NCBI GenBank assembly: GCA_016124235.1
Contig: WGOC01000017.1
Location: 290,967-354,966 of the forward strand
Direction of reading: 5' to 3'
Length of the DNA: 64,000 nucleotides
From: a bacterium
GTDB lineage: Bacteria; Verrucomicrobiota; Verrucomicrobiia; Limisphaerales; RI-55
Positions within the stretch are counted from its first letter, which is position 1, and every line of letters starts with the position of its first letter. Made by a program: the position numbers and the translations under genes. Shown piece after piece: positions 1 to 64,000 of this stretch. Under the pieces are notes generated by a model, which did not search any database, had not been told where the DNA came from, and saw only the letters and a program-made list of their open reading frames with translations.

Positions 1-611
1 CGCCTTGCACGCCTTCAATCAAGACGGCGACCGTAGCCGGCGAGATGGCATCTTCGACCGCTTTCAAATCGTTGTACGGCACATGCCGGAAACCGGGCAT
101 AATCGGTTCGAAACCTTTTTTTACCTTGTCCTGACCGGTCGCAGCAATGCCGCCGAGCGTCCGACCGTGAAAGGAATTGGTCGCGGCGACGATCTCGAAC
201 CGGCCTTCGTCGTGACCGAACTTGCGGGCGAGTTTGTAAAGTCCTTCGTTCGCTTCCGCGCCGGAATTGCAGAAGAACACTTTGCCAGGCGCGATATGCT
301 CAACAATTTTTTTCGCGAGCCGACCCTGCGGCGCGTGGTAATACAAATTTGAGACATGCATCAACTCGCGCGATTGCTCAACGAGCGCCGCAGTGATTTC
401 CGGATTGGCGTGACCGAGCGCGCACACCGCGATGCCACCGCCGAGGTCGAGGTAACGCTTACCGCGAACGTCCCAGAGATAACTTCCCTGCCCGCGTTTG
501 AACGTCAGGTCAAATCGCCCGTAGCTGGGCACAACGAACTTGTTGAACAGCTCCTGGATTTGTTGCTGTTCGTTCTGAACGATCGGCGGTGGGGGGATGA
601 TCTCTTTCATC
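1..611 (-). CDS. argD: Class III aminotransferase, acetylornithine aminotransferase-like; C-terminal part lies beyond the window start; apparent 1-nt frameshift near position 540
   Basis: Minus-strand translation reads FVVPSYGRFDLTFKRGQGSYLWDVRGKRYLDLGGGIAVCALGHANPEI...LYYHAPQGRLAKKIVEHIAPGKVFFCNSGAEANEGLYKLARKFG...TNSFHGRTLGGIAATGQDKVKKGFEPIMPGFRHVPYND, continuous to position 1. A plausible N-terminus MKEIIPPPPIVQNEQQQIQELFNK starts at the ATG whose complement is 609-611, but it is in a different frame. The two frames meet at the A-run AACAAAG (complement of about 537-545). The track ORFs 5..352(+) and 356..661(+) are antisense to this gene. Confidence 0.75.
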
Positions 612-670
612 GCGCGGCGTGCATTGCTGGACAAGCAGCCGGCAAACTCAAGCAGAAATGACAGGTGGAA

Positions 671-1654
671 TTATTGTTTGTCTAGTGATCCAGGCACATA
701 TCCGACGCGCTCGTAAATATCCGTCAATGGCACTTCCGCCCCATCGCGGCGTTTGCTTTCGTCTGCCGCTTCCATGAAAGCAAAGATCTCGATCGTCTCC
801 GCGGCGGCGAACGGCACTTCGCGGGTCTGGAAGAACTTCACTGCTGCGACAACCAACGGCGCGTAACCGTCATACGCGCCGACATCCATCTCGCCTTTCT
901 CACCTTTGGCATGGCCGCTATAGCCCTTCGACTCGACGTACGTGCCGGTGCGCCCGCCGGACCACGTGCCGGTGACCACGAGTTCGCCGGCGGAATTGGT
1001 GCTGCGCTTCACGCTTTCGCATCCGGTGCCCATCACCGTGAACAATGATTCCACACCGTGGACGGCGTACCAGAACATGTCCGGATGACTTGGCTCAACG
1101 TGATACGGACTGCTCGTCTGCGCGCTTAATACCTTGCCGATGGCGCCACTGTGAACGGCCTGCGTGTTTTTTCCGTAACGCAAAGATGACGCACTGAAGA
1201 CGGGAACGTTGTGTTCTTTTGCCAGTTTAAAAATCGCAATCACGTCACCGAGCGAACCGGCCATCGGTTTGTCGATGTAGATTGGCTTTCCGGCCTGAAT
1301 AACCGGGATCGCCTGCCACAGATGCGGCCGTCCATCGACACTTTCCAGCATCACGGCATCAACGTGCTGGCACATTTCCTCAATCGTCGGATAGAGCGTC
1401 ACGCCGTACTTTTCGGTGAGCTCCTTGGTGTAGCCCTCGATTCTCGATGCGCTTGATTCGATGTCCGGACTGCCGCCCTTGAACGCCGCGACCACACGTG
1501 CGCCGGCAACGTGATCCTTTTGCGAGGCGTCGTTCAGTATCTTGGTAAAAGCGCTGACGTGCGAGGTATCGAGTCCGATCATGCCGATGCGCAGATCGGC
1601 CGCGGACGTCGTCAGCGTGAGAGCGAAGAACGCAGCAAGAATGTGTTTGGGCAT
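671..1654 (-). CDS. Gfo/Idh/MocA-family NAD(P)-dependent oxidoreductase with N-terminal signal peptide
   Basis: N-terminus MPKHILAAFFALTLTTSAADLRIGMIGLDTSH shows a signal peptide followed by a Rossmann GxGxxG-like motif. Overall it resembles the Gfo/Idh/MocA fold. ATG start at 1654. Confidence 0.7.
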   Translation of the reverse strand: MPKHILAAFFALTLTTSAADLRIGMIGLDTSHVSAFTKILNDASQKDHVAGARVVAAFKGGSPDIESSASRIEGYTKELTEKYGVTLYPTIEEMCQHVDAVMLESVDGRPHLWQAIPVIQAGKPIYIDKPMAGSLGDVIAIFKLAKEHNVPVFSASSLRYGKNTQAVHSGAIGKVLSAQTSSPYHVEPSHPDMFWYAVHGVESLFTVMGTGCESVKRSTNSAGELVVTGTWSGGRTGTYVESKGYSGHAKGEKGEMDVGAYDGYAPLVVAAVKFFQTREVPFAAAETIEIFAFMEAADESKRRDGAEVPLTDIYERVGYVPGSLDKQ

Positions 1655-1760
1655 GCGTCTGTTGTCGCTTTACGACGCACGCAAGGCAAGAGCAGAGGCT
1701 GCGTTGAACGCAGATTCAAATTGCTACCGAACAACGACTGTCGCCGGCGTGTGGACCAGC

Positions 1761-2555
1761 TCAGTGGCGTGGATCCGGCACGTCAGTGGGCAACCCCTCG
1801 GCCTCGATGGCCTCGGCAAATTTCCACTGGAAGAGACGGGTCTTGCCGATACCCCGAATTTCGTGAACCACCTCATTGAAATCGTTGGCCTTCAACGCGG
1901 CCTCGATTTCAGTCTTTTTATTCAACGGCAACGCATTGAAGGAAACGGTCACGCCGTTCGGGCGCGACAGGCTCTCCAAGCGAGCGGCCATATTAATTGT
2001 GCCACCACAGTAGTCCCGGTAGCGGAAGAAATTCGGATTAGTTTTGTCGCGGTAGAGCAACCGTTGAAAGGAACCGATCGCGATTCCAATTCCAACGTTG
2101 TATTTTTCCGGTGCGAAGTCCGCGGAGACTTCGTAGAAATTTTTCACGACCTCCTGGCCCACGCACGCCAGGCCGGTGATTTCGTCGACAGTGATGTCGG
2201 TGATCGAACCCTGTTCAGCAATCCAAATCAGCATCAAGCCATCCCCGAGTTCCTTGGCAAACGTAGTGTAACGATCCTTGGCATTAGCTTTCAGCGATTC
2301 AGCTGAGAGATGTTGGCTCAGAACGCGGCGGAAGCACGCCAGCAGGCTGATGGCGTAATCCGAGTTGGCGTCCATGTACGAGGAAAAGTCCCGAATGTCC
2401 GCAAACATGACGATCCCGTTGTGCAGCTCCGCCTTGATGTACTCGTCTTCGAGGGTCGGAAATTTGGAAACGGGCGCAGGTTTTTCCCCGTCGCCATTCA
2501 AATCCACCCGTGATTTTGCGGGCGGAACAAGGGTCGTCTGTCCGAAATTGCTCAT
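1761..2555 (-). CDS. Class III adenylate/guanylate cyclase catalytic-domain protein
   Basis: Motifs VMFADIRDFSSYMD and GGTINMAARLESLS are hallmarks of class III nucleotidyl cyclases. Confidence 0.65.
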   Translation of the reverse strand: MSNFGQTTLVPPAKSRVDLNGDGEKPAPVSKFPTLEDEYIKAELHNGIVMFADIRDFSSYMDANSDYAISLLACFRRVLSQHLSAESLKANAKDRYTTFAKELGDGLMLIWIAEQGSITDITVDEITGLACVGQEVVKNFYEVSADFAPEKYNVGIGIAIGSFQRLLYRDKTNPNFFRYRDYCGGTINMAARLESLSRPNGVTVSFNALPLNKKTEIEAALKANDFNEVVHEIRGIGKTRLFQWKFAEAIEAEGLPTDVPDPRH

Positions 2556-2650
2556 AAAATCGATCGCACCTGCAGAAAACTTAGCACGTGCAATGCCGAG
2601 ACACGGAATCGCATTCGGGTCGGCGGACTTTTCAGGTCGCCCCGGCGCAA

Positions 2651-3700
2651 TTAATTGCCCGAAACGTGATTGGTCGAGTTGGAGGAAAGTATCGGCAGCC
2701 GAGAAAGTTCGCCGGCCAGAACTCTGGTGAAATGCTCGGCCCCACTCGGATTTAGATGATACACGCTGGCGAAATAGCCGTTCGGCAATCGCACCGGCAA
2801 ATTCGTGAGCAAGTAATCGGCGTGCACTGATTGACTAAATTCACGGAGCAATTGGTCTCGACGGTCTTTGAACGAGGCGGCGATCTGTGAATCCGGCAAC
2901 GGTGTGATGCCGACCGCCAATTTGGGTCCCGCCGGGATGCGTGCACGAAGCTCTGCCGCTTCAAGTTTCACCGCGTCGGTAATAACATAGTGTGAATCCC
3001 GCGATTTATTCAATGGGTTGTAGGAACCGTACTCAACCATCGAACCGTTATGCTTCGGCAGATATCCACGCAAATGATATGCGTGCCCATAAAAGAGTGA
3101 AGCATTGCCGTAGAGCGTCATCGGAACCAAATGACCCGCTATCCGATCCTTCGCAATATCGAGCGCCAGCCATTCTTGCATTGGCGTCGCTTCACTACCG
3201 ATCGATCGACCGGCCAACAAATTGTGCCAAAGCCGCTGGTGGGGCGGACTCATGTTCGCGTTCTGCAATTCCTGCGGCGTGACCAGTAACACCACCAACT
3301 TCACCTGCCCTGGATGGTGTTTGATGAATTCGCCCGCGGCATCGCCATAGATGTCCATCCCGATGCCCATGAACATGCCCTGGTTGAGGACTTCGTTGCC
3401 GTCGGGCAGCAACCTGGTCAGCAACGCTGCCTGAACGTCGATCCCGCTGGTCGAATCACCGATGATGATCACGTTGGCGTCGGAGGGTGCGCGCGACATG
3501 TCATAACGTCGCCGCATGAGGACTTCGTCGGGACTCTCCACCGGCGCGGCAACGGGAAGCCAACCGGCCAGACTTAAGAAATGGAGCAACAAAACAATCG
3601 CCGCAACCCCAAGCAACGTCGGCGCAAATACCCGCACCAATTCACCAGCCTTGAATTGAAGTTCATGACTCGTCGCTGGTGTTGAAGGACGGCTGTTCAT
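2651..3700 (-). CDS. Membrane-anchored SGNH/AlgJ-AlgX/DltD-like protein, partner of the upstream MBOAT
   Basis: It has an N-terminal transmembrane helix and an IIIGDSTSG (GDS-like) motif. It lies directly downstream of the MBOAT gene on the same strand. The ATG at 3700 follows the TTG used by the ORF track. Confidence 0.5.
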   Translation of the reverse strand: MNSRPSTPATSHELQFKAGELVRVFAPTLLGVAAIVLLLHFLSLAGWLPVAAPVESPDEVLMRRRYDMSRAPSDANVIIIGDSTSGIDVQAALLTRLLPDGNEVLNQGMFMGIGMDIYGDAAGEFIKHHPGQVKLVVLLVTPQELQNANMSPPHQRLWHNLLAGRSIGSEATPMQEWLALDIAKDRIAGHLVPMTLYGNASLFYGHAYHLRGYLPKHNGSMVEYGSYNPLNKSRDSHYVITDAVKLEAAELRARIPAGPKLAVGITPLPDSQIAASFKDRRDQLLREFSQSVHADYLLTNLPVRLPNGYFASVYHLNPSGAEHFTRVLAGELSRLPILSSNSTNHVSGN

Positions 3701-3835
3701 CAATTTGCTCGGCCGGCATCACCAAACTTTAAGATGTGTGCACCGTTCCTTGCAGACCTTTCACGGTCGGCGATTTCGCTCATCCGCGCAATCGCATCTA
3801 CCACCAGTACCGAAATGGAATTCAACGTTCTCATT

Positions 3836-5290
3836 CTAGAATTGAAAATAGATGAACGCCGGGGCTTCGCGTTGCCAGAATAGAATGATCGAATAGATCA
3901 ACGCGGCCTGCAACAAACCGCGCGCCCATCGTGGAAGCCGCATCGCCGCCTCCAGGTCGCCCGTTCGGCATTGCCAAATTTGCATCGCCAGAAGCGGTAC
4001 TGAAAGCACGCACAATTCGCGGAACATCACGCCCGCCCAAACCGGCGGATTCCAATTCGCCAGCGAGGCCGTCAGCGTCAGAACTTGCTCGGCCGAGTTC
4101 GCGCGGAAAAGCAACCAGCCATACAGCGTGAACATCATCGTGAGCAGCCAAGCCAGCCAGCCCGGCATGGCGAATCGACTTCCATGATCGGAAAGCCGGG
4201 ACTCTTGCCCGCTTTCGCCCCGTGAAGCAGGCACCCGTTTGCCCACAATGTTTTCACTCCAGAAGCGGTTCACGATTAGACCAATCGCCTGCCAGAGTCC
4301 CCACGCCAGAAAGTTCCAGGCGGCGCCATGCCACAGGCCGCCTAGCAACATTACGATCATTAGGTTCAGATAAGTTCGGCCGGCCGCGATCCGGTTGCCG
4401 CCAAGCGGCAGGTAGAGGTAGTCCCGCAGCCAGGTGGAAAGGCTGATGTGCCAGCGCCGCCAGAAATCCTGCACGCTGGTCGCGAAATACGGCAGATTGA
4501 AATTCACCATCAGATCAAATCCTAGAATGCGCGCAAGGCCTCGAGCCATGTCCGTATAGCCGGAAAAATCACAGTAGATTTGGAACGCAAAGGCTGTGGT
4601 CGCAATCAACGTCTGGCTGGCCTCGGGTTCAATGATTCGAAAGACCGGATCCACGATGTGCGAAAAGCCATCAGCCAGAACCACTTTTTTGAACATGCCC
4701 CAAATGAACAGCCAGACTCCGGACTCCACCATGGAAAGCGTGATCGTCAGCTTGCGCGCCATTTGCGGCAAAAGATGCGCGGCGCGTTCAATGGGACCCG
4801 CCACCAGTTGCGGGAAGAACGACACGTACGCCATGAACTGCATCAAGTTTCGCGTCGCCGGAATCTGGCCCCGATACACATCAATCGTGTAGCTCAACGT
4901 CTGGAAGGTGTAAAACGAGATCCCCACCGGCAGCACAAATTGCAGGCCCGTCCATTGAACATCGACCCCGAATTGAGCGAGCAACAATCGCGTGCTTTCG
5001 CGAAAAAAATCGAAGTATTTGAAAAAGAACAGAACGCCGAGATTGGTGACCAGACTGACCAGCAGCAACGAACGCCGCGCTCGAAATCGATCCATCGCGA
5101 GCGCCACGAGATAGTCAACGACGCTCGAGAAAAGCAGCAGCGCCGTGAACCGGTAATCCCACCAAGCGTAAAAGATGTAGCTCGCGACGACAATCAACCC
5201 GTTGCGGGCAGCCAGACGATCACGGACCACATACCACGCCAGCAAAAAGACCCCGAAGAAGACCAGGAAGTCGGTTGAATTGAAGAGCAT
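3836..5290 (-). CDS. MBOAT-family membrane O-acyltransferase (AlgI/DltB-like)
   Basis: Multi-transmembrane protein whose N-terminus MLFNSTDFLVFFGVFLLAWYVV resembles AlgI. It carries the conserved His motif FWRRWHISLSTWLRDYLYLPLGGNR. Confidence 0.85.
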   Translation of the reverse strand: MLFNSTDFLVFFGVFLLAWYVVRDRLAARNGLIVVASYIFYAWWDYRFTALLLFSSVVDYLVALAMDRFRARRSLLLVSLVTNLGVLFFFKYFDFFRESTRLLLAQFGVDVQWTGLQFVLPVGISFYTFQTLSYTIDVYRGQIPATRNLMQFMAYVSFFPQLVAGPIERAAHLLPQMARKLTITLSMVESGVWLFIWGMFKKVVLADGFSHIVDPVFRIIEPEASQTLIATTAFAFQIYCDFSGYTDMARGLARILGFDLMVNFNLPYFATSVQDFWRRWHISLSTWLRDYLYLPLGGNRIAAGRTYLNLMIVMLLGGLWHGAAWNFLAWGLWQAIGLIVNRFWSENIVGKRVPASRGESGQESRLSDHGSRFAMPGWLAWLLTMMFTLYGWLLFRANSAEQVLTLTASLANWNPPVWAGVMFRELCVLSVPLLAMQIWQCRTGDLEAAMRLPRWARGLLQAALIYSIILFWQREAPAFIYFQF

Positions 5291-5365
5291 GGCGGCGCGT
5301 GGGAACGCGATGATTTAGCACCAATGCCACGCAGCCTTCAAGATTCTCAATTTAGCTGGGCGCAA

Positions 5366-6556
5366 CTATTGGAGTTCCTTGAGAACATCATCCAGTCCAC
5401 CGGCGACCGGTTCGATTTCGATCCGACCACCGGAATCATTTGATGCTCTTTCAGGTGTTTTGCGCGGTGCCTTGGGAACATCCGATCGCAACGGCGGGAG
5501 TTTCACCAGGCCTGGCCGTTCCTCGGAAACCTCAACTGCTGGCGAGCCCGCTTTCGGAACGTGCCAGTCACTCTTTTTGGCCATCCACGCTTGGTAACGG
5601 GCAAACGTCCACATCCCGGCTTCGGCGCCAGTCTCCATCACGGACGAAATCTTGAAAAAATCCCGGCTGCGGATGTGCGCTTTCACCGGATTGGTCGGGC
5701 GCAGAATTTCCAGCTCCGGCAACGTGATGTTGAGATCCGCGCGATAACGCAATCGTTGGCAGACGACTCCCACCAAACAATCGGCGACCTGCGCGGCAAT
5801 GCTGTTTTGAATGTCCGCCGGGAACGCACCGATCACCCGTTGCAGTGCCTCAACACAGCTCGACGAATGGACCGTGGCCAATACTAGGTGGCCCGTTTCC
5901 GCCGCGCTCAAGGTCAACCGCATCGTCTCGGGATCACGCATTTCGCCGACCATCAGCACATCCGGATCTTCACGCAGCGAATCCAACAGACCCTGCTCAA
6001 ACGATGGTGTGTCGCGGCCAACTTCGCGTTGACGGATGAAGGCGTTCTTCGGGCGAAAGACATATTCGATCGGGCTTTCCAGCGTGAGGACATGGCGCGC
6101 TTCCGCCTGATTCAATTCCTGGATCAACGCCGCCATCGTCGAGGATTTGCCGCTGCCCGTCGGCCCGCTCACCAGGATCAAACCGTGCGGCAATTGAACC
6201 AACTCCTTGAGGGAGGGATGCAGGTTCAGCGTCTGCAAGGTCGCTTCGAACGAACTCAGCAAACGAATGGCAAAACCAATTCCGCGCGATGATTGAAACA
6301 CGTTGACCCGGCAACGCACGCCCGCGATGCGTCGCGAACCATCGAACGAGCGTCGTTGCACAAACTCATTCCACGACTCCTCACCAATCAGACGGCGGGC
6401 AAGACCCAGCAGCAGTTGACCGTCAATCGGCGAGCCCTGTGTCAACAACCGACCCTGCACGCGCACGGCCGGCGGCAAGTCCGGCTCCAGATGAAGATCA
6501 CTCGCGCCCTGTGCGGCGGCGGCACTTACAAATTCTTCCAAAGTCTGCGTTTCCAT
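5366..6556 (-). CDS. pilT: Type IV pilus retraction ATPase PilT-family protein
   Basis: Walker A GPTGSGKSST and near-collinear similarity to PilT (ASDLHL, LVLATVHSSS, REDPDVLMVGEMRD). It has a roughly 60-aa C-terminal extension. Confidence 0.85.
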   Translation of the reverse strand: METQTLEEFVSAAAAQGASDLHLEPDLPPAVRVQGRLLTQGSPIDGQLLLGLARRLIGEESWNEFVQRRSFDGSRRIAGVRCRVNVFQSSRGIGFAIRLLSSFEATLQTLNLHPSLKELVQLPHGLILVSGPTGSGKSSTMAALIQELNQAEARHVLTLESPIEYVFRPKNAFIRQREVGRDTPSFEQGLLDSLREDPDVLMVGEMRDPETMRLTLSAAETGHLVLATVHSSSCVEALQRVIGAFPADIQNSIAAQVADCLVGVVCQRLRYRADLNITLPELEILRPTNPVKAHIRSRDFFKISSVMETGAEAGMWTFARYQAWMAKKSDWHVPKAGSPAVEVSEERPGLVKLPPLRSDVPKAPRKTPERASNDSGGRIEIEPVAGGLDDVLKELQ

Positions 6557-6558
6557 GA

Positions 6559-7026
6559 TCAGCGCAATTCAATGACGTCGCCCGCCTCCACCGGCGGATC
6601 AACACCCCGCAGAAGCTCCGTCGGATTCACCGGAATGATCCGCCCCTTGCGGCGAATATTGATCGCCATCGGATCCTGCGACGAGGTGTAAACGGCTTCA
6701 ACAATTGCTTTGGCCACCGTCAAACCCTCATGCCACGGAATGGCGGGCTTCCGCACCGGGCCACGAACAAACACGTGGGTCATATTCATTTCGGCCGCTT
6801 TCTGGCCCTGCTGAAGGCCCGCTTCAAAGGCCCGACGCGCCTGCTCTTGTGCAGCTTGCTTGCTCACGCAACCAGGCAGCAAGCCAACGCATAAACCGAC
6901 CGCAATGATACCAACCGCCACCTTCAAGACTCCGCCACCCGCGCGGCCGACCCTTTTCAATCCGCATAAGCACGAAGCTGGCAAACCACGCGGCGGCGTC
7001 ATTATTCGATGTTCAATAGCCGGCAT
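6559..7026 (-). CDS. Lipoprotein with an SLBB-like (soluble-ligand-binding beta-grasp) C-terminal region
   Basis: Lipobox LLPGC lies behind a hydrophobic stretch. The C-terminal GDVIEL motif is typical of SLBB domains. Its start is 2 bp upstream of pilT. Confidence 0.4.
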   Translation of the reverse strand: MPAIEHRIMTPPRGLPASCLCGLKRVGRAGGGVLKVAVGIIAVGLCVGLLPGCVSKQAAQEQARRAFEAGLQQGQKAAEMNMTHVFVRGPVRKPAIPWHEGLTVAKAIVEAVYTSSQDPMAINIRRKGRIIPVNPTELLRGVDPPVEAGDVIELR

Positions 7027-7029
7027 TTC

Positions 7030-7512
7030 TCAGCAACTGGTCGGCACGCCCTGGATGACTTTCACGCAATGCGGAATCGCGCCAACGACGAAACTTAAAC
7101 ACTCGACCGCCCCACTTGGTTTCCCGGGAAGCGCGATCACCAGGGCCGAGTCAACGACGGCCGCGAGATTGCGCGACAGAATGGCGTTCTTGGTAATCTT
7201 GAGCGATTCCATCCGCATCGCTTCACCAAAACCCGGCAACTCGCGCGACGCAATCTCGCGGATGGCCTCCGGCGTCACATCTCGGGGAGCGACGCCGGTT
7301 CCACCGGTGGTCAGCACCAGACTGCAACCCTGGTTAACGAATTCGCGAATCGCGCGCTGGATGTCGCGCTTTTCATCCGGCACCAGACTCTCGCCGGTGA
7401 TACTCCACCCGTAGCCAGTGGCGGCCTCCTTCAAAGCCGGCCCGCCCAGGTCGTCATATTCCCCCTTCGACGCGCGATCGGAAACGGTGACAATTCCCAC
7501 ATTGATTTGCAT
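7030..7512 (-). CDS. mogA: Molybdopterin adenylyltransferase MogA/MoaB family
   Basis: MQINVGIVTVSDRASKGEYDD...LVLTTGGTGVAPRDVTPEA is the classic MogA fold signature. Confidence 0.8.
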   Translation of the reverse strand: MQINVGIVTVSDRASKGEYDDLGGPALKEAATGYGWSITGESLVPDEKRDIQRAIREFVNQGCSLVLTTGGTGVAPRDVTPEAIREIASRELPGFGEAMRMESLKITKNAILSRNLAAVVDSALVIALPGKPSGAVECLSFVVGAIPHCVKVIQGVPTSC

Positions 7513-7579
7513 GGCGGCAGAGTGCTTGAGAACGGCCGCGAGGTGAAGCGCGAAAGCGACGACGGGACGACGACGAAAA

Positions 7580-7608
7580 CTTTACCGTTTCTTTACTGTT
7601 TCTTTACC
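7580..7608. repeat. Three tandem roughly 11-bp direct repeats (CTTTACCGTTT / CTTTACTGTTT / CTTTACC) in the mogA-lipoprotein-pilT upstream region
   Basis: Seen directly in the sequence. The repeats sit about 70 bp upstream of the mogA start and are followed by the inverted repeat AAAACTgAGTTTT. Confidence 0.4.
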
Positions 7609-8158
7609 AAAACTGAGTTTTGGAATGTGCCACCGCAGAGATTGGGGCAAATTGGGAAAGGTGACACGATGGATTCCGAAGACAGCTGCGCGGGCTTACA
7701 CCGCAACGACTCCCGCTCCTCCGCGGAGCGGCGAACAGGGTCGAGGAGAGGCGGTCTCTTAAACACTCCCAGCTCCTCAATCTTCTCCCCGCGCCGGCGG
7801 GGCGAGGACGACCGGTACGCGCTCCCAATGAATCTTTGGCGTGTGCGCAGCAAGGTGAGCGGTTTGTCGCACCGGAAGCCAATTTTCTGACAAGCACTCA
7901 TGTGAGTGAAACTAGCCGGGACGGTTGAGGGCCGCACGGGCATTTTGAGGCAACGCGAAGAAAGTCATGCAAGTTCGCGAAGACTTGCACGCCGACGTGG
8001 AGCACTCATGCCAGCTGCCCGAACTCCTGCTGGACCAGCGGCGTCGCAGACACTCCACAGCGCGGAATGGATCGATTTCGAAAATAACATCTGTATCGTT
8101 CGCTCGGGCACTCCCTGCCCCAGCAAGCGCACTGTCCGAGACCATTGCATCGTTCCGG

Positions 8159-8362
8159 TTACGGCAGAAACTCTACCTTGAAAAAGCGATAGTCGTCGGC
8201 GCCCCAGCCTTCGATCACCACATCCAAAAAGGCACTGCCCGGCGTCACCAACACGTTCAATATCGGTTCCCAGGTTCCGAAGTCGGTCGTTGTGTACACC
8301 TGATAGCTCTCACCCGCCACGCCGTTCAGCGGGAAGTGAAACGCTCCGTCAACGACCCTCAC
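8159..8362 (-). CDS. Orphan 67-aa ORF, probably a gene remnant (beta-strand-rich C-terminal fragment)
   Basis: YQVYTTTDFGTWEPILNVLVTPGSAFLDVVIEGW...RFFKVEFLP looks like the tail of a larger secreted protein. It is isolated within a 1-kb noncoding stretch. Confidence 0.2.
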   Translation of the reverse strand: MRVVDGAFHFPLNGVAGESYQVYTTTDFGTWEPILNVLVTPGSAFLDVVIEGWGADDYRFFKVEFLP

Positions 8363-8532
8363 GTTACTGATGCTGGGGCGACCAAGATATCACGAAAACG
8401 CTTCGACTGACTGGTTGAACGCGCTCAGTCCGCCAATTCGTGCCGCCAGACGATCAGCACACATTCGATTTCAACTGCAACTCCGCGCTTGCACGGGCCG
8501 GGGACGTTCCCTACTTTGCCGCCCTGCTTTGG

Positions 8533-8619
8533 GCCGGTGTGGCGGAATTGGCAGACGCGCTAGACTCAAAATCTGGTGTCCTTGCGGACGTGGGGGTTCG
8601 AGCCCCTCCACCGGTACCA
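8533..8619 (+). tRNA. tRNA-Leu (anticodon CAA), type II with long variable arm and encoded CCA
   Basis: GCCGGTGTGGCGGAATTGGCAGACGCGCTAGACTCAAAATCTGGTGTCCTTGCGGACGTGGGGGTTCGAGCCCCTCCACCGGTACCA is near-collinear with E. coli tRNA-Leu. Acceptor stem is GCCGGTG/CACCGGT, anticodon loop is CT-CAA-AA, and the T-loop is GGTTCGAGCC. Confidence 0.9.
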
Positions 8620-8654
8620 ACCTGAATACCCCCTTCTTTTGTTGTGACTTGACC

Positions 8655-8700
8655 CATAAAATGGCCGCATCGGCCTCTTTATGCCCCCGGCCATTTTATG
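8655..8700. repeat. Perfect 13-bp inverted repeat (CATAAAATGGCCG ... CGGCCATTTTATG) with 20-nt loop, 36 bp downstream of tRNA-Leu
   Basis: Seen directly in the sequence. A second 7-bp inverted repeat (ACATTTC/GAAATGT, 8708-8735) follows. Confidence 0.5.
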
Positions 8701-9238
8701 CCTCGAGACATTTCGTCGCTATTTAAGAGAAATGTGGCCAAGAATCGCCAAACACTCGGCCAAGTTTTGGTTCAACTTCAATGGCATTCCCGATTTGGGT
8801 TGAAGCCGAATGAATTGGGGGCAGCAGAGACTGACGTGAAATCGAGGAGTTCAACTCGATTGGGTCAGAACGACATTAGTGCAGATTGGCCTCCGGGTCG
8901 AAGCATCGCGTGGTCAACTATCCCCGACCCGGCCCAGTTCCTCCCGGGCCCGGATCCATTCCTGCCTTGCCACCGCATCCCGCAAGTCGAGATAGCTCGG
9001 CAGTTCTGCCCGAACGCGGCCGGCGCTTGGATACTCAGCCCAGTTCCTCGACCGCAAGGCTCAAGGCCGAAGAGTCTCGTTCTCGGTGGAACTTGCTCGC
9101 ATGTTAAAGCCTCCAGCCCAATGGATGATTCGAAGTGGGGTATCTTCATTGTCGGAGTAGTGGCTCAGTAACAATAGATGTCATCAACTGGGGTGCTGGA
9201 TGACTGCCTCGCCCTCTGGGGCCGCGGCGTGATTCGGC

Positions 9239-10270
9239 TTGTACGTGCCTGTAGTCGGTGCCTCCTGGTATCGAAAGCTCGCCACGGCCGATTCAAATGT
9301 CATACTGCCGCCGGAGATGTCGCATCAGGCGGACAACGTTTCAGCCGGAACCCAGGTGGTTGCGCTGATCGAGGTGCGGGGCACCAACAATTCGTTGGTA
9401 CACCCGCGCGGTGCGGTCGGAGTGGTCACCCGCACACCGGCCGTCGCAGGGGAAAAGTTTCTCATACGATTCCCGGATGGCTTTGAAGGGACGTTCGAAC
9501 GTGATCAATTTGATGTGCTCAAGCATTTCAAAGATCGATTGGGACCGGTCTCCAATGGCACTCCGGCCTTTGATCTCGAATCCTGCATCATCTACCGCTG
9601 CGTGATCGGCTCGCGGGCCTATGGACTCGACACCGACGAATCGGACACCGACCGCCGAGGCGTTTACCTCGCGCCCGCCGATCTCCAGTGGTCGCTTTTT
9701 GGTGCGCCGGAACAATTTGAGGACCACGCCACGCAAAGTTGTTATTGGGAGCTGCAGAAATTTCTGACCATGGCCCTCAAGGCCAACCCGAACATTCTCG
9801 AATGTCTCTGGTCGCCGATGGTCGAGAAAGTCACCGACCTGGGAATGGAGCTTTTGACCATGCGCGAAGCGTTCTTGAGTCAGATGATTTTTCAGACGTT
9901 CAACGGTTACGCCGTGAGCCAGTTCAAGAAGATCGAGCAGGATTTGCGAAACTCGGGCCAGATCAAATGGAAACATGCAATGCACCTACTGCGTCTGCTG
10001 CTCACGGGCGCGGCCACATTGAGAACCGGAACTGTTCCGGTGCGCGTCGAGGCACACCGTGACCGCTTGCTCGCCGTCAAACGTGGCGAATTCGCATGGC
10101 CCGAAGTAGACGCCTGGCGCAGAGAACTCCACCGCGATTTCGAACGCGCCTTGGCCGAAACGAAATTGCCTGAACGCCCAGACTACGACGCGGCAAATAG
10201 GATCTTGATTAAAACGCGGCGAGAGATGGTAACAGCAAAAACGAACTACCACGATTACCCATGCGAATAG
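9239..10270 (+). CDS. Pol-beta superfamily nucleotidyltransferase (RlaP/PF10127-like), paralog 1, with N-terminal extension
   Basis: GSRAYGLDTDESDTDRRGVYLAP fits the GS-x(9-13)-DxD nucleotidyltransferase motif, and the C-terminal LPERPD motif is shared with paralog 2. The track start is TTG 9239, with the first ATG at 9317. The stop TAG 10268-10270 overlaps the start of the next gene. Confidence 0.7.
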   Translation: MYVPVVGASWYRKLATADSNVILPPEMSHQADNVSAGTQVVALIEVRGTNNSLVHPRGAVGVVTRTPAVAGEKFLIRFPDGFEGTFERDQFDVLKHFKDRLGPVSNGTPAFDLESCIIYRCVIGSRAYGLDTDESDTDRRGVYLAPADLQWSLFGAPEQFEDHATQSCYWELQKFLTMALKANPNILECLWSPMVEKVTDLGMELLTMREAFLSQMIFQTFNGYAVSQFKKIEQDLRNSGQIKWKHAMHLLRLLLTGAATLRTGTVPVRVEAHRDRLLAVKRGEFAWPEVDAWRRELHRDFERALAETKLPERPDYDAANRILIKTRREMVTAKTNYHDYPCE

Positions 10271-12207
10271 TCAACCTTAAGATAAACAGCTGGCGCAATT
10301 TCAGGGGTATTTCGTTGGAAATTCCAGAGGGCTCCAAACTGGTATGCTTGGTTGGAGAGAATGGGGCTGGGAAGAGCAATATTCTGGAATTAATTTCCGC
10401 GGCTGCGCATTACTTCGGCATTTCACCTGGCATCCAGATAGCGCGTGGAAATCCTTTCGATGAAGACCACGATGTTGAGATTGTTATCAAGTTTCCGGAA
10501 GCGAGAGAAATTCTGTTAGGCGAGGAATATTGCCAAACAATCATCGACAATTACCCGACATGGGACGGAACATTGCGCCTTGAGAGCTCAAGAGGAACAG
10601 GCACTCGAAACCAGACATTGGTGTATGCGGGCGGTATCGAAAATCCAGAAGTCGCTCGTTCGTTTGCTATAAGCAATCTTATCCCTCAAATCCGACAGAG
10701 AAAGGATACGTTTTACCTCTTTCTTGACGCAGACCGAGCCTACCCTCCGACTAAACTGCGCCGTGAACATTTTGCAGAAGGACTGATGCGTGCGTGGGAT
10801 TCGATCGAATGGCGTAAGAACAAGGCGTTTTTGCCGACACGCCAACTTTACGAAGAATGGATTAATTTTATGCTTTCGGTCGAAGGGCAGGAGGCAACTC
10901 AACATTTTCAAAAGCTTAGAAAAGCGCAAGAACTTTGCAATCCTGCACCGCTATTTACAGACCACTTCCTTTCATTCAAAAACTCTTTGAGAAAGGTGCT
11001 ACAACATTTGCAATTCGAGGGAGTTGATCAACAGCACCAAACAATCCTATTCGATACCGCTGCTGGGCCACTTAACTACAATCAATTGAGCGGCGGTGAA
11101 CGCGAGATCGCATTTCTGATCGGTCAAATCGAAAGATTTCAACTTCGAAGAGGCCTATTGCTAGTTGACGAACCTGAGTTGCATTTGAATTCCGACCTTA
11201 TACGTATTTGGATATCGTTCTTACGAGATACAGTCGAAGACGGGCAAACCTGGATCGCAACTCATTCGTTGGAGGCAGTCGAGGTCGCCGGCAGGATTTC
11301 AACATTTGTTTTGGAACGTTCGGAAACGAGACGAGTTGTTGATTGTGCCAGCTCGTTGGAAAATCGACCGATTCTGAACATTCTTGCCGGCGCCTTAGGC
11401 TCGCCCGCCTTTTCTCTCACAAGATTGCGGTTCGTATTCGTCGAGGGAGACCGCGGCAGAGACGAAAGAGAGCGCTTCCACAAACTTTGCCAGAATGCTC
11501 CGGAAAACCGATTCATGGAAGGAGGGGGCTGCAAAGAAGTGATCGGTAGAGTGAGAGTGGTGAGCGAACTAGCGGCTGAAACCGAAAGTCAGATACGTGT
11601 CGGAGGAATTCTCGATCGGGATTTCCGAACGCAAAGCCAGCTCGACGCGCTCACCAAAGACCTGCCAGTATTCGTTTTGCCGTGCCACGAAGTCGAAAAT
11701 TTATTCCTTCACCCAACTGGTTTGACACAACTTCAAAAAAGAATGGGAGGCACCGAATCTGTGGAGGGATTGCTTCAATTGGCCAGTGACCGGTTTGCAG
11801 GCGGTTGGATATTCCAGCATGCATACACCCAGACCAATGATCTGCCCGAACCGAGCAGAACTCTAAAAGACGGCTTTTGGAATTCTAGCTGGGCTGTTTT
11901 CTCACAGGACATCGAAAGCAAAGTAATGTCACTCATCGCGCTACAACCGGCACTTAATTCGAATGACCGAACGCGCCTCAAGACTGCCTTGGAAATAGCT
12001 GCAAGAATTTATAAAAGAGTCCGACTTGCTGACACCCTCTGGAAAGAATGTTTAGGCAAACAAACATTGGCCGAAATTTCCCGCAAGCTAGGCTTTCGAG
12101 GGCCAGAGATTGTCGAGGGATGCGTGCTGCAAATGTGGGCCAATGATGAAGTGCAAATTCCGGCCGAAGTGGAATCGGTTCGAGATTTTGTAAGCACGCT
12201 CCAATGA
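10261..12207 (+). CDS. OLD-family/PARIS (AriA-AriB fusion)-like protein: N-terminal ABC/AAA_15-21 ATPase plus C-terminal TOPRIM (DUF4435-like) nuclease
   Basis: Walker A GENGAGKSN; ABC signature-like LSGGEREIAF; Walker B LLLVDEPELHLNSD; H-loop IATHS. The C-terminus carries FVFVEGDRGRDE, ILDRDF and HEVENLF, which are TOPRIM E/DxD-type motifs. The gene is about 45% GC against about 60% for its flanks. Confidence 0.8.
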   Translation: MRIVNLKINSWRNFRGISLEIPEGSKLVCLVGENGAGKSNILELISAAAHYFGISPGIQIARGNPFDEDHDVEIVIKFPEAREILLGEEYCQTIIDNYPTWDGTLRLESSRGTGTRNQTLVYAGGIENPEVARSFAISNLIPQIRQRKDTFYLFLDADRAYPPTKLRREHFAEGLMRAWDSIEWRKNKAFLPTRQLYEEWINFMLSVEGQEATQHFQKLRKAQELCNPAPLFTDHFLSFKNSLRKVLQHLQFEGVDQQHQTILFDTAAGPLNYNQLSGGEREIAFLIGQIERFQLRRGLLLVDEPELHLNSDLIRIWISFLRDTVEDGQTWIATHSLEAVEVAGRISTFVLERSETRRVVDCASSLENRPILNILAGALGSPAFSLTRLRFVFVEGDRGRDERERFHKLCQNAPENRFMEGGGCKEVIGRVRVVSELAAETESQIRVGGILDRDFRTQSQLDALTKDLPVFVLPCHEVENLFLHPTGLTQLQKRMGGTESVEGLLQLASDRFAGGWIFQHAYTQTNDLPEPSRTLKDGFWNSSWAVFSQDIESKVMSLIALQPALNSNDRTRLKTALEIAARIYKRVRLADTLWKECLGKQTLAEISRKLGFRGPEIVEGCVLQMWANDEVQIPAEVESVRDFVSTLQ

Positions 12208-12311
12208 TCGACTCCAGTCTCGACCGCATCGTTGCGACGCAGCCTTACGCGCTGCTCTTTGCCACGATCAGCGCCTCGTATTTGACGGGAGGTTTATCAC
12301 CGGACGATTGA
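12204..12311 (+). pseudogene. Degenerate 5' remnant of an RlaP-like nucleotidyltransferase gene; its ATG overlaps the upstream TGA stop (ATGA)
   Basis: It encodes MIDSSLDRIVATQPYALLFATISASYLTGGLSPDD*, which aligns with the start of paralog 2 (MTIDTRLHSIVAAQPYPLLFATVSGAHLYGFPSPDSD). The GS...DxD catalytic residues are lost and it ends after 35 codons. Confidence 0.55.
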
Positions 12312-12355
12312 GCTGCAAGCTGGACGGCCTCACTCCGGCAGCATAACTTTTTGCC

Positions 12356-12571
12356 ATGCTTGACTGGAGCCAGTGCGAACAGGTGGAACGTCACCCGGAC
12401 GTCGTGAGTGGCGCGTGGGTGTTCAAGGGCACGCGCGTTCCGGTGGCGGCGTTTTTTGAAAACTTGGAAGAGGGTGCCTCCGTCGAGGATTCCCTCGAAT
12501 GGTTTCCCGGCGTTTCCCGTGAACAGGTCGTCGCAGTACTTTCCCACGCGGAACACCGTCTCGTGGCGTGA
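12356..12571 (+). CDS. DUF433-family small protein (putative antitoxin)
   Basis: GAWVFKGTRVPV is the DUF433 signature. It is 71 aa and its stop overlaps the start of the next gene (GTGA). Confidence 0.7.
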   Translation: MLDWSQCEQVERHPDVVSGAWVFKGTRVPVAAFFENLEEGASVEDSLEWFPGVSREQVVAVLSHAEHRLVA

Positions 12572-12885
12572 GAATTCTTTTCGATCAGGGCGTGCTGGTG
12601 CCGCTCCGGAGGGAGCTTCCCGAGCACGGCATTTCCACTGCGTTTGAACAGAGATGGTCGGCCTTGAGCAACGGCCTGTTGCTAAGTTCGGCCGAGGAGG
12701 CCGGCTTCGAATCGATGATCACCACCGACAAGAACCTGAGGTATCAGCAAAATCTGGCGGATCGTCGAGTTGCCATCCTGGTACTGCCGACAACGCGCTG
12801 GCCGGTGATCGAGCGACACACGCTGGTTGTAAAAGAGGCGTTGAAAAACCTCCGCTCGGGCGAGTATCGCGAACTATCCTGGTGA
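12568..12885 (+). CDS. DUF5615-family PIN-like protein (putative toxin of the DUF433/DUF5615 pair)
   Basis: MRILFDQGVLVPLRRELPEHGI with an acidic TTDKNL core, 105 aa, GTG start. Together with DUF433 this is the canonical pairing. Confidence 0.65.
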   Translation: MRILFDQGVLVPLRRELPEHGISTAFEQRWSALSNGLLLSSAEEAGFESMITTDKNLRYQQNLADRRVAILVLPTTRWPVIERHTLVVKEALKNLRSGEYRELSW

Positions 12886-12887
12886 TC

Positions 12888-13667
12888 ATGACCATCGACA
12901 CACGCCTTCACAGCATCGTTGCTGCGCAGCCGTATCCGCTGCTGTTTGCCACCGTCAGCGGCGCGCACCTGTATGGTTTTCCGTCCCCGGACTCTGATTT
13001 TGATTTGCGTGGCGCGCATGTGTTGCCGCTCGAAAAGGTCGTCGGTCTGGAGGTGAAGAATGAGACCCTAGAGGACAGTCGGATTATTGATGGTCTGGAC
13101 ATGGACATTGTGAGCCATGACGTGCGGAAGTTCTTTGGCCTGCTCCTGAAGAAGAACGGCTATGTGCTCGAACAACTGTTTTCGCCGCTCATCGTTCACA
13201 CCACGCCTGAGCACGAGGAGTTAAAGGCCCTTGCGGGCGGCCACAAAAAGCAGACGGGCGTAATCACTAAACATCATGCCCATCACTACTTCGGATTCGC
13301 GGAAACGCAGTGGAATTTGTTTTTGAAGGAGTCGCCGCGGCGGGTGAAGCCGCTGCTCTATGTTTATCGTGTCCTGCTCACCGGCGTTCACTTGATGCGC
13401 ACTGGGGTCATCGAAGCCAACCTCGTGACGTTGAATGGGGACTTCCAGCTGCCATACATCGCCGAGTTGATTGAGCGCAAAACGACCGGCGAGAACACGA
13501 CCTTGTCCGACGCCGATCTGTCGTTTCATGAGTCGGAATACCAGCGGCTGCGAGGTCAGTTGCAATCCGCCCACGAAGCCAGCCAACTTCCCGAGCGACC
13601 GGACGAGTCGACGCGGAATGGCTTAAACGATTTGCTCGTACGGATACGTTTGAGTTCCTGTCGCTAG
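12888..13667 (+). CDS. Pol-beta superfamily nucleotidyltransferase (RlaP/PF10127-like), paralog 2
   Basis: MTIDTRLHSIVAAQPYPLLFATVSGAHLYGFPSPDSDFDLRGAHV carries GS-x10-DxD, plus the C-terminal LPERPD motif. The ATG at 12888 lies 3 nt after the DUF5615 stop. The track ORF from 12654 includes a spurious leader. Confidence 0.75.
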   Translation: MTIDTRLHSIVAAQPYPLLFATVSGAHLYGFPSPDSDFDLRGAHVLPLEKVVGLEVKNETLEDSRIIDGLDMDIVSHDVRKFFGLLLKKNGYVLEQLFSPLIVHTTPEHEELKALAGGHKKQTGVITKHHAHHYFGFAETQWNLFLKESPRRVKPLLYVYRVLLTGVHLMRTGVIEANLVTLNGDFQLPYIAELIERKTTGENTTLSDADLSFHESEYQRLRGQLQSAHEASQLPERPDESTRNGLNDLLVRIRLSSCR

Positions 13668-13740
13668 CGGAGGCCAATTCACAAAACCGGAGGGAAAAGG
13701 CGGGCTTCTCATCCCGGATGATTTGGACCAGATTGGGTCC

Positions 13741-15099
13741 ATGCCACACATGAACATTTCAGGTATTCGCCGTTACGCGGTTCAAGGCGTCCTGCTGGCC
13801 TCGATTGGAATGCCCGCGTTCCATACTCGAGCCGATGACTGGCCGCAATGGCTGGGTCCGGAGCGGGACGGCGTCTGGCGCGAATCGGGGATTGTTGAAA
13901 CGTTGCCTGTCGGGGGCCTGACTTATCGGTGGCGCATCCCGATCGGTAGCGGCTATTCCGGGCCGGCTGTAGCGGGCGGTCGGGTCTTCGTGATGGATCG
14001 TCAGCTCGCTGCTGGAAATGCCAATCCTCAGAACGCCTTTTCCCGGGGACAGATTCCCGGCACAGAGCGGGTGCTTTGCTTGAACGAGGCAGATGGCAAA
14101 ATCCTCTGGCAACACACTTACGATTGCCCTTACACGGTCAGCTACGCAGCGGGTCCACGCGCCACACCGGCAGTGTCCGATGGCCGCGTTTACACTTTGG
14201 GTGCTGAAGGCAATTTGTTTTGCCTCAATGTCGAGGACGGCAAAGTAATCTGGTCCCATGATTTCAAAAAGGAATTCGGAATCAAGACACCGACGTGGGG
14301 CTTCGCCGGGCACCCGCTTGTGGACGGAAAAAAGTTGATCTGCCTTGCTGGTGGCAACGGCAGCGTGGCGGTTGCGTTCGACAAGGTGACCGGCCGGGAA
14401 TTGTGGCGGGCGTTGAGCGCCAAGGAACCCGGTTACGCACCGCCCATGATTTATGAATTCGATGGCAAACGGCAGTTGATCATCTGGGATCCCGAGTCGG
14501 TGAACGCGCTCGACCCGGAAACGGGGAAAGTTCTGTGGACCTACGAGCTTGAACCGCCGGTGCGACAGGGCATGGCGATTCCCACTCCGCGAAAGGTGGG
14601 CGATGAATTATTCCTCACGTCGTTTTACAACGGGTCGTTGCTCTTGCGAATCGGCCCCGATGGAGCGTCAAAAGTGTGGGCCAGCAAAAAGGTGAGCGAG
14701 ACCGACACCGACGGACTGCACAGTGTGTTTGCGCAGCCATTCATCGAGGACGGTCACATTTACGGACCGGGCAGCTATGGTCAGTATCGCTGTCTCGACC
14801 TGGAGACGGGCGAACGTTTGTGGGAAACCTTCGCGCCGACAAGCGGCAAGTCCGAACGCTGGGGCAACGCGTTCACTGTGGAGCACGGCGACCGTTGTTT
14901 CCTGTTCAGTGAAACAGGTGATCTGATCATCGCGAAGTTGAGCGCGGAGAAATACCAGGAATTGAGCCGGGCTCACCTGATCGATCCGGTGAACCACGAT
15001 CCTGGCCGACCGGTCGTGTGGTCGCACCCGGCCTTTGCCGACAAATGCGTCTTTGTGCGAAATGATCAGGAGATCGTCTGCGTGTCTTTGGCAAAGTAG
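13741..15099 (+). CDS. Secreted PQQ-like (BamB/YVTN-type) beta-propeller repeat protein
   Basis: A signal peptide is followed by DDWPQWLGPERDGVW and repeated G..LW/W.. motifs. The track start is TTG 13723. Confidence 0.65.
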   Translation: MPHMNISGIRRYAVQGVLLASIGMPAFHTRADDWPQWLGPERDGVWRESGIVETLPVGGLTYRWRIPIGSGYSGPAVAGGRVFVMDRQLAAGNANPQNAFSRGQIPGTERVLCLNEADGKILWQHTYDCPYTVSYAAGPRATPAVSDGRVYTLGAEGNLFCLNVEDGKVIWSHDFKKEFGIKTPTWGFAGHPLVDGKKLICLAGGNGSVAVAFDKVTGRELWRALSAKEPGYAPPMIYEFDGKRQLIIWDPESVNALDPETGKVLWTYELEPPVRQGMAIPTPRKVGDELFLTSFYNGSLLLRIGPDGASKVWASKKVSETDTDGLHSVFAQPFIEDGHIYGPGSYGQYRCLDLETGERLWETFAPTSGKSERWGNAFTVEHGDRCFLFSETGDLIIAKLSAEKYQELSRAHLIDPVNHDPGRPVVWSHPAFADKCVFVRNDQEIVCVSLAK

Positions 15100-15476
15100 T
15101 GAGGCATGGCGATGCTCGACGGTCTGCCCGACTGATGGCGCAGGAGGACAGCTCGCACGCCGCGACTGCCGCCGCTCGACTTCTGCGGCACGTTCGCTCC
15201 TGCTATCGCAGAAGGAATTGGGGATGGTTGGCTCGAATCCTTGGAGCAGTTCATTCCGATCGTCCATTTGACAAACCGTCACCCATGCAGCAACTGAACG
15301 CCCGCAGCGGGGGCGAACTTTCATTCGAATCGACTGAACGCAGCGCCGTTGTCGCCGCCCATTTTTCCAAGCGCGAAAAGTCTTTGTGCCTGATCATGGC
15401 GACCGCTTCATTGAGGACTGCCGCAGGTCATGCCGGAGGAAAAATTGCCTTCCGGGCATCGCGCCAACGGATCGCT

Positions 15477-16607
15477 CTATTTCTGAGCAAACGCCCACAA
15501 ATGGTTTGCCGTCCGGACAATGAGTGCGTTGCCGGCGATTGCGGGTGTGCAACGGACTTCCTCACCCAACTTGTTCACGGCCACCACGTCCAATGTATTA
15601 CCGGCGCGGAACACCGTGAGTGTGCCGCGCTCATTCACGACGTAAACCAATCCGTTTGCGGCGATGGGCGACGCGACATATTGGCCGCCGGTGCCCAAAC
15701 GTTCACGGTCCAACAATCGCTTGCCGGATTTCGGATCGGTCACGGTGACCATCCCGCCGTCGGTCACGAAATAGAGGCCACCCTGGTAATACAATGGTGA
15801 AGGCAGTTCCGGCAGTCCTCGAGTGGTCTCCCATTGAACGAACGAATCGGTGCCATCACCGCTACCACCGGGCCGGATGGCCACAAAGCGATCGGCCATG
15901 AATTTGTCACTTCGCCGCGCCATCGCCGCATCCCACTCCGATTTGGTCACGGTCCCGTCGTGATTGCGATCGACCATCGCGCCCAGCAGGCCGCGCAGTG
16001 CCCAGGAGTTTCCGGGAGTGCTGGTCGGAACTTCTTTGCGTATCTGCCAGGTCAGCGATTCGGGAACTTCGTTGATCGCCAGCTGCTGGTCGTGGTTCGC
16101 ATCGTATTTACCGATCAGCATGTTCCAGTCGAACAGCGGATCTGGTTTCGCCGACGGATCTCCCATGCCCCTGCCGCCGACGAACAACAGGTTGTCGCCC
16201 GCCACCGGCGTTGTGACGGCGCTAAAGCCCCAACCGCGGACCCACCATTTGAGCTGACCTCGGCCCAGTTCATAGCCATCGACTTGACCCCGACCGAGAA
16301 CGATCAACTCGCTCAACCCATCATGGTGCCAGAGCGTGATCAATTGCCGATTGGTGAAACCCGTCACGAAAACTCGGTCTCGCCAAATGATCGGCGATGA
16401 AACACCGGGCGGAGCGTCCGTTCGCCACGACAAATTGGTTTCGAGTCCGAAATGAATGGGTGGGTGGGCGGATTCGGCGACTCCCGAACCATCGGGGCCA
16501 CGAAATTGAGGCCAGTTTTCTTGAGCCATCGTCTCAATGGGGAAGACAAGGCACATCGCGCCAACCGCGAGACAACACGGCGCGAGCCGCTTTGAAAAGT
16601 CACGCAT
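15477..16607 (-). CDS. Secreted PQQ-like beta-propeller protein with EF-hand-like calcium-binding motifs
   Basis: A signal peptide is followed by NWPQFRGPDGSGV. EF-hand-like loops are DANHDQQLAINE and DRNHDGTVTKSEWD. Confidence 0.65.
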   Translation of the reverse strand: MRDFSKRLAPCCLAVGAMCLVFPIETMAQENWPQFRGPDGSGVAESAHPPIHFGLETNLSWRTDAPPGVSSPIIWRDRVFVTGFTNRQLITLWHHDGLSELIVLGRGQVDGYELGRGQLKWWVRGWGFSAVTTPVAGDNLLFVGGRGMGDPSAKPDPLFDWNMLIGKYDANHDQQLAINEVPESLTWQIRKEVPTSTPGNSWALRGLLGAMVDRNHDGTVTKSEWDAAMARRSDKFMADRFVAIRPGGSGDGTDSFVQWETTRGLPELPSPLYYQGGLYFVTDGGMVTVTDPKSGKRLLDRERLGTGGQYVASPIAANGLVYVVNERGTLTVFRAGNTLDVVAVNKLGEEVRCTPAIAGNALIVRTANHLWAFAQK

Positions 16608-16994
16608 GAGGTTATTGGGGATTCAAATGCTGAGACTAGCTTGGCCCCCATTCAAACGCACCAGGAATTTTGAAAACCCTCAATTGTTATCGGGCGCGAA
16701 CCAAACCATACGGCCGCATTGACTCACACCTGGCGCAAATGGCTCTCGACAGTAAGTCCGTTTCCCGGGTCCAGTGTGTTGGTCACGCGCATATCATGAA
16801 GTTCGTCGGCGTTTCGCGTGCGGCGCCGGCGCGTCACATCGAAAGTCGATAATGAAGGCATCGTGTTGCGACGACTCACTGTTTTGACACGCAGCACCCA
16901 GACAAACAGCGCTGAATCGAGTGGTGATTGCGACTGGCGAAGCAGCGCGGAATTGCGCTTCCCCGTCAGGCGCGAGCAGACTAAAAAGCCGCGC

Positions 16995-18974
16995 ATGCGC
17001 ACCCACAGTTGGCTTTCCTCGTCGCCATTTCTGATCGCCATCACGATCTGGGGAACCTCCCTCTCCGCGCAGACGGCTTACAACGCGCAAGAGGCGTTCG
17101 CGCCCGATTTTTATCCTTATGCTGCCAACGCCGTTCGTGGAGCCGACGGTGCGCCCGGGCCGGACTACTGGCAGAATGAAGCCAACTACCAAGTGGCCGC
17201 CACGCTCGACCCGCAGACAAAACATCTCACCGGCGAGGTCGTAATTGACTACGTCAATCACAGCCCGGTAAGCCTGTCGTTTCTCTGGCTGGAACTGGAT
17301 CAGAACATAGATGGCGTTGATTCCCGCTCTCATCAGATGAATCAACCCGCAAGCGAAACGTCCACCACCAACGGATTCCATTTTGCGGTGGTGGAGCAAT
17401 CCGAACGCGGCCAGTGGTCGCCCGCCGACTACCTGGTCGACGACACCCGGATGCAAATTCGACTGGCGCAGCCGCTCCGCGCTGACGGAGGCAAAATCCG
17501 TCTCCGCTTCAAATATGATTATCAATTGCTGAACTCGGGTGGTGGCGGGCGTTCAGCGATTCTTTCGACCACCAACGGACCCATTTACGAGGTTTCGTAT
17601 TGGTATCCTCGAATGTGCGTTTTCGACGATGTGCTTGGTTGGGATACCCTCCCATTTCTCGGGAGCGGAGAATTCTATGCGGACTATGGAAACGTGGATT
17701 ACCGAGTAACCGTTCCCCGGGGAATGGTCGTGGCCGGCGCGGGCGAGCTCATCAACGCGGACGAAGTCCTGCCACGGAAAGTAATAGACCGTCTCGAACA
17801 GGCGCGGAATTCTGATGAGACGGTTTTCATTCGCTCGGCCGACGAAGTCCGCGAGGCAGCAGCGCAGCCGGCGATCGACGAAACGGTCACCTGGCATTTT
17901 CGCATGAAAGGGACGCGCGACGTGGCCTGGGCGGCATCGCGGGCATTTGTCTGGGATGCTGCACGAATCAATCTACCGAACAACCAACGCACCTTGGCGA
18001 TGTCGTTTTATCCGGTCGAAAGCCTAGGCACCAATTCGTGGGGGCGCGCCACCGAGTATCTGAAGCACTCGGTGGAGATCTTTTCGAAGAGCTGGTTCGT
18101 TTACCCGTATCCGGTGGCGATCAACGTCGCCGGGCACGTCGGCGGCATGGAGTTTCCAGGACTGACCTTCGACGGTTGGAAGGCCGAAGGTAAGTCGCTG
18201 TGGAGTCTGCTCTCGCACGAGATCGGTCATACATGGTTTCCCATGGTGGTGGGTTCCAATGAACGGCGGCACGCCTGGATGGATGAAGGATTCAACACGT
18301 TCGTCGACATCTATGCGTCCGAAGAATTTAACCACGGCGAATACGCACCCAAACGCGACGGAGAATACGCCCCCAAAGGCGGCAATCCGGCCGAGGAAAT
18401 CGTACCGCTCATGATGAGTTCTAACGTTCCGCCCATCATGTCGCTGGCGGACACGTTTTCGGGTCCGGACCTGCATCCGGTGGAGTATTTTAAAACCGCT
18501 TTCGGACTGGTGCTGCTCCGGGAAGTCATTCTCGGACACGAACGATTCGATTACGCGTTTCGCCGCTACATCGCCGACTGGGCGTTCAAGCATCCGACGC
18601 CGTGGGACTTCTTCCGGGCGATGGACAACGGCGCGGGCGAGGACCTTTCGTGGTTCTGGCGCGGCTGGTTCGAGAACAACTGGCGGTTGGACCAGGCCGT
18701 GGAAAAAGTGAGTTACGTGAAAGATGATCCCAGCCAGGGCGTGGAAATCACAATCGCCAATTTGGAGAAACTCCCGATGCCCGTGCTCGCCGAGATCACC
18801 GACGCCAACGGACGCCGCCAGCGAATTCGTTTGCCAGTGGAAACCTGGCAGCGCGGTGCGACGGCCACGTTCAAGATTGACACGACCAGCAAATTAACTT
18901 CGGTGATTCTCGACCCCGATCATGTATTGCCCGACATCGATCGGAGCAACAACACTTGGAAGGCCGAGCCGTGA
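16995..18974 (+). CDS. M1-family zinc metallopeptidase (aminopeptidase N-like), secreted
   Basis: HEIGHTWFPMVVGSNERRHAWMDEGFNTF is the M1 HExxH-x18-E motif plus the GAMEN-like region. A signal peptide begins at the internal ATG 16995. Confidence 0.85.
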   Translation: MRTHSWLSSSPFLIAITIWGTSLSAQTAYNAQEAFAPDFYPYAANAVRGADGAPGPDYWQNEANYQVAATLDPQTKHLTGEVVIDYVNHSPVSLSFLWLELDQNIDGVDSRSHQMNQPASETSTTNGFHFAVVEQSERGQWSPADYLVDDTRMQIRLAQPLRADGGKIRLRFKYDYQLLNSGGGGRSAILSTTNGPIYEVSYWYPRMCVFDDVLGWDTLPFLGSGEFYADYGNVDYRVTVPRGMVVAGAGELINADEVLPRKVIDRLEQARNSDETVFIRSADEVREAAAQPAIDETVTWHFRMKGTRDVAWAASRAFVWDAARINLPNNQRTLAMSFYPVESLGTNSWGRATEYLKHSVEIFSKSWFVYPYPVAINVAGHVGGMEFPGLTFDGWKAEGKSLWSLLSHEIGHTWFPMVVGSNERRHAWMDEGFNTFVDIYASEEFNHGEYAPKRDGEYAPKGGNPAEEIVPLMMSSNVPPIMSLADTFSGPDLHPVEYFKTAFGLVLLREVILGHERFDYAFRRYIADWAFKHPTPWDFFRAMDNGAGEDLSWFWRGWFENNWRLDQAVEKVSYVKDDPSQGVEITIANLEKLPMPVLAEITDANGRRQRIRLPVETWQRGATATFKIDTTSKLTSVILDPDHVLPDIDRSNNTWKAEP

Positions 18975-19325
18975 CTTTGCGGTTCCCTGGCCTCTCCAGA
19001 CACGGGGTAACAGGACTTCGATTGAGACCACTCGCGGGCACTTATTCGGCGGCGCCTTTGGATCGCGGAATTCTAATGCTGCACAACGAGACCACATCAC
19101 GCCGCCGCCCCAAAGAAATGGCACCGGTCTTTCCAACGCTGTTCGATGGAACCCGCGTCGTAGCCTGTAACGGCTGGCAACAGAGCCCGGAACTTACAAA
19201 GCGAGACGAATCATCCGCTCCCGAAGACGCGGGCATAGCCGGGTGTTTATCTCAAGCCGAAGTCCGATGGCGAGCTTCGGTGCATTCGGCTTTCCTGCAC
19301 CGCTATTCCGATGATCACCGAGATC

Positions 19326-19736
19326 TTATCCAGCATGGCCGAGAGTGGATCGGGGCCGGAGGGCATCGGCAGAGTTGCTTCCAACTTCTCTTCCGTTCTT
19401 GCACGCTACCTTCCGTGTAGCCGAGCTTCCGCAGTATGGCATGTAAACCGCGCCACAACCACCTTCACCGATCTTCTGGAGTATCTTGTAGCGCCCAATC
19501 TTCTGACCAATCGTTTCATCGGGAACTTCGGTGAACTCGATCTTCATCGTGGCCTTGGCAGCAGCAGCTGGTTCTGCCAGCGCGCCGCTCGTTTGTTCGT
19601 GCGCGGCAAGGAGCGCTTCGATGCGCATACGTAGAGTCGTGTCATCGCCGCAGACAGCTTTGAGGAAGGCGTCTCGTTCCGACGCCGGTTTTTCCAGCAC
19701 CATTCCAAACAAGACCTCTTCGCGATTCACATTCAT
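19326..19736 (-). pseudogene. Truncated 5' fragment (about 100 homologous codons) of an ECF-associated Ser/Thr kinase paralog
   Basis: MNVNREEVLFGMVLEKPASERDAFLKAVCGDDTTLRMRIEALLAAHE...IGRYKILQKIGEGGCGAVYM parallels the N-termini of both intact kinases up to the glycine loop. Homology then stops and the remaining 37 aa are unrelated. Confidence 0.6.
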
Positions 19737-19752
19737 GGCTGCGCTAGCTTCC

Positions 19753-20448
19753 TTATTTCGCAGATATCGGCGCTGCACACTTGGCGGACCGCGAGCGCAG
19801 CCACTCCTCGTATTGCATCACAATATCGGCGACGGGGACGGCGCAGGTGATGCAGACCCAAACGACCGTCTCGATCATCGACGGCCCCAGCTTTTCCAGT
19901 CCGGTCACTCCGAGAATCACGCGCACGGTCACAAAGACCACCGGCCCAAGGAACAGGCTGCGGGTCATCCACTGGCGATGTTGTTGAACCTTGCCCTTGA
20001 GAATCAGGACGAAGGCGATGAGGGTCGTCACCATCCACAACATTCCTTGGGTTGCTGCAGCCAGAGTGAAGGATTGCGTCCCGCCGGTCCGTTCCTGGAA
20101 GAACTGAATATAGGCTCCCGTCAGACCGGCGATGATTGCTCCAACTACGTAAATCCTCCCGGCGATGCGGTGCAGTCCGGTATAACGCCGGCGGAGACGT
20201 TCCGAGAACTGCATGGGTGCCAGCACAAACGCGCAGGCCCCGCCCAAGCCATGCACCAGTAGCCACCATTTGAACGGCTGGTAGTGGTTCCAGACCGGTG
20301 CTTGCGGATCCACAATAAACCGTTCGTTGTGCTGGAGCACGTAGATCGCCATCAGTCCAAAGAGGGCAAACAACAGATTTTTCGGTTGCAGCCAGGAGCG
20401 GGATTGGGGTTGTGCGGGAGCGCTGGGAATGGACGTGGCCAAGTTCAT
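19753..20448 (-). CDS. DUF2306-like polytopic membrane protein
   Basis: Six predicted transmembrane helices. The ATG is at 20448. It lies between the two kinase 5' remnants. Confidence 0.5.
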   Translation of the reverse strand: MNLATSIPSAPAQPQSRSWLQPKNLLFALFGLMAIYVLQHNERFIVDPQAPVWNHYQPFKWWLLVHGLGGACAFVLAPMQFSERLRRRYTGLHRIAGRIYVVGAIIAGLTGAYIQFFQERTGGTQSFTLAAATQGMLWMVTTLIAFVLILKGKVQQHRQWMTRSLFLGPVVFVTVRVILGVTGLEKLGPSMIETVVWVCITCAVPVADIVMQYEEWLRSRSAKCAAPISAK

Positions 20449-20478
20449 TGGTTTATCGGGTGTTTCATGGGTTAAAGG

Positions 20479-20586
20479 TTATTGAATCTGTTGTTGCCGT
20501 AAACGGCATTTGAGATATGCGGCGCGTTCAGACGCCAGTTTTTCCAGCGCCAACGCAAACAGGACTTCTTCGCGATTGGGGTTCAT
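20479..20586 (-). pseudogene. 35-codon remnant of a Ser/Thr-kinase 5' end (MNPNREEVLFALALEKLASERAAYL...)
   Basis: It is about 85% identical at the nucleotide level to the 5' end of the 19326..19736 fragment (compare 19670-19736). Confidence 0.45.
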
Positions 20587-20615
20587 TTGGAAATCATCAT
20601 GCGGTTGCGCCGGCT

Positions 20616-23480
20616 TCACTTCGCGTCCGGCTCGGGCAGGGGGATGCCTTTGGCCTTGAAAAGCGCTTCGGCTTCACGTTGCCTCGATTCCGCCTGATAC
20701 GTTTTGACCCAAGGCTTAACCCAAGGTCCCTCGCCGCCGCGGTCATGCCCCGGCTTGTCCCCAAGTGCCCGCTTCAACTGGTCGCGGGCTTGCGCGAAGT
20801 CCCGGGGGGGCTCCTCCAAGCGCCCGAGTTCGGCACAAAGCATCGCCCTGATAAACCGTGAGGAAGCCTGTTGGGCTGGATCCGTCAGTGTGACTCCGGT
20901 TCCCGGCCGAGAGCTGGGCGTGCCAAAAAATCTTTCTATCAATTCCAGGCCTTCGGGGTATCGATGTTCGCGATAGGCCAGGACGGCGCGGACGGAGTTG
21001 ATTTGGAGCTTGATAAAGATCGAACCGTCATCGGCCCGGTCCATCAAGGCACGTGCAATGGCCAGGGTCTCCTCGTCCATGGGTTGCTGATACAGGCCGG
21101 CCACAACCAGGAGGGCCGCTTTTCCCTCTACGGTTGAGGTGAAGCGAAGGAAGCAGGTCTGCCTGAGTCGCTCGAAGGAATCATGGTCGCCGATGGCGTT
21201 AGCTACGACGGCGGCGTTAAACCAATCCATGACATCGGAAAGCCGGTTGGTGGCCACGGCCTCCAGAATCGGCAGAGCTTCCCGAGCGTTGCCGGAGCGG
21301 GCCAGGACGGCTCCGCGCAGCGCATCCAGTCGGACCAGATCTGTCCCGGAACCGCCGCGACTCACCAGCAACCGGCGTTGCTCTTCCAGCATTGCGGTCG
21401 CCTCCGCGAAACGGTCCTGCCGGCAAAGCGTGTTGCTCAATTGCACAATCAGCTGCAGGTATTCGGCCCGGACTTCGGGGTCCAGGTAATTTGGCTTCCC
21501 CAAGTATTCAAGGGCGACCCGTTCGGCCCGCACGGGATCTGTTGGCCCCACTACTTCAACGTATTTGGCCGCCACTTGGATTCGCAAGGAAACCGAGGCC
21601 GGGGTATTGAGGAGCAGTTCGTGAGCTTCCACAATCGCCGCTTCCGCCTCGTTCGTTCTGCCGACGAATCCAAACCAGTTCGCCTGGTAGAACCTGCAAC
21701 TGGCAGCGAACTCTTTGGCAGGCGGTTTCCGCCCCATGAACTCCGCATAGAGGCGTCCCAAATCCTTCATGGCCTGTTCCTGCCCCGGGACCTGGTCCCC
21801 GGCCGCCCAAAGACGGGTTTCAGGAAGAGCAATTCTTATCTCGTCACGCGGCTCGCTGAGTTGCCCGTCAGTGACTTTCGGCAGGAGCCGGTTCATCAGC
21901 TCCGCCTGGCGCAACGCACCTTGGGCATCGTTCAGATCAATCAGGGCGGCGCGCAATTTCCAACGCAGCCTGAGTTCTGCCGCCGGGGTATTGGACAGGG
22001 ACGACGACGCCAGGACATCCGCTTTGCTGATCAACTCCCGCGCACCGCGGACATTCCCTTGCTGCAGCAGCGAGGGCAACTGTTGCGATACCAGGCTGTC
22101 GATGAAGGTCGTCACGGTGTCCGCCCGGACGGATTGCGTGCGCTCCCGTTCCCGTGCGGCTCGCTCGCGCAGGAACGCGGCGGTGGCGAGTCCCAGACCC
22201 AGAACCAGGGCCAGCGCAACGCTGGCGACCCCGACGGTGGCGGCCTTGTTCCTTCGCACCATCTTCTGGAGCCGGTAAAGCTGGCTGGGCGGCCGCGCGA
22301 CGACGGGTTCGTTGTCGAGATGTCGCTTGATGTCGGCGGCGAGACCGTTGGCCGATTCGTAGCGGCGGGAACGATCCTTCTCGAGACACTTCATCACGAT
22401 CCAGTCGAGGTCGCCCTTGAGCTGGTGCAAGAGTCGTGAGGTGTCCACCGAGCGGCGCTTGGCGGTGGTAGTGAGGTCGTCACCATGCAACGTCGCCAGC
22501 TTGGTCGAGGGGCGAGCGGGTTCTCTCTCCCGGATGGTCTTGCGCATCGCATCCAGTCCCATCGACATCAACTCCCGACCGTCAAACGGTGTTCTTCCCG
22601 TGAGCAGTTCGTAGAGCAGCACCCCCAGGCTGTAGATGTCGCTCCGCGTATCAATATCCAGCCCGCTCATCTCCGCCTGTTCCGGACTCATGTACGCCGG
22701 GGTCCCGATGAACTGGTGCAATTGCGTGTAAACCGTCGCGTCGGTCAACCGCCCCTCGGTTGCCTTGGCGATCCCGAAGTCGATCACCTTCGGCACCGGC
22801 ACGCCATCGTGCAGCGTCACCAGGATGTTCGAGGGCTTGATGTCCCGGTGGATGATGCCCTTCTGGTGGGCGTGCTGGATGGCGTGGCAGACCTTGATGA
22901 ATAGATCCAATCGTTCCTTGGTGGAGATCTTCTCCTGGTCGCAGTACTCCGTGATCTTGATCCCCCGCACCAGTTCCATCACGAAGTAGGGACGGCCCTG
23001 TTCTGTCGTTCCTGCATCCAGCACCTTGGCGATGTTGGGATGGTCCATCATCGCCAGCGCCTGGCGCTCGGCTTCGAAGCGGGCGACGACCTGTTTGGTG
23101 TCCATCCCCAGCTTGATGACCTTTAGCGCGACTCTCCTTCTTACCGGCTCGGTCTGTTCGGCCACATAGACCACGCCACAACCGCCTTCGCCGACGCGTT
23201 CCAGCAGTTTGTAACGTCCCAAGGTCTGGCCGATCGCTTCGTCGGGCATATCCACCATATCCACACTGATCGTTGCCCGCGCCGCTTCAGGTTGACCATC
23301 CAACACTGAATCTGCCCGCTCGTGCGCCGCCAGCAACGCTTCCAGGCGCTGACGCAAACCGGCATCATCACCGCATTCGCGATTCAGGAACGCGGCTCGC
23401 TCATCTCCGGACTTCGTCACGGCCAGCGCAAACAAGGCAGCTTCTTTTTCCTGGGATGCAGGCATGGGCTCTGTGTTCAT
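20616..23480 (-). CDS. Ser/Thr protein kinase with N-terminal ECF-sigma-associated helical motif and long TPR-like C-terminal region (cassette 1)
   Basis: Kinase motifs: [33 protein letters not shown] and [11 protein letters not shown] transmembrane segment sits around residue 420. The C-terminus is helical and repeat-rich. Confidence 0.9.
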   Translation of the reverse strand: MNTEPMPASQEKEAALFALAVTKSGDERAAFLNRECGDDAGLRQRLEALLAAHERADSVLDGQPEAARATISVDMVDMPDEAIGQTLGRYKLLERVGEGGCGVVYVAEQTEPVRRRVALKVIKLGMDTKQVVARFEAERQALAMMDHPNIAKVLDAGTTEQGRPYFVMELVRGIKITEYCDQEKISTKERLDLFIKVCHAIQHAHQKGIIHRDIKPSNILVTLHDGVPVPKVIDFGIAKATEGRLTDATVYTQLHQFIGTPAYMSPEQAEMSGLDIDTRSDIYSLGVLLYELLTGRTPFDGRELMSMGLDAMRKTIREREPARPSTKLATLHGDDLTTTAKRRSVDTSRLLHQLKGDLDWIVMKCLEKDRSRRYESANGLAADIKRHLDNEPVVARPPSQLYRLQKMVRRNKAATVGVASVALALVLGLGLATAAFLRERAARERERTQSVRADTVTTFIDSLVSQQLPSLLQQGNVRGARELISKADVLASSSLSNTPAAELRLRWKLRAALIDLNDAQGALRQAELMNRLLPKVTDGQLSEPRDEIRIALPETRLWAAGDQVPGQEQAMKDLGRLYAEFMGRKPPAKEFAASCRFYQANWFGFVGRTNEAEAAIVEAHELLLNTPASVSLRIQVAAKYVEVVGPTDPVRAERVALEYLGKPNYLDPEVRAEYLQLIVQLSNTLCRQDRFAEATAMLEEQRRLLVSRGGSGTDLVRLDALRGAVLARSGNAREALPILEAVATNRLSDVMDWFNAAVVANAIGDHDSFERLRQTCFLRFTSTVEGKAALLVVAGLYQQPMDEETLAIARALMDRADDGSIFIKLQINSVRAVLAYREHRYPEGLELIERFFGTPSSRPGTGVTLTDPAQQASSRFIRAMLCAELGRLEEPPRDFAQARDQLKRALGDKPGHDRGGEGPWVKPWVKTYQAESRQREAEALFKAKGIPLPEPDAK

Positions 23481-23555
23481 TCATACTGTAGTGCGCATTC
23501 CAGCTGCAAAAAGTATGTGGGCGAATGCAATATACTTTTGGCTCGTGTTTCACGC

Positions 23556-23783
23556 ATGACAACGGTGAAAACCATGAACGATTCCGACTTCAAATTCTAC
23601 TGTTCCTGCTGCGACCAACCGCTGAAGTGTGATCCGTGCCACGCGGGGCGGCAGATCCAATGTCCCGCCTGCAATCACCTGATCCGCATTCCCAGCCCGC
23701 CTCCCGGAACCGGGTTTACGCATGTGCAACCGGAGTCGGGCCGCACGTGGGATACTTTTGTCCCCAAGGGACGCCAGGCGTGA
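23556..23783 (+). CDS. Small zinc-ribbon protein (75 aa) in the sigma-kinase spacer of cassette 1
   Basis: MTTVKTMNDSDFKFYCSCCDQPLKCDPCHAGRQIQCPACNHLIRIP has a CxxC...CxxC...CxxC arrangement. The second sigma-kinase cassette has only a 108-bp spacer and no comparable ORF. Confidence 0.3.
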   Translation: MTTVKTMNDSDFKFYCSCCDQPLKCDPCHAGRQIQCPACNHLIRIPSPPPGTGFTHVQPESGRTWDTFVPKGRQA

Positions 23784-24374
23784 TTACCGTTTCGAGTGCT
23801 CGTCAGGACTCGATGGTCCACCGCGCATTTCCACCGACAACCAGGCCCGGGCATAGGCCCACCATTGCTTGGCGGTCGGAATAGCAATACCCAAGGCCGT
23901 GGCGGTTTCATTAAACGTCATCCCGACAAAGTACCGCAGCTTGACCAGTTCGGCTTTGCGGGGATCGACGGCGGCCAGCCTTTCCAACGCTTCGCTGACC
24001 CGCAGCAGTCCCTCATCATCGGTAATCGGCGAAGGGATCTCGACCTCATCGAGGCCCAGTCGCTCCGCCCCACCACCACGCTTGGCGGCCAGACGCCGAC
24101 GGGCGCGCTCAACCAAAATCCGGCGCATGGCCTCGGCAGCAGCCGCAAAAAAGTGGGCGCGATTTTGCCAGGCTGGTTGGGCGTCGCCACCGAGTCGAAG
24201 CCAGGCTTCGTGAACGAGGGCGGTCGGCTGCAGCGTCTGGCCGTCGCGTTCGTTGGCCATCCGGCTGGCCGCCAGTTTACGCAATTCGTCGTAAACCAAC
24301 GGCAACAATTCTTCTGCCGCCTGTAAATCACCGGAATCAATTGCGCTGAGAAGCGTGGTCACGTCGCCGGGCAT
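23784..24374 (-). CDS. ECF-subfamily RNA polymerase sigma-70 factor (Planctomycetes/Verrucomicrobia type), cassette 1
   Basis: MPGDVTTLLSAIDSGD...ALVHEAWLRL (region 2) and RYFVGMTFNETATALGI (region 4 helix-turn-helix). It is transcribed ahead of the kinase on the same strand. Confidence 0.85.
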   Translation of the reverse strand: MPGDVTTLLSAIDSGDLQAAEELLPLVYDELRKLAASRMANERDGQTLQPTALVHEAWLRLGGDAQPAWQNRAHFFAAAAEAMRRILVERARRRLAAKRGGGAERLGLDEVEIPSPITDDEGLLRVSEALERLAAVDPRKAELVKLRYFVGMTFNETATALGIAIPTAKQWWAYARAWLSVEMRGGPSSPDEHSKR

Positions 24375-24520
24375 GAGCTGACGCTAATCCCGCCAGCTTT
24401 CGTTGGCCAGACTGAAGCCGGGAATGGAATCGGTCGCGTTCGCCTGTGCAAACGTTCGATCAAAAACTTCCTCAATCAAAAGAAAGTCCGAAACTACCAC
24501 TCGTCGCCAAGGTGTCCCCA

Positions 24521-25366
24521 TTACGTGCCGATGGCGTAGGCCGCCTTGCCGTCGGGCAGACGCCAGATGCCGGCATCGTCCGTGGTGCGGGGCAGCTGGC
24601 TCGCCAACAAATCTCGAACGCGTTGGTAAGCTGGCAGGACCGAGGAACTGACTTCCGTTTCGGCCGCGGCCACAAGTTCCCGCCGCCTGGCCCCGCTCAC
24701 CTCGTCATCCAACCTGGTCAGGCGAGCGTTCAAGGTGGTGACGAACGGATTGGAGTCCGGCGCGTTCGCCGTGAACTTGTCGATCTGTTCGATGGAGCGC
24801 TCGACAATGAACTTCGGCGGGAGAAACCCGGCGGTGGCAGCTGCCCGCGCTTCGGCGATGCCTTCATCGAGCAACGGACCGACCCGGGCCAGCCGGACAA
24901 GATAGTTCTCCGCGTCACGCTCGTTTCGGATCGGATGAACCGTGGTTAGAAAGTGAATGAGCGCCACATGCACTCCGCGAAAATGCTCAAACATGAACTT
25001 GTGCCGCGCAAACTTCTCCTCCTCCACAGCCTGCTCGCAGGTCCAACGAATCACCGCCGCCGAAATGCGCTGGCCCGGGCTGAGCCGGTCGTCCGGATAA
25101 CGTTTCAACTCATTCAAGCCGCGCCGGGCGAGCGCGGCGTCCTCATGGGCCGCCTTCACGCCCCGGTCCAGCACCAGCCGCCGGTCGATGGCGTCCTGCT
25201 CGGCACCTTCGAAGTATTGGGTGCGTGTGGCGAGCTGCGGATGAGCGCGAGCCCAGTCGGCGGCGAACTGGTCGGCCCATTGATCGAACGACGGTTCGGC
25301 AGCGTGGACGACGAGAGTCGCGAGGAGGCCGAGCGCGAAAACGGTGATGGTTGTTTTCTTCAACAT
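24521..25366 (-). CDS. DUF885-family protein, N-terminal half only (possibly truncated)
   Basis: Signal peptide plus RNERDAENYLVRLARVGPLLDEGIAEARAAATAGFLPPKF, which matches the DUF885 N-terminal region. Full-length members are about 580 aa. No continuation was found in any frame downstream. Confidence 0.45.
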   Translation of the reverse strand: MLKKTTITVFALGLLATLVVHAAEPSFDQWADQFAADWARAHPQLATRTQYFEGAEQDAIDRRLVLDRGVKAAHEDAALARRGLNELKRYPDDRLSPGQRISAAVIRWTCEQAVEEEKFARHKFMFEHFRGVHVALIHFLTTVHPIRNERDAENYLVRLARVGPLLDEGIAEARAAATAGFLPPKFIVERSIEQIDKFTANAPDSNPFVTTLNARLTRLDDEVSGARRRELVAAAETEVSSSVLPAYQRVRDLLASQLPRTTDDAGIWRLPDGKAAYAIGT

Positions 25367-25384
25367 TGTTTTGAGTTGTTGACG

Positions 25385-28165
25385 TTATTGAAGCTTCGCC
25401 TTGTAGGCATCGATTCGGGCTTCGAGTTTCGACAGCTTGTCGCGCCAGACGGCGGCTTTCTCCGGTTCCTTCTTCAATTCATAAAGCCGTACCAGCCGCG
25501 CCAAGTTCTGCGGAATCGGAACCAGGGAGGCCGCTCGCAAGCCTCCGCCCCAGGCAACATCCTGCTTTTCGTGAATCTGCGCGCAATGGAGGAGCAGTTC
25601 CTCCGCTTCGTTCAACTCACTCGTCCCCGGGTTCGGTTTCTCGATCAAACAACCGCCGAGGAGGGACAAGGCCCAGGCGTAATTCGCCTGGTCAAAGCCG
25701 GTGAGCGCCTGCGGGCTGCTCAGCGCTTCGTAGGTTTTAACCGCTTTGCGCAGCGTCCGCTCCGCCGTGACCAGGTCGCCGGTTTGCTGCGACCACAGGC
25801 CTTCCCACATCAGGGCACGGGCGGTGTTGACGCTGTTGGGTCCGGAGGCGCTCCGGCAGATTTCGACGAGTTGCCTCACTAAAGGTGCGGCTCCCTTTGG
25901 GTCCTGGAGGCAGGCCAAATAGGTCGCAACCAGGGTATCCATCAGCAATACGGTCGAGGAATGTGCCTCGCCGAAGACGGCCTTGTAACGTGGCAACAGC
26001 CCCTCAAGGGCCGCGGCGCCTTCTTGATACCGGAACTGAAAAATCAACAGGACCGCGCTCCATCGTTCGGCCTCGAGGGTATTGGGGTGGTCCGGCCCAA
26101 GCTTGTCGTTGAACACCTGAATGGCGTGCTTCAGGAGCGGCCCGGCTTCGCCGACGCGAAGATTACGGGAGTAATCCTCCCCCAGTGCCTTGTCCACTTC
26201 AGCCATCACCACGTCGTCCGCGCCGATCAAGGGGGAGTGCCTGGCTGTTTGGCGGAGCTCCTCCAACTGCCGATGCATTTCCTTCAAATTTCCAAAATAG
26301 AATTGGAGGAATGCCAGCCCGAGGCGGGCTCGGATGCTGTCGGGATGTCCTTCTCCCTGCACCCGCGTGCGAAACGCCGCGGCGCTTTGCAGGAGACGGC
26401 TGGCCTCGACCAAGTCACGATCGGTCCGGCGCAGTTCCACCAACGCTGCCGCCAGCGCCTCCTGGGTGACGGGAATCTCGAGATCTGTGTTCGGCAAGCC
26501 GCTCTCCAAAACCGGCAACGCCTCGCTTAATTGCTTCACGGCCTTGTTGTGGAGCCCGATCCCCCCGTAAACACGCCCCGCCATGCTGCGGATGCGCGCT
26601 TCGACCAGCGGAGACTTGTGGGCCTTCCGATCCAGTTCCTGACACGCGCGGTCCAAAACAGTTTGTATGGTCAAACCGCCAGGAGAGTTTTTTCCGGGAT
26701 TGAATTGAGAGAGAACGTCCCCCCACAGGAAATCGTAGACGGCCTGGGAGTCGGCTTCTGCAGTCACCGCCCGCTCGCGCGCTGTCTCGGCATCCTTCTG
26801 TTTTTCCTGAGCCAGAATTCTCTGCTTTAGCTCGGCGCGCCGAGCCGCTTCCGCAAGCTGGCTTGCCCGGGTGGCGCGAACGGCTTGAAACGTGGCAAAA
26901 CTAGCTGCCAGAACCAGCAATGCCGCAATCACTGCCGCGACGCGCATATACTTGCGATTCCTGCGGTAGAACTTGTGGAACTGGTAGCTGAACGTTGGCG
27001 CGGCTGCGGATACGGGTTCGTTGTCCAAATGTCGGCGGATGTCCGACACCAGTCCATTGACCGTTTCGTAGCGATGCGTCCGGTCCTTCTCCAACGCCTT
27101 CATCACGATCCAATCCAGATCCCCCTGAAACTGCTTGCGCAGGGCCACGACTTCCACGCTTCGCTTGTCGGCGGTAACCGTGAGTTCCTCACCCTGCATG
27201 GTGCTCATGCGCGTGCTCGGCTTCGGTGGTTCCTTCTCCGCGATCACCCGCTGCATCTCGCCGTAGCCCATGCTCAACAACTCTTTGCTTGGAAACGGCG
27301 TCGTGCCGGTGAGAAGTTCGTAAAGCAAAACCCCCAGCGAATAAACGTCCGTCCGCGTGTCCACGTCCAGTTTGCTCATCTCCGCCTGTTCGGGACTCAT
27401 GTACGCCGGTGTCCCGATCATCTGGGCGTAGTTGGTAAAGAGCGTCTTCTCGGTGAGCTTCTGGTTCGTCGCCTTGGCTATACCGAAGTCGATCACCATC
27501 GGGTGCGGCTCGCCGTCATTGAGCGTCACCATCACGTTGCTCGGCTTGATGTCCCGATGGATCACCCCCTTCTGGTGCGCGTGCTGGATGGCCTGACAGA
27601 CCGGGATGAAAAGGTTGAGCCGTTCCTGCGTGGAGAGCTTGTTCTTGTCGCAGTACTCGGTGATCGGAACGCCGCGCACCAGTTCCATGACGAAGTAGGG
27701 ACGGCCGGTGTCGGTGGCTCCGGCGTCCAGCACCTTGGCGATGTTAGGATGGTCCATCATCGCCAGTGCCTGGCGCTCGGCCTCGAACCGGGCGACGACC
27801 TGTTTGGTGTCCATGCCAAGCTTAATGATCTTGAGAGCGACTTTGCGAACAACGGGCTCAGTCTGCTCGGCCATGTACACCACACCCATCCCCCCTTCAC
27901 CGACTTTCTGCAAAAGCTTGTAGCGGCCGATCATCGTGCCGGGTTGTTCCAGTACCGGCGTAGCCGCCAGGGTGGATGCGCTCACGGTGTCACCTTGATC
28001 GAACAAGCTGTCCGGGTTCTTCATCGCATCCAGAAGTGATTCCACTTCCTTTCGTAATTCGGCATCGGGGCAGGCTCGTTCGAGATAATCGTGCCGCTGA
28101 GCATCCGTTTCCAAAGCGGCGGCGGTTTCAAAGATGGCTTCCAGTTTTTCGCGTCGATTTTTCAT
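25385..28165 (-). CDS. Ser/Thr protein kinase with TPR-like C-terminal region (cassette 2)
   Basis: Kinase motifs: [34 protein letters not shown] and [10 protein letters not shown]. It is a paralog of 20616..23480. Confidence 0.9.
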
Positions 28166-28273
28166 GGGGTTTCAAGCGTTCAACTGGTCTGGCGACGTTT
28201 CGCCCCGCGATCGGACAGGAATTCTGAAAAAAATTACTTCACCGATCCGCACCGATAAATCGGTTGTCTTTGT

Positions 28274-28852
28274 TCAGGCAGTGCCACGGGGCTCGTCGTC
28301 CCGCTGTATTTCCCGGCTGAGCCACGCCTTCGCGAAGTTCCAATGCCGTTGAACCGTTTTGTCCGAGCATCCCATGATCGCCGCAATCTCCGCCACGCCC
28401 AGCCCCGCGAACACCCGCAACTTTACGATTTCAGCCTTCTCGGGATCGTCATTTGCGAGCCGTTCCAGATAGTCGTTGACGCGAAGACACTTCTCGTCGT
28501 TTTGAGCGATGGGCAGGTCCATCGCGTCGAGTGGCACGCGCTCCATCCCGCCGCCATGACGGATCCTTTGCTTGCGCCGGGCGTTGTCGACGAGGATGCG
28601 GCGCATTGCTTCGGCGGCGGCGCTGAAAAAGTGTTCGCGCCCCCGCCACTGTTGTCGGTCCGAACCGGCCACGCGGAGCCAGGCATCGTGGACCAGGGCG
28701 GTTGCTTGAAGTGTCTGACCAGGCTTTTCGTTCGCCATCTTGTGGGCCGCGACTCGGCGGAGTTCCTCGTAAACCAGCGGCAATAATTTCTCCGCAGCAT
28801 TCGAATCGCCGGAATCAATCGCGCTGAGCAGCTGGGTGACGTCGCCGGGCAT
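28274..28852 (-). CDS. ECF-subfamily sigma-70 factor, cassette 2
   Basis: MPGDVTQLLSAIDSGDSNAAEKLLPLVYEELRRVAAHKMANE is a paralog of 23784..24374. The ATG is at 28852. The track ORF from 28999 adds a spurious leader. Confidence 0.85.
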   Translation of the reverse strand: MPGDVTQLLSAIDSGDSNAAEKLLPLVYEELRRVAAHKMANEKPGQTLQATALVHDAWLRVAGSDRQQWRGREHFFSAAAEAMRRILVDNARRKQRIRHGGGMERVPLDAMDLPIAQNDEKCLRVNDYLERLANDDPEKAEIVKLRVFAGLGVAEIAAIMGCSDKTVQRHWNFAKAWLSREIQRDDEPRGTA

Positions 28853-29082
28853 GGACGAACGGTAATCAGCCTTGCCGCATTTACGAGCAACAACTTTCAC
28901 ACGGCCCGGCCCGACTCGGAAAGGAACGGAGTCACGAATGTTTTTCGTTCGTTCACGCACGACTCCGGTTCTCCGGAGCCAATCGAATCGAATAAGCAAA
29001 GGGGTTGGTTGCGTCGCTCAATGCATCTCACACCGTTGACTTTGCAGGCCGCCAAAAGCGCTTTAAAATTACCGCCCACCAA

Positions 29083-31038
29083 ATGGCTTTGAATCAGTTA
29101 AAAACACAAATCCATCGTTCGCATCGGACATGGTTGGCCGCGCTACTGGCCGGCATCTCGCTGGCGTCTGCTCATCTGCACGCCGCCGAAACGTCCAACG
29201 CTCCGATTTCGGAAGGCACCGACACAGAACCGATCGTGTTTTTTGATCTCACGTATTTGTTCAAGCTCGATCTCAATGACGACGCGCAACGCCGCCGGTT
29301 TTGGGACGAGTCCCACTTGGTGACCGCGCTGGAAGGTCTCGTCAATCGCGACCGACCACGGCTGTTCATTCGCTACGTTCGGGAACCCGATGATTTCTGG
29401 TGGCAGCAAATGACTCAGCCGGACGGCTGGCTGGCGAAACGAAAGATCGTGCGCGTTGAAAGCCTGGAGGAATTGCTCAAGCGATTTGAGAACGACTTCC
29501 GTGGCGCCGTCGTCTGGGACGAACGCGTTCCGGCCACGTCCAATCTCGCCTCTACCATTGCCGGTTGTGATAATCTTCTGCCGTTGCGATTCGATCCGCG
29601 TCCCAACTCGCTTTACGAGCGTTTGACCCAAGGAACAAACTCCATTCCGATCAGGGCAAGTTTGCTGGGTGAGCACGGAGAGCCGAAGTTCACCGGCAGC
29701 GGAACCATTCCGGACACTCACCTGTCTTCGTCGGGCAGCTCCAAATGCGATGCCTATCTTTGGTTGATCGAGAAATACGTACGCACCGGTAAAGTGAATC
29801 CACTCTACATGGGCTACTACCTGGAGGCCTTTTGGTTGAAATGCTGGTCGGCCGCCGCTCCCGAAAACGCCACGTTGTGCAATCAGGATTATGTCATCGC
29901 CCATCGAGGTGTGCTGTTCGATCTCGGTGTTTGGGATGACGAAACACCGGTGGACGATCCCAACCAAAAACCCGGAACCGATCCGGATACGTTGAAGAAA
30001 TTGCTCGGTGCCGAATACGATCGCTTCAACGGAAACAGCATGATCCACGTGGCAGGGTTTGTGCCATGGGCTTACAAGTATACGTCCGCGCGCAGCCCCA
30101 GTTGGTTCGCCGGCGGCAAGCACGATGGAGTGCCCACCGAGTGGCATTACGCTGAGATTCTTTCCTGCTTCAATGCCTACATGGATGCCGACGCACTTGG
30201 ACTCGGTGCAATGGCGAACGCGTCCTTCTACCAGCACTATCCGCTGGCCGATCGCTATCCGCAAAATCCCAAGCCGACACGGACAACGCTTAAAAACGAA
30301 GGACTCTTGAATTCGGATGGTCAGGTCCTTCCGCAAAAGTATATTTCGATCTATGTCGGCGACTACGATTCAGCGGCGTGGCTTTACCGGAAATTGCCGG
30401 CGATGTGGAATGATCCGGCGCGCGGCACGATCCCCCTCTCGTGGGCGTTCAATCCCAATTTGAGCGACCGGTTTCCGTTGGGCATGGCCTGGGCGCGTGA
30501 ACATCGGACCGCGAACGACTGGTTCGTCGCCGGAGATTCAGGCGCCGGTTATTTGAATCCGGGTTATCTCACTCCGCCCCGAAAGTATTCCGGATTGCCG
30601 TCCGGATTGGACGCGTGGACAAGTCATTGTGAAGAGTATTTTAAACGATGGGACATCAGCCTCACCGGCTTCATCATCGATGGCTATGCGCCCAAATTGA
30701 ATTCGGACGCACTGGATGCGTACGCCCGTTTTTCACCGGATGGAATCGTCTCCTATCAGAAGACTTATCAGGGTGTTCACAAAGACATGCCGTTCATCCA
30801 GATGTACGCGGACATCGACGGCAGTCCCGCCAAAGCTGCCGGCGACATTCGCAGGCACGTCAAGAGTTCATCGCATCGCTTCTACGTCTTTCGCACGATC
30901 CTCAAAACACCGGGCTGGCATGCTGCCGTTTTCAAAGAACTTGATCAGATGAAAGGTGATCGAATTAAGGTCGTGGATCTCTACACGCTGATGGCACTCA
31001 TCCGTGCGGAGGAAGATCGCCGTTCAACGCGGAATTGA
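29083..31038 (+). CDS. Secreted hypothetical protein, possibly GxGYxYP-like putative glycoside-hydrolase family
   Basis: A signal peptide (MALNQLKTQIHRSHRTWLAALLAGISLASAHLHA) is followed by a GDSGAGYLNPGY motif. The family assignment is tentative. Confidence 0.45.
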   Translation: MALNQLKTQIHRSHRTWLAALLAGISLASAHLHAAETSNAPISEGTDTEPIVFFDLTYLFKLDLNDDAQRRRFWDESHLVTALEGLVNRDRPRLFIRYVREPDDFWWQQMTQPDGWLAKRKIVRVESLEELLKRFENDFRGAVVWDERVPATSNLASTIAGCDNLLPLRFDPRPNSLYERLTQGTNSIPIRASLLGEHGEPKFTGSGTIPDTHLSSSGSSKCDAYLWLIEKYVRTGKVNPLYMGYYLEAFWLKCWSAAAPENATLCNQDYVIAHRGVLFDLGVWDDETPVDDPNQKPGTDPDTLKKLLGAEYDRFNGNSMIHVAGFVPWAYKYTSARSPSWFAGGKHDGVPTEWHYAEILSCFNAYMDADALGLGAMANASFYQHYPLADRYPQNPKPTRTTLKNEGLLNSDGQVLPQKYISIYVGDYDSAAWLYRKLPAMWNDPARGTIPLSWAFNPNLSDRFPLGMAWAREHRTANDWFVAGDSGAGYLNPGYLTPPRKYSGLPSGLDAWTSHCEEYFKRWDISLTGFIIDGYAPKLNSDALDAYARFSPDGIVSYQKTYQGVHKDMPFIQMYADIDGSPAKAAGDIRRHVKSSSHRFYVFRTILKTPGWHAAVFKELDQMKGDRIKVVDLYTLMALIRAEEDRRSTRN

Positions 31039-31096
31039 GTTGGCAAAAGAAAGACCCCGCCGGACCTGGGCCCGACGGGGTGATCCACGATTTGAA

Positions 31097-32905
31097 TCAA
31101 TTCTGTTTCGCGTGCGCGTCGCCATTGCTTTTATCGCGCAGCATCACGCCGAGCAACCCATCCACCAGGCTGCTGTTTCCAGCGGCGCCATTGACGGCGA
31201 CATCCGGCACGATGCGAACGTTGCGTTCGCCGACAATCTGCATGAGTTGCATCATCGTGTAACCCTGGGCACCGAGCGAGTCGACACCCGCGCGATAGGC
31301 TTCCGCCTTCGCCTGGCCGGTGGCGCGGATCGCTTCCGATTCGCCGAGCGCGCGTAGACGTAGCGCTTCGGATTCACCGGTCGCCTGCTTGATGTGAGCG
31401 TTGGCCTGGAGTTCAGCGATGTTCACGCCCTGCTCCGCGCCGACCACCTGCTGCTGGATGTCCGCCAGCGAGGTTTGCCGCACGAGTTGCTGTCGTTGTT
31501 CCTGCGCGGCGCGTTGCACCTCGTAGGTCTTGCGTTGTTCCTCGGCGATCTTGCGATCGGTCTGCGTTTCCATGAGGGACGCTGGCGGATTGATGTCGCC
31601 GATCAACGTGTCGATCGCCTGCACGTCGTAGGCTTGGAGCGCGGCTCGAATGTGTTCGGCCGCTTCGTGCTGGCGTTCGCTGCGGGCGCTCAGGAAGTCG
31701 AGCACCGTGTAGTTTTGCGCCGAGTTGCGGAAGTAGTTTCCGACAATCGGTTGCAGCACGTGGTCGATCAGGTTTTGCATCGACCCGATACGGCTGATCA
31801 CTTTCGGCGCATCGAGCGCGCCGACGTGAATGATCTGCGCCACGTCGAGACTGAACGCAAAACCGTCCTTCGAACGCACCGTGATCGACGACAGTTTCTC
31901 GTCGAAATGATGCGCCTCGGTCCGCGTCGCCCAGTTGAGGACGATGTTCGTCGTGGGCACGAGTTCGACCTTCATCACGCGCGTATTGAGCGGATGTTTG
32001 CCGGGATACAACGGCGTCACCCACACACCCTTGTGGCCGGCATTTACGAGGTCGCCGTGTTTGAATTCCGCGCCGCTGACGTCTTCGTGCGCCATGCCGA
32101 CGAAGGAAATGACAACGCCGATGTAACCGATCGGAATTTCCACCATGCGCACCTGTTCCACCTGCGCGAACCAGGGGTTGAGATTCCACGTGCCGGACAA
32201 CAGGATTTGCTCCTGCAAACCGCGCCGGCCGCCACCGTCCAGAAACGCCTGAGCATTCTGAAAGTTGTCGTGAGCGGGAATAATCGCACCGGCAATTTCG
32301 CCCGCGTCAATCGGTCGACCGTCCAATATGGTGACGATGCCCACCTTGTCCGGTTCGACGTGTTGCAGGTAGAGCTGGTGCGCTTCCATGCCGTGCAGCT
32401 CCGCGCTGTCGCTGGTGATCACGTCAAACAACGCGCTGTTGATACGATAGGTACCGGCCGTGAGAATGCCGAGTTGACGGCCTTTCTCACCGCCGTTGAG
32501 CAGGAACTTGCGCGCGTCCTGGTAGTTGTCGCAGTCGACGACTTTGCCGAGGATGCGTTCACTCGGGATCGGTTCGCCCGCAGCCGCGACCACCAACGCG
32601 ATTTCACCTTGCGGTACGACCGTCACCGGCATCTTGAAAATGCGGTATTGCCAGCGCCAGTAACCAAAATGCAGACCCGGCGCGAGCGTGTCCGCCTGAT
32701 AACCGGCCTCGCCTTCCAACGCGATCAACTGGCCGGGCGGCAACGAACGACGGCCAAACTTCTTCACCACGACACCAATCTGGCGTTCCCGAATGAACAC
32801 CGCACCCAAAAGAATCGGAATGAGGACGAACAAAGCCAGAACCACCAAAACAAAAATGGTTGAGGCCAGGGTCGCCAAGTTTTCCAACGATACCAACGCA
32901 GTCAT
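31097..32905 (-). CDS. SPFH/band-7 (flotillin-like) membrane protein
   Basis: An N-terminal transmembrane helix is followed by an SPFH core and a C-terminal Ala/Gln/Glu-rich coiled coil (EAQ-like repeats). Confidence 0.75.
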   Translation of the reverse strand: MTALVSLENLATLASTIFVLVVLALFVLIPILLGAVFIRERQIGVVVKKFGRRSLPPGQLIALEGEAGYQADTLAPGLHFGYWRWQYRIFKMPVTVVPQGEIALVVAAAGEPIPSERILGKVVDCDNYQDARKFLLNGGEKGRQLGILTAGTYRINSALFDVITSDSAELHGMEAHQLYLQHVEPDKVGIVTILDGRPIDAGEIAGAIIPAHDNFQNAQAFLDGGGRRGLQEQILLSGTWNLNPWFAQVEQVRMVEIPIGYIGVVISFVGMAHEDVSGAEFKHGDLVNAGHKGVWVTPLYPGKHPLNTRVMKVELVPTTNIVLNWATRTEAHHFDEKLSSITVRSKDGFAFSLDVAQIIHVGALDAPKVISRIGSMQNLIDHVLQPIVGNYFRNSAQNYTVLDFLSARSERQHEAAEHIRAALQAYDVQAIDTLIGDINPPASLMETQTDRKIAEEQRKTYEVQRAAQEQRQQLVRQTSLADIQQQVVGAEQGVNIAELQANAHIKQATGESEALRLRALGESEAIRATGQAKAEAYRAGVDSLGAQGYTMMQLMQIVGERNVRIVPDVAVNGAAGNSSLVDGLLGVMLRDKSNGDAHAKQN

Positions 32906-33317
32906 GTTTATCTCCGATATGGCGACACATCGCGACGGTTTATCGCCGCGCGATGAGACGCACGCTTTGTGATTGGGGAGAACGTGGGTGCACCGCCCAA
33001 GCGGAGCCCTAGAGGATCGCCCTTCCAGATGCCGACGAGGTTAGCTGACGGGCTCGATCCTGAAAGTGACCGCGACGAACACCTGTTCCGTCGTTCGCCC
33101 CGCCCCGGTTTCCCGGAGAGTGGGTCCCCCGCGCCGGCTCGCAGGAAGGCGAACCGGCTTAGGCTGCTTACTAACGCGGAGAATTTAGATCACATCTGTA
33201 AGGAAAGTCAAAATGGGCCAGTGTAAGTGGTTCAACTGGAGCGGAATAAATCTCTGTTGATCCTCCTATGAATTCGCTTCCCGCGGCTGCGCGAACCGGC
33301 GCCACGTTGGAGCAAGA

Positions 33318-34451
33318 TCACTTCTTGGCTTTCTCCAAATCAAGACCACGCAAGGAAGGATCCCCGTTCACCGGATTGACGCGCGCCACTTCGTCATTTT
33401 CGAAATGAACCGAGTAGTCTGAAAACTGACGATTCGGTTCGCGATAATCCGTGCTGATGAATTGCGCGCCGCTCGTCATCGCTTTCTCGCGTTGCGTTGG
33501 ATCGTTGTTCCGCGATTGTTCCGTGTCGGAATCCGCGCGTGTCCGAACCAGAAACCCGGCGCGCACGAGTTTCTGAATTCGATCAAAATTGGCAATCGGA
33601 TCGTTGATCTTCATCCAGGCAGCGGCCGGGTTTGTTTCGGGCACGCTGACAAACAACAACCGGTGTTGAAGCGCGGGATGCCCTTTCAAATAGAGATCAC
33701 GAACGGGGCCTTCGTTATCCAGACCAAACATAATCCGACCGCGAACAGCATCGAGATTCGGCCAGCCAAACTTTTTCAAGCCGGCGGGCAGCGACGGTTC
33801 CCCACGTCGAACGTCGTCCGGCGCGAGGATCTTTTCCCGGGGAATGACCGATCTGATTTCCGCTTCCAGCTCCGCGAGTCCGCCTTCGTCAAAAGGCACC
33901 GGCTGAGTTAGTTCGGGACTCTCTGCGCTGTTTTTGAGTTCCAGCAGAACGAAGATGGGAACGTGTTTGGGATGTTGATCGGACCAAGCCAGAATTTCCT
34001 TCAACCCGTCAACGAGCGTGGGCACGGACGATTGATAATCGATGTCCGGAACGTGCAGCACCTTGATGCCGGGACTGAGGAGTTCGCCCGAGGGATCTTG
34101 ATCGGGCACGGCGGGAAGGCCGGCCTGGCTCGCCCATTCGATTCCCTTGGGATGCGCATACAAGCCACCTCGTGGATCGGCCAGGCAATCCAATTCAATC
34201 TGCCGAATGCCGAGACGTTCGAACTGATCGGTCAATGGCGGATGCGAGTAGTCCAACGCCTTGGCCGCCTCCGGATTGCGACGCGCCAGCAAGGTGTGGA
34301 GGGATTCGTGCGCGCGCTGATGATACGAATTGTGCGACCCGATCACCTGAATCTGGTTGAGCCGGACGTCCGACCTCGGAGAAACGGTTGTGCAACCGGT
34401 CACAAAAAGAGCGATCATCGGAAGGCTCGAGCAGAGAATCGGAATGCGCAT
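33318..34451 (-). CDS. Lipoprotein with PI-PLC-X-like phosphodiesterase domain (phosphatidylinositol-specific phospholipase C-like)
   Basis: Lipobox MRIPILCSSLPMIALFVTGC. IGSHNSYH is the catalytic His motif of PLC-like phosphodiesterases. Confidence 0.65.
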   Translation of the reverse strand: MRIPILCSSLPMIALFVTGCTTVSPRSDVRLNQIQVIGSHNSYHQRAHESLHTLLARRNPEAAKALDYSHPPLTDQFERLGIRQIELDCLADPRGGLYAHPKGIEWASQAGLPAVPDQDPSGELLSPGIKVLHVPDIDYQSSVPTLVDGLKEILAWSDQHPKHVPIFVLLELKNSAESPELTQPVPFDEGGLAELEAEIRSVIPREKILAPDDVRRGEPSLPAGLKKFGWPNLDAVRGRIMFGLDNEGPVRDLYLKGHPALQHRLLFVSVPETNPAAAWMKINDPIANFDRIQKLVRAGFLVRTRADSDTEQSRNNDPTQREKAMTSGAQFISTDYREPNRQFSDYSVHFENDEVARVNPVNGDPSLRGLDLEKAKK

Positions 34452-34602
34452 GCCGAAAGCTTTGGCCGTGGCGCAATCCACGCAAGCGGAAAGCCAATAC
34501 CAACCGCGCAGAAAATTGATCCACGTAATGGCTGCAAACTCCAATCGCGCGCCGGTGTTGTAATTGCATCGGGTGGCCAAAATCTGATTTGATGGGACAG
34601 TC

Positions 34603-35601
34603 ATGGAAACGGATGAATCGCAGAACCTGCCAATTTCCGACCCGGGAAATGATCTGCCCGAAGGCTGGGAGCAGCCGACGTGCGCGGTTCACGTGGGCGT
34701 CAAACCAGCCTGGCGCTGCAACAGTTGTGGCCAATTACTCTGTCCCGAATGCGTCAAGCGCCGCCTCGTGCAGATGAATGAAATGCATTTCTGCACGCTT
34801 TGCGGAGGCGATTGTGAATCCCTCGTGCGTCCGAAGAAGCGCAGCGCCCGCCGGTCAGTCCGACCCAAGTTTGGACCGCAACTGGCCGACGCATTTGCCT
34901 ATCCGCTCAAAAACAACGGTTGGGGCATCATTCTCGGCGGCGCCCTTGTGTTTTGGCTTTTCGACCTCCTTTCCCATTTCGCGCTCGGCACCGTGGCGGT
35001 GCTGGCCATGGGCTTTTTGAAACTGTTGTTGGCCGTCTTCGGGACCGGATATCTCGCCGCCTATATGTTCCGGGTGATTCAAACCTCGGCCCGCGGCGAT
35101 GAACAATTGCCAGATTGGCCGGACCTTGGAGATATCACGAACGATCTGCTCATGCCGCTCTTCCGTTTGTTCGGCACCTTGCTGGTTTGTTTTGGACCCG
35201 CCATGATAATTGATCGCTGGCTGGGCGCCGATGGACGCGGTTGGATTTATTGGACGGTTTATACCATTGGGTTGCTGTACGCGCCGATGGCCTTGATCGG
35301 CGTCGCTCAATTCGAGTCGGTCGCTGCGGTTAATCCATTGTTGGTGATCCCGTCGATTCTGAAAACATTTGGACATTATCTCATTGCGTGCGTGGTGTTG
35401 GTGGTGGCCGTCATCATCGGATCAGCGGGGCCGAATCTCGTCGGCGCAATCATTCCCTGGTTTGGCGGCCTGCTAAGCTGGTGCGTGTCGTTCTATTTCT
35501 TGTTCGTTCAAATGCGCATTCTCGGCGTGCTTTATCTCTGCCACGAAGACGAACTGAACTGGTTTCCCGGAATCAATCGACTGCGTCGCGTAAAATCTTG
35601 A
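34603..35601 (+). CDS. Membrane protein with N-terminal B-box-like zinc-finger and C-terminal multi-TM domain
   Basis: CAVHVGVKPAWRCNSCGQLLCPECVKRR...HFCTLCGGDC is followed by six or more hydrophobic helices. Confidence 0.5.
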   Translation: METDESQNLPISDPGNDLPEGWEQPTCAVHVGVKPAWRCNSCGQLLCPECVKRRLVQMNEMHFCTLCGGDCESLVRPKKRSARRSVRPKFGPQLADAFAYPLKNNGWGIILGGALVFWLFDLLSHFALGTVAVLAMGFLKLLLAVFGTGYLAAYMFRVIQTSARGDEQLPDWPDLGDITNDLLMPLFRLFGTLLVCFGPAMIIDRWLGADGRGWIYWTVYTIGLLYAPMALIGVAQFESVAAVNPLLVIPSILKTFGHYLIACVVLVVAVIIGSAGPNLVGAIIPWFGGLLSWCVSFYFLFVQMRILGVLYLCHEDELNWFPGINRLRRVKS

Positions 35602-35691
35602 AACAAAATCCGCGCTCGGGAGTCTTACAATCAGCACCCCGTTGTTTGCTGGCAGATCAGCTGTAGCTCAACCCGGCGTGGTGCATCCAAA

Positions 35692-36222
35692 ATGAAATCA
35701 TTGCTGCCTGAACCGCCGGAGGGCCTGACGTATGAGGACGTCAGCTTGTTCTACGTCGGCGTGATGCCGGGTGATGAAAATCGCGGAATCGTCCCCTATT
35801 ATCATCATCGCATCCTCGTGGACTCGGCGGACGTTGGTCACATCAATTTCAAAGTGGGCGACACGGATCACGTCCGGCTCTACGCCGGCCACGTGGGATT
35901 CTCGGTCAAGCCGGTTTACCGCGGTCACGGTTACGCCGGCAAAGCGTGTCGCGCGCTGACCCCGCTGCTCGCCCGGCACTACGACGACGTGATCCTAACT
36001 GCCGACCCGGAAAACCTGGCGTCCCGGCGGACAATCGAAGGTCTCGGAGCCTGTTTTGAAAATGAGGTGCCCGTTCCGCTCGATGATCCGCAGGCAGCCA
36101 GCGGTTCGCGGTTCAAACGACGCTATCGGTGGAACTTGAGCAAGGTGCCCAGATTCGCCAGCGCGACCTTCGGTGCCGCAAACGTACCGGAATCGCCCCA
36201 GGCCAACGTTAGTTTGGCGTGA
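35692..36222 (+). CDS. GNAT-family N-acetyltransferase
   Basis: Acetyl-CoA-binding-like segment VRLYAGHVGFSVKPVYRGHGYAGKACRAL. Confidence 0.5.
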   Translation: MKSLLPEPPEGLTYEDVSLFYVGVMPGDENRGIVPYYHHRILVDSADVGHINFKVGDTDHVRLYAGHVGFSVKPVYRGHGYAGKACRALTPLLARHYDDVILTADPENLASRRTIEGLGACFENEVPVPLDDPQAASGSRFKRRYRWNLSKVPRFASATFGAANVPESPQANVSLA

Positions 36223-36360
36223 TCATTTGCCATCGCCGACTCGTCAATCGAGGCATTAAATCAATCTGCACCCCAGGCTGACGACTAACCGCGTAAGTCG
36301 GCATTTTCCAAACCACCACACTTCGTTGACCTCGCAGCCACGGCCAATCACACTGCTTCC

Positions 36361-37353
36361 ATGAAAGCCGCCTTCATCAACGAAACCGGTCCTGCCTCCA
36401 ACATCCAGTTTGGCGATCTTCCCAAACCGAAACTCCGGCATAACCAGGTACTCGTTCGCGTCACCGCCGTTTCAGTCAACCCGATCGATACCTACATTCG
36501 CTCCGGTTTGATCCCGGCCGAATTGCCGAAGCCCTTTATTCTGGGCTGCGATTTGGCCGGCGTCGTCGAGGCGACTGGTGCTGACGCAAAACGTTTCAAG
36601 CCCGGCGATCGCGTGTGGGGCAGCAACCAGGGTTTGCTCGGCCGGCAGGGCACGTTCGCCGAATACGCCGCTGTCGATGAATGTTTTCTTTATCCCATTC
36701 CCAGCGACGTGAGCGACGAGCAGGCCGCGGCGATTGCGCTGGTCGGGATCACCGCGCATCTCGGCCTGGTGCGCGAAGCCAAACTCAAGCCGCATGAAAC
36801 GATCTTCATCAATGGCGGCAGCGGCGGCGTCGGTTCCACGGTGATCCAGATGGCGAAGGCGATTGGCGCGAGAGTTTTCGCGTGTGCCGGTTCCGACGAA
36901 AAAGTCGCTGCCTGCAAGGAACTCGGCGCCGAGGCGGCGTTTAACTACAAGACCCATAACATCGGCGAAGAACTCAAAAAGGCCGCACCCGCCGGCGTGA
37001 ATGTCTGGTGGGAAACGACGCGCGAACCGAACTTCGAACTCGCGGTCAGCGCGCTGGCGGCCCGAGGTCGGATGATCGTGATGGCTGGACGCGACGCCAA
37101 ACCGCCGTTCCCGGTCGGACCATTTTACGTGAAGGGCTGCGCGCTCCACGGTTTTGTGATGTTTCTCGCCACGCCCGAGGAGCAGCGCCATTGCGCCGAA
37201 GACATCAACCGTTGGCTGGTGCAACGCAAACTGAAGGCTAAAATCGATCGCATTCTGCCGCTCAGCAAGGCCGCGGAAGCGCACCAAATTCAGGAGGACG
37301 CAACGATCAAGAAATCGGGAGCCATCGCGGGCAAGATCGTTTTGAAACCCTGA
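36361..37353 (+). CDS. NADPH:quinone oxidoreductase / MDR-family zinc-type alcohol dehydrogenase-like
   Basis: The GGSGGVGS nucleotide-binding motif and the overall MDR (Qor) pattern. Confidence 0.85.
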   Translation: MKAAFINETGPASNIQFGDLPKPKLRHNQVLVRVTAVSVNPIDTYIRSGLIPAELPKPFILGCDLAGVVEATGADAKRFKPGDRVWGSNQGLLGRQGTFAEYAAVDECFLYPIPSDVSDEQAAAIALVGITAHLGLVREAKLKPHETIFINGGSGGVGSTVIQMAKAIGARVFACAGSDEKVAACKELGAEAAFNYKTHNIGEELKKAAPAGVNVWWETTREPNFELAVSALAARGRMIVMAGRDAKPPFPVGPFYVKGCALHGFVMFLATPEEQRHCAEDINRWLVQRKLKAKIDRILPLSKAAEAHQIQEDATIKKSGAIAGKIVLKP

Positions 37354-37418
37354 ACGAGGCCCGCAACCGAACAGGGGTGAAGCCGCATCATCTTCTCAAA
37401 GCAATGGTGTCCGTCGCG

Positions 37419-40040
37419 CTATTCAAACGATTGTCCGGACTTCGCCTTGGGCTGGCCGGCGTAGGTGATCCTTTTGCCTGGCTGATAAAGGTTGAGTTCG
37501 TGAATTGACCAGAAGAGTCCGTCCACCTTCCCGGTGTCCGTGATGCGGATGAACCGCGCCTTGACCGGATCAAACGCAATATCGGTCACCGGACCGTCAC
37601 CCTTGCCCTTGGCGACAGGATCGCTCCACGTTTTGCCATCGTCAGAAACCCGCACTTCGTAGCCTCGCGGATAATCGCCATTCGACCCCCGGGTGTTGAG
37701 ATTGATCTCGGAGACCGTCGTCGCCTTGGGCAACTCGATCTGGAACCACATGCCCGGAACTTGCGGCGTGCCCGTGTCGAACCGCGTACCGAGATTGCCA
37801 TCGATCGCGTTGCGAACCTTGTTCTGGTTGTGGCTGGCCGTCAGTTTCCACGCCTGCTTGTCACCGATCTGCTGCGGCAGAACGGCGTGCAGTTCATCGA
37901 GCGTCCAGGGCGTTGTGCGCGCGGCTGATTCGGTGCGAACCTTGGCCACTTCCGCCGGCGTCACGAACGAGGATTCATTACCAAAACTGTTGCGAACGTA
38001 CGAGGCGATCGCCGCAACCCACTGATCGTCGTTGGCACCCATCGGCACCATCAACGCCGTGTAGTTCTTGCCATCAACCGGCCCGTTCAGACCGTGCAGA
38101 ATCACATTGATGACACCGGCCACATTTCCGTTGACCGTTTTGGATCCGGCGAGTGGTGGAGCCATCGTTCCCTTCGCACCTTCCATCGGCGCGCCCTTGC
38201 CGTTGCTTCCGTGGCACGCAAAACACAGTTCCTTGTAAGTCGCCGCGCCGTCCGCGAGTTGTTTGCGCTCGGCGGCGCTCAACTGCACCGGCGGACGCGA
38301 ATCCTGAGGTCCATTGAGCAGTTGTCGCGCAATCTCCCGAACGCCTTTTGAGGAGGAATTCGCGGCGGCCGCTTCAATCATTGGTTTGGCCTGGTCAAAC
38401 TTTAGCATTTCCATTGTCAGCATCGCCTGGATCGCCACTTCCGGACTGCCGTCCAGCGCGGCCAGTTTCAAATCGAGGTGCAAATCGTCATTGCCGGCCT
38501 TGAACAACGATTCGGAAGCGCGGATTGCAGCAACGCGGACATGCGGATCCTGGTCCATCAATCGCGCACGAATAAATTCCGGATCCAAGGCACCCAGGCC
38601 TTCCAATGTCCAGATCGCGTGAATACGGGTCAGTTCGCTGCGGTTGTGCTCAGCCATGTCCTTCAATGCCGGCACGACCGATTTATCCTGACGTAACACC
38701 AGCAGTTTCTGCGCGGTGTCACGTGTCCAGCCGTTATTGCTTTCCAAATGTGTCACCAGGGTGGCGGGCGATTCGTCGAGCATGTGGGGCGAATCCACCT
38801 TGCGGGTGTCGACGTGTTTGAGCCGCCAGATGCGGCCGTGGTCGGTGTTCTTGTCGAACTGATATTGCTGCACAATCGTGCGCAGATAGCTGCCCGGCCG
38901 CACCCAATTTCCTTCCTGAATGATACCGCGGTACATGTCGGTGATGTACATCGTGCCATCGGGCGCATTGGCGATGTTCACCGGGCGGAAATTAGGATCG
39001 TGGGACCGAATGAATTCCGAACCGGGATACGCATTGTGCAAATACGTGATCCCGTCGATGACTTCGACCTTCGACCGACGGATCAATCGCCCAACCGGCT
39101 CGCCAAAAAGCAAATCGCCCTGAATATCGTCGGGCAATTGATCGCCCCGCACGATGGCCGCACCGCAGGTCGCCGTAAAATGGTTGAGCGTCTTTTCCTC
39201 CGGCCGGAACCGCGCCGTTCCGCCTTGCACATCGGGAATCGCGACGAGCGGATAGACTTCGCGGTAATCGGGGGGAACGTCGTTCGCGACATTGAACGCG
39301 CCGTAAACGATCGGCACCTGAAAATTCAACGGACCCCGTTCGCCGCCGGCGTTGACGATCCACGGCTTGCCGTAATTATCCTGCGTCAGGCCCCATTGAC
39401 CACCATTGGGCGCCGTTGGTTCGCGCACAATTCCGTTTGGCGTCCAGCGAATGCGCCAGGCGTTGACGGTCGTGTAAATCCAGTTGTCGAGCGACCAGAT
39501 CAGGCCGCTGGCTTGATGTTCCAAATTCGCCCGCCGAGGTTCACTGTGATAGAACAGTTCCTTCTTGTCTGCGACGCCATCGCCGTCGGTGTCCCAATAA
39601 CGATAGATGTCGCCCGAGTCGGTTTCCCTCACGAGCAGGCTGTCATCCAGCGGGAGCAACATGCGCGGCAGCACGAGATGATCGATGAACACAGTGTGCT
39701 TGTCGTATTTGCCGTCGCCATTCGTATCGACGTGCATGGACACGCGGCTGACCGGCGCATGTTCATTGGTCCCATCGATGTTCTGCATGTAGGACCGCAT
39801 CTCGGCCACGAACATCCGACCGTTGCCGTCAAAAACAGTGATGACCGGTTCCTCGATAACCGGCTCCGAGAGTACCAACTCAAGCTGGTAACCGGATGGC
39901 AGTTCAAATTGTTTCAACTCATCGGCCGGTGACAACATCGGCGGGCGCGGCTGGGGCGGCAACTTGGCATCCGCGGCGGAAAGGGTTCCTGCCGGCAAAA
40001 GCAATGCCAGCAACATGGAGCAAACAACGAACTTGTTCAT
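37419..40040 (-). CDS. PVC-type multi-domain protein: putative membrane-bound dehydrogenase domain + HEAT-like repeats + heme-binding CxxCH + F5/8-type discoidin domain
   Basis: Signal peptide, beta-propeller-like N-terminal half, CFACH heme c motif, and a C-terminal discoidin-like region (NLGTRFDTG...WFQIELP). Confidence 0.75.
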   Translation of the reverse strand: MNKFVVCSMLLALLLPAGTLSAADAKLPPQPRPPMLSPADELKQFELPSGYQLELVLSEPVIEEPVITVFDGNGRMFVAEMRSYMQNIDGTNEHAPVSRVSMHVDTNGDGKYDKHTVFIDHLVLPRMLLPLDDSLLVRETDSGDIYRYWDTDGDGVADKKELFYHSEPRRANLEHQASGLIWSLDNWIYTTVNAWRIRWTPNGIVREPTAPNGGQWGLTQDNYGKPWIVNAGGERGPLNFQVPIVYGAFNVANDVPPDYREVYPLVAIPDVQGGTARFRPEEKTLNHFTATCGAAIVRGDQLPDDIQGDLLFGEPVGRLIRRSKVEVIDGITYLHNAYPGSEFIRSHDPNFRPVNIANAPDGTMYITDMYRGIIQEGNWVRPGSYLRTIVQQYQFDKNTDHGRIWRLKHVDTRKVDSPHMLDESPATLVTHLESNNGWTRDTAQKLLVLRQDKSVVPALKDMAEHNRSELTRIHAIWTLEGLGALDPEFIRARLMDQDPHVRVAAIRASESLFKAGNDDLHLDLKLAALDGSPEVAIQAMLTMEMLKFDQAKPMIEAAAANSSSKGVREIARQLLNGPQDSRPPVQLSAAERKQLADGAATYKELCFACHGSNGKGAPMEGAKGTMAPPLAGSKTVNGNVAGVINVILHGLNGPVDGKNYTALMVPMGANDDQWVAAIASYVRNSFGNESSFVTPAEVAKVRTESAARTTPWTLDELHAVLPQQIGDKQAWKLTASHNQNKVRNAIDGNLGTRFDTGTPQVPGMWFQIELPKATTVSEINLNTRGSNGDYPRGYEVRVSDDGKTWSDPVAKGKGDGPVTDIAFDPVKARFIRITDTGKVDGLFWSIHELNLYQPGKRITYAGQPKAKSGQSFE

Positions 40041-40175
40041 CGGGTTAAGTAAGACGTTATCGCAAGCATCCGAGATTCAACGCAACCGCAATTTGCCCTC
40101 GCGGTCGCCACGAAATTGCCCGCAAATCTCATTTCATTTTTGCCAGTTGCGGATACGTCGTTCTAGGTTGGCGGC

Positions 40176-41363
40176 ATGACAAAAGCGTTCAGTGCTGCCG
40201 CTCATTTTTCCGGGCCCTTCGATGATCAAGCGTTGCAGGAGTGGGTCGGCGAATTGAGCAGCCGCGTCGCGGCCGGTCCCGTGTCATTAGGGCTCGCGTT
40301 CATGACACCGGACTATTTTGACGAGGCCGAGCAGACGCTCGAAATTCTGCGCGTACACGGTCGCATACCGCTCTTGATGGGATGCTCGAGTACAGGCCTG
40401 GTCGTCAATCATCAGGAATTGGAAAACACCTCGGGTGTTGCGGTCGCGCTTTATCACCTGCCAGGTGCCGATTTGCGGGCGTCGCACTTCTCGCCGGAGC
40501 AGGTCGAAGAAGCCAACAGTGCCGCGTATTGGCACCACGAAACAGGTGTCGAAGCCGAAGCCAACAACGGCTGGCTGGTGTTTGCCGATCCGTTTCACAT
40601 GGATTGCCAGGGCTGGCTGAATCAATGGAACGAAGCCTATGCCCCGCTCCCGGTGCTGGGCGGCCTTGCGAGCGGCGATCAGCAAGCGCAGCAAACGCAA
40701 CTCTACCTGAACGGCGACGTCTTTGACGAAGGCGGTGTCGCATTGTCAATCGGGGGCGACGTTCGTCTGGCCAGCGTCATTTCACAGGGCTGCACACCGA
40801 TTGGCGACACGTGGACGATCACCAAGGCGCAAGGCAACGTGATCCTCGAAATTGCCAATCGCCCCGCGTACGAAGTGCTGATGGAAACGATCGGCGAACT
40901 GAGCGAAGCGGAGCAATTAACGCTGCGCGGCAACCTGTTTGTCGGACTCGTGATCAACGAGTATCTGGAGGCATTTCATCGCGGCGATTTTCTGATTCGC
41001 AATCTGATGGGCGCTGACCCAAGCGTGGGCGCGCTCGTCGTTGGTGCGATCCCGCGGATGGGACAAACCATTCAGTTTCAGCGACGTGACGCCCGGGCGG
41101 CCACCGAGGACATGAGCGAATTGCTGACTCGTTCCAGCCGGGAACTGGACGGCCGCACGATCTATGGCGGTTCGTTGCACTGTTGCAACGGACGCGGCCA
41201 AGGTCTGTTTCAAGCGCCAAGCCACGATGCCCGGATGATTCAGGATCGATTGGGACCACTGACGTTATCCGGCTTCTTCTGCAATGGCGAGTTGGGCCCG
41301 GTAGGCGACAAGAACTTCTTGCACGGCTACACCGCATCCTTGGCGTTGTTTGTCGAAAAATAG
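40176..41363 (+). CDS. FIST-domain (FIST_N/FIST_C) sensory protein
   Basis: Two-lobed FIST pattern with no other domains. Confidence 0.6.
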   Translation: MTKAFSAAAHFSGPFDDQALQEWVGELSSRVAAGPVSLGLAFMTPDYFDEAEQTLEILRVHGRIPLLMGCSSTGLVVNHQELENTSGVAVALYHLPGADLRASHFSPEQVEEANSAAYWHHETGVEAEANNGWLVFADPFHMDCQGWLNQWNEAYAPLPVLGGLASGDQQAQQTQLYLNGDVFDEGGVALSIGGDVRLASVISQGCTPIGDTWTITKAQGNVILEIANRPAYEVLMETIGELSEAEQLTLRGNLFVGLVINEYLEAFHRGDFLIRNLMGADPSVGALVVGAIPRMGQTIQFQRRDARAATEDMSELLTRSSRELDGRTIYGGSLHCCNGRGQGLFQAPSHDARMIQDRLGPLTLSGFFCNGELGPVGDKNFLHGYTASLALFVEK

Positions 41364-41364
41364 A

Positions 41365-41397
41365 AATCCGCCGAACCCAGGCTGAGTCCGGCGGATT
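41365..41397. terminator. Bidirectional hairpin between the convergent FIST and icd genes
   Basis: Stem AATCCGCCG / CGGCGGATT (9 bp) with a 15-nt loop. On the minus strand it is followed by TCTATTTTTC. Confidence 0.45.
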
Positions 41398-41432
41398 GTC
41401 GTAATTGAAGCTGTTCTCGAATTCGATTCACC

Positions 41433-42749
41433 CTACATGTGGGCGATCATGTTGTCGCCGAATTCCGAGCACTTGATCTGGGTGGCGCCTTCCATCTGGC
41501 GGGCGAAATCGTAGGTGACTTTCTTCGACGCAATCGCGCCGTTGAGGCCCTTCAGAATCAAATCAGCCGCTTCGATCCAGCCCATGTGGCGCAGCATCAT
41601 TTCGCCGGAGAGCACGACCGACCCCGGGTTCACCTGATCCTTGTTCGCGTACTTCGGAGCCGTGCCGTGCGTGGCTTCAAAGATGGCGTGGCCGGTGATG
41701 TAGTTGATGTTGCCACCGGGCGCGATGCCGATGCCTCCAACTTGAGCCGCGAGGGCATCGGACAAATAATCGCCGTTCAAATTCAACGTGGCGATCACGT
41801 CAAAATCGTCCGGCCGCGTGAGCACCTGCTGGAGTGTGATGTCGGCGATGGCGTCCTTAATGACAATACCAGCGCCCGGTTTGCCCTCGGGAATCTTGCA
41901 CCACGGTCCGCCGTCGAGTTCCTCGGCGCCGAAATATTCCTTCGCCACCTGATAACCCCAGTCGCGGAAGGCACCCTCGGTGAATTTCATGATGTTGCCC
42001 TTGTGCACGAGCGTCACCGATTTGCGGTTGTTCTTGATCGCGTAACTGATCGCGCTGTGCACCAGCCGGCAGGTGCCCGACCAGCTGACCGGTTTGATCC
42101 CGATGCCGACCTTCACCTTGCTGTCGACGTTCGGTGCACCAACCATTTTCCAAAACTCGGCCGCTTTGTCCTCGGTGCCGAAGCGGATCTTGGCAAACTC
42201 CTTCGGAAATTCCTTGGCCATGAAGTCGAGGTACTTCTGCGCCTCGGGCGTGCCGCCGGCGTATTCAATGCCCGCGTAGATGTCCTCCGTGTTTTCCCGG
42301 AAGATGACCATGTCGACTTTTTCCGGATGCTTCACCGGCGACGGAACACCCGCAAAATACTGGACGGGACGAAGGCAAACATACAGGTCGAGCATTTGCC
42401 GAAGCGCCACGTTCAGCGAACGGATGCCGCCGCCCACCGGCGTGGTCAACGGTCCCTTGATGCCAACCAGAAATTCCTTGAACGCCTCGACGGTGTCGTC
42501 CGGCAACCAGCTGTCGAATTTGTCTTTCGCGGCCTGACCGGCAAACACTTCCATCCAGGAAACCTTGCGTTTGCCGGCGTAGGCTTTGGCAACCGCCGCG
42601 TCAAACACGCGCTCGCTGGCCGCCCAGATGTCAGGGCCCGTGCCGTCGCCACGAATAAACGGGATGATGGGCTGGTCGGGAACGTTCAGTTTGCCGGCTT
42701 GAATACTGATCTTGCCGCCTTCGGGAACTTTGCAGGTTGTGTATGCCAT
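41433..42749 (-). CDS. icd: NADP-dependent isocitrate dehydrogenase (prokaryotic homodimeric type)
   Basis: Collinear with E. coli Icd: GDGIGPDI-like, [50 protein letters not shown]. Confidence 0.95.
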
Positions 42750-42858
42750 GTTTCGATTTCGGAGAAGTTTAAGAACAAATCAGGCCGCGCATCGTGCCGA
42801 TGCGCGGCCTGTTGATCAACGTGGAAATTGACGGTCAGCGACCGATTCTTGGTAGCCG

Positions 42859-44847
42859 TCAGGCCATGGCCACGGTTTTTTGTGCGGTCCGGCTCCCAGA
42901 CTGAAACTCGGCCTGGACCAACTCGACCGCCCGGGCGGCGGTGAGACCGTGTTTCTCCCGCAAGTAACCGACCGAACTGGCGTGCTCAATAAACTGATCG
43001 GGCCAACCGATCCGCACGACCGGCGTCGTGATGCGCTCACTGGCAAAGTGCTCCATCACGATCGAACCGTAGCCCCCCATGAGCACGTGATCTTCAAACG
43101 TCACGACCACATCGGCGGCCTGGCCGAAGAACGAGTGCGTCGCAGCATCAATCGGTTTGGTGAAACGCGGATTGATCACCGCACAATCGTACCCGGCGGC
43201 CGTCAGTAACTGCGCCGCCTCCTTCGCCACCGAATGCATGTTGCCCAGGCCGAACAACGCGACCTTGGCTTTGCCGTCGTTGCCAAAATTCTGCGTCACC
43301 TCCGCCTTACCGATTTCGAGCAACTTGGGTTGATCCTTGATCGGCACGCCCTCGGCACCACCGCGTGGATAGCGGATGAAGGTCGGGTGTTTGGTATGCG
43401 TGCAGGTGAACATCATGTCGACGAGTTCGTCCTCATCCTTCGGCGCCATCGCAATGACGTTCGGCAGGCAACGCAAGTAGGCGATGTCGAACAAGCCGTG
43501 ATGCGTCGGACCGTCATTCGCGGAGAGGCCCGCGCGATCCATGCAGAAAATCACGGGGAGGTCCTGCAGACAAACATCGTGATGAATGCAATCGTACGCT
43601 CGCTGGAGGAACGTCGAGTAAATCGCGACCACCGGATGCATGCCCATCGTCGCCATGCCGGCGGCGAAGATCACGGCGTGTTCCTCGGCAATGCCGACGT
43701 CGAAATAACGATTGGGCAGTTCGTCCCGCAGGAATTTCAAGCCGGTACCGCTGGGCATGGCGGCGGTAATGCCGACAAGGGTCGTGTCCTTCTTGCACAT
43801 CCGGACCATCGCCTGACCAAAGACGTCCATATAAGTCGGCGCAGAACCGGGCTTTGATGAAGGCGTGGTTCCCGTTTTGGCATCGTACGGCCCGAGGCCG
43901 TGAAATTTCTCGGGATATTTTTGCGCGGCTTCGAATCCTTTGCCCTTCTTGGTGAGGATATGAATCACCACCGGTTCCGGACAATCCTTCGCATACTCCA
44001 AAATACTGATGAGCATCGGCAGATTATGGCCGTCGATCGGTCCGATGTATTTGAGTCCGAGCTCCTCAAAAATAAGGCTGCTACCGTAGCCACCCTTGCC
44101 GTCACCGCCGAGACCGGGTTGGCCGGGCTTGAGCGAAACGTCGGTAAGCACGCCCTTGATTGTCTCTTCCGCCATGTGACCGAGGCGGATGGCCACTTCA
44201 CCTTTCGGCACGCGCCGCAACAAGCCTTCGAGATCACGCTGCAACTGAGTGTAGCGCGGGTGCGTGATGATCTTATTCAGGTAACCGGCGATGGCGCCGA
44301 CGTTCTTGTCGATGCTCCACTCATTGTCGTTCAGGATGCCAATGAACTTCTTGGTCGTGGACGAGATGTTGTTCAGCGCCTCATAGGAAATCCCATTGGT
44401 GAGCGCGGCGTCGCCGAAGATGCAAACGACGTTTTCGTCCGTGCCCTTCTTGTCCCGGGCCGCACACATGCCGAGCGCCGCCGAAAGCGCTGTCCCGGCA
44501 TGGCCGGCACCGTAGCAATCGTGTTCGCTCTCGGTGCGCAGGGAGAATCCGTTGAGCCCGTCGGTTTGCCGAATGGTGTGAAAGCGATCCTTCCGGCCGG
44601 TCAGAATCTTGTGCACATAGCTCTGGTGGCTCACGTCCCAGACAAATTTGTCCTTGGGCGTGCTAAAAACTTTGTGCAGCGCGATGGTCAACTCCACCAC
44701 GCCGAGGTTCGGTCCGAGGTGGCCGCCCGCCTTGGCAAGCGTGGTGATCAACTCCTGACGGACGTCTTCCGCCAGTTTTTCGCACTGTTCGAGGGTGAGC
44801 TTTTTTACGTGTTCCGGGCTGTCAACCATGTCGAGGTATCGGCTCAT
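42859..44847 (-). CDS. dxs: 1-deoxy-D-xylulose-5-phosphate synthase
   Basis: MSRYLDMVDSPEHVKKLTLEQ, GHLGPNLGVVELT, the TPP-binding GDGA.TAG-like motif, and transketolase-like C-terminal domains. Confidence 0.95.
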   Translation of the reverse strand: MSRYLDMVDSPEHVKKLTLEQCEKLAEDVRQELITTLAKAGGHLGPNLGVVELTIALHKVFSTPKDKFVWDVSHQSYVHKILTGRKDRFHTIRQTDGLNGFSLRTESEHDCYGAGHAGTALSAALGMCAARDKKGTDENVVCIFGDAALTNGISYEALNNISSTTKKFIGILNDNEWSIDKNVGAIAGYLNKIITHPRYTQLQRDLEGLLRRVPKGEVAIRLGHMAEETIKGVLTDVSLKPGQPGLGGDGKGGYGSSLIFEELGLKYIGPIDGHNLPMLISILEYAKDCPEPVVIHILTKKGKGFEAAQKYPEKFHGLGPYDAKTGTTPSSKPGSAPTYMDVFGQAMVRMCKKDTTLVGITAAMPSGTGLKFLRDELPNRYFDVGIAEEHAVIFAAGMATMGMHPVVAIYSTFLQRAYDCIHHDVCLQDLPVIFCMDRAGLSANDGPTHHGLFDIAYLRCLPNVIAMAPKDEDELVDMMFTCTHTKHPTFIRYPRGGAEGVPIKDQPKLLEIGKAEVTQNFGNDGKAKVALFGLGNMHSVAKEAAQLLTAAGYDCAVINPRFTKPIDAATHSFFGQAADVVVTFEDHVLMGGYGSIVMEHFASERITTPVVRIGWPDQFIEHASSVGYLREKHGLTAARAVELVQAEFQSGSRTAQKTVAMA

Positions 44848-45131
44848 TGCGGGTCCTGTTCTGCGGTATCGTCGTCGACGGGAAACGGCTTCAATTCAAG
44901 TTCGCCGGCCGCGTTCTTTTCCAGTTTCTGAATCTTCAACTCAGCCTCGGCGAGCTTTTTCTGGCAGACGCCGGCGAGCTGGGTGCCTTGTTCATAGTGC
45001 TTGATCAACTCCTCCAGCGGCAGTTCGTCGGATTCCATCTCCTCAACGATGGCCTCGAGTTTTTTCAAGGCCACTTCAAAGGAAACGTCCGACGCCACGG
45101 CTGTTGCGCTGGATTTGGATGTTTTCGGCAC
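44844..45131 (-). CDS. xseB: Exodeoxyribonuclease VII small subunit
   Basis: FEVALKKLEAIVEEMESDELPLEELIKHYEQGTQL is the XseB signature. GTG start at 45131. Overlaps dxs by 4 nt. Confidence 0.8.
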   Translation of the reverse strand: MPKTSKSSATAVASDVSFEVALKKLEAIVEEMESDELPLEELIKHYEQGTQLAGVCQKKLAEAELKIQKLEKNAAGELELKPFPVDDDTAEQDPQ

Positions 45132-45281
45132 GGGCGCGACGCTAGAGCAGCTCGGCCGGGCCGTAAAGCAAGGTTTTGGGTCGGCGAGAAGCCCGTCGGC
45201 ACCGGAGCATGGTTGCGGCGAAATTTGATCAAAAAAACCGCGAGCCGACGCACAAACCGGCCTCGAACTCAGGTGAAGGGA

Positions 45282-45893
45282 TCAATCCGCGTGCGCCAAC
45301 GGCAGGTCGCCTTCGTATTTGTCGCCTACGTAAAGAACCAGTTTTGGGCCGCCGTTCTCACCTTTTCGAGCTTCGAGATCGATCGGAGTTTCCTGGGGCA
45401 CGTTCAATGGCTTGAGCGCGATCTCCAACAACGGCTTTTCGCCCTTACCGTAAAGGATCAGCTTGCCGCCTTTGCCAACGCGCTGAAAGGCAACGTGGTA
45501 CATGCTCACCTCCGCTTCGCCATCGTTGGTCTTCACTTTCACCAAGCGGAGCGATTCCTTGCCGGCCGGTTTCCCATCGATGACCGGGACCACTTTGTGC
45601 AGCCAAAGCTGCGCGACGGGAATGGGCGTCCTGGGGCGGGCCGATTCAATTTTGTGTTTCAACGAGTAAACCGGGACCGCCAACGCGCCGGTATTATCGT
45701 CACTCCTGAGCGCGCAGGGTTTGAACGCATTGACTTCCAGACGGAACGGGGCATCCGCGATTTCCCCCATCGCATTGTTCAGCAGCAAGGTGGCCTTTTG
45801 CGCGTCATCAAGACTCGTCCGGCTCACGTCCGCGAGGGTCGCCATCGTCAACGACAGGCTGGCAAAAATGAACGTGATCAATCGTGATTTCAT
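45282..45893 (-). CDS. Secreted hypothetical protein
   Basis: The signal peptide MKSRLITFIFASLSLTMATLADVS starts at the internal ATG 45893. No recognisable domain. Confidence 0.4.
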   Translation of the reverse strand: MKSRLITFIFASLSLTMATLADVSRTSLDDAQKATLLLNNAMGEIADAPFRLEVNAFKPCALRSDDNTGALAVPVYSLKHKIESARPRTPIPVAQLWLHKVVPVIDGKPAGKESLRLVKVKTNDGEAEVSMYHVAFQRVGKGGKLILYGKGEKPLLEIALKPLNVPQETPIDLEARKGENGGPKLVLYVGDKYEGDLPLAHAD

Positions 45894-45970
45894 GGCGTCA
45901 TCATAAACAAGCAAAGCCGGCACGTCGTCAGGAAAAGCGAACCCCACCCCAACCCGCCGACAGCTGCCGG

Positions 45971-48091
45971 TCACGGCACTTGGGCTGCGCGATAAAACTC
46001 CGCGGGCGGCGGATTCGTCGCATTCGGAGTCACGTAAAGCAAGGTACCCGTGCCGTCGAGAAACTCGAGCACCTCGCCGGTGATCCAATTGGTAAACTGC
46101 TCGCTGCGGTCCAACGTAAACCGCTGACCGGTCGCGCCCGAAAACAAATACGAACTCAGATTGGCACCGCGCGAGTAATCAACGATTTCAATCGCGTTGG
46201 TCAGGATGTTGAGCTGGCTTCGCAGAACGGCACCCTCCACGCCGGCCACCACCAACTGCCCGGTGTCGTCGTGGTTGGCCGCATACAGCGACTTTTGCGT
46301 AATTGATCCGGCGTTCGTCCAGTGGATCGCATCCAGGCTCGCCAGCACGGCCCCCTGATTGCCGACCGCAAACCAGGTCTGATTCGTGTCCGCTGCCCGC
46401 GTGATGTCATTGATCCAGACGCCGGTACCGGAATCGACCGCCGTCCAGTTTGCTCCGTTCGCGCTTTGGAGCATCGTCCCACCTTGTCCGACCGCCATGA
46501 ATTGATTTGCGATATGGCGCACCCGATAAAGCCAGTTGGTCGTGTTCGAATCGATCGCCGTCCAGCTTGCGCCATCGGCACTGACCAAAATCGTCCCCCC
46601 GGCGCCGGTTGCCACAAAGCCCAAATCATCTGCCGCGACGCTGGAGAGAAAGTTGGTGGTGGGAGACGTTCGCACGGTCCAGTTCGTGCCGCGGTTGTCA
46701 CTTGTCAAAACCGTTCCGTCAGCACCGGTAACCACGAACCGGCCACTGTGTACCGTGACGCCTTGCAGGTCCTTGGTGGTCGGACGCGGATCGACCGCGT
46801 ACCAGATTGTTCCAATAGTATCGACCTCATTCGTGACCACCGTCTCAACGCCATCCACGACGTTCGTGATCAAGACATTTGTGAGGTAGCTGGGGCTGTA
46901 AATAATGCTGCCCTGATTGCCAACCGAAACGAGTCCATTGGTATCGCCGCCAATGCCGAGAAAGATCGAATTCGTCACCGCGTCAGGCACCAGTTCCAAG
47001 TTCCAGTCGACGCCATCGTCACTCGTGAGGATCGTCGCAAAATCCCCGGCCGCCACATATTGGTCCGGCAATCGCACCATGTCCCATAGCCACGACCGCA
47101 CGGGATCGCTGTGCGTCTCCCAGTAGAGCTTCGACGGATTTCCCGAGGTAAATCCGCTCACAAACATTCCCGAGCGGCCGGCCAAAAAATAGAACGGGTC
47201 AACTCGTTCGGCCGCAAAATAAGTCCAGGCCGGTGGCGGCGCCGGCTGATTGGGATCGAGCTCATTTGACCAGTTCAAGGGCAGCCCTTCGCCGATGCGA
47301 ACCTCGGAATCACCGGCCAGAAGGTATTGCGAGCCATTGTTGGCAGCGGCGAAGAGACCGGCCGTGGCCCCCGTTCCAACCGGTTGCCAGCTCACTCCGT
47401 TGAGACTCACGAGCGTTTTGCCGTTGTCGCCCAGCGCCCAAAAACTATTGCCCAGCCAGCGCACTTTGTTCAGCCAGGACGTCGTCAGCGAGTTTTGATT
47501 GGTCCACATTACGCCGTCCGAGCTGGTTGCGATGTATCCCCCTTGACCGACCGCGACGAACAAGCCGTTGGGATTGACCGTGACACTGGTCAACCAATTG
47601 GTTGTGCCGGATGTTTGGCGGGTCCATTCGTCGCCCGTGTTGCTGGTGTAGACGGCCCCATTGTCGCCCACCGAGACCAGGAGATTTGACGAAGCCGCCA
47701 CGCCTTCCAGCCAGTCGGTGGTCGGTGGATTAAGCACCGCCGGCCGGATATCCGATAACGAATCGGCATACAGTGCCGTTCCCTCTGCGCCGGTGATGAT
47801 CAGCCGGTCATTTAGAAACGCAAGAGCTCGCAGGGAGTTGGTTGTGCCGGTCTCGTGTGGGTCCCAGAGCACTTGATCATAGCTGGAGTAGAGCTGCCCA
47901 CTATCGGTCACCTGATAGACAAAACCGGCTTTGGCGATCATGTCGTAGACCGCATTGCCATGCGGTGTGGGATTGGACCAACGCCAGCGCAACGGCAGAT
48001 CCACTGCCGCAACTCGCATCGTGCAAACGGCCAGAATCAGTGCCCCGAACAGACGGCACCGCCCCTGCCTGGCTACAGACTGGGATCCCAT
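45971..48091 (-). CDS. Secreted BNR/Asp-box (Ycf48/sialidase-like) multi-repeat beta-propeller protein
   Basis: A motif of the form S.DGG.(T/N)W recurs ten or more times, for example TSSDGVMWTN, TSDDGVDWNL, VSADGASWTA and QSANGANWTA. Confidence 0.55.
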   Translation of the reverse strand: MGSQSVARQGRCRLFGALILAVCTMRVAAVDLPLRWRWSNPTPHGNAVYDMIAKAGFVYQVTDSGQLYSSYDQVLWDPHETGTTNSLRALAFLNDRLIITGAEGTALYADSLSDIRPAVLNPPTTDWLEGVAASSNLLVSVGDNGAVYTSNTGDEWTRQTSGTTNWLTSVTVNPNGLFVAVGQGGYIATSSDGVMWTNQNSLTTSWLNKVRWLGNSFWALGDNGKTLVSLNGVSWQPVGTGATAGLFAAANNGSQYLLAGDSEVRIGEGLPLNWSNELDPNQPAPPPAWTYFAAERVDPFYFLAGRSGMFVSGFTSGNPSKLYWETHSDPVRSWLWDMVRLPDQYVAAGDFATILTSDDGVDWNLELVPDAVTNSIFLGIGGDTNGLVSVGNQGSIIYSPSYLTNVLITNVVDGVETVVTNEVDTIGTIWYAVDPRPTTKDLQGVTVHSGRFVVTGADGTVLTSDNRGTNWTVRTSPTTNFLSSVAADDLGFVATGAGGTILVSADGASWTAIDSNTTNWLYRVRHIANQFMAVGQGGTMLQSANGANWTAVDSGTGVWINDITRAADTNQTWFAVGNQGAVLASLDAIHWTNAGSITQKSLYAANHDDTGQLVVAGVEGAVLRSQLNILTNAIEIVDYSRGANLSSYLFSGATGQRFTLDRSEQFTNWITGEVLEFLDGTGTLLYVTPNATNPPPAEFYRAAQVP

Positions 48092-48111
48092 AGGCGAACA
48101 GCGCCGCCAAC

Positions 48112-49563
48112 CTAAGGCCGCACCAGCGGTTCATCCAGCGGAGATTTTTCGACTTTTTGGCAGAGGGGAATCTCCAATACGAATGACGTTCCCTCCGGCG
48201 AACTGTTCTCCAATCGCAATTCCGCACCGAGATGAGCGGCAAGTTGCTTGGAAATCGCGAGGCCGATGCCGGTGCCACCTTCGCGAGTCGACTTGCACGG
48301 CACAAAGAGATCCTGGCGGACCGGGTCCGGCAAACCGGGGCCCTGATCGATAACCCGGCATGTGAGCTGGTCGTGAACGCCGGTCATCTCCAACCGTACA
48401 ACGCTGTCACGAGAGGACGCCTGCAACGCATTCTGCAGGAGATTGCCCAGGATCAAACTCACGAGATTCGCCTGGCGGTTGTCCAGTTGCGCATCGCCCG
48501 AAACGTCCGTCTTGAGGAAGACCCCGGCGGGCTGAAATTGGCCTGCCATCCGTTGGTTCAGGATTTCGGACAACTCCGCGAGCGACAATTCATAGGCCAC
48601 GCCCTGCTCTTCCTCACGCAGCACGCGCACGACCTCGGCGACCATTTGTTGCATTCGTCGAGTCGAATCAACCGCATCCTGCCAGAGCGGGTTCTCCACT
48701 CTTTCCGTGGATCCGCTTTGCCCCTGCACAAACTGGTGCAACCCGCTGAGCGGGTTCTTCAGCCCGTGAATCAAGTGTGCGGTCACCGAGCCAACCGCGG
48801 CCGTTCGCGCGGCCCGAGCGAGTTCCTCGTTGGCGCGCAAAAGATCGCGAGTCCGATCGGCCAACTGACGATGCTTCCGCTGCATCCGCGAAAACGCCCA
48901 GCCAACGCCCGCGGTCAGAATGATGCCGCCCAACCCGAACATCACCGCCGCCTGGGTGATCAGGCTTTGGTCGAGATCCGCAAACTCCGCGGCGATGGAT
49001 TGTCCTTCGAGGATGAACTGACCAATGCCCACGATCTCCGCGCCGGGCTTGGATTGCAAAGGCAGGGTCACCTCAAGAAGCGGCAGGGCGGGTTCCTGAC
49101 CGGACGTCTCGTCGGCCGTCAGAAATATTTCCGAACGATGGACCGCCGGTCGAAATTGTGTCACCGGTTTGGACGACATCAATCGTGCCATTTCAGCAGG
49201 CGTCAGCGAACCTTCGGACACGTCGAACGGCATTGTCGCATAACACGATCCATTCGTTTCGAACAAACGAGTGGCGAGAACACCGCGCGCCCGCGAGGCG
49301 TTGAGCAAAACCGTCCATTGATCGACCGGCTCCCGCACTTCCGCGCGAACCTCGTTCGCAACCTCGGCGAACTGGGCGCCGACCATCGCGCGCAGAACTT
49401 CGACGTCGCGGTTGAGAATCTGTTGCCGAACGCGGGTCCGCATCCGCTGAGCCAGCTCGCCGATGGCCAGTCCGTAAACCGCAAGAATCAGCGCCAACAT
49501 CGACCACATCACCCGACGATTGCGGTGCAATTCGTCGTCGATCGGTCTGGTCGTGGCGGCCAT
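48112..49563 (-). CDS. Sensor histidine kinase with periplasmic sensor domain
   Basis: Two transmembrane helices, a HisKA H-box (HLIHGLKNPLSGL) and HATPase_c motifs (GTGIGLAI). Confidence 0.85.
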   Translation of the reverse strand: MAATTRPIDDELHRNRRVMWSMLALILAVYGLAIGELAQRMRTRVRQQILNRDVEVLRAMVGAQFAEVANEVRAEVREPVDQWTVLLNASRARGVLATRLFETNGSCYATMPFDVSEGSLTPAEMARLMSSKPVTQFRPAVHRSEIFLTADETSGQEPALPLLEVTLPLQSKPGAEIVGIGQFILEGQSIAAEFADLDQSLITQAAVMFGLGGIILTAGVGWAFSRMQRKHRQLADRTRDLLRANEELARAARTAAVGSVTAHLIHGLKNPLSGLHQFVQGQSGSTERVENPLWQDAVDSTRRMQQMVAEVVRVLREEEQGVAYELSLAELSEILNQRMAGQFQPAGVFLKTDVSGDAQLDNRQANLVSLILGNLLQNALQASSRDSVVRLEMTGVHDQLTCRVIDQGPGLPDPVRQDLFVPCKSTREGGTGIGLAISKQLAAHLGAELRLENSSPEGTSFVLEIPLCQKVEKSPLDEPLVRP

Positions 49564-49567
49564 TTCG

Positions 49568-50740
49568 CTAGAACTCCCAGTCGATTCCCGTGCTCACGGT
49601 GTTCACGGTGTAATTGTCGTACGAAAGGTTTGCGTCCGACTGCTCAAACATGTAATCGGCGAACAACTTAAAGGATTTTCTCAGCCGCCGACTGGCCCGC
49701 AATCCCACTTCGCTCATCAATCGCTCACGTCGTTCGCCTGGATTCTCGTCCGAGAGTTGGTGATCATATTGATACCACGAAAAACGTCCGCGAAGTTCTG
49801 CCTCCCAATTCTTGTCCCGATAGCGGAGCTGCAACAACGCCGAGTAACGGTTGTAACTGAAATACCCGGATGCCCCATCGTCGTTTCGCACAAAACCGCC
49901 GCGCGCGACCAACCGCCATTGCCGCGCTGCGTCAAAATAATATTGCCACTCGAGTTCAGCGGTGTGGATGAGATACGACAATTTGGTGTCCGCCAGGGGT
50001 GTGCCGTCGGTCGCATATTCGCGACGAGTGTCGTAATCCCGGCGATAGATTTGATAGCTCAGTTTGACGGCGGAACTCTTTTTCAGATCAATGCCGAATT
50101 CGAGTTGTGGCCCGTACTCAGAATAGTCGTCCACTTCCGGTTGTTCGAAGATCTCGCGCTGCCAGTCGATCTCCAGGCGGACGTGTTTGTTCTTGCCCAA
50201 ATGCCGCAACACTTCACCGCTTGTCTGGAACTGCTGGCCCTGCACCGGCAGCGTGCTCAAGTCCGCCTCCGTGGCCGACAGGTCAATTACTTGATCCTGA
50301 TAAAAATAGCGCTCGCCGAGACCAACCTGCCAGTTGGGTGACAAATCATGTTTGACCTGGGCGAACGCAAGAATGGTTCGTTCGCCTCGCACGTCGTCGA
50401 TGCGATTGGTGATCACCGGACCAGCCAGTGAGTTGGTGATGCGGCCGCCATCGAAGTAACGCCGGTCGTCAACACTGGCGAAGACATTAACCTGAGTGCC
50501 ATCCAGCGGAAGCCGCACGATCGTCGCGTCAAAACCGGACACCAACATCGTGGTGGATTTCTTGTTGATGTCGGAAAAAAGAATGTTGTCCGAATAACCC
50601 AGCCCCGCCCGCAAACTGTAAAACTGCTGCCAAAATGGCAAATCCTCGAGCAGGTCTCCCGGCTCGAGGTTTTCAGCTCTAACATTTGCCGCGGATAACA
50701 TCAAAAACACAGCGGCGCCACGTACGATCGCATTACCCAT
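49568..50740 (-). CDS. Outer-membrane beta-barrel protein, co-transcribed with the downstream histidine kinase
   Basis: Signal peptide, alternating amphipathic strands, and the C-terminal GIDWEF aromatic terminus. It stops 4 nt before the histidine kinase start. Confidence 0.5.
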   Translation of the reverse strand: MGNAIVRGAAVFLMLSAANVRAENLEPGDLLEDLPFWQQFYSLRAGLGYSDNILFSDINKKSTTMLVSGFDATIVRLPLDGTQVNVFASVDDRRYFDGGRITNSLAGPVITNRIDDVRGERTILAFAQVKHDLSPNWQVGLGERYFYQDQVIDLSATEADLSTLPVQGQQFQTSGEVLRHLGKNKHVRLEIDWQREIFEQPEVDDYSEYGPQLEFGIDLKKSSAVKLSYQIYRRDYDTRREYATDGTPLADTKLSYLIHTAELEWQYYFDAARQWRLVARGGFVRNDDGASGYFSYNRYSALLQLRYRDKNWEAELRGRFSWYQYDHQLSDENPGERRERLMSEVGLRASRRLRKSFKLFADYMFEQSDANLSYDNYTVNTVSTGIDWEF

Positions 50741-50819
50741 CCGGAACCATGCCCTGAAGACGATCCATTAGCTGGTGATTGTCGATTAATCTCACAAAAT
50801 TCGCTGCAGCCAATTTTGA

Positions 50820-51338
50820 CTATTGCCGACGGCGATCGCCCGCGCCTTCCTTGCTCCCTTCGTCCACCACTTCACGCAACTGGCTTTGCAGTTCGCGACG
50901 GAGTTCAACGGCACGTTCCTTGACTTGGGAGCGAAATTCCAATTGCAGTTCGCGCCACTTGTCCAAGTTGTCCCGCATCTGCGCGCGAAGCGCTGCCCGA
51001 TCCTGACCGTTTGCCTGGCGCATGTTTGCGGCGATCGATTTTTGCTTTTTCAAGTACTGCTCCCGCGCGGCCTGAAACCGGGCGATCATTTCCTTGAGAT
51101 CCGCCGGTTGGTTCGGCTCCGGCCGATTGACACCCGCGGTGGGGCTCCCGGCGGTCGGCGAGTTCGGAACGCCAATCTGGCGGCCTTGGTCGCTAATACT
51201 CGGTGCCTGGTCACTCGCCGGATTCGCCTGCGCCGGCTTATTGTTGGTCGACCCGGTGTCCTGCGCGCACACCGTACCGGCGGCCAACAAGGCCGACAGG
51301 AGAAGTCCACGCATCCGGGATTGTTCTTTCGTCTTCAT
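50820..51338 (-). CDS. Periplasmic coiled-coil protein, tentatively Spy/CpxP/ZraP-like
   Basis: A signal peptide (MKTKEQSRMRGLLLSALLAAGTVCAQ) is followed by a Q/R/E-rich helical region. Its position between a sigma54 response regulator and a histidine kinase resembles zraP. Confidence 0.35.
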   Translation of the reverse strand: MKTKEQSRMRGLLLSALLAAGTVCAQDTGSTNNKPAQANPASDQAPSISDQGRQIGVPNSPTAGSPTAGVNRPEPNQPADLKEMIARFQAAREQYLKKQKSIAANMRQANGQDRAALRAQMRDNLDKWRELQLEFRSQVKERAVELRRELQSQLREVVDEGSKEGAGDRRRQ

Positions 51339-51561
51339 TATCTGAACTGCATTTAACATCGCTTCCGAAAGGCCGTTTGCAGGATGCCTGCCATTCGCGC
51401 GTTTTCCAGTGCACCTGGTTGTTAATGCGTCAGTTACAATTACAACACTTGGTCAGTTTAAATCGTCAGTTTGTGCCAAAGTTGGGTGAAATTACCCTGT
51501 TTCCGGCCAAATGGCATCAATTAATTGGGGGCGACAGCCCACGTACAAATTCACGCCAAAA

Positions 51562-52983
51562 TTAATCGGCCGCACCACGTTTCGCATCAAGGCGATAACG
51601 CACGTAATCACGCGAAACACCGAGCAACCGGGCCGCCGCCGAAACGTTCTGATTGGTTTGCTTAAGCGCGTGGTGAATCAAATGATTGATCGCCGCCTCC
51701 AACGAAAAACCGTCTTCCGGATAGCGAAATGCCTCATTGAACCATTGGTCGGGACCGAGTCCACCACCCAGCACGCCCGAGCTGGAGCTCGCTCCATCCA
51801 GATGACTGAATTCCAACTGGTCGCCTTCTTCGAAGACGATTGCACGCTCCAGTTCATGGGCCAACTCGCGGACGTTCCCCGGAAAGCCATGTCGCAACAA
51901 ACGCTCGCGCCCGGCGTCACTGATCTTTCGCGCTGGCACTCGATGCTTTCGTGACACCTGATCCAACAAACGTTCGGCGAGCGGCACAATGTCATTCCGC
52001 CGCATACGCAGCGGCGGAATGCTGAGTCGAAAAAGATCGAGCCGATGCAGCAGGTCCTCCCGGAATTCCCCGTTCGCCACGGCTTCGCGCAGATCACGAT
52101 TGGTCGCCGCAATAATCCGGGCGTTCACGTTGATCGGCTTGTTGCTTCCCACGCGCCGGATCTGCCGGTCCTCAATCGCGGTCAGCACCTTCGCCTGCAA
52201 CGCCGACGACAAGCTTGGTAGTTCGTCGAGAAACAACGTTCCCCCGTCAGCGGCCTCGAACAGCCCCATGCGGGCCGCCTTAGCATCGGTAAAAGCACCG
52301 CGCTCGTGTCCAAATAGTTCCGACTCCGCCAACGACTCCGGCAACGCCGAACAGTTGACCTCCACCAACGGCGCCTTCGCCCGCGGTCCATTCTGGTGAA
52401 TCCAACGCGCGATCGTGGTTTTGCCCGTGCCCGTTTCACCTTCGATCAAAACGGGCGGCGCGGGCTCGCTCACTCCCATGCGCACGTCGGCCGCGATAAT
52501 TTTATTGATCCGATCTTCCAGCGCCGCGAGGGACTCACCGAAAAAGAAGGCCGGTTGGTTGCGCGCCACTTCGGAGCGTCGATGTTGCTCCACGCGATCC
52601 GACTGGCGTGTACGCCGCACCCGGCGAAACACCAACGGCAATTCCGCCGGTTCAAAAGGTTTCGCCAAGAAATCCAACGCACCCAATCGCAGCGCTTCGA
52701 CGGCTGTATTCACCTCGGCTTCGGCGGTCATCACGATGACAGCCGTGTTGGTGCCGAACGCGTTGATCTTGAGTAATTCGGTACCGCGTCCGTCGGGCAA
52801 ATTGAGGTCGAGCAATACAAAGTCGAAACTGAGCGAATCGGCGAAACTCCGTGCCGTACCGAGATCACCGGCCTGCGAGATATCTGCGCCCAACCGCTCC
52901 AAATGTGCAGCGATCTGCTTCCGCAGCAGCACCTCGTCGTCAACGATCAAAACGCTGACACCCGCCAGTTCCATCAAAGGCAT
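51562..52983 (-). CDS. Sigma-54-dependent response regulator (NtrC/ZraR family: REC + AAA+ + Fis-type HTH)
   Basis: REC domain D-box; GETGTGKT Walker A; GAFTDA and ESELFGH signatures; C-terminal helix-turn-helix. Confidence 0.9.
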   Translation of the reverse strand: MPLMELAGVSVLIVDDEVLLRKQIAAHLERLGADISQAGDLGTARSFADSLSFDFVLLDLNLPDGRGTELLKINAFGTNTAVIVMTAEAEVNTAVEALRLGALDFLAKPFEPAELPLVFRRVRRTRQSDRVEQHRRSEVARNQPAFFFGESLAALEDRINKIIAADVRMGVSEPAPPVLIEGETGTGKTTIARWIHQNGPRAKAPLVEVNCSALPESLAESELFGHERGAFTDAKAARMGLFEAADGGTLFLDELPSLSSALQAKVLTAIEDRQIRRVGSNKPINVNARIIAATNRDLREAVANGEFREDLLHRLDLFRLSIPPLRMRRNDIVPLAERLLDQVSRKHRVPARKISDAGRERLLRHGFPGNVRELAHELERAIVFEEGDQLEFSHLDGASSSSGVLGGGLGPDQWFNEAFRYPEDGFSLEAAINHLIHHALKQTNQNVSAAARLLGVSRDYVRYRLDAKRGAAD

Positions 52984-53310
52984 GCGCGAGTTTTGCCGGG
53001 AGCCGTCCCCGATGAAAACTGAAAACGTACAAAGTTCCGTACTTGGCGGATCATTCCCCCCTAGCCATTGATTTACGAACAGAAGCTGGAGCCGGTCGTG
53101 GGCAGGCCTTCAACACACAGAGGAGCGCGCGCGACGGCGAGTGGGCGCGTTGCTTCGCAAAACAGGACGCGCTTACCGCCCGTGGTCCTCCCGGAGCGCG
53201 GCCTGCAATTCGCTATTCTCGCCAATCCAAATCCACGTTGGTTGAACAACAGACAAGTAGTTCGCGCTAATTCGTGGAATTCGCGTCCATCCCGTGCCTT
53301 CTACCCCTTT

Positions 53311-53363
53311 TCTCTACACATGTAGATTTACCGGTTGACATCTTTACGTTTGTAGAGATAGTG
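53311..53363. promoter_or_regulatory. Putative blaI promoter with two BlaI/MecI-type TACA-N-TGTA operator dyads
   Basis: TCTACAcaTGTAGA (53313-53326); -35 TTGACA (53335-53340); 17-bp spacer containing TCTTTACGtttGTAGAGA; -10-like GATAGT. The blaI ATG is 28 bp downstream. Confidence 0.45.
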
Positions 53364-53390
53364 GCCGGCAACCACCCAAAATCACTGACC

Positions 53391-53777
53391 ATGCCTGAAT
53401 CATCCGTTGAATTGACCGAAGCCGAATGGGCCATCATCAAAGCCATCTGGAAGTCCGAGCCCACCACCGCCCCGGCCGTCCAGGAGGCGCTCTTCAAACA
53501 AACCGGCTGGACCTACAGCACCGTCCGTACGCTCATGGATCGCATGACTGTCAAAGGGCTGCTCAAGGCGACCAAGAAAGGCAAGGTCACGAGCTTTACG
53601 TCGGCCGTCACGCGCGCCCAGGCCCAGCGCAGCGAACTTCTTTACGCGTTGAAGCACGCCTTCAATGGTGCACTCACGCCGATGGTTCAGTGCCTTCTCG
53701 AATCGCAAAAGCTGAGCGATGCCGAGATCACCGAACTGGAAACGCTTATTCGCGAGCGCAAACGGAGGGGGAAATGA
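53391..53777 (+). CDS. BlaI/MecI/CopY-family transcriptional repressor (penicillinase-repressor fold)
   Basis: LTEAEWAIIKAIWKSEPTTAPAVQEAL...WTYSTVRTLMDRMTVKGLL is a winged-helix BlaI signature. The ATG is at 53391. Confidence 0.85.
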   Translation: MPESSVELTEAEWAIIKAIWKSEPTTAPAVQEALFKQTGWTYSTVRTLMDRMTVKGLLKATKKGKVTSFTSAVTRAQAQRSELLYALKHAFNGALTPMVQCLLESQKLSDAEITELETLIRERKRRGK

Positions 53778-53937
53778 AAACGACGACAAACGAAACCGCG
53801 AAGCTAGTTCCTCGCGCAAACGCTGGAACGGCCGACGGTCCAAGGACCAAGGTTCAAGCCCAAATGAAACTTCAATTACCAATTCAACAATCCGCCATCA
53901 AGTCGCCCCAAACGTTGACTCTTCCATGGGTTGATTG

Positions 53938-53983
53938 TTGGAAGTTCCCTGGAACTTTGACCTTTGACCTTGGAACTTCACCC
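53938..53983. promoter_or_regulatory. Palindrome/direct-repeat cluster in the blaI - blaR1-secretin spacer
   Basis: Near-perfect 16-bp palindrome AAGTTCCctGGAACTT (53942-53957), tandem TTTGACC x2 (53956-53969), and a third TTGGAACTTCA (53970-53980). It lies 30-75 bp upstream of ATG 54013. Confidence 0.35.
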
Positions 53984-54012
53984 GTCCCCCCTGCGAACAA
54001 ACATGATCCCGT

Positions 54013-57000
54013 ATGAACGGATTCATTGAACAACTGAACCAGTGGGGATTGACCGCGATTCCCTTCGCCGCCCAACTGCTGTGGCAGACGAGCGTGTTGA
54101 TCGTGGTGTTGCTGGCACTGGATTTGGTCCTGCGCAACCGGGTGCGGGCGGGCTTTCGTTACACGCTCTGGACGTTATTGCTGGTCAAGTTGGTCCTGCC
54201 GCCAACCATCGCCTTCCCGACGGGCGTGGGTTATTGGGTCAATCGATCGACTAAAGAAACGCCTGTGCAACAAACGGTGGTCCTTCAGCCAAAGTTCGAA
54301 GTCGCTTACCCAACCGTCGTAACCACCGAGGCATCAGCTTTCCAAAGCGTCCAAAACTTCGAACCGCTTCCGGCAACCGAACCAGCACCACCACCACCGA
54401 CACCGAAGCTCTCGCGCGATGGCTGGTTGTTGGTTGCTTCGGTGAGTGGCACGTTGCTTCTGCTCAGTTGGATGCTCTGGCGCTGGCGTTGGGTCAACCG
54501 GATCGTCAAAGCCAGCACGTCGGCTGCTGATGAACTTCAGCAACTCGCGGTTGATTGTATTCAATCGATGAGGTCGTCCGGCGCCAGTGTGCTGCCGGCA
54601 GCTTGCCGGCAGAAAGACAGGCGAGACGCCTCTCCTACCCTGCGGCTCACCGATGCTCCGATGTCACCAGCGGTGTATGGTCTATTTCGTCCGGTCATCT
54701 TGTTGCCCCGACAACTCGTGAGCCGGCTCTCGATCGAGCAACTCCGCACCGTTCTTCTGCACGAGTTGATCCATCTGCGCCGACGTGATCTCTGGGTGAA
54801 CTGTCTGCAGTCGATTCTGCAAATCGCGTGTTGGTGGCACCCGTTGCTCTGGTTGGCTAATGCCCGGATTCGACGCGTCCGCGAGGAAGCCGTCGATGAA
54901 GCGGTGGCCAGCGCGTTGCGCGACGACGCCGATGCCTATCCCGCAACTTTACTCGAAGTCGCCAAATTCACCATTACCCGACCGTTGATGACGCTCGGAT
55001 TGGTCGGCATTTTGGAATCGAAGAACGCCCTGAAGCAACGCATTCGTCGCTTGCTCGAACAAAAGCCTCTCGACAGCACTCGTCTCAAGTGGTGGCAGTG
55101 GACCGCTCTCATCGGCTTTGCCCTCGCCGCGCTGCCGATGGCTCAGGGGCAGCGCGATTTCTCCAGCCAGAAGAGCAAAACGTCCACCGCCGAAGAATTG
55201 CCAAAGCCAAATTCGAATTCGCCCATAACTGAGAATGACAGCACTCCCACCAACGTCTCGGTTGAAGTTCGAATCATAGAAATCGCGGAAACCAATTTGC
55301 ACAACCTCGGACTTGATAGGCCGGACTGGATACTTCCGACCGGACTCAACACTCCGGAAGCGGTCAGCTTCAAGGATGGTCTGGCAATCCTTACGGACCC
55401 CCAATTCCGCATAGTCATCAAGGCCTTGGAACAGAGGCAGGGCGTCAATCAATGGTTCGTCCCTCGTGTCACTACCGCAAGCGGGAAACCGGCCCAATTT
55501 AGACTGACCAACTCGCCGACTTCGGGTCCACGCCAACAGAACAGTCTTCTTCAAGATTTCAGTCCTTTGATCGACGTCATTCCTTATGTCGCGGCTGACG
55601 GAGCAATGATTCAAACGACGGTCGCCGCAACCGTAGGTCCGTTTGCGGATGCCACGGGATCGGCCAATTCCCTGTCTCGTCCCGGAGGTGGGGATTTAGC
55701 AGATCCAGCACATAAATCCTATTTTCAAGACTGGAGCAACCGAGGGACAGAAATTAACGCCGATGCGCCAAAACCTTCACCATTCCATATTCGGAGAATC
55801 ACAACCACGGCAAACGTCTGGAACGGTCAAACGATAGTTCTCGCAGGCTCACCCGGTCATTCGCGGGCAGGCGACTCAACCAACACGACTCAGACCCTCG
55901 TGTTTGTCACACCTTCCATCGTCGGCAAGCAGCTCGACTGGTCTCGCGCAAATACAAGGCCACCGCAACCCACGGGGAAAAAGGATCAAGGAACTGATTC
56001 GAATCCCACTGAACCACCGACCAACGAGAAACGGGACAGTACCAACCCCAATACGCAAACGACCGACCTCTCGAACTTGGTCTCCGCCGCTGCCGTCGAT
56101 CTACAGGCCCAGAAAGACACGCTACGCTCGCTTTGCGATAAACTCGGATACGTGAAGCTTTGGACGTTTGACACCGCAACAATCAGCAGTCCGTTTGTGG
56201 AGCATCAACTAAAGTTACTTGAACCGCAGAAGCCAGAACTTCAGGCGTGCATTGATCAGCTAAGGGAAGCGCGCAATCGGCAAAACACCGTTGAAATGCG
56301 GCTGGCCCAGACAAAGATTAACGCCGAACTGAACAAAAATCGCGGGCCATACGATCAACGCGAAGCGGCTGGCGCAATCTCAAACCAGCTTTCCTCCGTT
56401 GCACTGGAGCTTGAACACGCGAGATCAGAATATGAACGACTAAAGAACGAGCTGGGATCCGACCCGTCACTCAATCCTGAACAAACGCTCAGCAAGTCCG
56501 AGTTTCTTCGACTGCTCCCCGTTGTGCAGGCGGGAATCAAAGTCAACCAGTGCTCGAACGTGTTGGAATCGCTAAGAATTGCTGCGGCGAAACAGTCCGC
56601 ACAATTTGAGGGCGGTGTTCCATCCAATTTGCCGGGCTCAGATATAAGTAGATTCTCGCCTCCCTATTCACTCAACGATACGAACTTGGACGTCATGGGC
56701 CTGCACATGATCCGGGATCAATCCTCTTGGCCGGATTCGCGGTTCAAGGGTTATCACCCGATCGGTTTGGAACCGCGCTTTGTGCTGGTTCCCATCGAGG
56801 GATTGAAGAAGGCGCTGAACGGTCAACTGCCGGTCGCCCAACCGCTCATCGTCGCCTCAAACCAACTCGACGCGCTGACCAACTCATTGATCGAAGCCGG
56901 CGCGATGGATCATTCATCCGCCGAGCCGATGCGCTTCGGCAAGATGAGCGGCGGTGTTTTCCACTGGAACGTCGCCAGTAACGCCGTAGCGCGCGTGCAA

Positions 57001-58869
57001 TTCCAGACAACCAAAGCCGCTTCGTCGAACCACGAGGTCGCCTTCGGCGCGCGGCAGGACATGCCGGCCTACACGCCGGACTGGGTTCCGCTCACGCTGC
57101 TGGCCCGGCCGTTTGCTGCGGAGGACGATTCGTTGCGCTGTCTGCTGAGTTTCCAAACCGGTGCGTATGATCCGCCGAGTCTCGCCAGGACCGAGGCAGA
57201 CATTCCGCTGGGCGCGGCGTTGGTTTGGGCGTCCACGAATGAAGTGCGGCCGGGCTTCGCGCAGGTGGTCATTTTGAAAAACATCGGCAGTCCGCCGCCG
57301 GAAGAACAACCACGCGGGGAGGAAAATGACCTACACCGTCCCCTAGCAAACGTAGAGCAGGCCTGGCCACAACCGATCGACCAACAGCCATCCGCGCAAC
57401 CGAATACGGGCGACACTCCAGGCCGGCACAAGATTATGGAGAAGTTGAGAAAGATCACCATCGAGAAGCTCGTCTATGAAGGAAGGCCGTTGTCAGAGGT
57501 GGTTAATGATTTGAACGACGAGGCGCGTCGCCGGGATCCCGCAGGTGAAGGCATCAATTTCATGCTCGCTTCGTCGATACAAAATACGATTGATCCGGCA
57601 ACGGGCCAGCCCATCGCCACATCTTGGACAGGTGTCAGTCAGCCGGACATTGAGGGCACGACCATCGATATCAATCCGCCCATGTACAACATCAAGCTGA
57701 TCGACGCATTGAACGCGATCGTCCTGGCGGCGGATCGCAAGATCGAATTCAACGTTGATGACTTTGCAGTCATTATCAGGTCGCGGATGCCCGAAACCGA
57801 ACATCTCGAAACGCGCACGTTCCGGGTCAATCCCATCACGTTCTACAAACGACTGATGGATGTGATCGCCAACATGAATGGCACGACCAACAATCCGGAT
57901 GCCAATGCCAGCGGTACGGACCTCCGTTCGTCCACCGATCGCCTGGCTGCATTCAATCAGGCAATACGGGCCTATTTTGACGCGGCCGGTGTCGAGATTG
58001 CCGCTCCCAAGAGGGTCTACTTCAACGACCGTACGGGAATACTGTTGGTCAGGGCAACCCCGGCGGACCTCGAGATTATTCAGCGAGCTGTTGAAATGCT
58101 CAATTACGAGCCGCCGCAGATTACGATTGAAGCGCAGGTCTTCTTCTTGACGGCTGATGATGTTCAGGCAGCCGGACTCCATTGGATTTTGAACGCCGAT
58201 TCAGAAAGCGAATCGGCGGCAACCAATGGTGTTACGCCTGTCTTTACTGAACCTCAGGCCAAAGTCGTGCTTGACGCGCTGAAACAAAGATCTGACGTGG
58301 AGCGACACTTCCTCCCCCGAGTCACGACGCTGAGCGGCAGCCAGACTCAGTTGAAGGCCGTCTCGTTGAAAACGGTTGTTACCGGTAAAGCCAATGGACC
58401 CGCCGGTCCAACCCACCTCTCCAAGGATCTCGAATTGGGCGACGTCCTGGATTTGAAACCTGAAGTCGGCCCGGACGGCTACACCGTCACCCTGGATCTC
58501 AATTTCCATCACAATGAGTTTCTTGGTTACGACGATCCTGCGTCAACCGGACAACCCGAGGGCACCCCGATCTCGAACGTCATCGACCGAAGCGTGACCA
58601 CAAAGGCCAACGTTTGGGACGGCCAAACATTGGCGATCGGAGGCATGATCGTAGAGCGACCGATGATTTACAAAAGCAAGGTTCCTGTTTTGGGCAGCAT
58701 CCCCCTCCTGGGCCGCGCCTTCCGAAGCGAAAGGCATGAAACTGAAACCCGCCATCTCCTTGTCTTGATCACTCCGCGAATCATCGACCCTGCTGGAAAC
58801 ACGGTCCACAAACCGGAAGACATGCCCTTCGCCAAGGACGCCGTCCCGAAACAGCCGGACGAGAAATGA
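54013..58869 (+). CDS. Giant BlaR1/MecR1-family (M56 peptidase) signal-transducer fused to tandem secretin-N/secretin (GspD-like) domains
   Basis: N-terminal four transmembrane helices plus HELIHLRRRD (M56 HExxH). A further transmembrane segment near residue 370 is followed by VEVRIIEIAETNLHNLGLD and QITIEAQVFFLTADDVQAAGLHW (secretin-N-like). The C-terminal secretin signature is VPVLGSIPLLGRAFRSERHETETRHLLVLITPRII. Confidence 0.75.
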   Translation: MNGFIEQLNQWGLTAIPFAAQLLWQTSVLIVVLLALDLVLRNRVRAGFRYTLWTLLLVKLVLPPTIAFPTGVGYWVNRSTKETPVQQTVVLQPKFEVAYPTVVTTEASAFQSVQNFEPLPATEPAPPPPTPKLSRDGWLLVASVSGTLLLLSWMLWRWRWVNRIVKASTSAADELQQLAVDCIQSMRSSGASVLPAACRQKDRRDASPTLRLTDAPMSPAVYGLFRPVILLPRQLVSRLSIEQLRTVLLHELIHLRRRDLWVNCLQSILQIACWWHPLLWLANARIRRVREEAVDEAVASALRDDADAYPATLLEVAKFTITRPLMTLGLVGILESKNALKQRIRRLLEQKPLDSTRLKWWQWTALIGFALAALPMAQGQRDFSSQKSKTSTAEELPKPNSNSPITENDSTPTNVSVEVRIIEIAETNLHNLGLDRPDWILPTGLNTPEAVSFKDGLAILTDPQFRIVIKALEQRQGVNQWFVPRVTTASGKPAQFRLTNSPTSGPRQQNSLLQDFSPLIDVIPYVAADGAMIQTTVAATVGPFADATGSANSLSRPGGGDLADPAHKSYFQDWSNRGTEINADAPKPSPFHIRRITTTANVWNGQTIVLAGSPGHSRAGDSTNTTQTLVFVTPSIVGKQLDWSRANTRPPQPTGKKDQGTDSNPTEPPTNEKRDSTNPNTQTTDLSNLVSAAAVDLQAQKDTLRSLCDKLGYVKLWTFDTATISSPFVEHQLKLLEPQKPELQACIDQLREARNRQNTVEMRLAQTKINAELNKNRGPYDQREAAGAISNQLSSVALELEHARSEYERLKNELGSDPSLNPEQTLSKSEFLRLLPVVQAGIKVNQCSNVLESLRIAAAKQSAQFEGGVPSNLPGSDISRFSPPYSLNDTNLDVMGLHMIRDQSSWPDSRFKGYHPIGLEPRFVLVPIEGLKKALNGQLPVAQPLIVASNQLDALTNSLIEAGAMDHSSAEPMRFGKMSGGVFHWNVASNAVARVQFQTTKAASSNHEVAFGARQDMPAYTPDWVPLTLLARPFAAEDDSLRCLLSFQTGAYDPPSLARTEADIPLGAALVWASTNEVRPGFAQVVILKNIGSPPPEEQPRGEENDLHRPLANVEQAWPQPIDQQPSAQPNTGDTPGRHKIMEKLRKITIEKLVYEGRPLSEVVNDLNDEARRRDPAGEGINFMLASSIQNTIDPATGQPIATSWTGVSQPDIEGTTIDINPPMYNIKLIDALNAIVLAADRKIEFNVDDFAVIIRSRMPETEHLETRTFRVNPITFYKRLMDVIANMNGTTNNPDANASGTDLRSSTDRLAAFNQAIRAYFDAAGVEIAAPKRVYFNDRTGILLVRATPADLEIIQRAVEMLNYEPPQITIEAQVFFLTADDVQAAGLHWILNADSESESAATNGVTPVFTEPQAKVVLDALKQRSDVERHFLPRVTTLSGSQTQLKAVSLKTVVTGKANGPAGPTHLSKDLELGDVLDLKPEVGPDGYTVTLDLNFHHNEFLGYDDPASTGQPEGTPISNVIDRSVTTKANVWDGQTLAIGGMIVERPMIYKSKVPVLGSIPLLGRAFRSERHETETRHLLVLITPRIIDPAGNTVHKPEDMPFAKDAVPKQPDEK

Positions 58870-59032
58870 CGGCCGATCGAGGCTCGCGCCGAACCGGCGA
58901 ATGAACAGGGTTCCATGGGAACACCCCCAACCCACCTTTTAGTCCATAAGCTCAAGTCGAAAAAGTTCGTCGCTCGCAACCAAAGACGTGATCGGTTCGG
59001 CTAAACTTGGAATAGTGTGCTGCCGGCAGTGA

Positions 59033-59052
59033 GACAGGCTGGAAGCCTGTCC
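59033..59052 (+). terminator. GGAA-capped hairpin (GACAGGCT-ggaa-AGCCTGTC) upstream of corA
   Basis: Perfect 8-bp stem followed by CTACTTTGG. It could terminate transcription from the upstream gene or belong to a corA leader. Confidence 0.3.
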
Positions 59053-59143
59053 TACTTTGGATCGCATCGCTTTCGCGCCACTGATCTTTGCCTCCCTGCT
59101 TGCGTTGCTCCCGGGTCTTATTAAGACTCGTCGGCAATCGCGC

Positions 59144-60142
59144 ATGATTCGTTCGCTTGTATTTACCACCCAGGGCCGGCTGCATAGCAAGGACATCGAC
59201 GTGTTCCTGATGCCCACGCTGTTGGCAGACACGAACCTGTTTCTCTGGGTCGACCTCGAGGCGGCGACACCGGAGGAAACAAAATCACTGTTGGAAGGTG
59301 TGTTTCATTTTCACCCGCTCTCCATCGAGGACGCGGTGCAGGAAAGTTCATCGCCGAAGGTCGAGGAGTATCAGCCCAAGGAAGGTGACGGATTTTCGCC
59401 GTACCTGTTCATGGTCATTCACGCCGTGAACTACAGCCGGAAGGACGGTGTGTTCGCGACGACCGAGTTGAATTTCTTCCTCGGGAAGAACTTTCTGGTG
59501 ACGTATCACGAAGTTCCGATTCGGAGTGTCAGCCTGACCGAGGAACGCGCGATCAATTCCAAGATGCACATCGCGCGCGCGCCGGACCGCGTGGCGCACA
59601 CTTTGTTGGACGCCATCGTAGACGCATACAAACCGGCGTTGGAGGAACTCTCGTTGGAAATCGCGGAACTCGAGCAGGAAGTGCTGACGAATCCCAACAA
59701 GGAGGTGCTGAACAAGCTCATCCAGATCAAGAAGGAAGTGCTCCACCTGCGGCAGATCATCGGTCCGCAGCGCGAAGTTTTGGCGCGATTTGCCCGGGGC
59801 GAGTTCAAACTGATCCGGGCACATTTGGTGCCGTATTACCGCGACGTCTACGACGGTTTGTTCAAAATCTACGAACTGGCACAGGGCTATACGGATTCTC
59901 TCACGGCGATTCTCCAGGTCTATTTAAGCATGACCTCCAACGAGACGGGTGAAGTGGTGAAATTGCTGACGCTGATCACGTTGCTCACGACGCCGTTGAT
60001 GATTGTGGGCACCTGGTACGGAATGAATTTTGAGGGCATGCCGGAATTGCGTCACCAGCACGCCTACCCGGTCGCCATTGGATTCACGGTTGTCACGACG
60101 GCGTTGACGTATTGGTTTTTCAAACGGAAGAAGTGGTTTTGA
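59144..60142 (+). CDS. corA: Magnesium/cobalt transporter CorA
   Basis: C-terminal YGMNFEGMPEL motif plus two transmembrane helices and a KRKKWF end. The ATG at 59144 gives 332 aa. The track ORF starts at TTG 59057. Confidence 0.85.
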   Translation: MIRSLVFTTQGRLHSKDIDVFLMPTLLADTNLFLWVDLEAATPEETKSLLEGVFHFHPLSIEDAVQESSSPKVEEYQPKEGDGFSPYLFMVIHAVNYSRKDGVFATTELNFFLGKNFLVTYHEVPIRSVSLTEERAINSKMHIARAPDRVAHTLLDAIVDAYKPALEELSLEIAELEQEVLTNPNKEVLNKLIQIKKEVLHLRQIIGPQREVLARFARGEFKLIRAHLVPYYRDVYDGLFKIYELAQGYTDSLTAILQVYLSMTSNETGEVVKLLTLITLLTTPLMIVGTWYGMNFEGMPELRHQHAYPVAIGFTVVTTALTYWFFKRKKWF

Positions 60143-60149
60143 TCGAATC

Positions 60150-61370
60150 GTGAGTACGCCGAAAAGCAGCTTTTTGGATCGCGTATTGGGTCGGATTGGC
60201 CGGCTCGACAAACAAGGCCTGCAAACCGTCATCGAACGGCTCGCCCGTGAACGGACGTTTCTCGAGACGCTGTTCAACGCGATCGAGGACGGCGTGCTGG
60301 TGATCGATGAATCGGGAAAAATTCTCTACTTCAACCAGGCGGTGACGGATTTGATCGGCTTGCAGGAGCGCGAAGCGGAGGGCCAGAACATCCGCCGTTA
60401 TCTGCCGGACCTCGATTGGGAAACGCTCGCCAAACGCAAAAAAAGCAACTCCGCGCGGGTGTTGCGGCAGGAGTTTGAAGTGTTCTATCCGCGGCAGCGT
60501 TTCATCCGGCTCTACGCGGCTCCACTGAGCAGCGACGGCGACAGTTCGGGCATGGCATTGATCATTCACGACGCCACCGAAGCGCGGCAGCAAACCTTCG
60601 AAGCGATCGAGAGTGAACGGATTGAAGCACTGACACTGCTCGCCGCCAGCGTCGCCCACGAGATCGGCAACCCGCTCAACGCGTTGCACATCCACCTGCA
60701 ATTGATGGAGCGCGAGCTGAAGAAACTTCGCGGCAGTCACGCGGAAGCTTCAAAAAAAATCGCTGGCGCCAGTCTCAAAAAAGACCTGGCCGAAATCACC
60801 GATCGATTGGACAAGTATCTCGAGGTTTGCAAGGGCGAGATCTCGCGGCTCGACTACATTATCACGCAGTTCCTTCAGGCGATCCGGCCCACGAAACCGC
60901 AGCTTGAGGAAGCCTCGCTCAACCAGGCCGTCACCGACACGATCGCGCTTTTGCATCCGGAGCTGGTCAATCGCGGCCTCCAAATCGAGGAGGACCTGGC
61001 TTCCAATCTGCCGATGGCACCGATCGATGCCGGACAGATCAAACAAGTGCTCTTGAACCTGATCAAGAACGCCATGCAGGCGATGACGCGACACGGCAAA
61101 TTGACCTTGGCGACAGGCGTCACCGGCGAAGGTGTGTGGGTCAGTGTGGCCGACACCGGCGGCGGCATTCCGCAGGAAAAGATCAACCAGATTTTTCAGC
61201 CGTTCTTCACAACCAAGAAGAAAGGCACCGGGCTGGGATTGATGATCGTCCAACGAATCGTTCGCGAGCACGGCGGACGGATCGAAGTCGAAAGTCATCT
61301 CGGCACCGGCACCACTTTCCGCATCTGGCTGCCGTTGCACGAGCGCCAGCCACGCTTGCTGAAGGGTTGA
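60150..61370 (+). CDS. PAS-domain sensor histidine kinase (cytoplasmic)
   Basis: PAS region, H-box [13 protein letters not shown] and HATPase motifs GTGLGL. GTG start. Confidence 0.85.
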
Positions 61371-61443
61371 GAGTCAGGCCGATTGTTTAGCGTCGGCAGA
61401 AATTATCGCGCGTCGCTTTTACCCACCTGCGCACCTCGTCGTT

Positions 61444-64000
61444 TCAATATTTGAACACGACGTTCAGTCCGAAGGCATTCAAATCAAACCGATCGTGCCG
61501 TTCGTAACGCCACGCAGGAATCAAGGACCATTTGCGGCCGAGCCCCAGATTGGCGCTCAAGCCGATGCTTACCACGCTGTCGTTGCCGATCAGATCTCGA
61601 AACGGGTTGACCGCGCTTTCATCACCCACGGCGAAGCTGAGCCGAGCCGAGCTTTGTTTGGAGAATTCCCAATTCGCATTCATCACCCAGGTGGCCGTCC
61701 ATTCGCTGGTGCCGGTCTTGAGCACGTTATTGTTCAAATAAACACGCGTATCGACGGTCGAGCGCGGATGCCAACGCCAGCTGGCTCCGGGAGCAAATTG
61801 GTAAACATCCAAATCATCGAACGTGAGCCAATCAAAATCCAACGTGAGAAAGAATGGATCGATCACCCGCCGGCTCGCGCCCGCACCGAGCTTGAGCTTT
61901 GGAATGATGTCGCCCTCCACCGACGGCACGACGTGACCGCGCAACACCCAGTCCTGATCGAGGCCGACTCCGTAATCGAGCCGGACGTGCGATGCGTCCG
62001 TGTTGGAACGCTCGAACCAACGATATTCCAAGCCCCAGCTTTGTTTGATCGGCTGCTGCCAGAACACACTCGCATACGCTTCGTGCCAGTCCGACGGATC
62101 AGCCCCACCGACGGTACTGTGCAGATCGCTGAATTCGTATCCGCTCGCAATGCCCCACTGGTTCGCCGTTTGCATGGTTCGCATCGCGGCCAATCGATCA
62201 ACATCGGTCGGGTCGCCACGAAGAATGGATGCGTAAAGCGACCTGGCTTCGCGCACCTGCCCTTTTGCACCCTTTACCTGCGCGGCGAGATCGCGAACAG
62301 CCGGACTGTTGGGATCGTTTCCCACAAGCGGAACAAGCGCGCGATCGGCGGCGGCCACTTCTCCTGCACGCAACAGGGCGACCACCAATCCAGCGCGCAA
62401 TCCGAAGTCGTCCGGGTTTTGTTCCAACCGCGATGCGAATTCGCGGGCGACCCATTCGGGATTGGCGTGCCGGGCCTGACGACTCAACGCCGCAACATCG
62501 GCATCAGGTCGACCCAGGCCCAATGCATGAGCAAACTGATATGCTTGCTCGGCCTGTGGCCAATCACCGTTCAAATCAAACATCCGCCCGGCGGCGAGCC
62601 AAAGGTCTGCATCCGGAATACGGGCGGCTGTCGCGGGCCGCAGAATATCGAGCGCTCGTTCGCGTTGACCAAGACGGATCGCATCGCGAGACGTGCTTCG
62701 CAAAGCGGCGATGGATTGAGCTTCCAGGCGTTCCCAAGGAAGCCACTGCCATTGAAACCACCACGACGATGAGCGAGTGATCGATTTGACTTCCGACGAA
62801 GAAAGAAACGGCTGAGCCGCCGCAATCAGATCTGGAGTCAGCCAGGAAGCTCGAGTATTCGTTCGGACCAGTTCCGCCAGGGCTGCGAAATCATGGGCAT
62901 CGAGCAAGCGTCCCGCCTTCCACGCCAGCAAGGCGCCCGCGTTTGGATGTTGCGCCAGCCCATCGACAATCCATTTGTCCGCCCGGTCGTTCAGCCCGCG
63001 TGCGAGGTCCAGCTCCGCGTGACGGATGAAAAACAGCGGCTCCGAAAAGCCGGATTCCGCGGCGAGCCGCAGCTGTTGTTCCGCCGGCTCAAACTCGCCC
63101 AGACGAGTCAACATCTGGGCGGCTTCCATCCGGGCAGTCGGATTGGGATAAGGTCGAGAAACGAGTTCGCGCAAGACCGCCAGTGCATCGCGCGTTCGCC
63201 CCAACCCGCGCAGCAAGACCGCCTGCCGTTGGGCCGGCTCTGCAGCGTCCGGAAAATCGCTGGCCAGCCGACGATAGATCTCCAGTGCGCCGGCAAATTC
63301 AAATCGCTCCTGACGCCAACGTGCCCGGGTAATTCGCAAATTGAAATTCCTTCCCCCATTCGCCATCCAGCGTTCGCTCACGCGCCAGGCATTCTCGATT
63401 TGGGTCTGGGTGATCCCAGCGTTCGCCAGGGGGACCAAATCTTCGAGTTGTTTGCGAAGTGCCGCGGCCGCTTCAGCCGAACTCCAACGATCGCGCCAAG
63501 TATCAAACCAGATCGCCCGACGCAGCAGCCATTCGTGCTCCAGCGGACTTTCGGCTTCGATGGCAAAGGTGCGAAGTCGGCGTTGCACTTGACCGGCGAG
63601 CCAAACACTAATCGCCTGCGGATCAAACTCGGGCGACAGTGTTCCAGACCACGCGAACGGCGCGGCGATGTACGCCCACCAACCCGCCGCCAACATTTCG
63701 GACATTTCCCCGCTAATTTGGTCCGACGCCGAGCCGGACAATTCTTTGGCGACGCGCGCGAACTGAGCCGCCTCGTTTCGCTGAAGGTGAAGCATCATTT
63801 GTCGCGAAAGCGCGAGAAACAATTCGGCTCTCGCGGGCAGGGATTCATCGTTTTGCCAGGCGGCCAAAGGTGTCGCGCGGGCGAATTCACCGGCGCTCGC
63901 GAGCAGGTGAAGTGCTTGTCCTGAGACGGCGGGCGAAAACGGGTCCAGCAACGCGACCGTGGCAGCCGTATCCAATTCATCCATCCGCAAGAAATGCCAG
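61444..64000 (-). CDS. TPR-repeat protein with C-terminal outer-membrane beta-barrel (PgaA/BcsC- or Slam-like architecture); N-terminus lies beyond the window end
   Basis: Multiple TPR-like helices, then a roughly 270-aa amphipathic-strand region ending ...LNAFGLNVVFKY (aromatic terminus). No signal peptide is visible at the in-window start, and the frame stays open to position 64000. Confidence 0.5.
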   Translation of the reverse strand, partial: WHFLRMDELDTAATVALLDPFSPAVSGQALHLLASAGEFARATPLAAWQNDESLPARAELFLALSRQMMLHLQRNEAAQFARVAKELSGSASDQISGEMSEMLAAGWWAYIAAPFAWSGTLSPEFDPQAISVWLAGQVQRRLRTFAIEAESPLEHEWLLRRAIWFDTWRDRWSSAEAAAALRKQLEDLVPLANAGITQTQIENAWRVSERWMANGGRNFNLRITRARWRQERFEFAGALEIYRRLASDFPDAAEPAQRQAVLLRGLGRTRDALAVLRELVSRPYPNPTARMEAAQMLTRLGEFEPAEQQLRLAAESGFSEPLFFIRHAELDLARGLNDRADKWIVDGLAQHPNAGALLAWKAGRLLDAHDFAALAELVRTNTRASWLTPDLIAAAQPFLSSSEVKSITRSSSWWFQWQWLPWERLEAQSIAALRSTSRDAIRLGQRERALDILRPATAARIPDADLWLAAGRMFDLNGDWPQAEQAYQFAHALGLGRPDADVAALSRQARHANPEWVAREFASRLEQNPDDFGLRAGLVVALLRAGEVAAADRALVPLVGNDPNSPAVRDLAAQVKGAKGQVREARSLYASILRGDPTDVDRLAAMRTMQTANQWGIASGYEFSDLHSTVGGADPSDWHEAYASVFWQQPIKQSWGLEYRWFERSNTDASHVRLDYGVGLDQDWVLRGHVVPSVEGDIIPKLKLGAGASRRVIDPFFLTLDFDWLTFDDLDVYQFAPGASWRWHPRSTVDTRVYLNNNVLKTGTSEWTATWVMNANWEFSKQSSARLSFAVGDESAVNPFRDLIGNDSVVSIGLSANLGLGRKWSLIPAWRYERHDRFDLNAFGLNVVFKY

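Follow-up and report, generated by a model that had tools for sequence, protein, structure and literature searches.

A metagenome-assembled genome of an uncultured Verrucomicrobium encodes a BlaI-type repressor and, downstream, a 1618-aa protein in which an M56 protease of the BlaR1 type is joined to a secretin. Both open reading frames (ORFs) lie in a 64-kb window, i.e., the whole stretch of DNA that was analyzed, and blaI and the fusion gene make up a conserved unit of two genes, preceded by a dyad-bracketed promoter. We propose, with a probability of about 0.5, that this unit is a self-contained, autoregulated switch of the BlaI/BlaR1 type in which the penicillin sensor has been replaced by a periplasmic chain ending in a secretin protomer. 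From its sequence, it most likely functions as an envelope-spanning proteolytic sensor that, as far as can be seen, acts mainly on its own expression. In secretion and pilus machines, secretins are familiar as passive gates in the outer membrane, and proteases of the BlaR1 type are familiar from monoderm bacteria, in which they sense antibiotics. Their covalent union, in the company of a repressor and an operator, suggests an unstudied signaling principle for diderm envelopes, and the module may couple gene expression to the condition of the outer membrane.

The fusion ORF (54013 to 58869, forward strand, stop codon included) encodes, in order, the M56 domain, an internal secretin-like domain (Sec1), a Pro/Thr/Asn-rich linker, a helix-rich stretch, a further domain ("mid"), and an N0-N1-secretin module. 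The NCBI record of the exact protein reads “hypothetical protein GC207_09135 [bacterium]” and is placed on a 373-kb contig. That BlaR1 and secretin genes were falsely joined by a frameshift or mis-assembly can be dismissed with near certainty: nothing counted in favor of this explanation, the window belonging to a metagenome-assembled genome, and it is refuted by the recurrence of the architecture in hundreds of independent assemblies (NCBI, JGI, ENA, and Logan) and by an unbroken reading frame with a gene-like GC3 of 0.64. A homologue search with the fusion protein matched >590 proteins, and both Pfam domains (M56 and Secretin) were present in nearly all homologues among the 120 matches listed, which also argues against an artefact. 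The architecture was found in 49 genomes, each standing for a different GTDB species. The initial annotation had placed BlaI next to a 1618-aa M56-secretin fusion, and the ORFs and Pfam matches agree with this description. No further M56, BlaI, or secretin copies were found in the 64-kb window.

The blaI gene (53391 to 53777, forward strand, ATG start) encodes a 128-aa winged-helix repressor of the BlaI/MecI family. Its product matches Penicillinase_R over profile positions 1 to 114 of 115 (E = 4.3e-27; 95 bits against a cutoff of 22.6), and MecI (1sd6) aligns with residues 4 to 121 (E = 6e-12); both the Pfam match and the MecI alignment indicate the architecture of BlaI, MecI, and CopY, with a winged helix and a helical dimerization domain in ~120 to 130 aa. 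A start at 53274 had been assigned originally, but the family alignment and the promoter-like site both favor the ATG at 53391, which is most likely the true start: homologues begin ~5 residues before the ELTEAEW motif, and the GTG at 53274 is disfavored as an over-extension because the promoter-like site (53335 to 53362) falls downstream of it. A copper repressor of the CopY type was considered and rejected, as the protein has no CxCxxxxCxC motif and only a single Cys in its C-terminal half; its CopY_TcrY score is 70 bits against a cutoff of 122.

Upstream of blaI, two dyads bracket and overlap a putative sigma-70-like promoter (TTGACA-16 nt-GATAGT; 53335 to 53362, forward strand), which was called purely from its match to 10 of 12 consensus positions. 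Dyad 1 (TCTACAcaTGTAGA; 53313 to 53326, no strand assigned) is a perfect 6+6 inverted repeat with 0 mismatches and abuts the −35 hexamer on its upstream side. Dyad 2 (TTTACGttTGTAGA; 53343 to 53356, no strand assigned), 30 bp from dyad 1, is an imperfect copy with 2 mismatches that lies within the promoter spacer and was also scored as inverted repeat I2. The sequence TACANNTGTA occurs once in the 64-kb window, against an expectation of 0.07. Conservation was assessed in a sample of 54 related loci, each with ±10 kb and almost all from metagenome-assembled genomes of Verrucomicrobiia. Of 52 related blaI genes, 46 are preceded by TACAnnTGTA. Its 64 occurrences in the 965 kb of related loci all lie ≤130 nt upstream of blaI, with none elsewhere in those 965 kb (±10 kb per locus); in many homologous loci, two exact dyads are 30 to 31 bp apart. 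The dyad TCTACAnnTGTAGA is a candidate BlaI binding site, and its presence and conservation suggest that the unit carries, at its own promoter, the TACA/TGTA operator of the BlaI family. The idea of such an operator in the initial annotation is confirmed to the extent of a perfect dyad at the blaI promoter that is conserved across the family.

No second BlaI target operator was detected in the 64-kb window or within ±10 kb of the related loci, and clustering of all ORFs revealed no conserved third gene in the 54 loci, the clusters representing housekeeping synteny only (e.g., aconitase, peroxiredoxin, response regulator, and isocitrate dehydrogenase). Because neither another operator nor a conserved third gene was seen nearby, the module appears to be self-contained and autoregulated, and its main visible output would be more sensor/channel.

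The N-terminal part of the fusion protein (aa 1 to 380; 54013 to 55152, forward strand) is a membrane zinc-protease domain of the M56 (BlaR1) type. Peptidase_M56 matches aa 25 to 345 (E = 3.5e-36; 125 bits against a cutoff of 31), and the single HExxH of the protein, HELIH at aa 250 to 254, lies within this match, as the earlier assignment of an M56 module had predicted. Alignment to Staphylococcus aureus BlaR1 (8exs) identified further zinc-site motifs (D259, E291xxxD295, and Y309). H250, H254, D259, E291, D295, and Y309 are invariant among the 120 homologues listed, and the M56 part is 44 to 60% identical across homologues. The corresponding BlaR1 motifs are H201ExxH, E242xxxD, D210, and Y261, with an active site facing the cytoplasm (PMC9834060); BlaR1 cleaves BlaI directly and is a domain-swapped dimer (PMC9834060). 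All catalytic signature residues of S. aureus BlaR1 are kept, including the equivalents of D210 and Y261, and the two proteins share a distance of 41 residues between HExxH and ExxxD. Four hydrophobic segments were recognized (at about aa 15 to 40, 50 to 70, 137 to 157, and 360 to 378), of which hydropathy gave three peaks and the fourth was read from the sequence, and Arg-rich loops follow the first and third. Hydropathy and charge predict a cytoplasmic protease and a periplasmic location for all that follows the fourth segment, which fits BlaR1, and the predicted four-transmembrane scaffold with gluzincin motifs (HExxH, ExxxD, Asp, and Tyr) is that expected of BlaR1/MecR1.

The locus is like BlaI/BlaR1 and MecI/MecR1 of S. 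aureus and Bacillus licheniformis (8exp/8exs and 1sd6) in that genes for a winged-helix repressor and a four-transmembrane M56 gluzincin are adjacent, with blaI preceding the protease gene here. Both also have TACA/TGTA dyad operators at the system's own promoter. The BlaI and M56 family matches could be taken to indicate a classical beta-lactam sensor of the kind that controls antibiotic resistance in Staphylococcus and Bacillus, but such a function is extremely improbable and is refuted on domain content. Profile searches of the 1618 aa found no penicillin-binding, class D beta-lactamase-like (SxxK) domain: where BlaR1 has its penicillin-binding sensor, the fusion has instead ~1240 aa of extracytoplasmic secretin-type modules. 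No beta-lactamase or PBP gene adjoins, and no resistance gene is under control of the system. The blaR1_generic model matches the protease half only (profile positions 8 to 308 of 585; 103 bits against a cutoff of 400), and scores are far below the NCBIfam equivalog cutoffs. BlaI/BlaR1 matches in environmental genomes should not automatically be regarded as beta-lactam resistance determinants. Unlike S. aureus, moreover, the host is diderm, so that “outside” means periplasm and outer membrane.

BlaI also differs from its staphylococcal counterpart at the cleavage site. The Asn101-Phe102 dipeptide is absent, and in the family alignment Cys-Leu occupies the aligned position (..VQC/LLE..), a replacement that counts against the proposed switch. 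The best-conserved part of the C-terminal half of BlaI is the stretch aligned with the S. aureus scissile bond; the family alignment shows conservation of the LKHAFNGALTPMVQCLL stretch, and the residues around the aligned Cys-Leu are nearly invariant within the BlaI family of the fusion loci.

At the other end of the protein, profile alignment indicates that the last ~500 residues are collinear with the verrucomicrobial type IV pilus secretin from the N0 domain to the C terminus (Amuc_1098 profile positions 218 to 804 of 805). The N-domains, N0 (aa ~1128 to 1262) and N1/N3 (aa ~1265 to 1421), are encoded at 57394 to 58275 (forward strand). They were called from the NCBIfam Amuc_1098 match (aa 1111 to 1408 to Amuc_1098_fam profile positions 218 to 502) and a fold search, the Pfam Secretin_N match being below threshold (17 to 22 against 28.2 bits). 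With an AlphaFold2 (AF2) model of the C-terminal module (pLDDT, 82.6), Foldseek matched N0-N1 to fragments of XcpQ, EscC, MxiD, and InvG (E = 2e-3 to 1e-2; probability, 0.95 to 1.0). The canonical secretin domain (aa 1422 to 1592; 58276 to 58788, forward strand) covers the whole Pfam Secretin profile (positions 1 to 169 of 169; E = 3.4e-32; 112 bits against a cutoff of 27.5), which upholds the secretin assignment of the C terminus made originally. PilQ and GspD chains match this domain (E = 1e-13), and all 40 Foldseek hits with E values of <1e-3 are secretins. The segment KVPVLGSIPLLGRAF at aa 1556 to 1570 includes the VPxLGxxPxLGxLF secretin motif as KVPVLGSIPLLG (aa 1556 to 1567), the lip-loop motif residues F1503, G1505, and Y1506 are nearly invariant in the 120 homologues listed, and the AF2 model contains the long paired beta-hairpins of a secretin barrel. 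A conserved, family-specific C-terminal tail (..IDPAGNTVHKPEDMPFAKDAVPKQPDEK) and the stop codon follow (58789 to 58869, forward strand), with D1592, G1595, and N1596 nearly invariant.

In N0-N1-secretin order, the KVPxLGxxPLLG motif, and predicted fold, the last ~500 aa resemble PilQ, GspD, and Amuc_1098. These secretins, however, are free periplasmic or outer-membrane proteins with a signal peptide, whereas the secretin of the fusion is covalently anchored to an inner-membrane protease. Compared with the Amuc_1098 family (NCBIfam NF042912), the fusion lacks the first ~217 profile positions (positions 1 to 217 are absent), has extra degenerate secretin-fold modules upstream, and scores 201 bits against an equivalog cutoff of 750.

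The periplasmic middle begins with Sec1 (aa ~415 to 638; 55255 to 55926, forward strand), an internal degenerate secretin-like domain. It is a true secretin-domain paralogue (hhalign probability, 100%; E = 2.5e-40), with BLAST E values of 3.5e-10 to the fusion's own C terminus and down to 1e-29 to paralogues. Its Pfam Secretin score of 17.6 bits is under the cutoff of 27.5, and it has no N-domain, no KVPxLGxxPLLGxxFRS segment, and no EFLGY loop motif. Of the two Secretin_N/Secretin units described at the outset, the C-terminal unit is thus complete and the internal one is degenerate and without an N-domain. The linker and helix-rich region (55927 to 56694, forward strand) is common to only about six close relatives. 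A Pro/Thr/Asn-rich linker, as described earlier, is present at aa ~639 to 688, but the coiled coil placed beside it is not supported: the Leu/Glu/Gln-rich segment at aa ~689 to 894 is helix rich by composition only, and a crude Fourier test of hydrophobic periodicity gave no 3.5-residue signal in it. The initial annotation missed an additional conserved domain, mid (aa ~895 to 1095; 56695 to 57297, forward strand), which is specific to the family and directly follows the fourth transmembrane segment in shorter relatives. With mid alone, a word-index homologue search gave nothing and an exhaustive profile search retrieved 42 representatives. Its modeled fold seems remotely secretin-like; homology between mid and secretins was not detected at the sequence level (hhalign probability, 0.5%).

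These modules could instead form a periplasmic scaffold without a pore, the secretin folds serving as oligomerization or ligand-binding domains in place of the BlaR1 sensor. Two of the three secretin-fold modules are indeed degenerate (Sec1 without KVPxLG and EFLGY, mid only remotely similar), the 54 loci have no conserved pilotin or partner genes near the module, and a syntenic orthologue of 727 aa (locus L001) has a single, degenerate secretin domain without the KVPxLGxxPLLG motif; the C-terminal tail is kept in this orthologue. Since the orthologue lacks the most conserved secretin motif, a canonical pore may not be essential to the fusion family. We nevertheless consider a pore-free scaffold improbable, because the C-terminal module matches the whole secretin profile, KVPVLGSIPLLG included, the model has secretin-barrel hairpins, and the lip-loop residues are nearly invariant. 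The same orthologue also counts against the proposed switch with a secretin C terminus.

In the locus sample, the fusion is confined to Verrucomicrobiota, and 49 of the 54 loci have blaI immediately before the fusion gene; Planctomycetota loci have the M56 part only, at 27 to 29% identity and without a secretin. Literature searches found no study of an architecture that combines BlaR1 or M56 with a secretin in Verrucomicrobia or Planctomycetes and no relevant work on verrucomicrobial secretin fusions; though large, the family is unstudied. Such fusions had been described as known solely as uncharacterized PVC proteins, which holds for the lack of characterization but, in this sample, not for a PVC-wide distribution. 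Among paralogues and species, conservation is strong in the protease, the repressor, and the operator; the periplasmic middle, by contrast, varies greatly, with TPR, HEAT, ExbD-like, mid, or extra secretin-like inserts among homologues. Paralogues are sometimes arranged in tandem, for instance as three fusion genes behind a single blaI. Variable inserts over a conserved M56 part, together with tandem paralogues, are a signature of sensor families and favor the autoregulated proteolytic switch.

Some of the same features would be explained by a regulated channel that has a checkpoint for assembly or homeostasis. The secretin would then be the true effector, serving as a conduit for uptake, export, or a pilus and perhaps joining another secretin ring as one of its subunits, and M56 would be mainly an anchor that reports chain assembly and tunes the operon through BlaI with no external cue. 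This is consistent with the operon being the sole detectable BlaI target, with a complete C-terminal secretin close to the Amuc_1098 pilus-secretin family, and with the occurrence of three tandem fusion genes behind one blaI, as would fit hetero-oligomeric rings. We judge it unlikely: unlike those of pilus and secretion secretins, the fusion loci have no adjoining gene set for secretion, pili, or phage export, and no secretion or pilus genes (ATPase, platform, or pilin) are conserved within ±10 kb in the 54 loci. The single T2SSE-type ATPase in the 64-kb window is 48 kb from the module. Paralogue expansion and variable periplasmic inserts are, in addition, typical of sensors rather than structural channels, and one orthologue has a degenerate secretin domain.

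For the autoregulated switch, the following sequence of events is proposed. BlaI dimers would repress the operon, while the C-terminal secretin module would sit in the outer membrane within an oligomer and the fourth transmembrane segment would anchor the chain in the inner membrane. A change of state (ligand or cargo, a partner, or envelope perturbation) could be passed through the fourth segment and a conserved periplasmic loop to the zinc protease, which would cut BlaI in the conserved LKHAFNGALTPMVQCLL region and derepress the operon. That such a device may reach or gate the outer membrane, as the initial annotation proposed, is a reasonable reading of the order of its domains and of the BlaR1 topology. 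One difficulty is symmetry: BlaR1 is a dimer, whereas solved secretin rings have 12 to 17 protomers (chain counts of matched PDB entries). More speculatively, and with rather low probability, the fusion may be a protomer of a trans-envelope machine, with secretin-fold rings (Sec1, mid, N0/N1, and the outer-membrane barrel) stacked from an M56 ring to an outer-membrane pore and the opening or occupancy of the conduit read out as repressor proteolysis. If so, paralogue arrays with differing inserts would be the verrucomicrobial counterpart of TonB-dependent surface signaling and might allow detection and uptake of macromolecular substrates.

An architectural parallel is provided by the uncharacterized M56-TonB_C fusions of Bacteroides (e.g., B. 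thetaiotaomicron TonB1 and TonB10; bioRxiv 10.1101/2023.07.07.548152), in which M56 is likewise followed by a periplasm-spanning part whose end contacts or enters the outer membrane; their distal domain is TonB_C, which docks TonB-dependent transporters, whereas here it is an outer-membrane channel subunit. FecA-FecR-FecI offers a functional analogy only: an outer-membrane part with an N0/STN-type domain is coupled across the periplasm to an inner-membrane regulator, proteolysis frees a cytoplasmic transcription factor, and the outer-membrane component is itself the induced product, as proposed for the fusion. The Fec proteins are unrelated, however; they are three polypeptides, with a sigma/anti-sigma pair and a TonB-dependent transporter barrel. 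The logic of the proposed switch would be that of FecA-type surface signaling built from BlaI/BlaR1 parts in a single polypeptide. If the mechanism is correct, it would be a third solution for linking the outer membrane to transcription, through one polypeptide, beside anti-sigma/TonB-transducer and two-component systems, and would give a function to a large group of proteins that are annotated as “M56 family metallopeptidase” in Verrucomicrobia from soil and freshwater. With a transmitter that stays constant (M56, BlaI, and an operator of 14 bp) and periplasmic inserts that can be exchanged, the system has a naturally modular sensor design.

The spacer between blaI and the protease gene (53778 to 54012, forward strand; 235 nt) is probably noncoding. 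It contains an imperfect 31-nt inverted repeat, I1, and has an RNA fold z-score of −2.15. An 80-aa ORF at 53774 to 54016 was rejected as a gene, as tblastn and blastn found no conservation in the 54 loci; its GC3 is 0.47, compared with 0.64 to 0.74 in the flanking genes. At each end of this ORF an ATGA creates an overlap, with the stop of blaI on one side and the start of the protease gene on the other.

The module, two co-directional ORFs with blaI first and the fusion gene second, is an uncharacterized variant of the BlaI/BlaR1 switch that is restricted to Verrucomicrobiota; by sequence, the pair constitutes a two-gene unit behind predicted BlaI-type operators. The upstream ORF is a BlaI/MecI family member (Pfam Penicillinase_R, E = 4.3e-27), the nearest solved relative being MecI (E = 6e-12, residues 4 to 121 aligned), and its stretch LKHAFNGALTPMVQCLL, constant across the family alignment, aligns with the staphylococcal scissile-bond position. 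The most likely extent of blaI is 53391 to 53777 on the forward strand (128 aa); the GTG at 53274, taken as the start in the initial annotation, is too far upstream, because family members start ~5 residues before ELTEAEW and a promoter-like site lies downstream of 53274. The large ORF (54013 to 58869, forward strand) encodes the 1618-aa fusion protein, with Pfam matches to Peptidase_M56 (aa 25 to 345, E = 3.5e-36) and Secretin (aa 1422 to 1592, profile positions 1 to 169 of 169, E = 3.4e-32). The M56 context given to the HExxH motif in the initial annotation is confirmed by the former match together with motif alignment to BlaR1, and the C-terminal secretin assignment by the full-length match to the latter; the underlying observation was real and its domain-level interpretation largely correct.

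The fusion protein also matches the Amuc_1098 family (NCBIfam, Akkermansia type IV pilus secretins) collinearly, profile positions 218 to 502 corresponding to aa 1111 to 1408 and positions 650 to 804 of 805 to aa ~1460 to 1600, and its C terminus matches the NCBIfam GspD, PilQ, MshL, and SctC models. Judged by profile scores, it is kin to the Amuc_1098 and blaR1_generic families and a full member of neither, the equivalog cutoffs being far above its scores (201 versus 750 bits for Amuc_1098 and 103 versus 400 for blaR1_generic). The identical protein at NCBI is a hypothetical protein from an unclassified MAG (373-kb contig), and family members are labeled “M56 family metallopeptidase” or “hypothetical” or carry automatic double COG names.

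The M56 domain (aa 1 to 380) was delimited by Pfam, hydropathy, and motif alignment. Hydropathy gives three strong hydrophobic segments (approximately aa 15 to 40, 50 to 70, and 137 to 157), and a fourth, WWQWTALIGFALAALPMAQG (approximately aa 360 to 378), is recognizable in the sequence by eye rather than as a hydropathy peak; the loops after segments 1 and 3 are Arg/Lys rich. BlaR1 has its protease on the cytoplasmic side and all residues beyond the fourth segment outside the inner membrane (PMC9834060). The predicted segments and charged loops fit this arrangement, and the domain order is compatible with a putative cytoplasmic protease and a periplasmic or outer-membrane C terminus. The sole HExxH of the fusion protein, HELIH (aa 250 to 254), aligns with H201EYAH of Staphylococcus aureus BlaR1; the spacing from H250 to E291xxxD295 is 41 residues, equal to that from H201 to E242 in BlaR1, and D259 and Y309 are the counterparts of BlaR1 D210 and Y261. 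By these signature residues, the protease is predicted to be catalytically intact. None of them varies across the 120 aligned homologues; the protease is therefore under selection to stay active.

Beyond the membrane, an internal secretin-like domain (Sec1, aa ~415 to 638) is a paralogue of the secretin domain: it matches the C terminus of the same protein by BLAST at 3.5e-10, paralogues at down to 1e-29, and the secretin domain by hhalign with 100% probability (E = 2.5e-40). The two secretin-N/secretin units previously proposed are thus reduced to one complete C-terminal unit, as Sec1 lacks an N-domain, the ~22-residue KVPxLGxxPLLGxxFRS segment, and the EFLGY loop motif and reaches Pfam only below threshold. 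Of the proposed Pro/Thr/Asn-rich and coiled-coil linker, the Pro/Thr/Asn-rich part is present (aa ~639 to 688); aa ~689 to 894 are Leu/Glu/Gln rich and read as helical by composition, but showed no coiled-coil heptad signal in a simple test of periodicity. There follows a periplasmic domain with a remotely secretin-like predicted fold (“mid”; 56695 to 57297, forward strand, aa 895 to 1095), which in an exhaustive profile search was very rare (42 cluster representatives in 1.84 billion) and restricted to the M56-secretin family. It almost always occupies residues ~360 to 560 of 900- to 1,250-aa proteins, and in shorter members it directly follows the fourth (last) membrane segment.

The structural model of aa 1100 to 1618 (pLDDT 82.6) has long paired hairpins as in a secretin barrel. 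All 40 Foldseek matches with an E value of <1e-3 were secretins (BfpB at 1.5e-15, PilQ, PulD, GspD, InvG, and others), and the front part of the model matched N0-N1 fragments of XcpQ, EscC, MxiD, and InvG. The secretin domain is followed by a tail, IDPAGNxVH..PF....PPQP (58789 to 58866, forward strand, aa 1593 to 1618), that is nearly invariant across the family. Taken together, the Sec1, mid, and C-terminal results make the fusion protein an M56 protease with three secretin-fold modules after it, of which the last alone is a complete protomer. A secretin channel could itself be the true effector, with M56/BlaI acting as an assembly or homeostasis checkpoint, which we consider unlikely.

The homologue search returned at least 590 matches, and these hundreds of independent copies refute an assembly artifact, to which we give practically no credence. 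Nearly all of the best 120, which are 906 to 2081 aa long, contain both PF05569 and PF00263; where a source is named among the listed homologues, it is Verrucomicrobiota, Verrucomicrobiae, or Limisphaerales. Scanning one genome per GTDB species yielded 54 loci. The match extends beyond the M56 domain in 49, all from MAGs and mostly labeled Verrucomicrobiia, subdivision 3, or Limisphaerales; the M56-only loci (four from Planctomycetota and one from Sphingomonas, 27 to 32% identity) lack a secretin. The statement that such fusions are known only as uncharacterized PVC proteins holds in that the literature searched contained no paper on the M56-secretin architecture, but among the loci sampled the secretin fusion is restricted to Verrucomicrobiota rather than PVC-wide, the Planctomycetota loci having M56 only. 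Record titles of several module-bearing MAGs (e.g., L014, L030, L033, L036, L040, and L042) read “uncultured Bifidobacteriaceae,” “Dongiaceae,” “Pseudomonadales,” or “Acidiferrales”; as their blaI/M56-secretin modules are typically verrucomicrobial, these are probably wrong bin names.

The pairing with BlaI proposed initially recurs throughout: blaI lies immediately upstream of the M56 gene in 49 of the 54 loci, the exceptions being two contigs that end inside the fusion gene and three distant M56-only loci (L050, L051, and L054). No further conserved partner gene emerged when all ORFs from the 54 loci were clustered: the synteny seen was confined to housekeeping genes within orthologous groups, and genes for a secretion or pilus ATPase or platform were absent. 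In the window itself, a PilT-like T2SSE ATPase gene (5366 to 6556, reverse strand) lies 48 kb from the fusion gene. Tandem paralogues occur at three loci (L028, L035, and L044), and a JGI metagenome contig (L055, 6736 to 17657) carries one blaI followed by three consecutive M56-secretin genes (927, 1361, and 1122 aa), which points to more than one sensor per repressor or to rings of mixed subunits (hetero-oligomeric).

L001 is syntenic with the locus of the module in the window, both having the order sigma-54 response regulator, blaI, fusion gene, CorA, and PAS kinase. In the window, a histidine kinase gene (48112 to 49563, reverse strand) and a divergent sigma-54-dependent response regulator gene (51562 to 52983, reverse strand) lie upstream of the module, and CorA (59057 to 60142) and PAS histidine kinase (60150 to 61370) genes, both on the forward strand, lie downstream; this arrangement is kept in L001 and not in the wider family. 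The L001 orthologue (9968 to 12151), at only 727 aa, shares 58% identity with the window's fusion protein in the M56 part and keeps the C-terminal tail. Sec1, the linker, mid, and N0 are absent from it, and the KVPxLGxxPLLG motif is missing from the one secretin domain that it has. The periplasmic part is therefore very plastic even between orthologues, and other family members carry TPR, HEAT, or ExbD-like inserts; the M56 domain, BlaI, and the predicted operator stay constant. This orthologue and the degenerate secretin-fold modules would suit a periplasmic scaffold that forms no pore, a reading that the complete, conserved C-terminal secretin domain makes quite improbable.

The TACA/TGTA operator anticipated in the initial annotation is present as sequence at the blaI promoter. 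A promoter-like consensus match, TTGACA-16-GATAGT, lies at 53335 to 53362 (forward strand). A perfect dyad, TCTACAcaTGTAGA (53313 to 53326), adjoins its −35 hexamer, and its imperfect copy, 30 bp away within the promoter spacer, is TTTACGttTGTAGA (53343 to 53356). TACANNTGTA occurs once in the 64-kb window (0.07 expected). TACAnnTGTA is found upstream of 46 of 52 blaI genes in related loci, where two dyads are frequent, at about −58 and −27 (spacing, 30 to 31 bp), and the consensus extends to (C/A)T(T/C)TACAnnTGTA(A/G)A. All 64 occurrences in 965 kb of related loci precede a blaI gene by ≤130 nt. The suggested search for a BlaI regulon, covering the window and these loci, thus recovered sites at blaI promoters and no other targets. 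The blaI-protease spacer (53778 to 54012) has 235 nt, compared with <60 nt in most related loci, and contains a long, imperfect 31-nt inverted repeat (53834 to 53864 and 53956 to 53986; RNA fold z-score, −2.15). An 80-aa ORF within it, with ATGA overlaps with both neighbors, was rejected, being neither conserved nor of coding-type GC3.

The module resembles BlaI/BlaR1 at its cytoplasmic end and the PilQ/GspD protomer at its distal end but fails defining tests of both families. Unlike BlaR1, the fusion protein has no penicillin-binding domain, and this domain content refutes a beta-lactam sensor, which retains a negligible probability; unlike the free, signal-peptide-bearing PilQ/GspD secretins, it is neither, and no secretion-machinery genes accompany it. 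Architecturally, the M56-TonB_C fusion of Bacteroides, likewise uncharacterized, comes closest (bioRxiv 10.1101/2023.07.07.548152).

We infer that the fusion protein and BlaI act as an envelope-spanning sensor, with a probability of about 0.5. BlaI would repress its own operon, the fourth segment would hold the fusion chain in the inner membrane, and the C-terminal module would be part of a secretin ring in the outer membrane. The protease would be activated by a change in the periplasmic or outer-membrane part, as that of BlaR1 is by acylation of its sensor domain (PMC9834060), and would then cleave BlaI and derepress the operon. Such a system would mainly induce itself, because no other target is visible nearby. 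FecA-type transducers follow an analogous logic, their outer-membrane sensor likewise being the product that is induced. The secretin N0 domain and the transducer signaling domain belong to one fold family (Secretin/TonB N-terminal domain), and each is a known site of coupling to partners in the inner membrane. The module may be a distinct way to couple the outer membrane to transcription, which gives it moderate to good interest.

The window also contains two large Ser/Thr protein kinase genes (20616 to 28165, reverse strand; 954 and 926 aa, one with TPR repeats) and a c-di-AMP riboswitch (33015 to 33175, reverse strand; Rfam RF00379, 56.7 bits versus a gathering score of 38) upstream of a gene for a 602-aa SPFH/Band 7 protein (31097 to 32905, reverse strand). 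A tRNA gene (8533 to 8616) is followed by a lower-GC stretch (0.49 versus ~0.57 to 0.60) within 8533 to 13667, with two RlaP-family nucleotidyltransferase genes on either side of an AAA_21/DUF4435 ATPase gene, which may be a small mobile or defense island.
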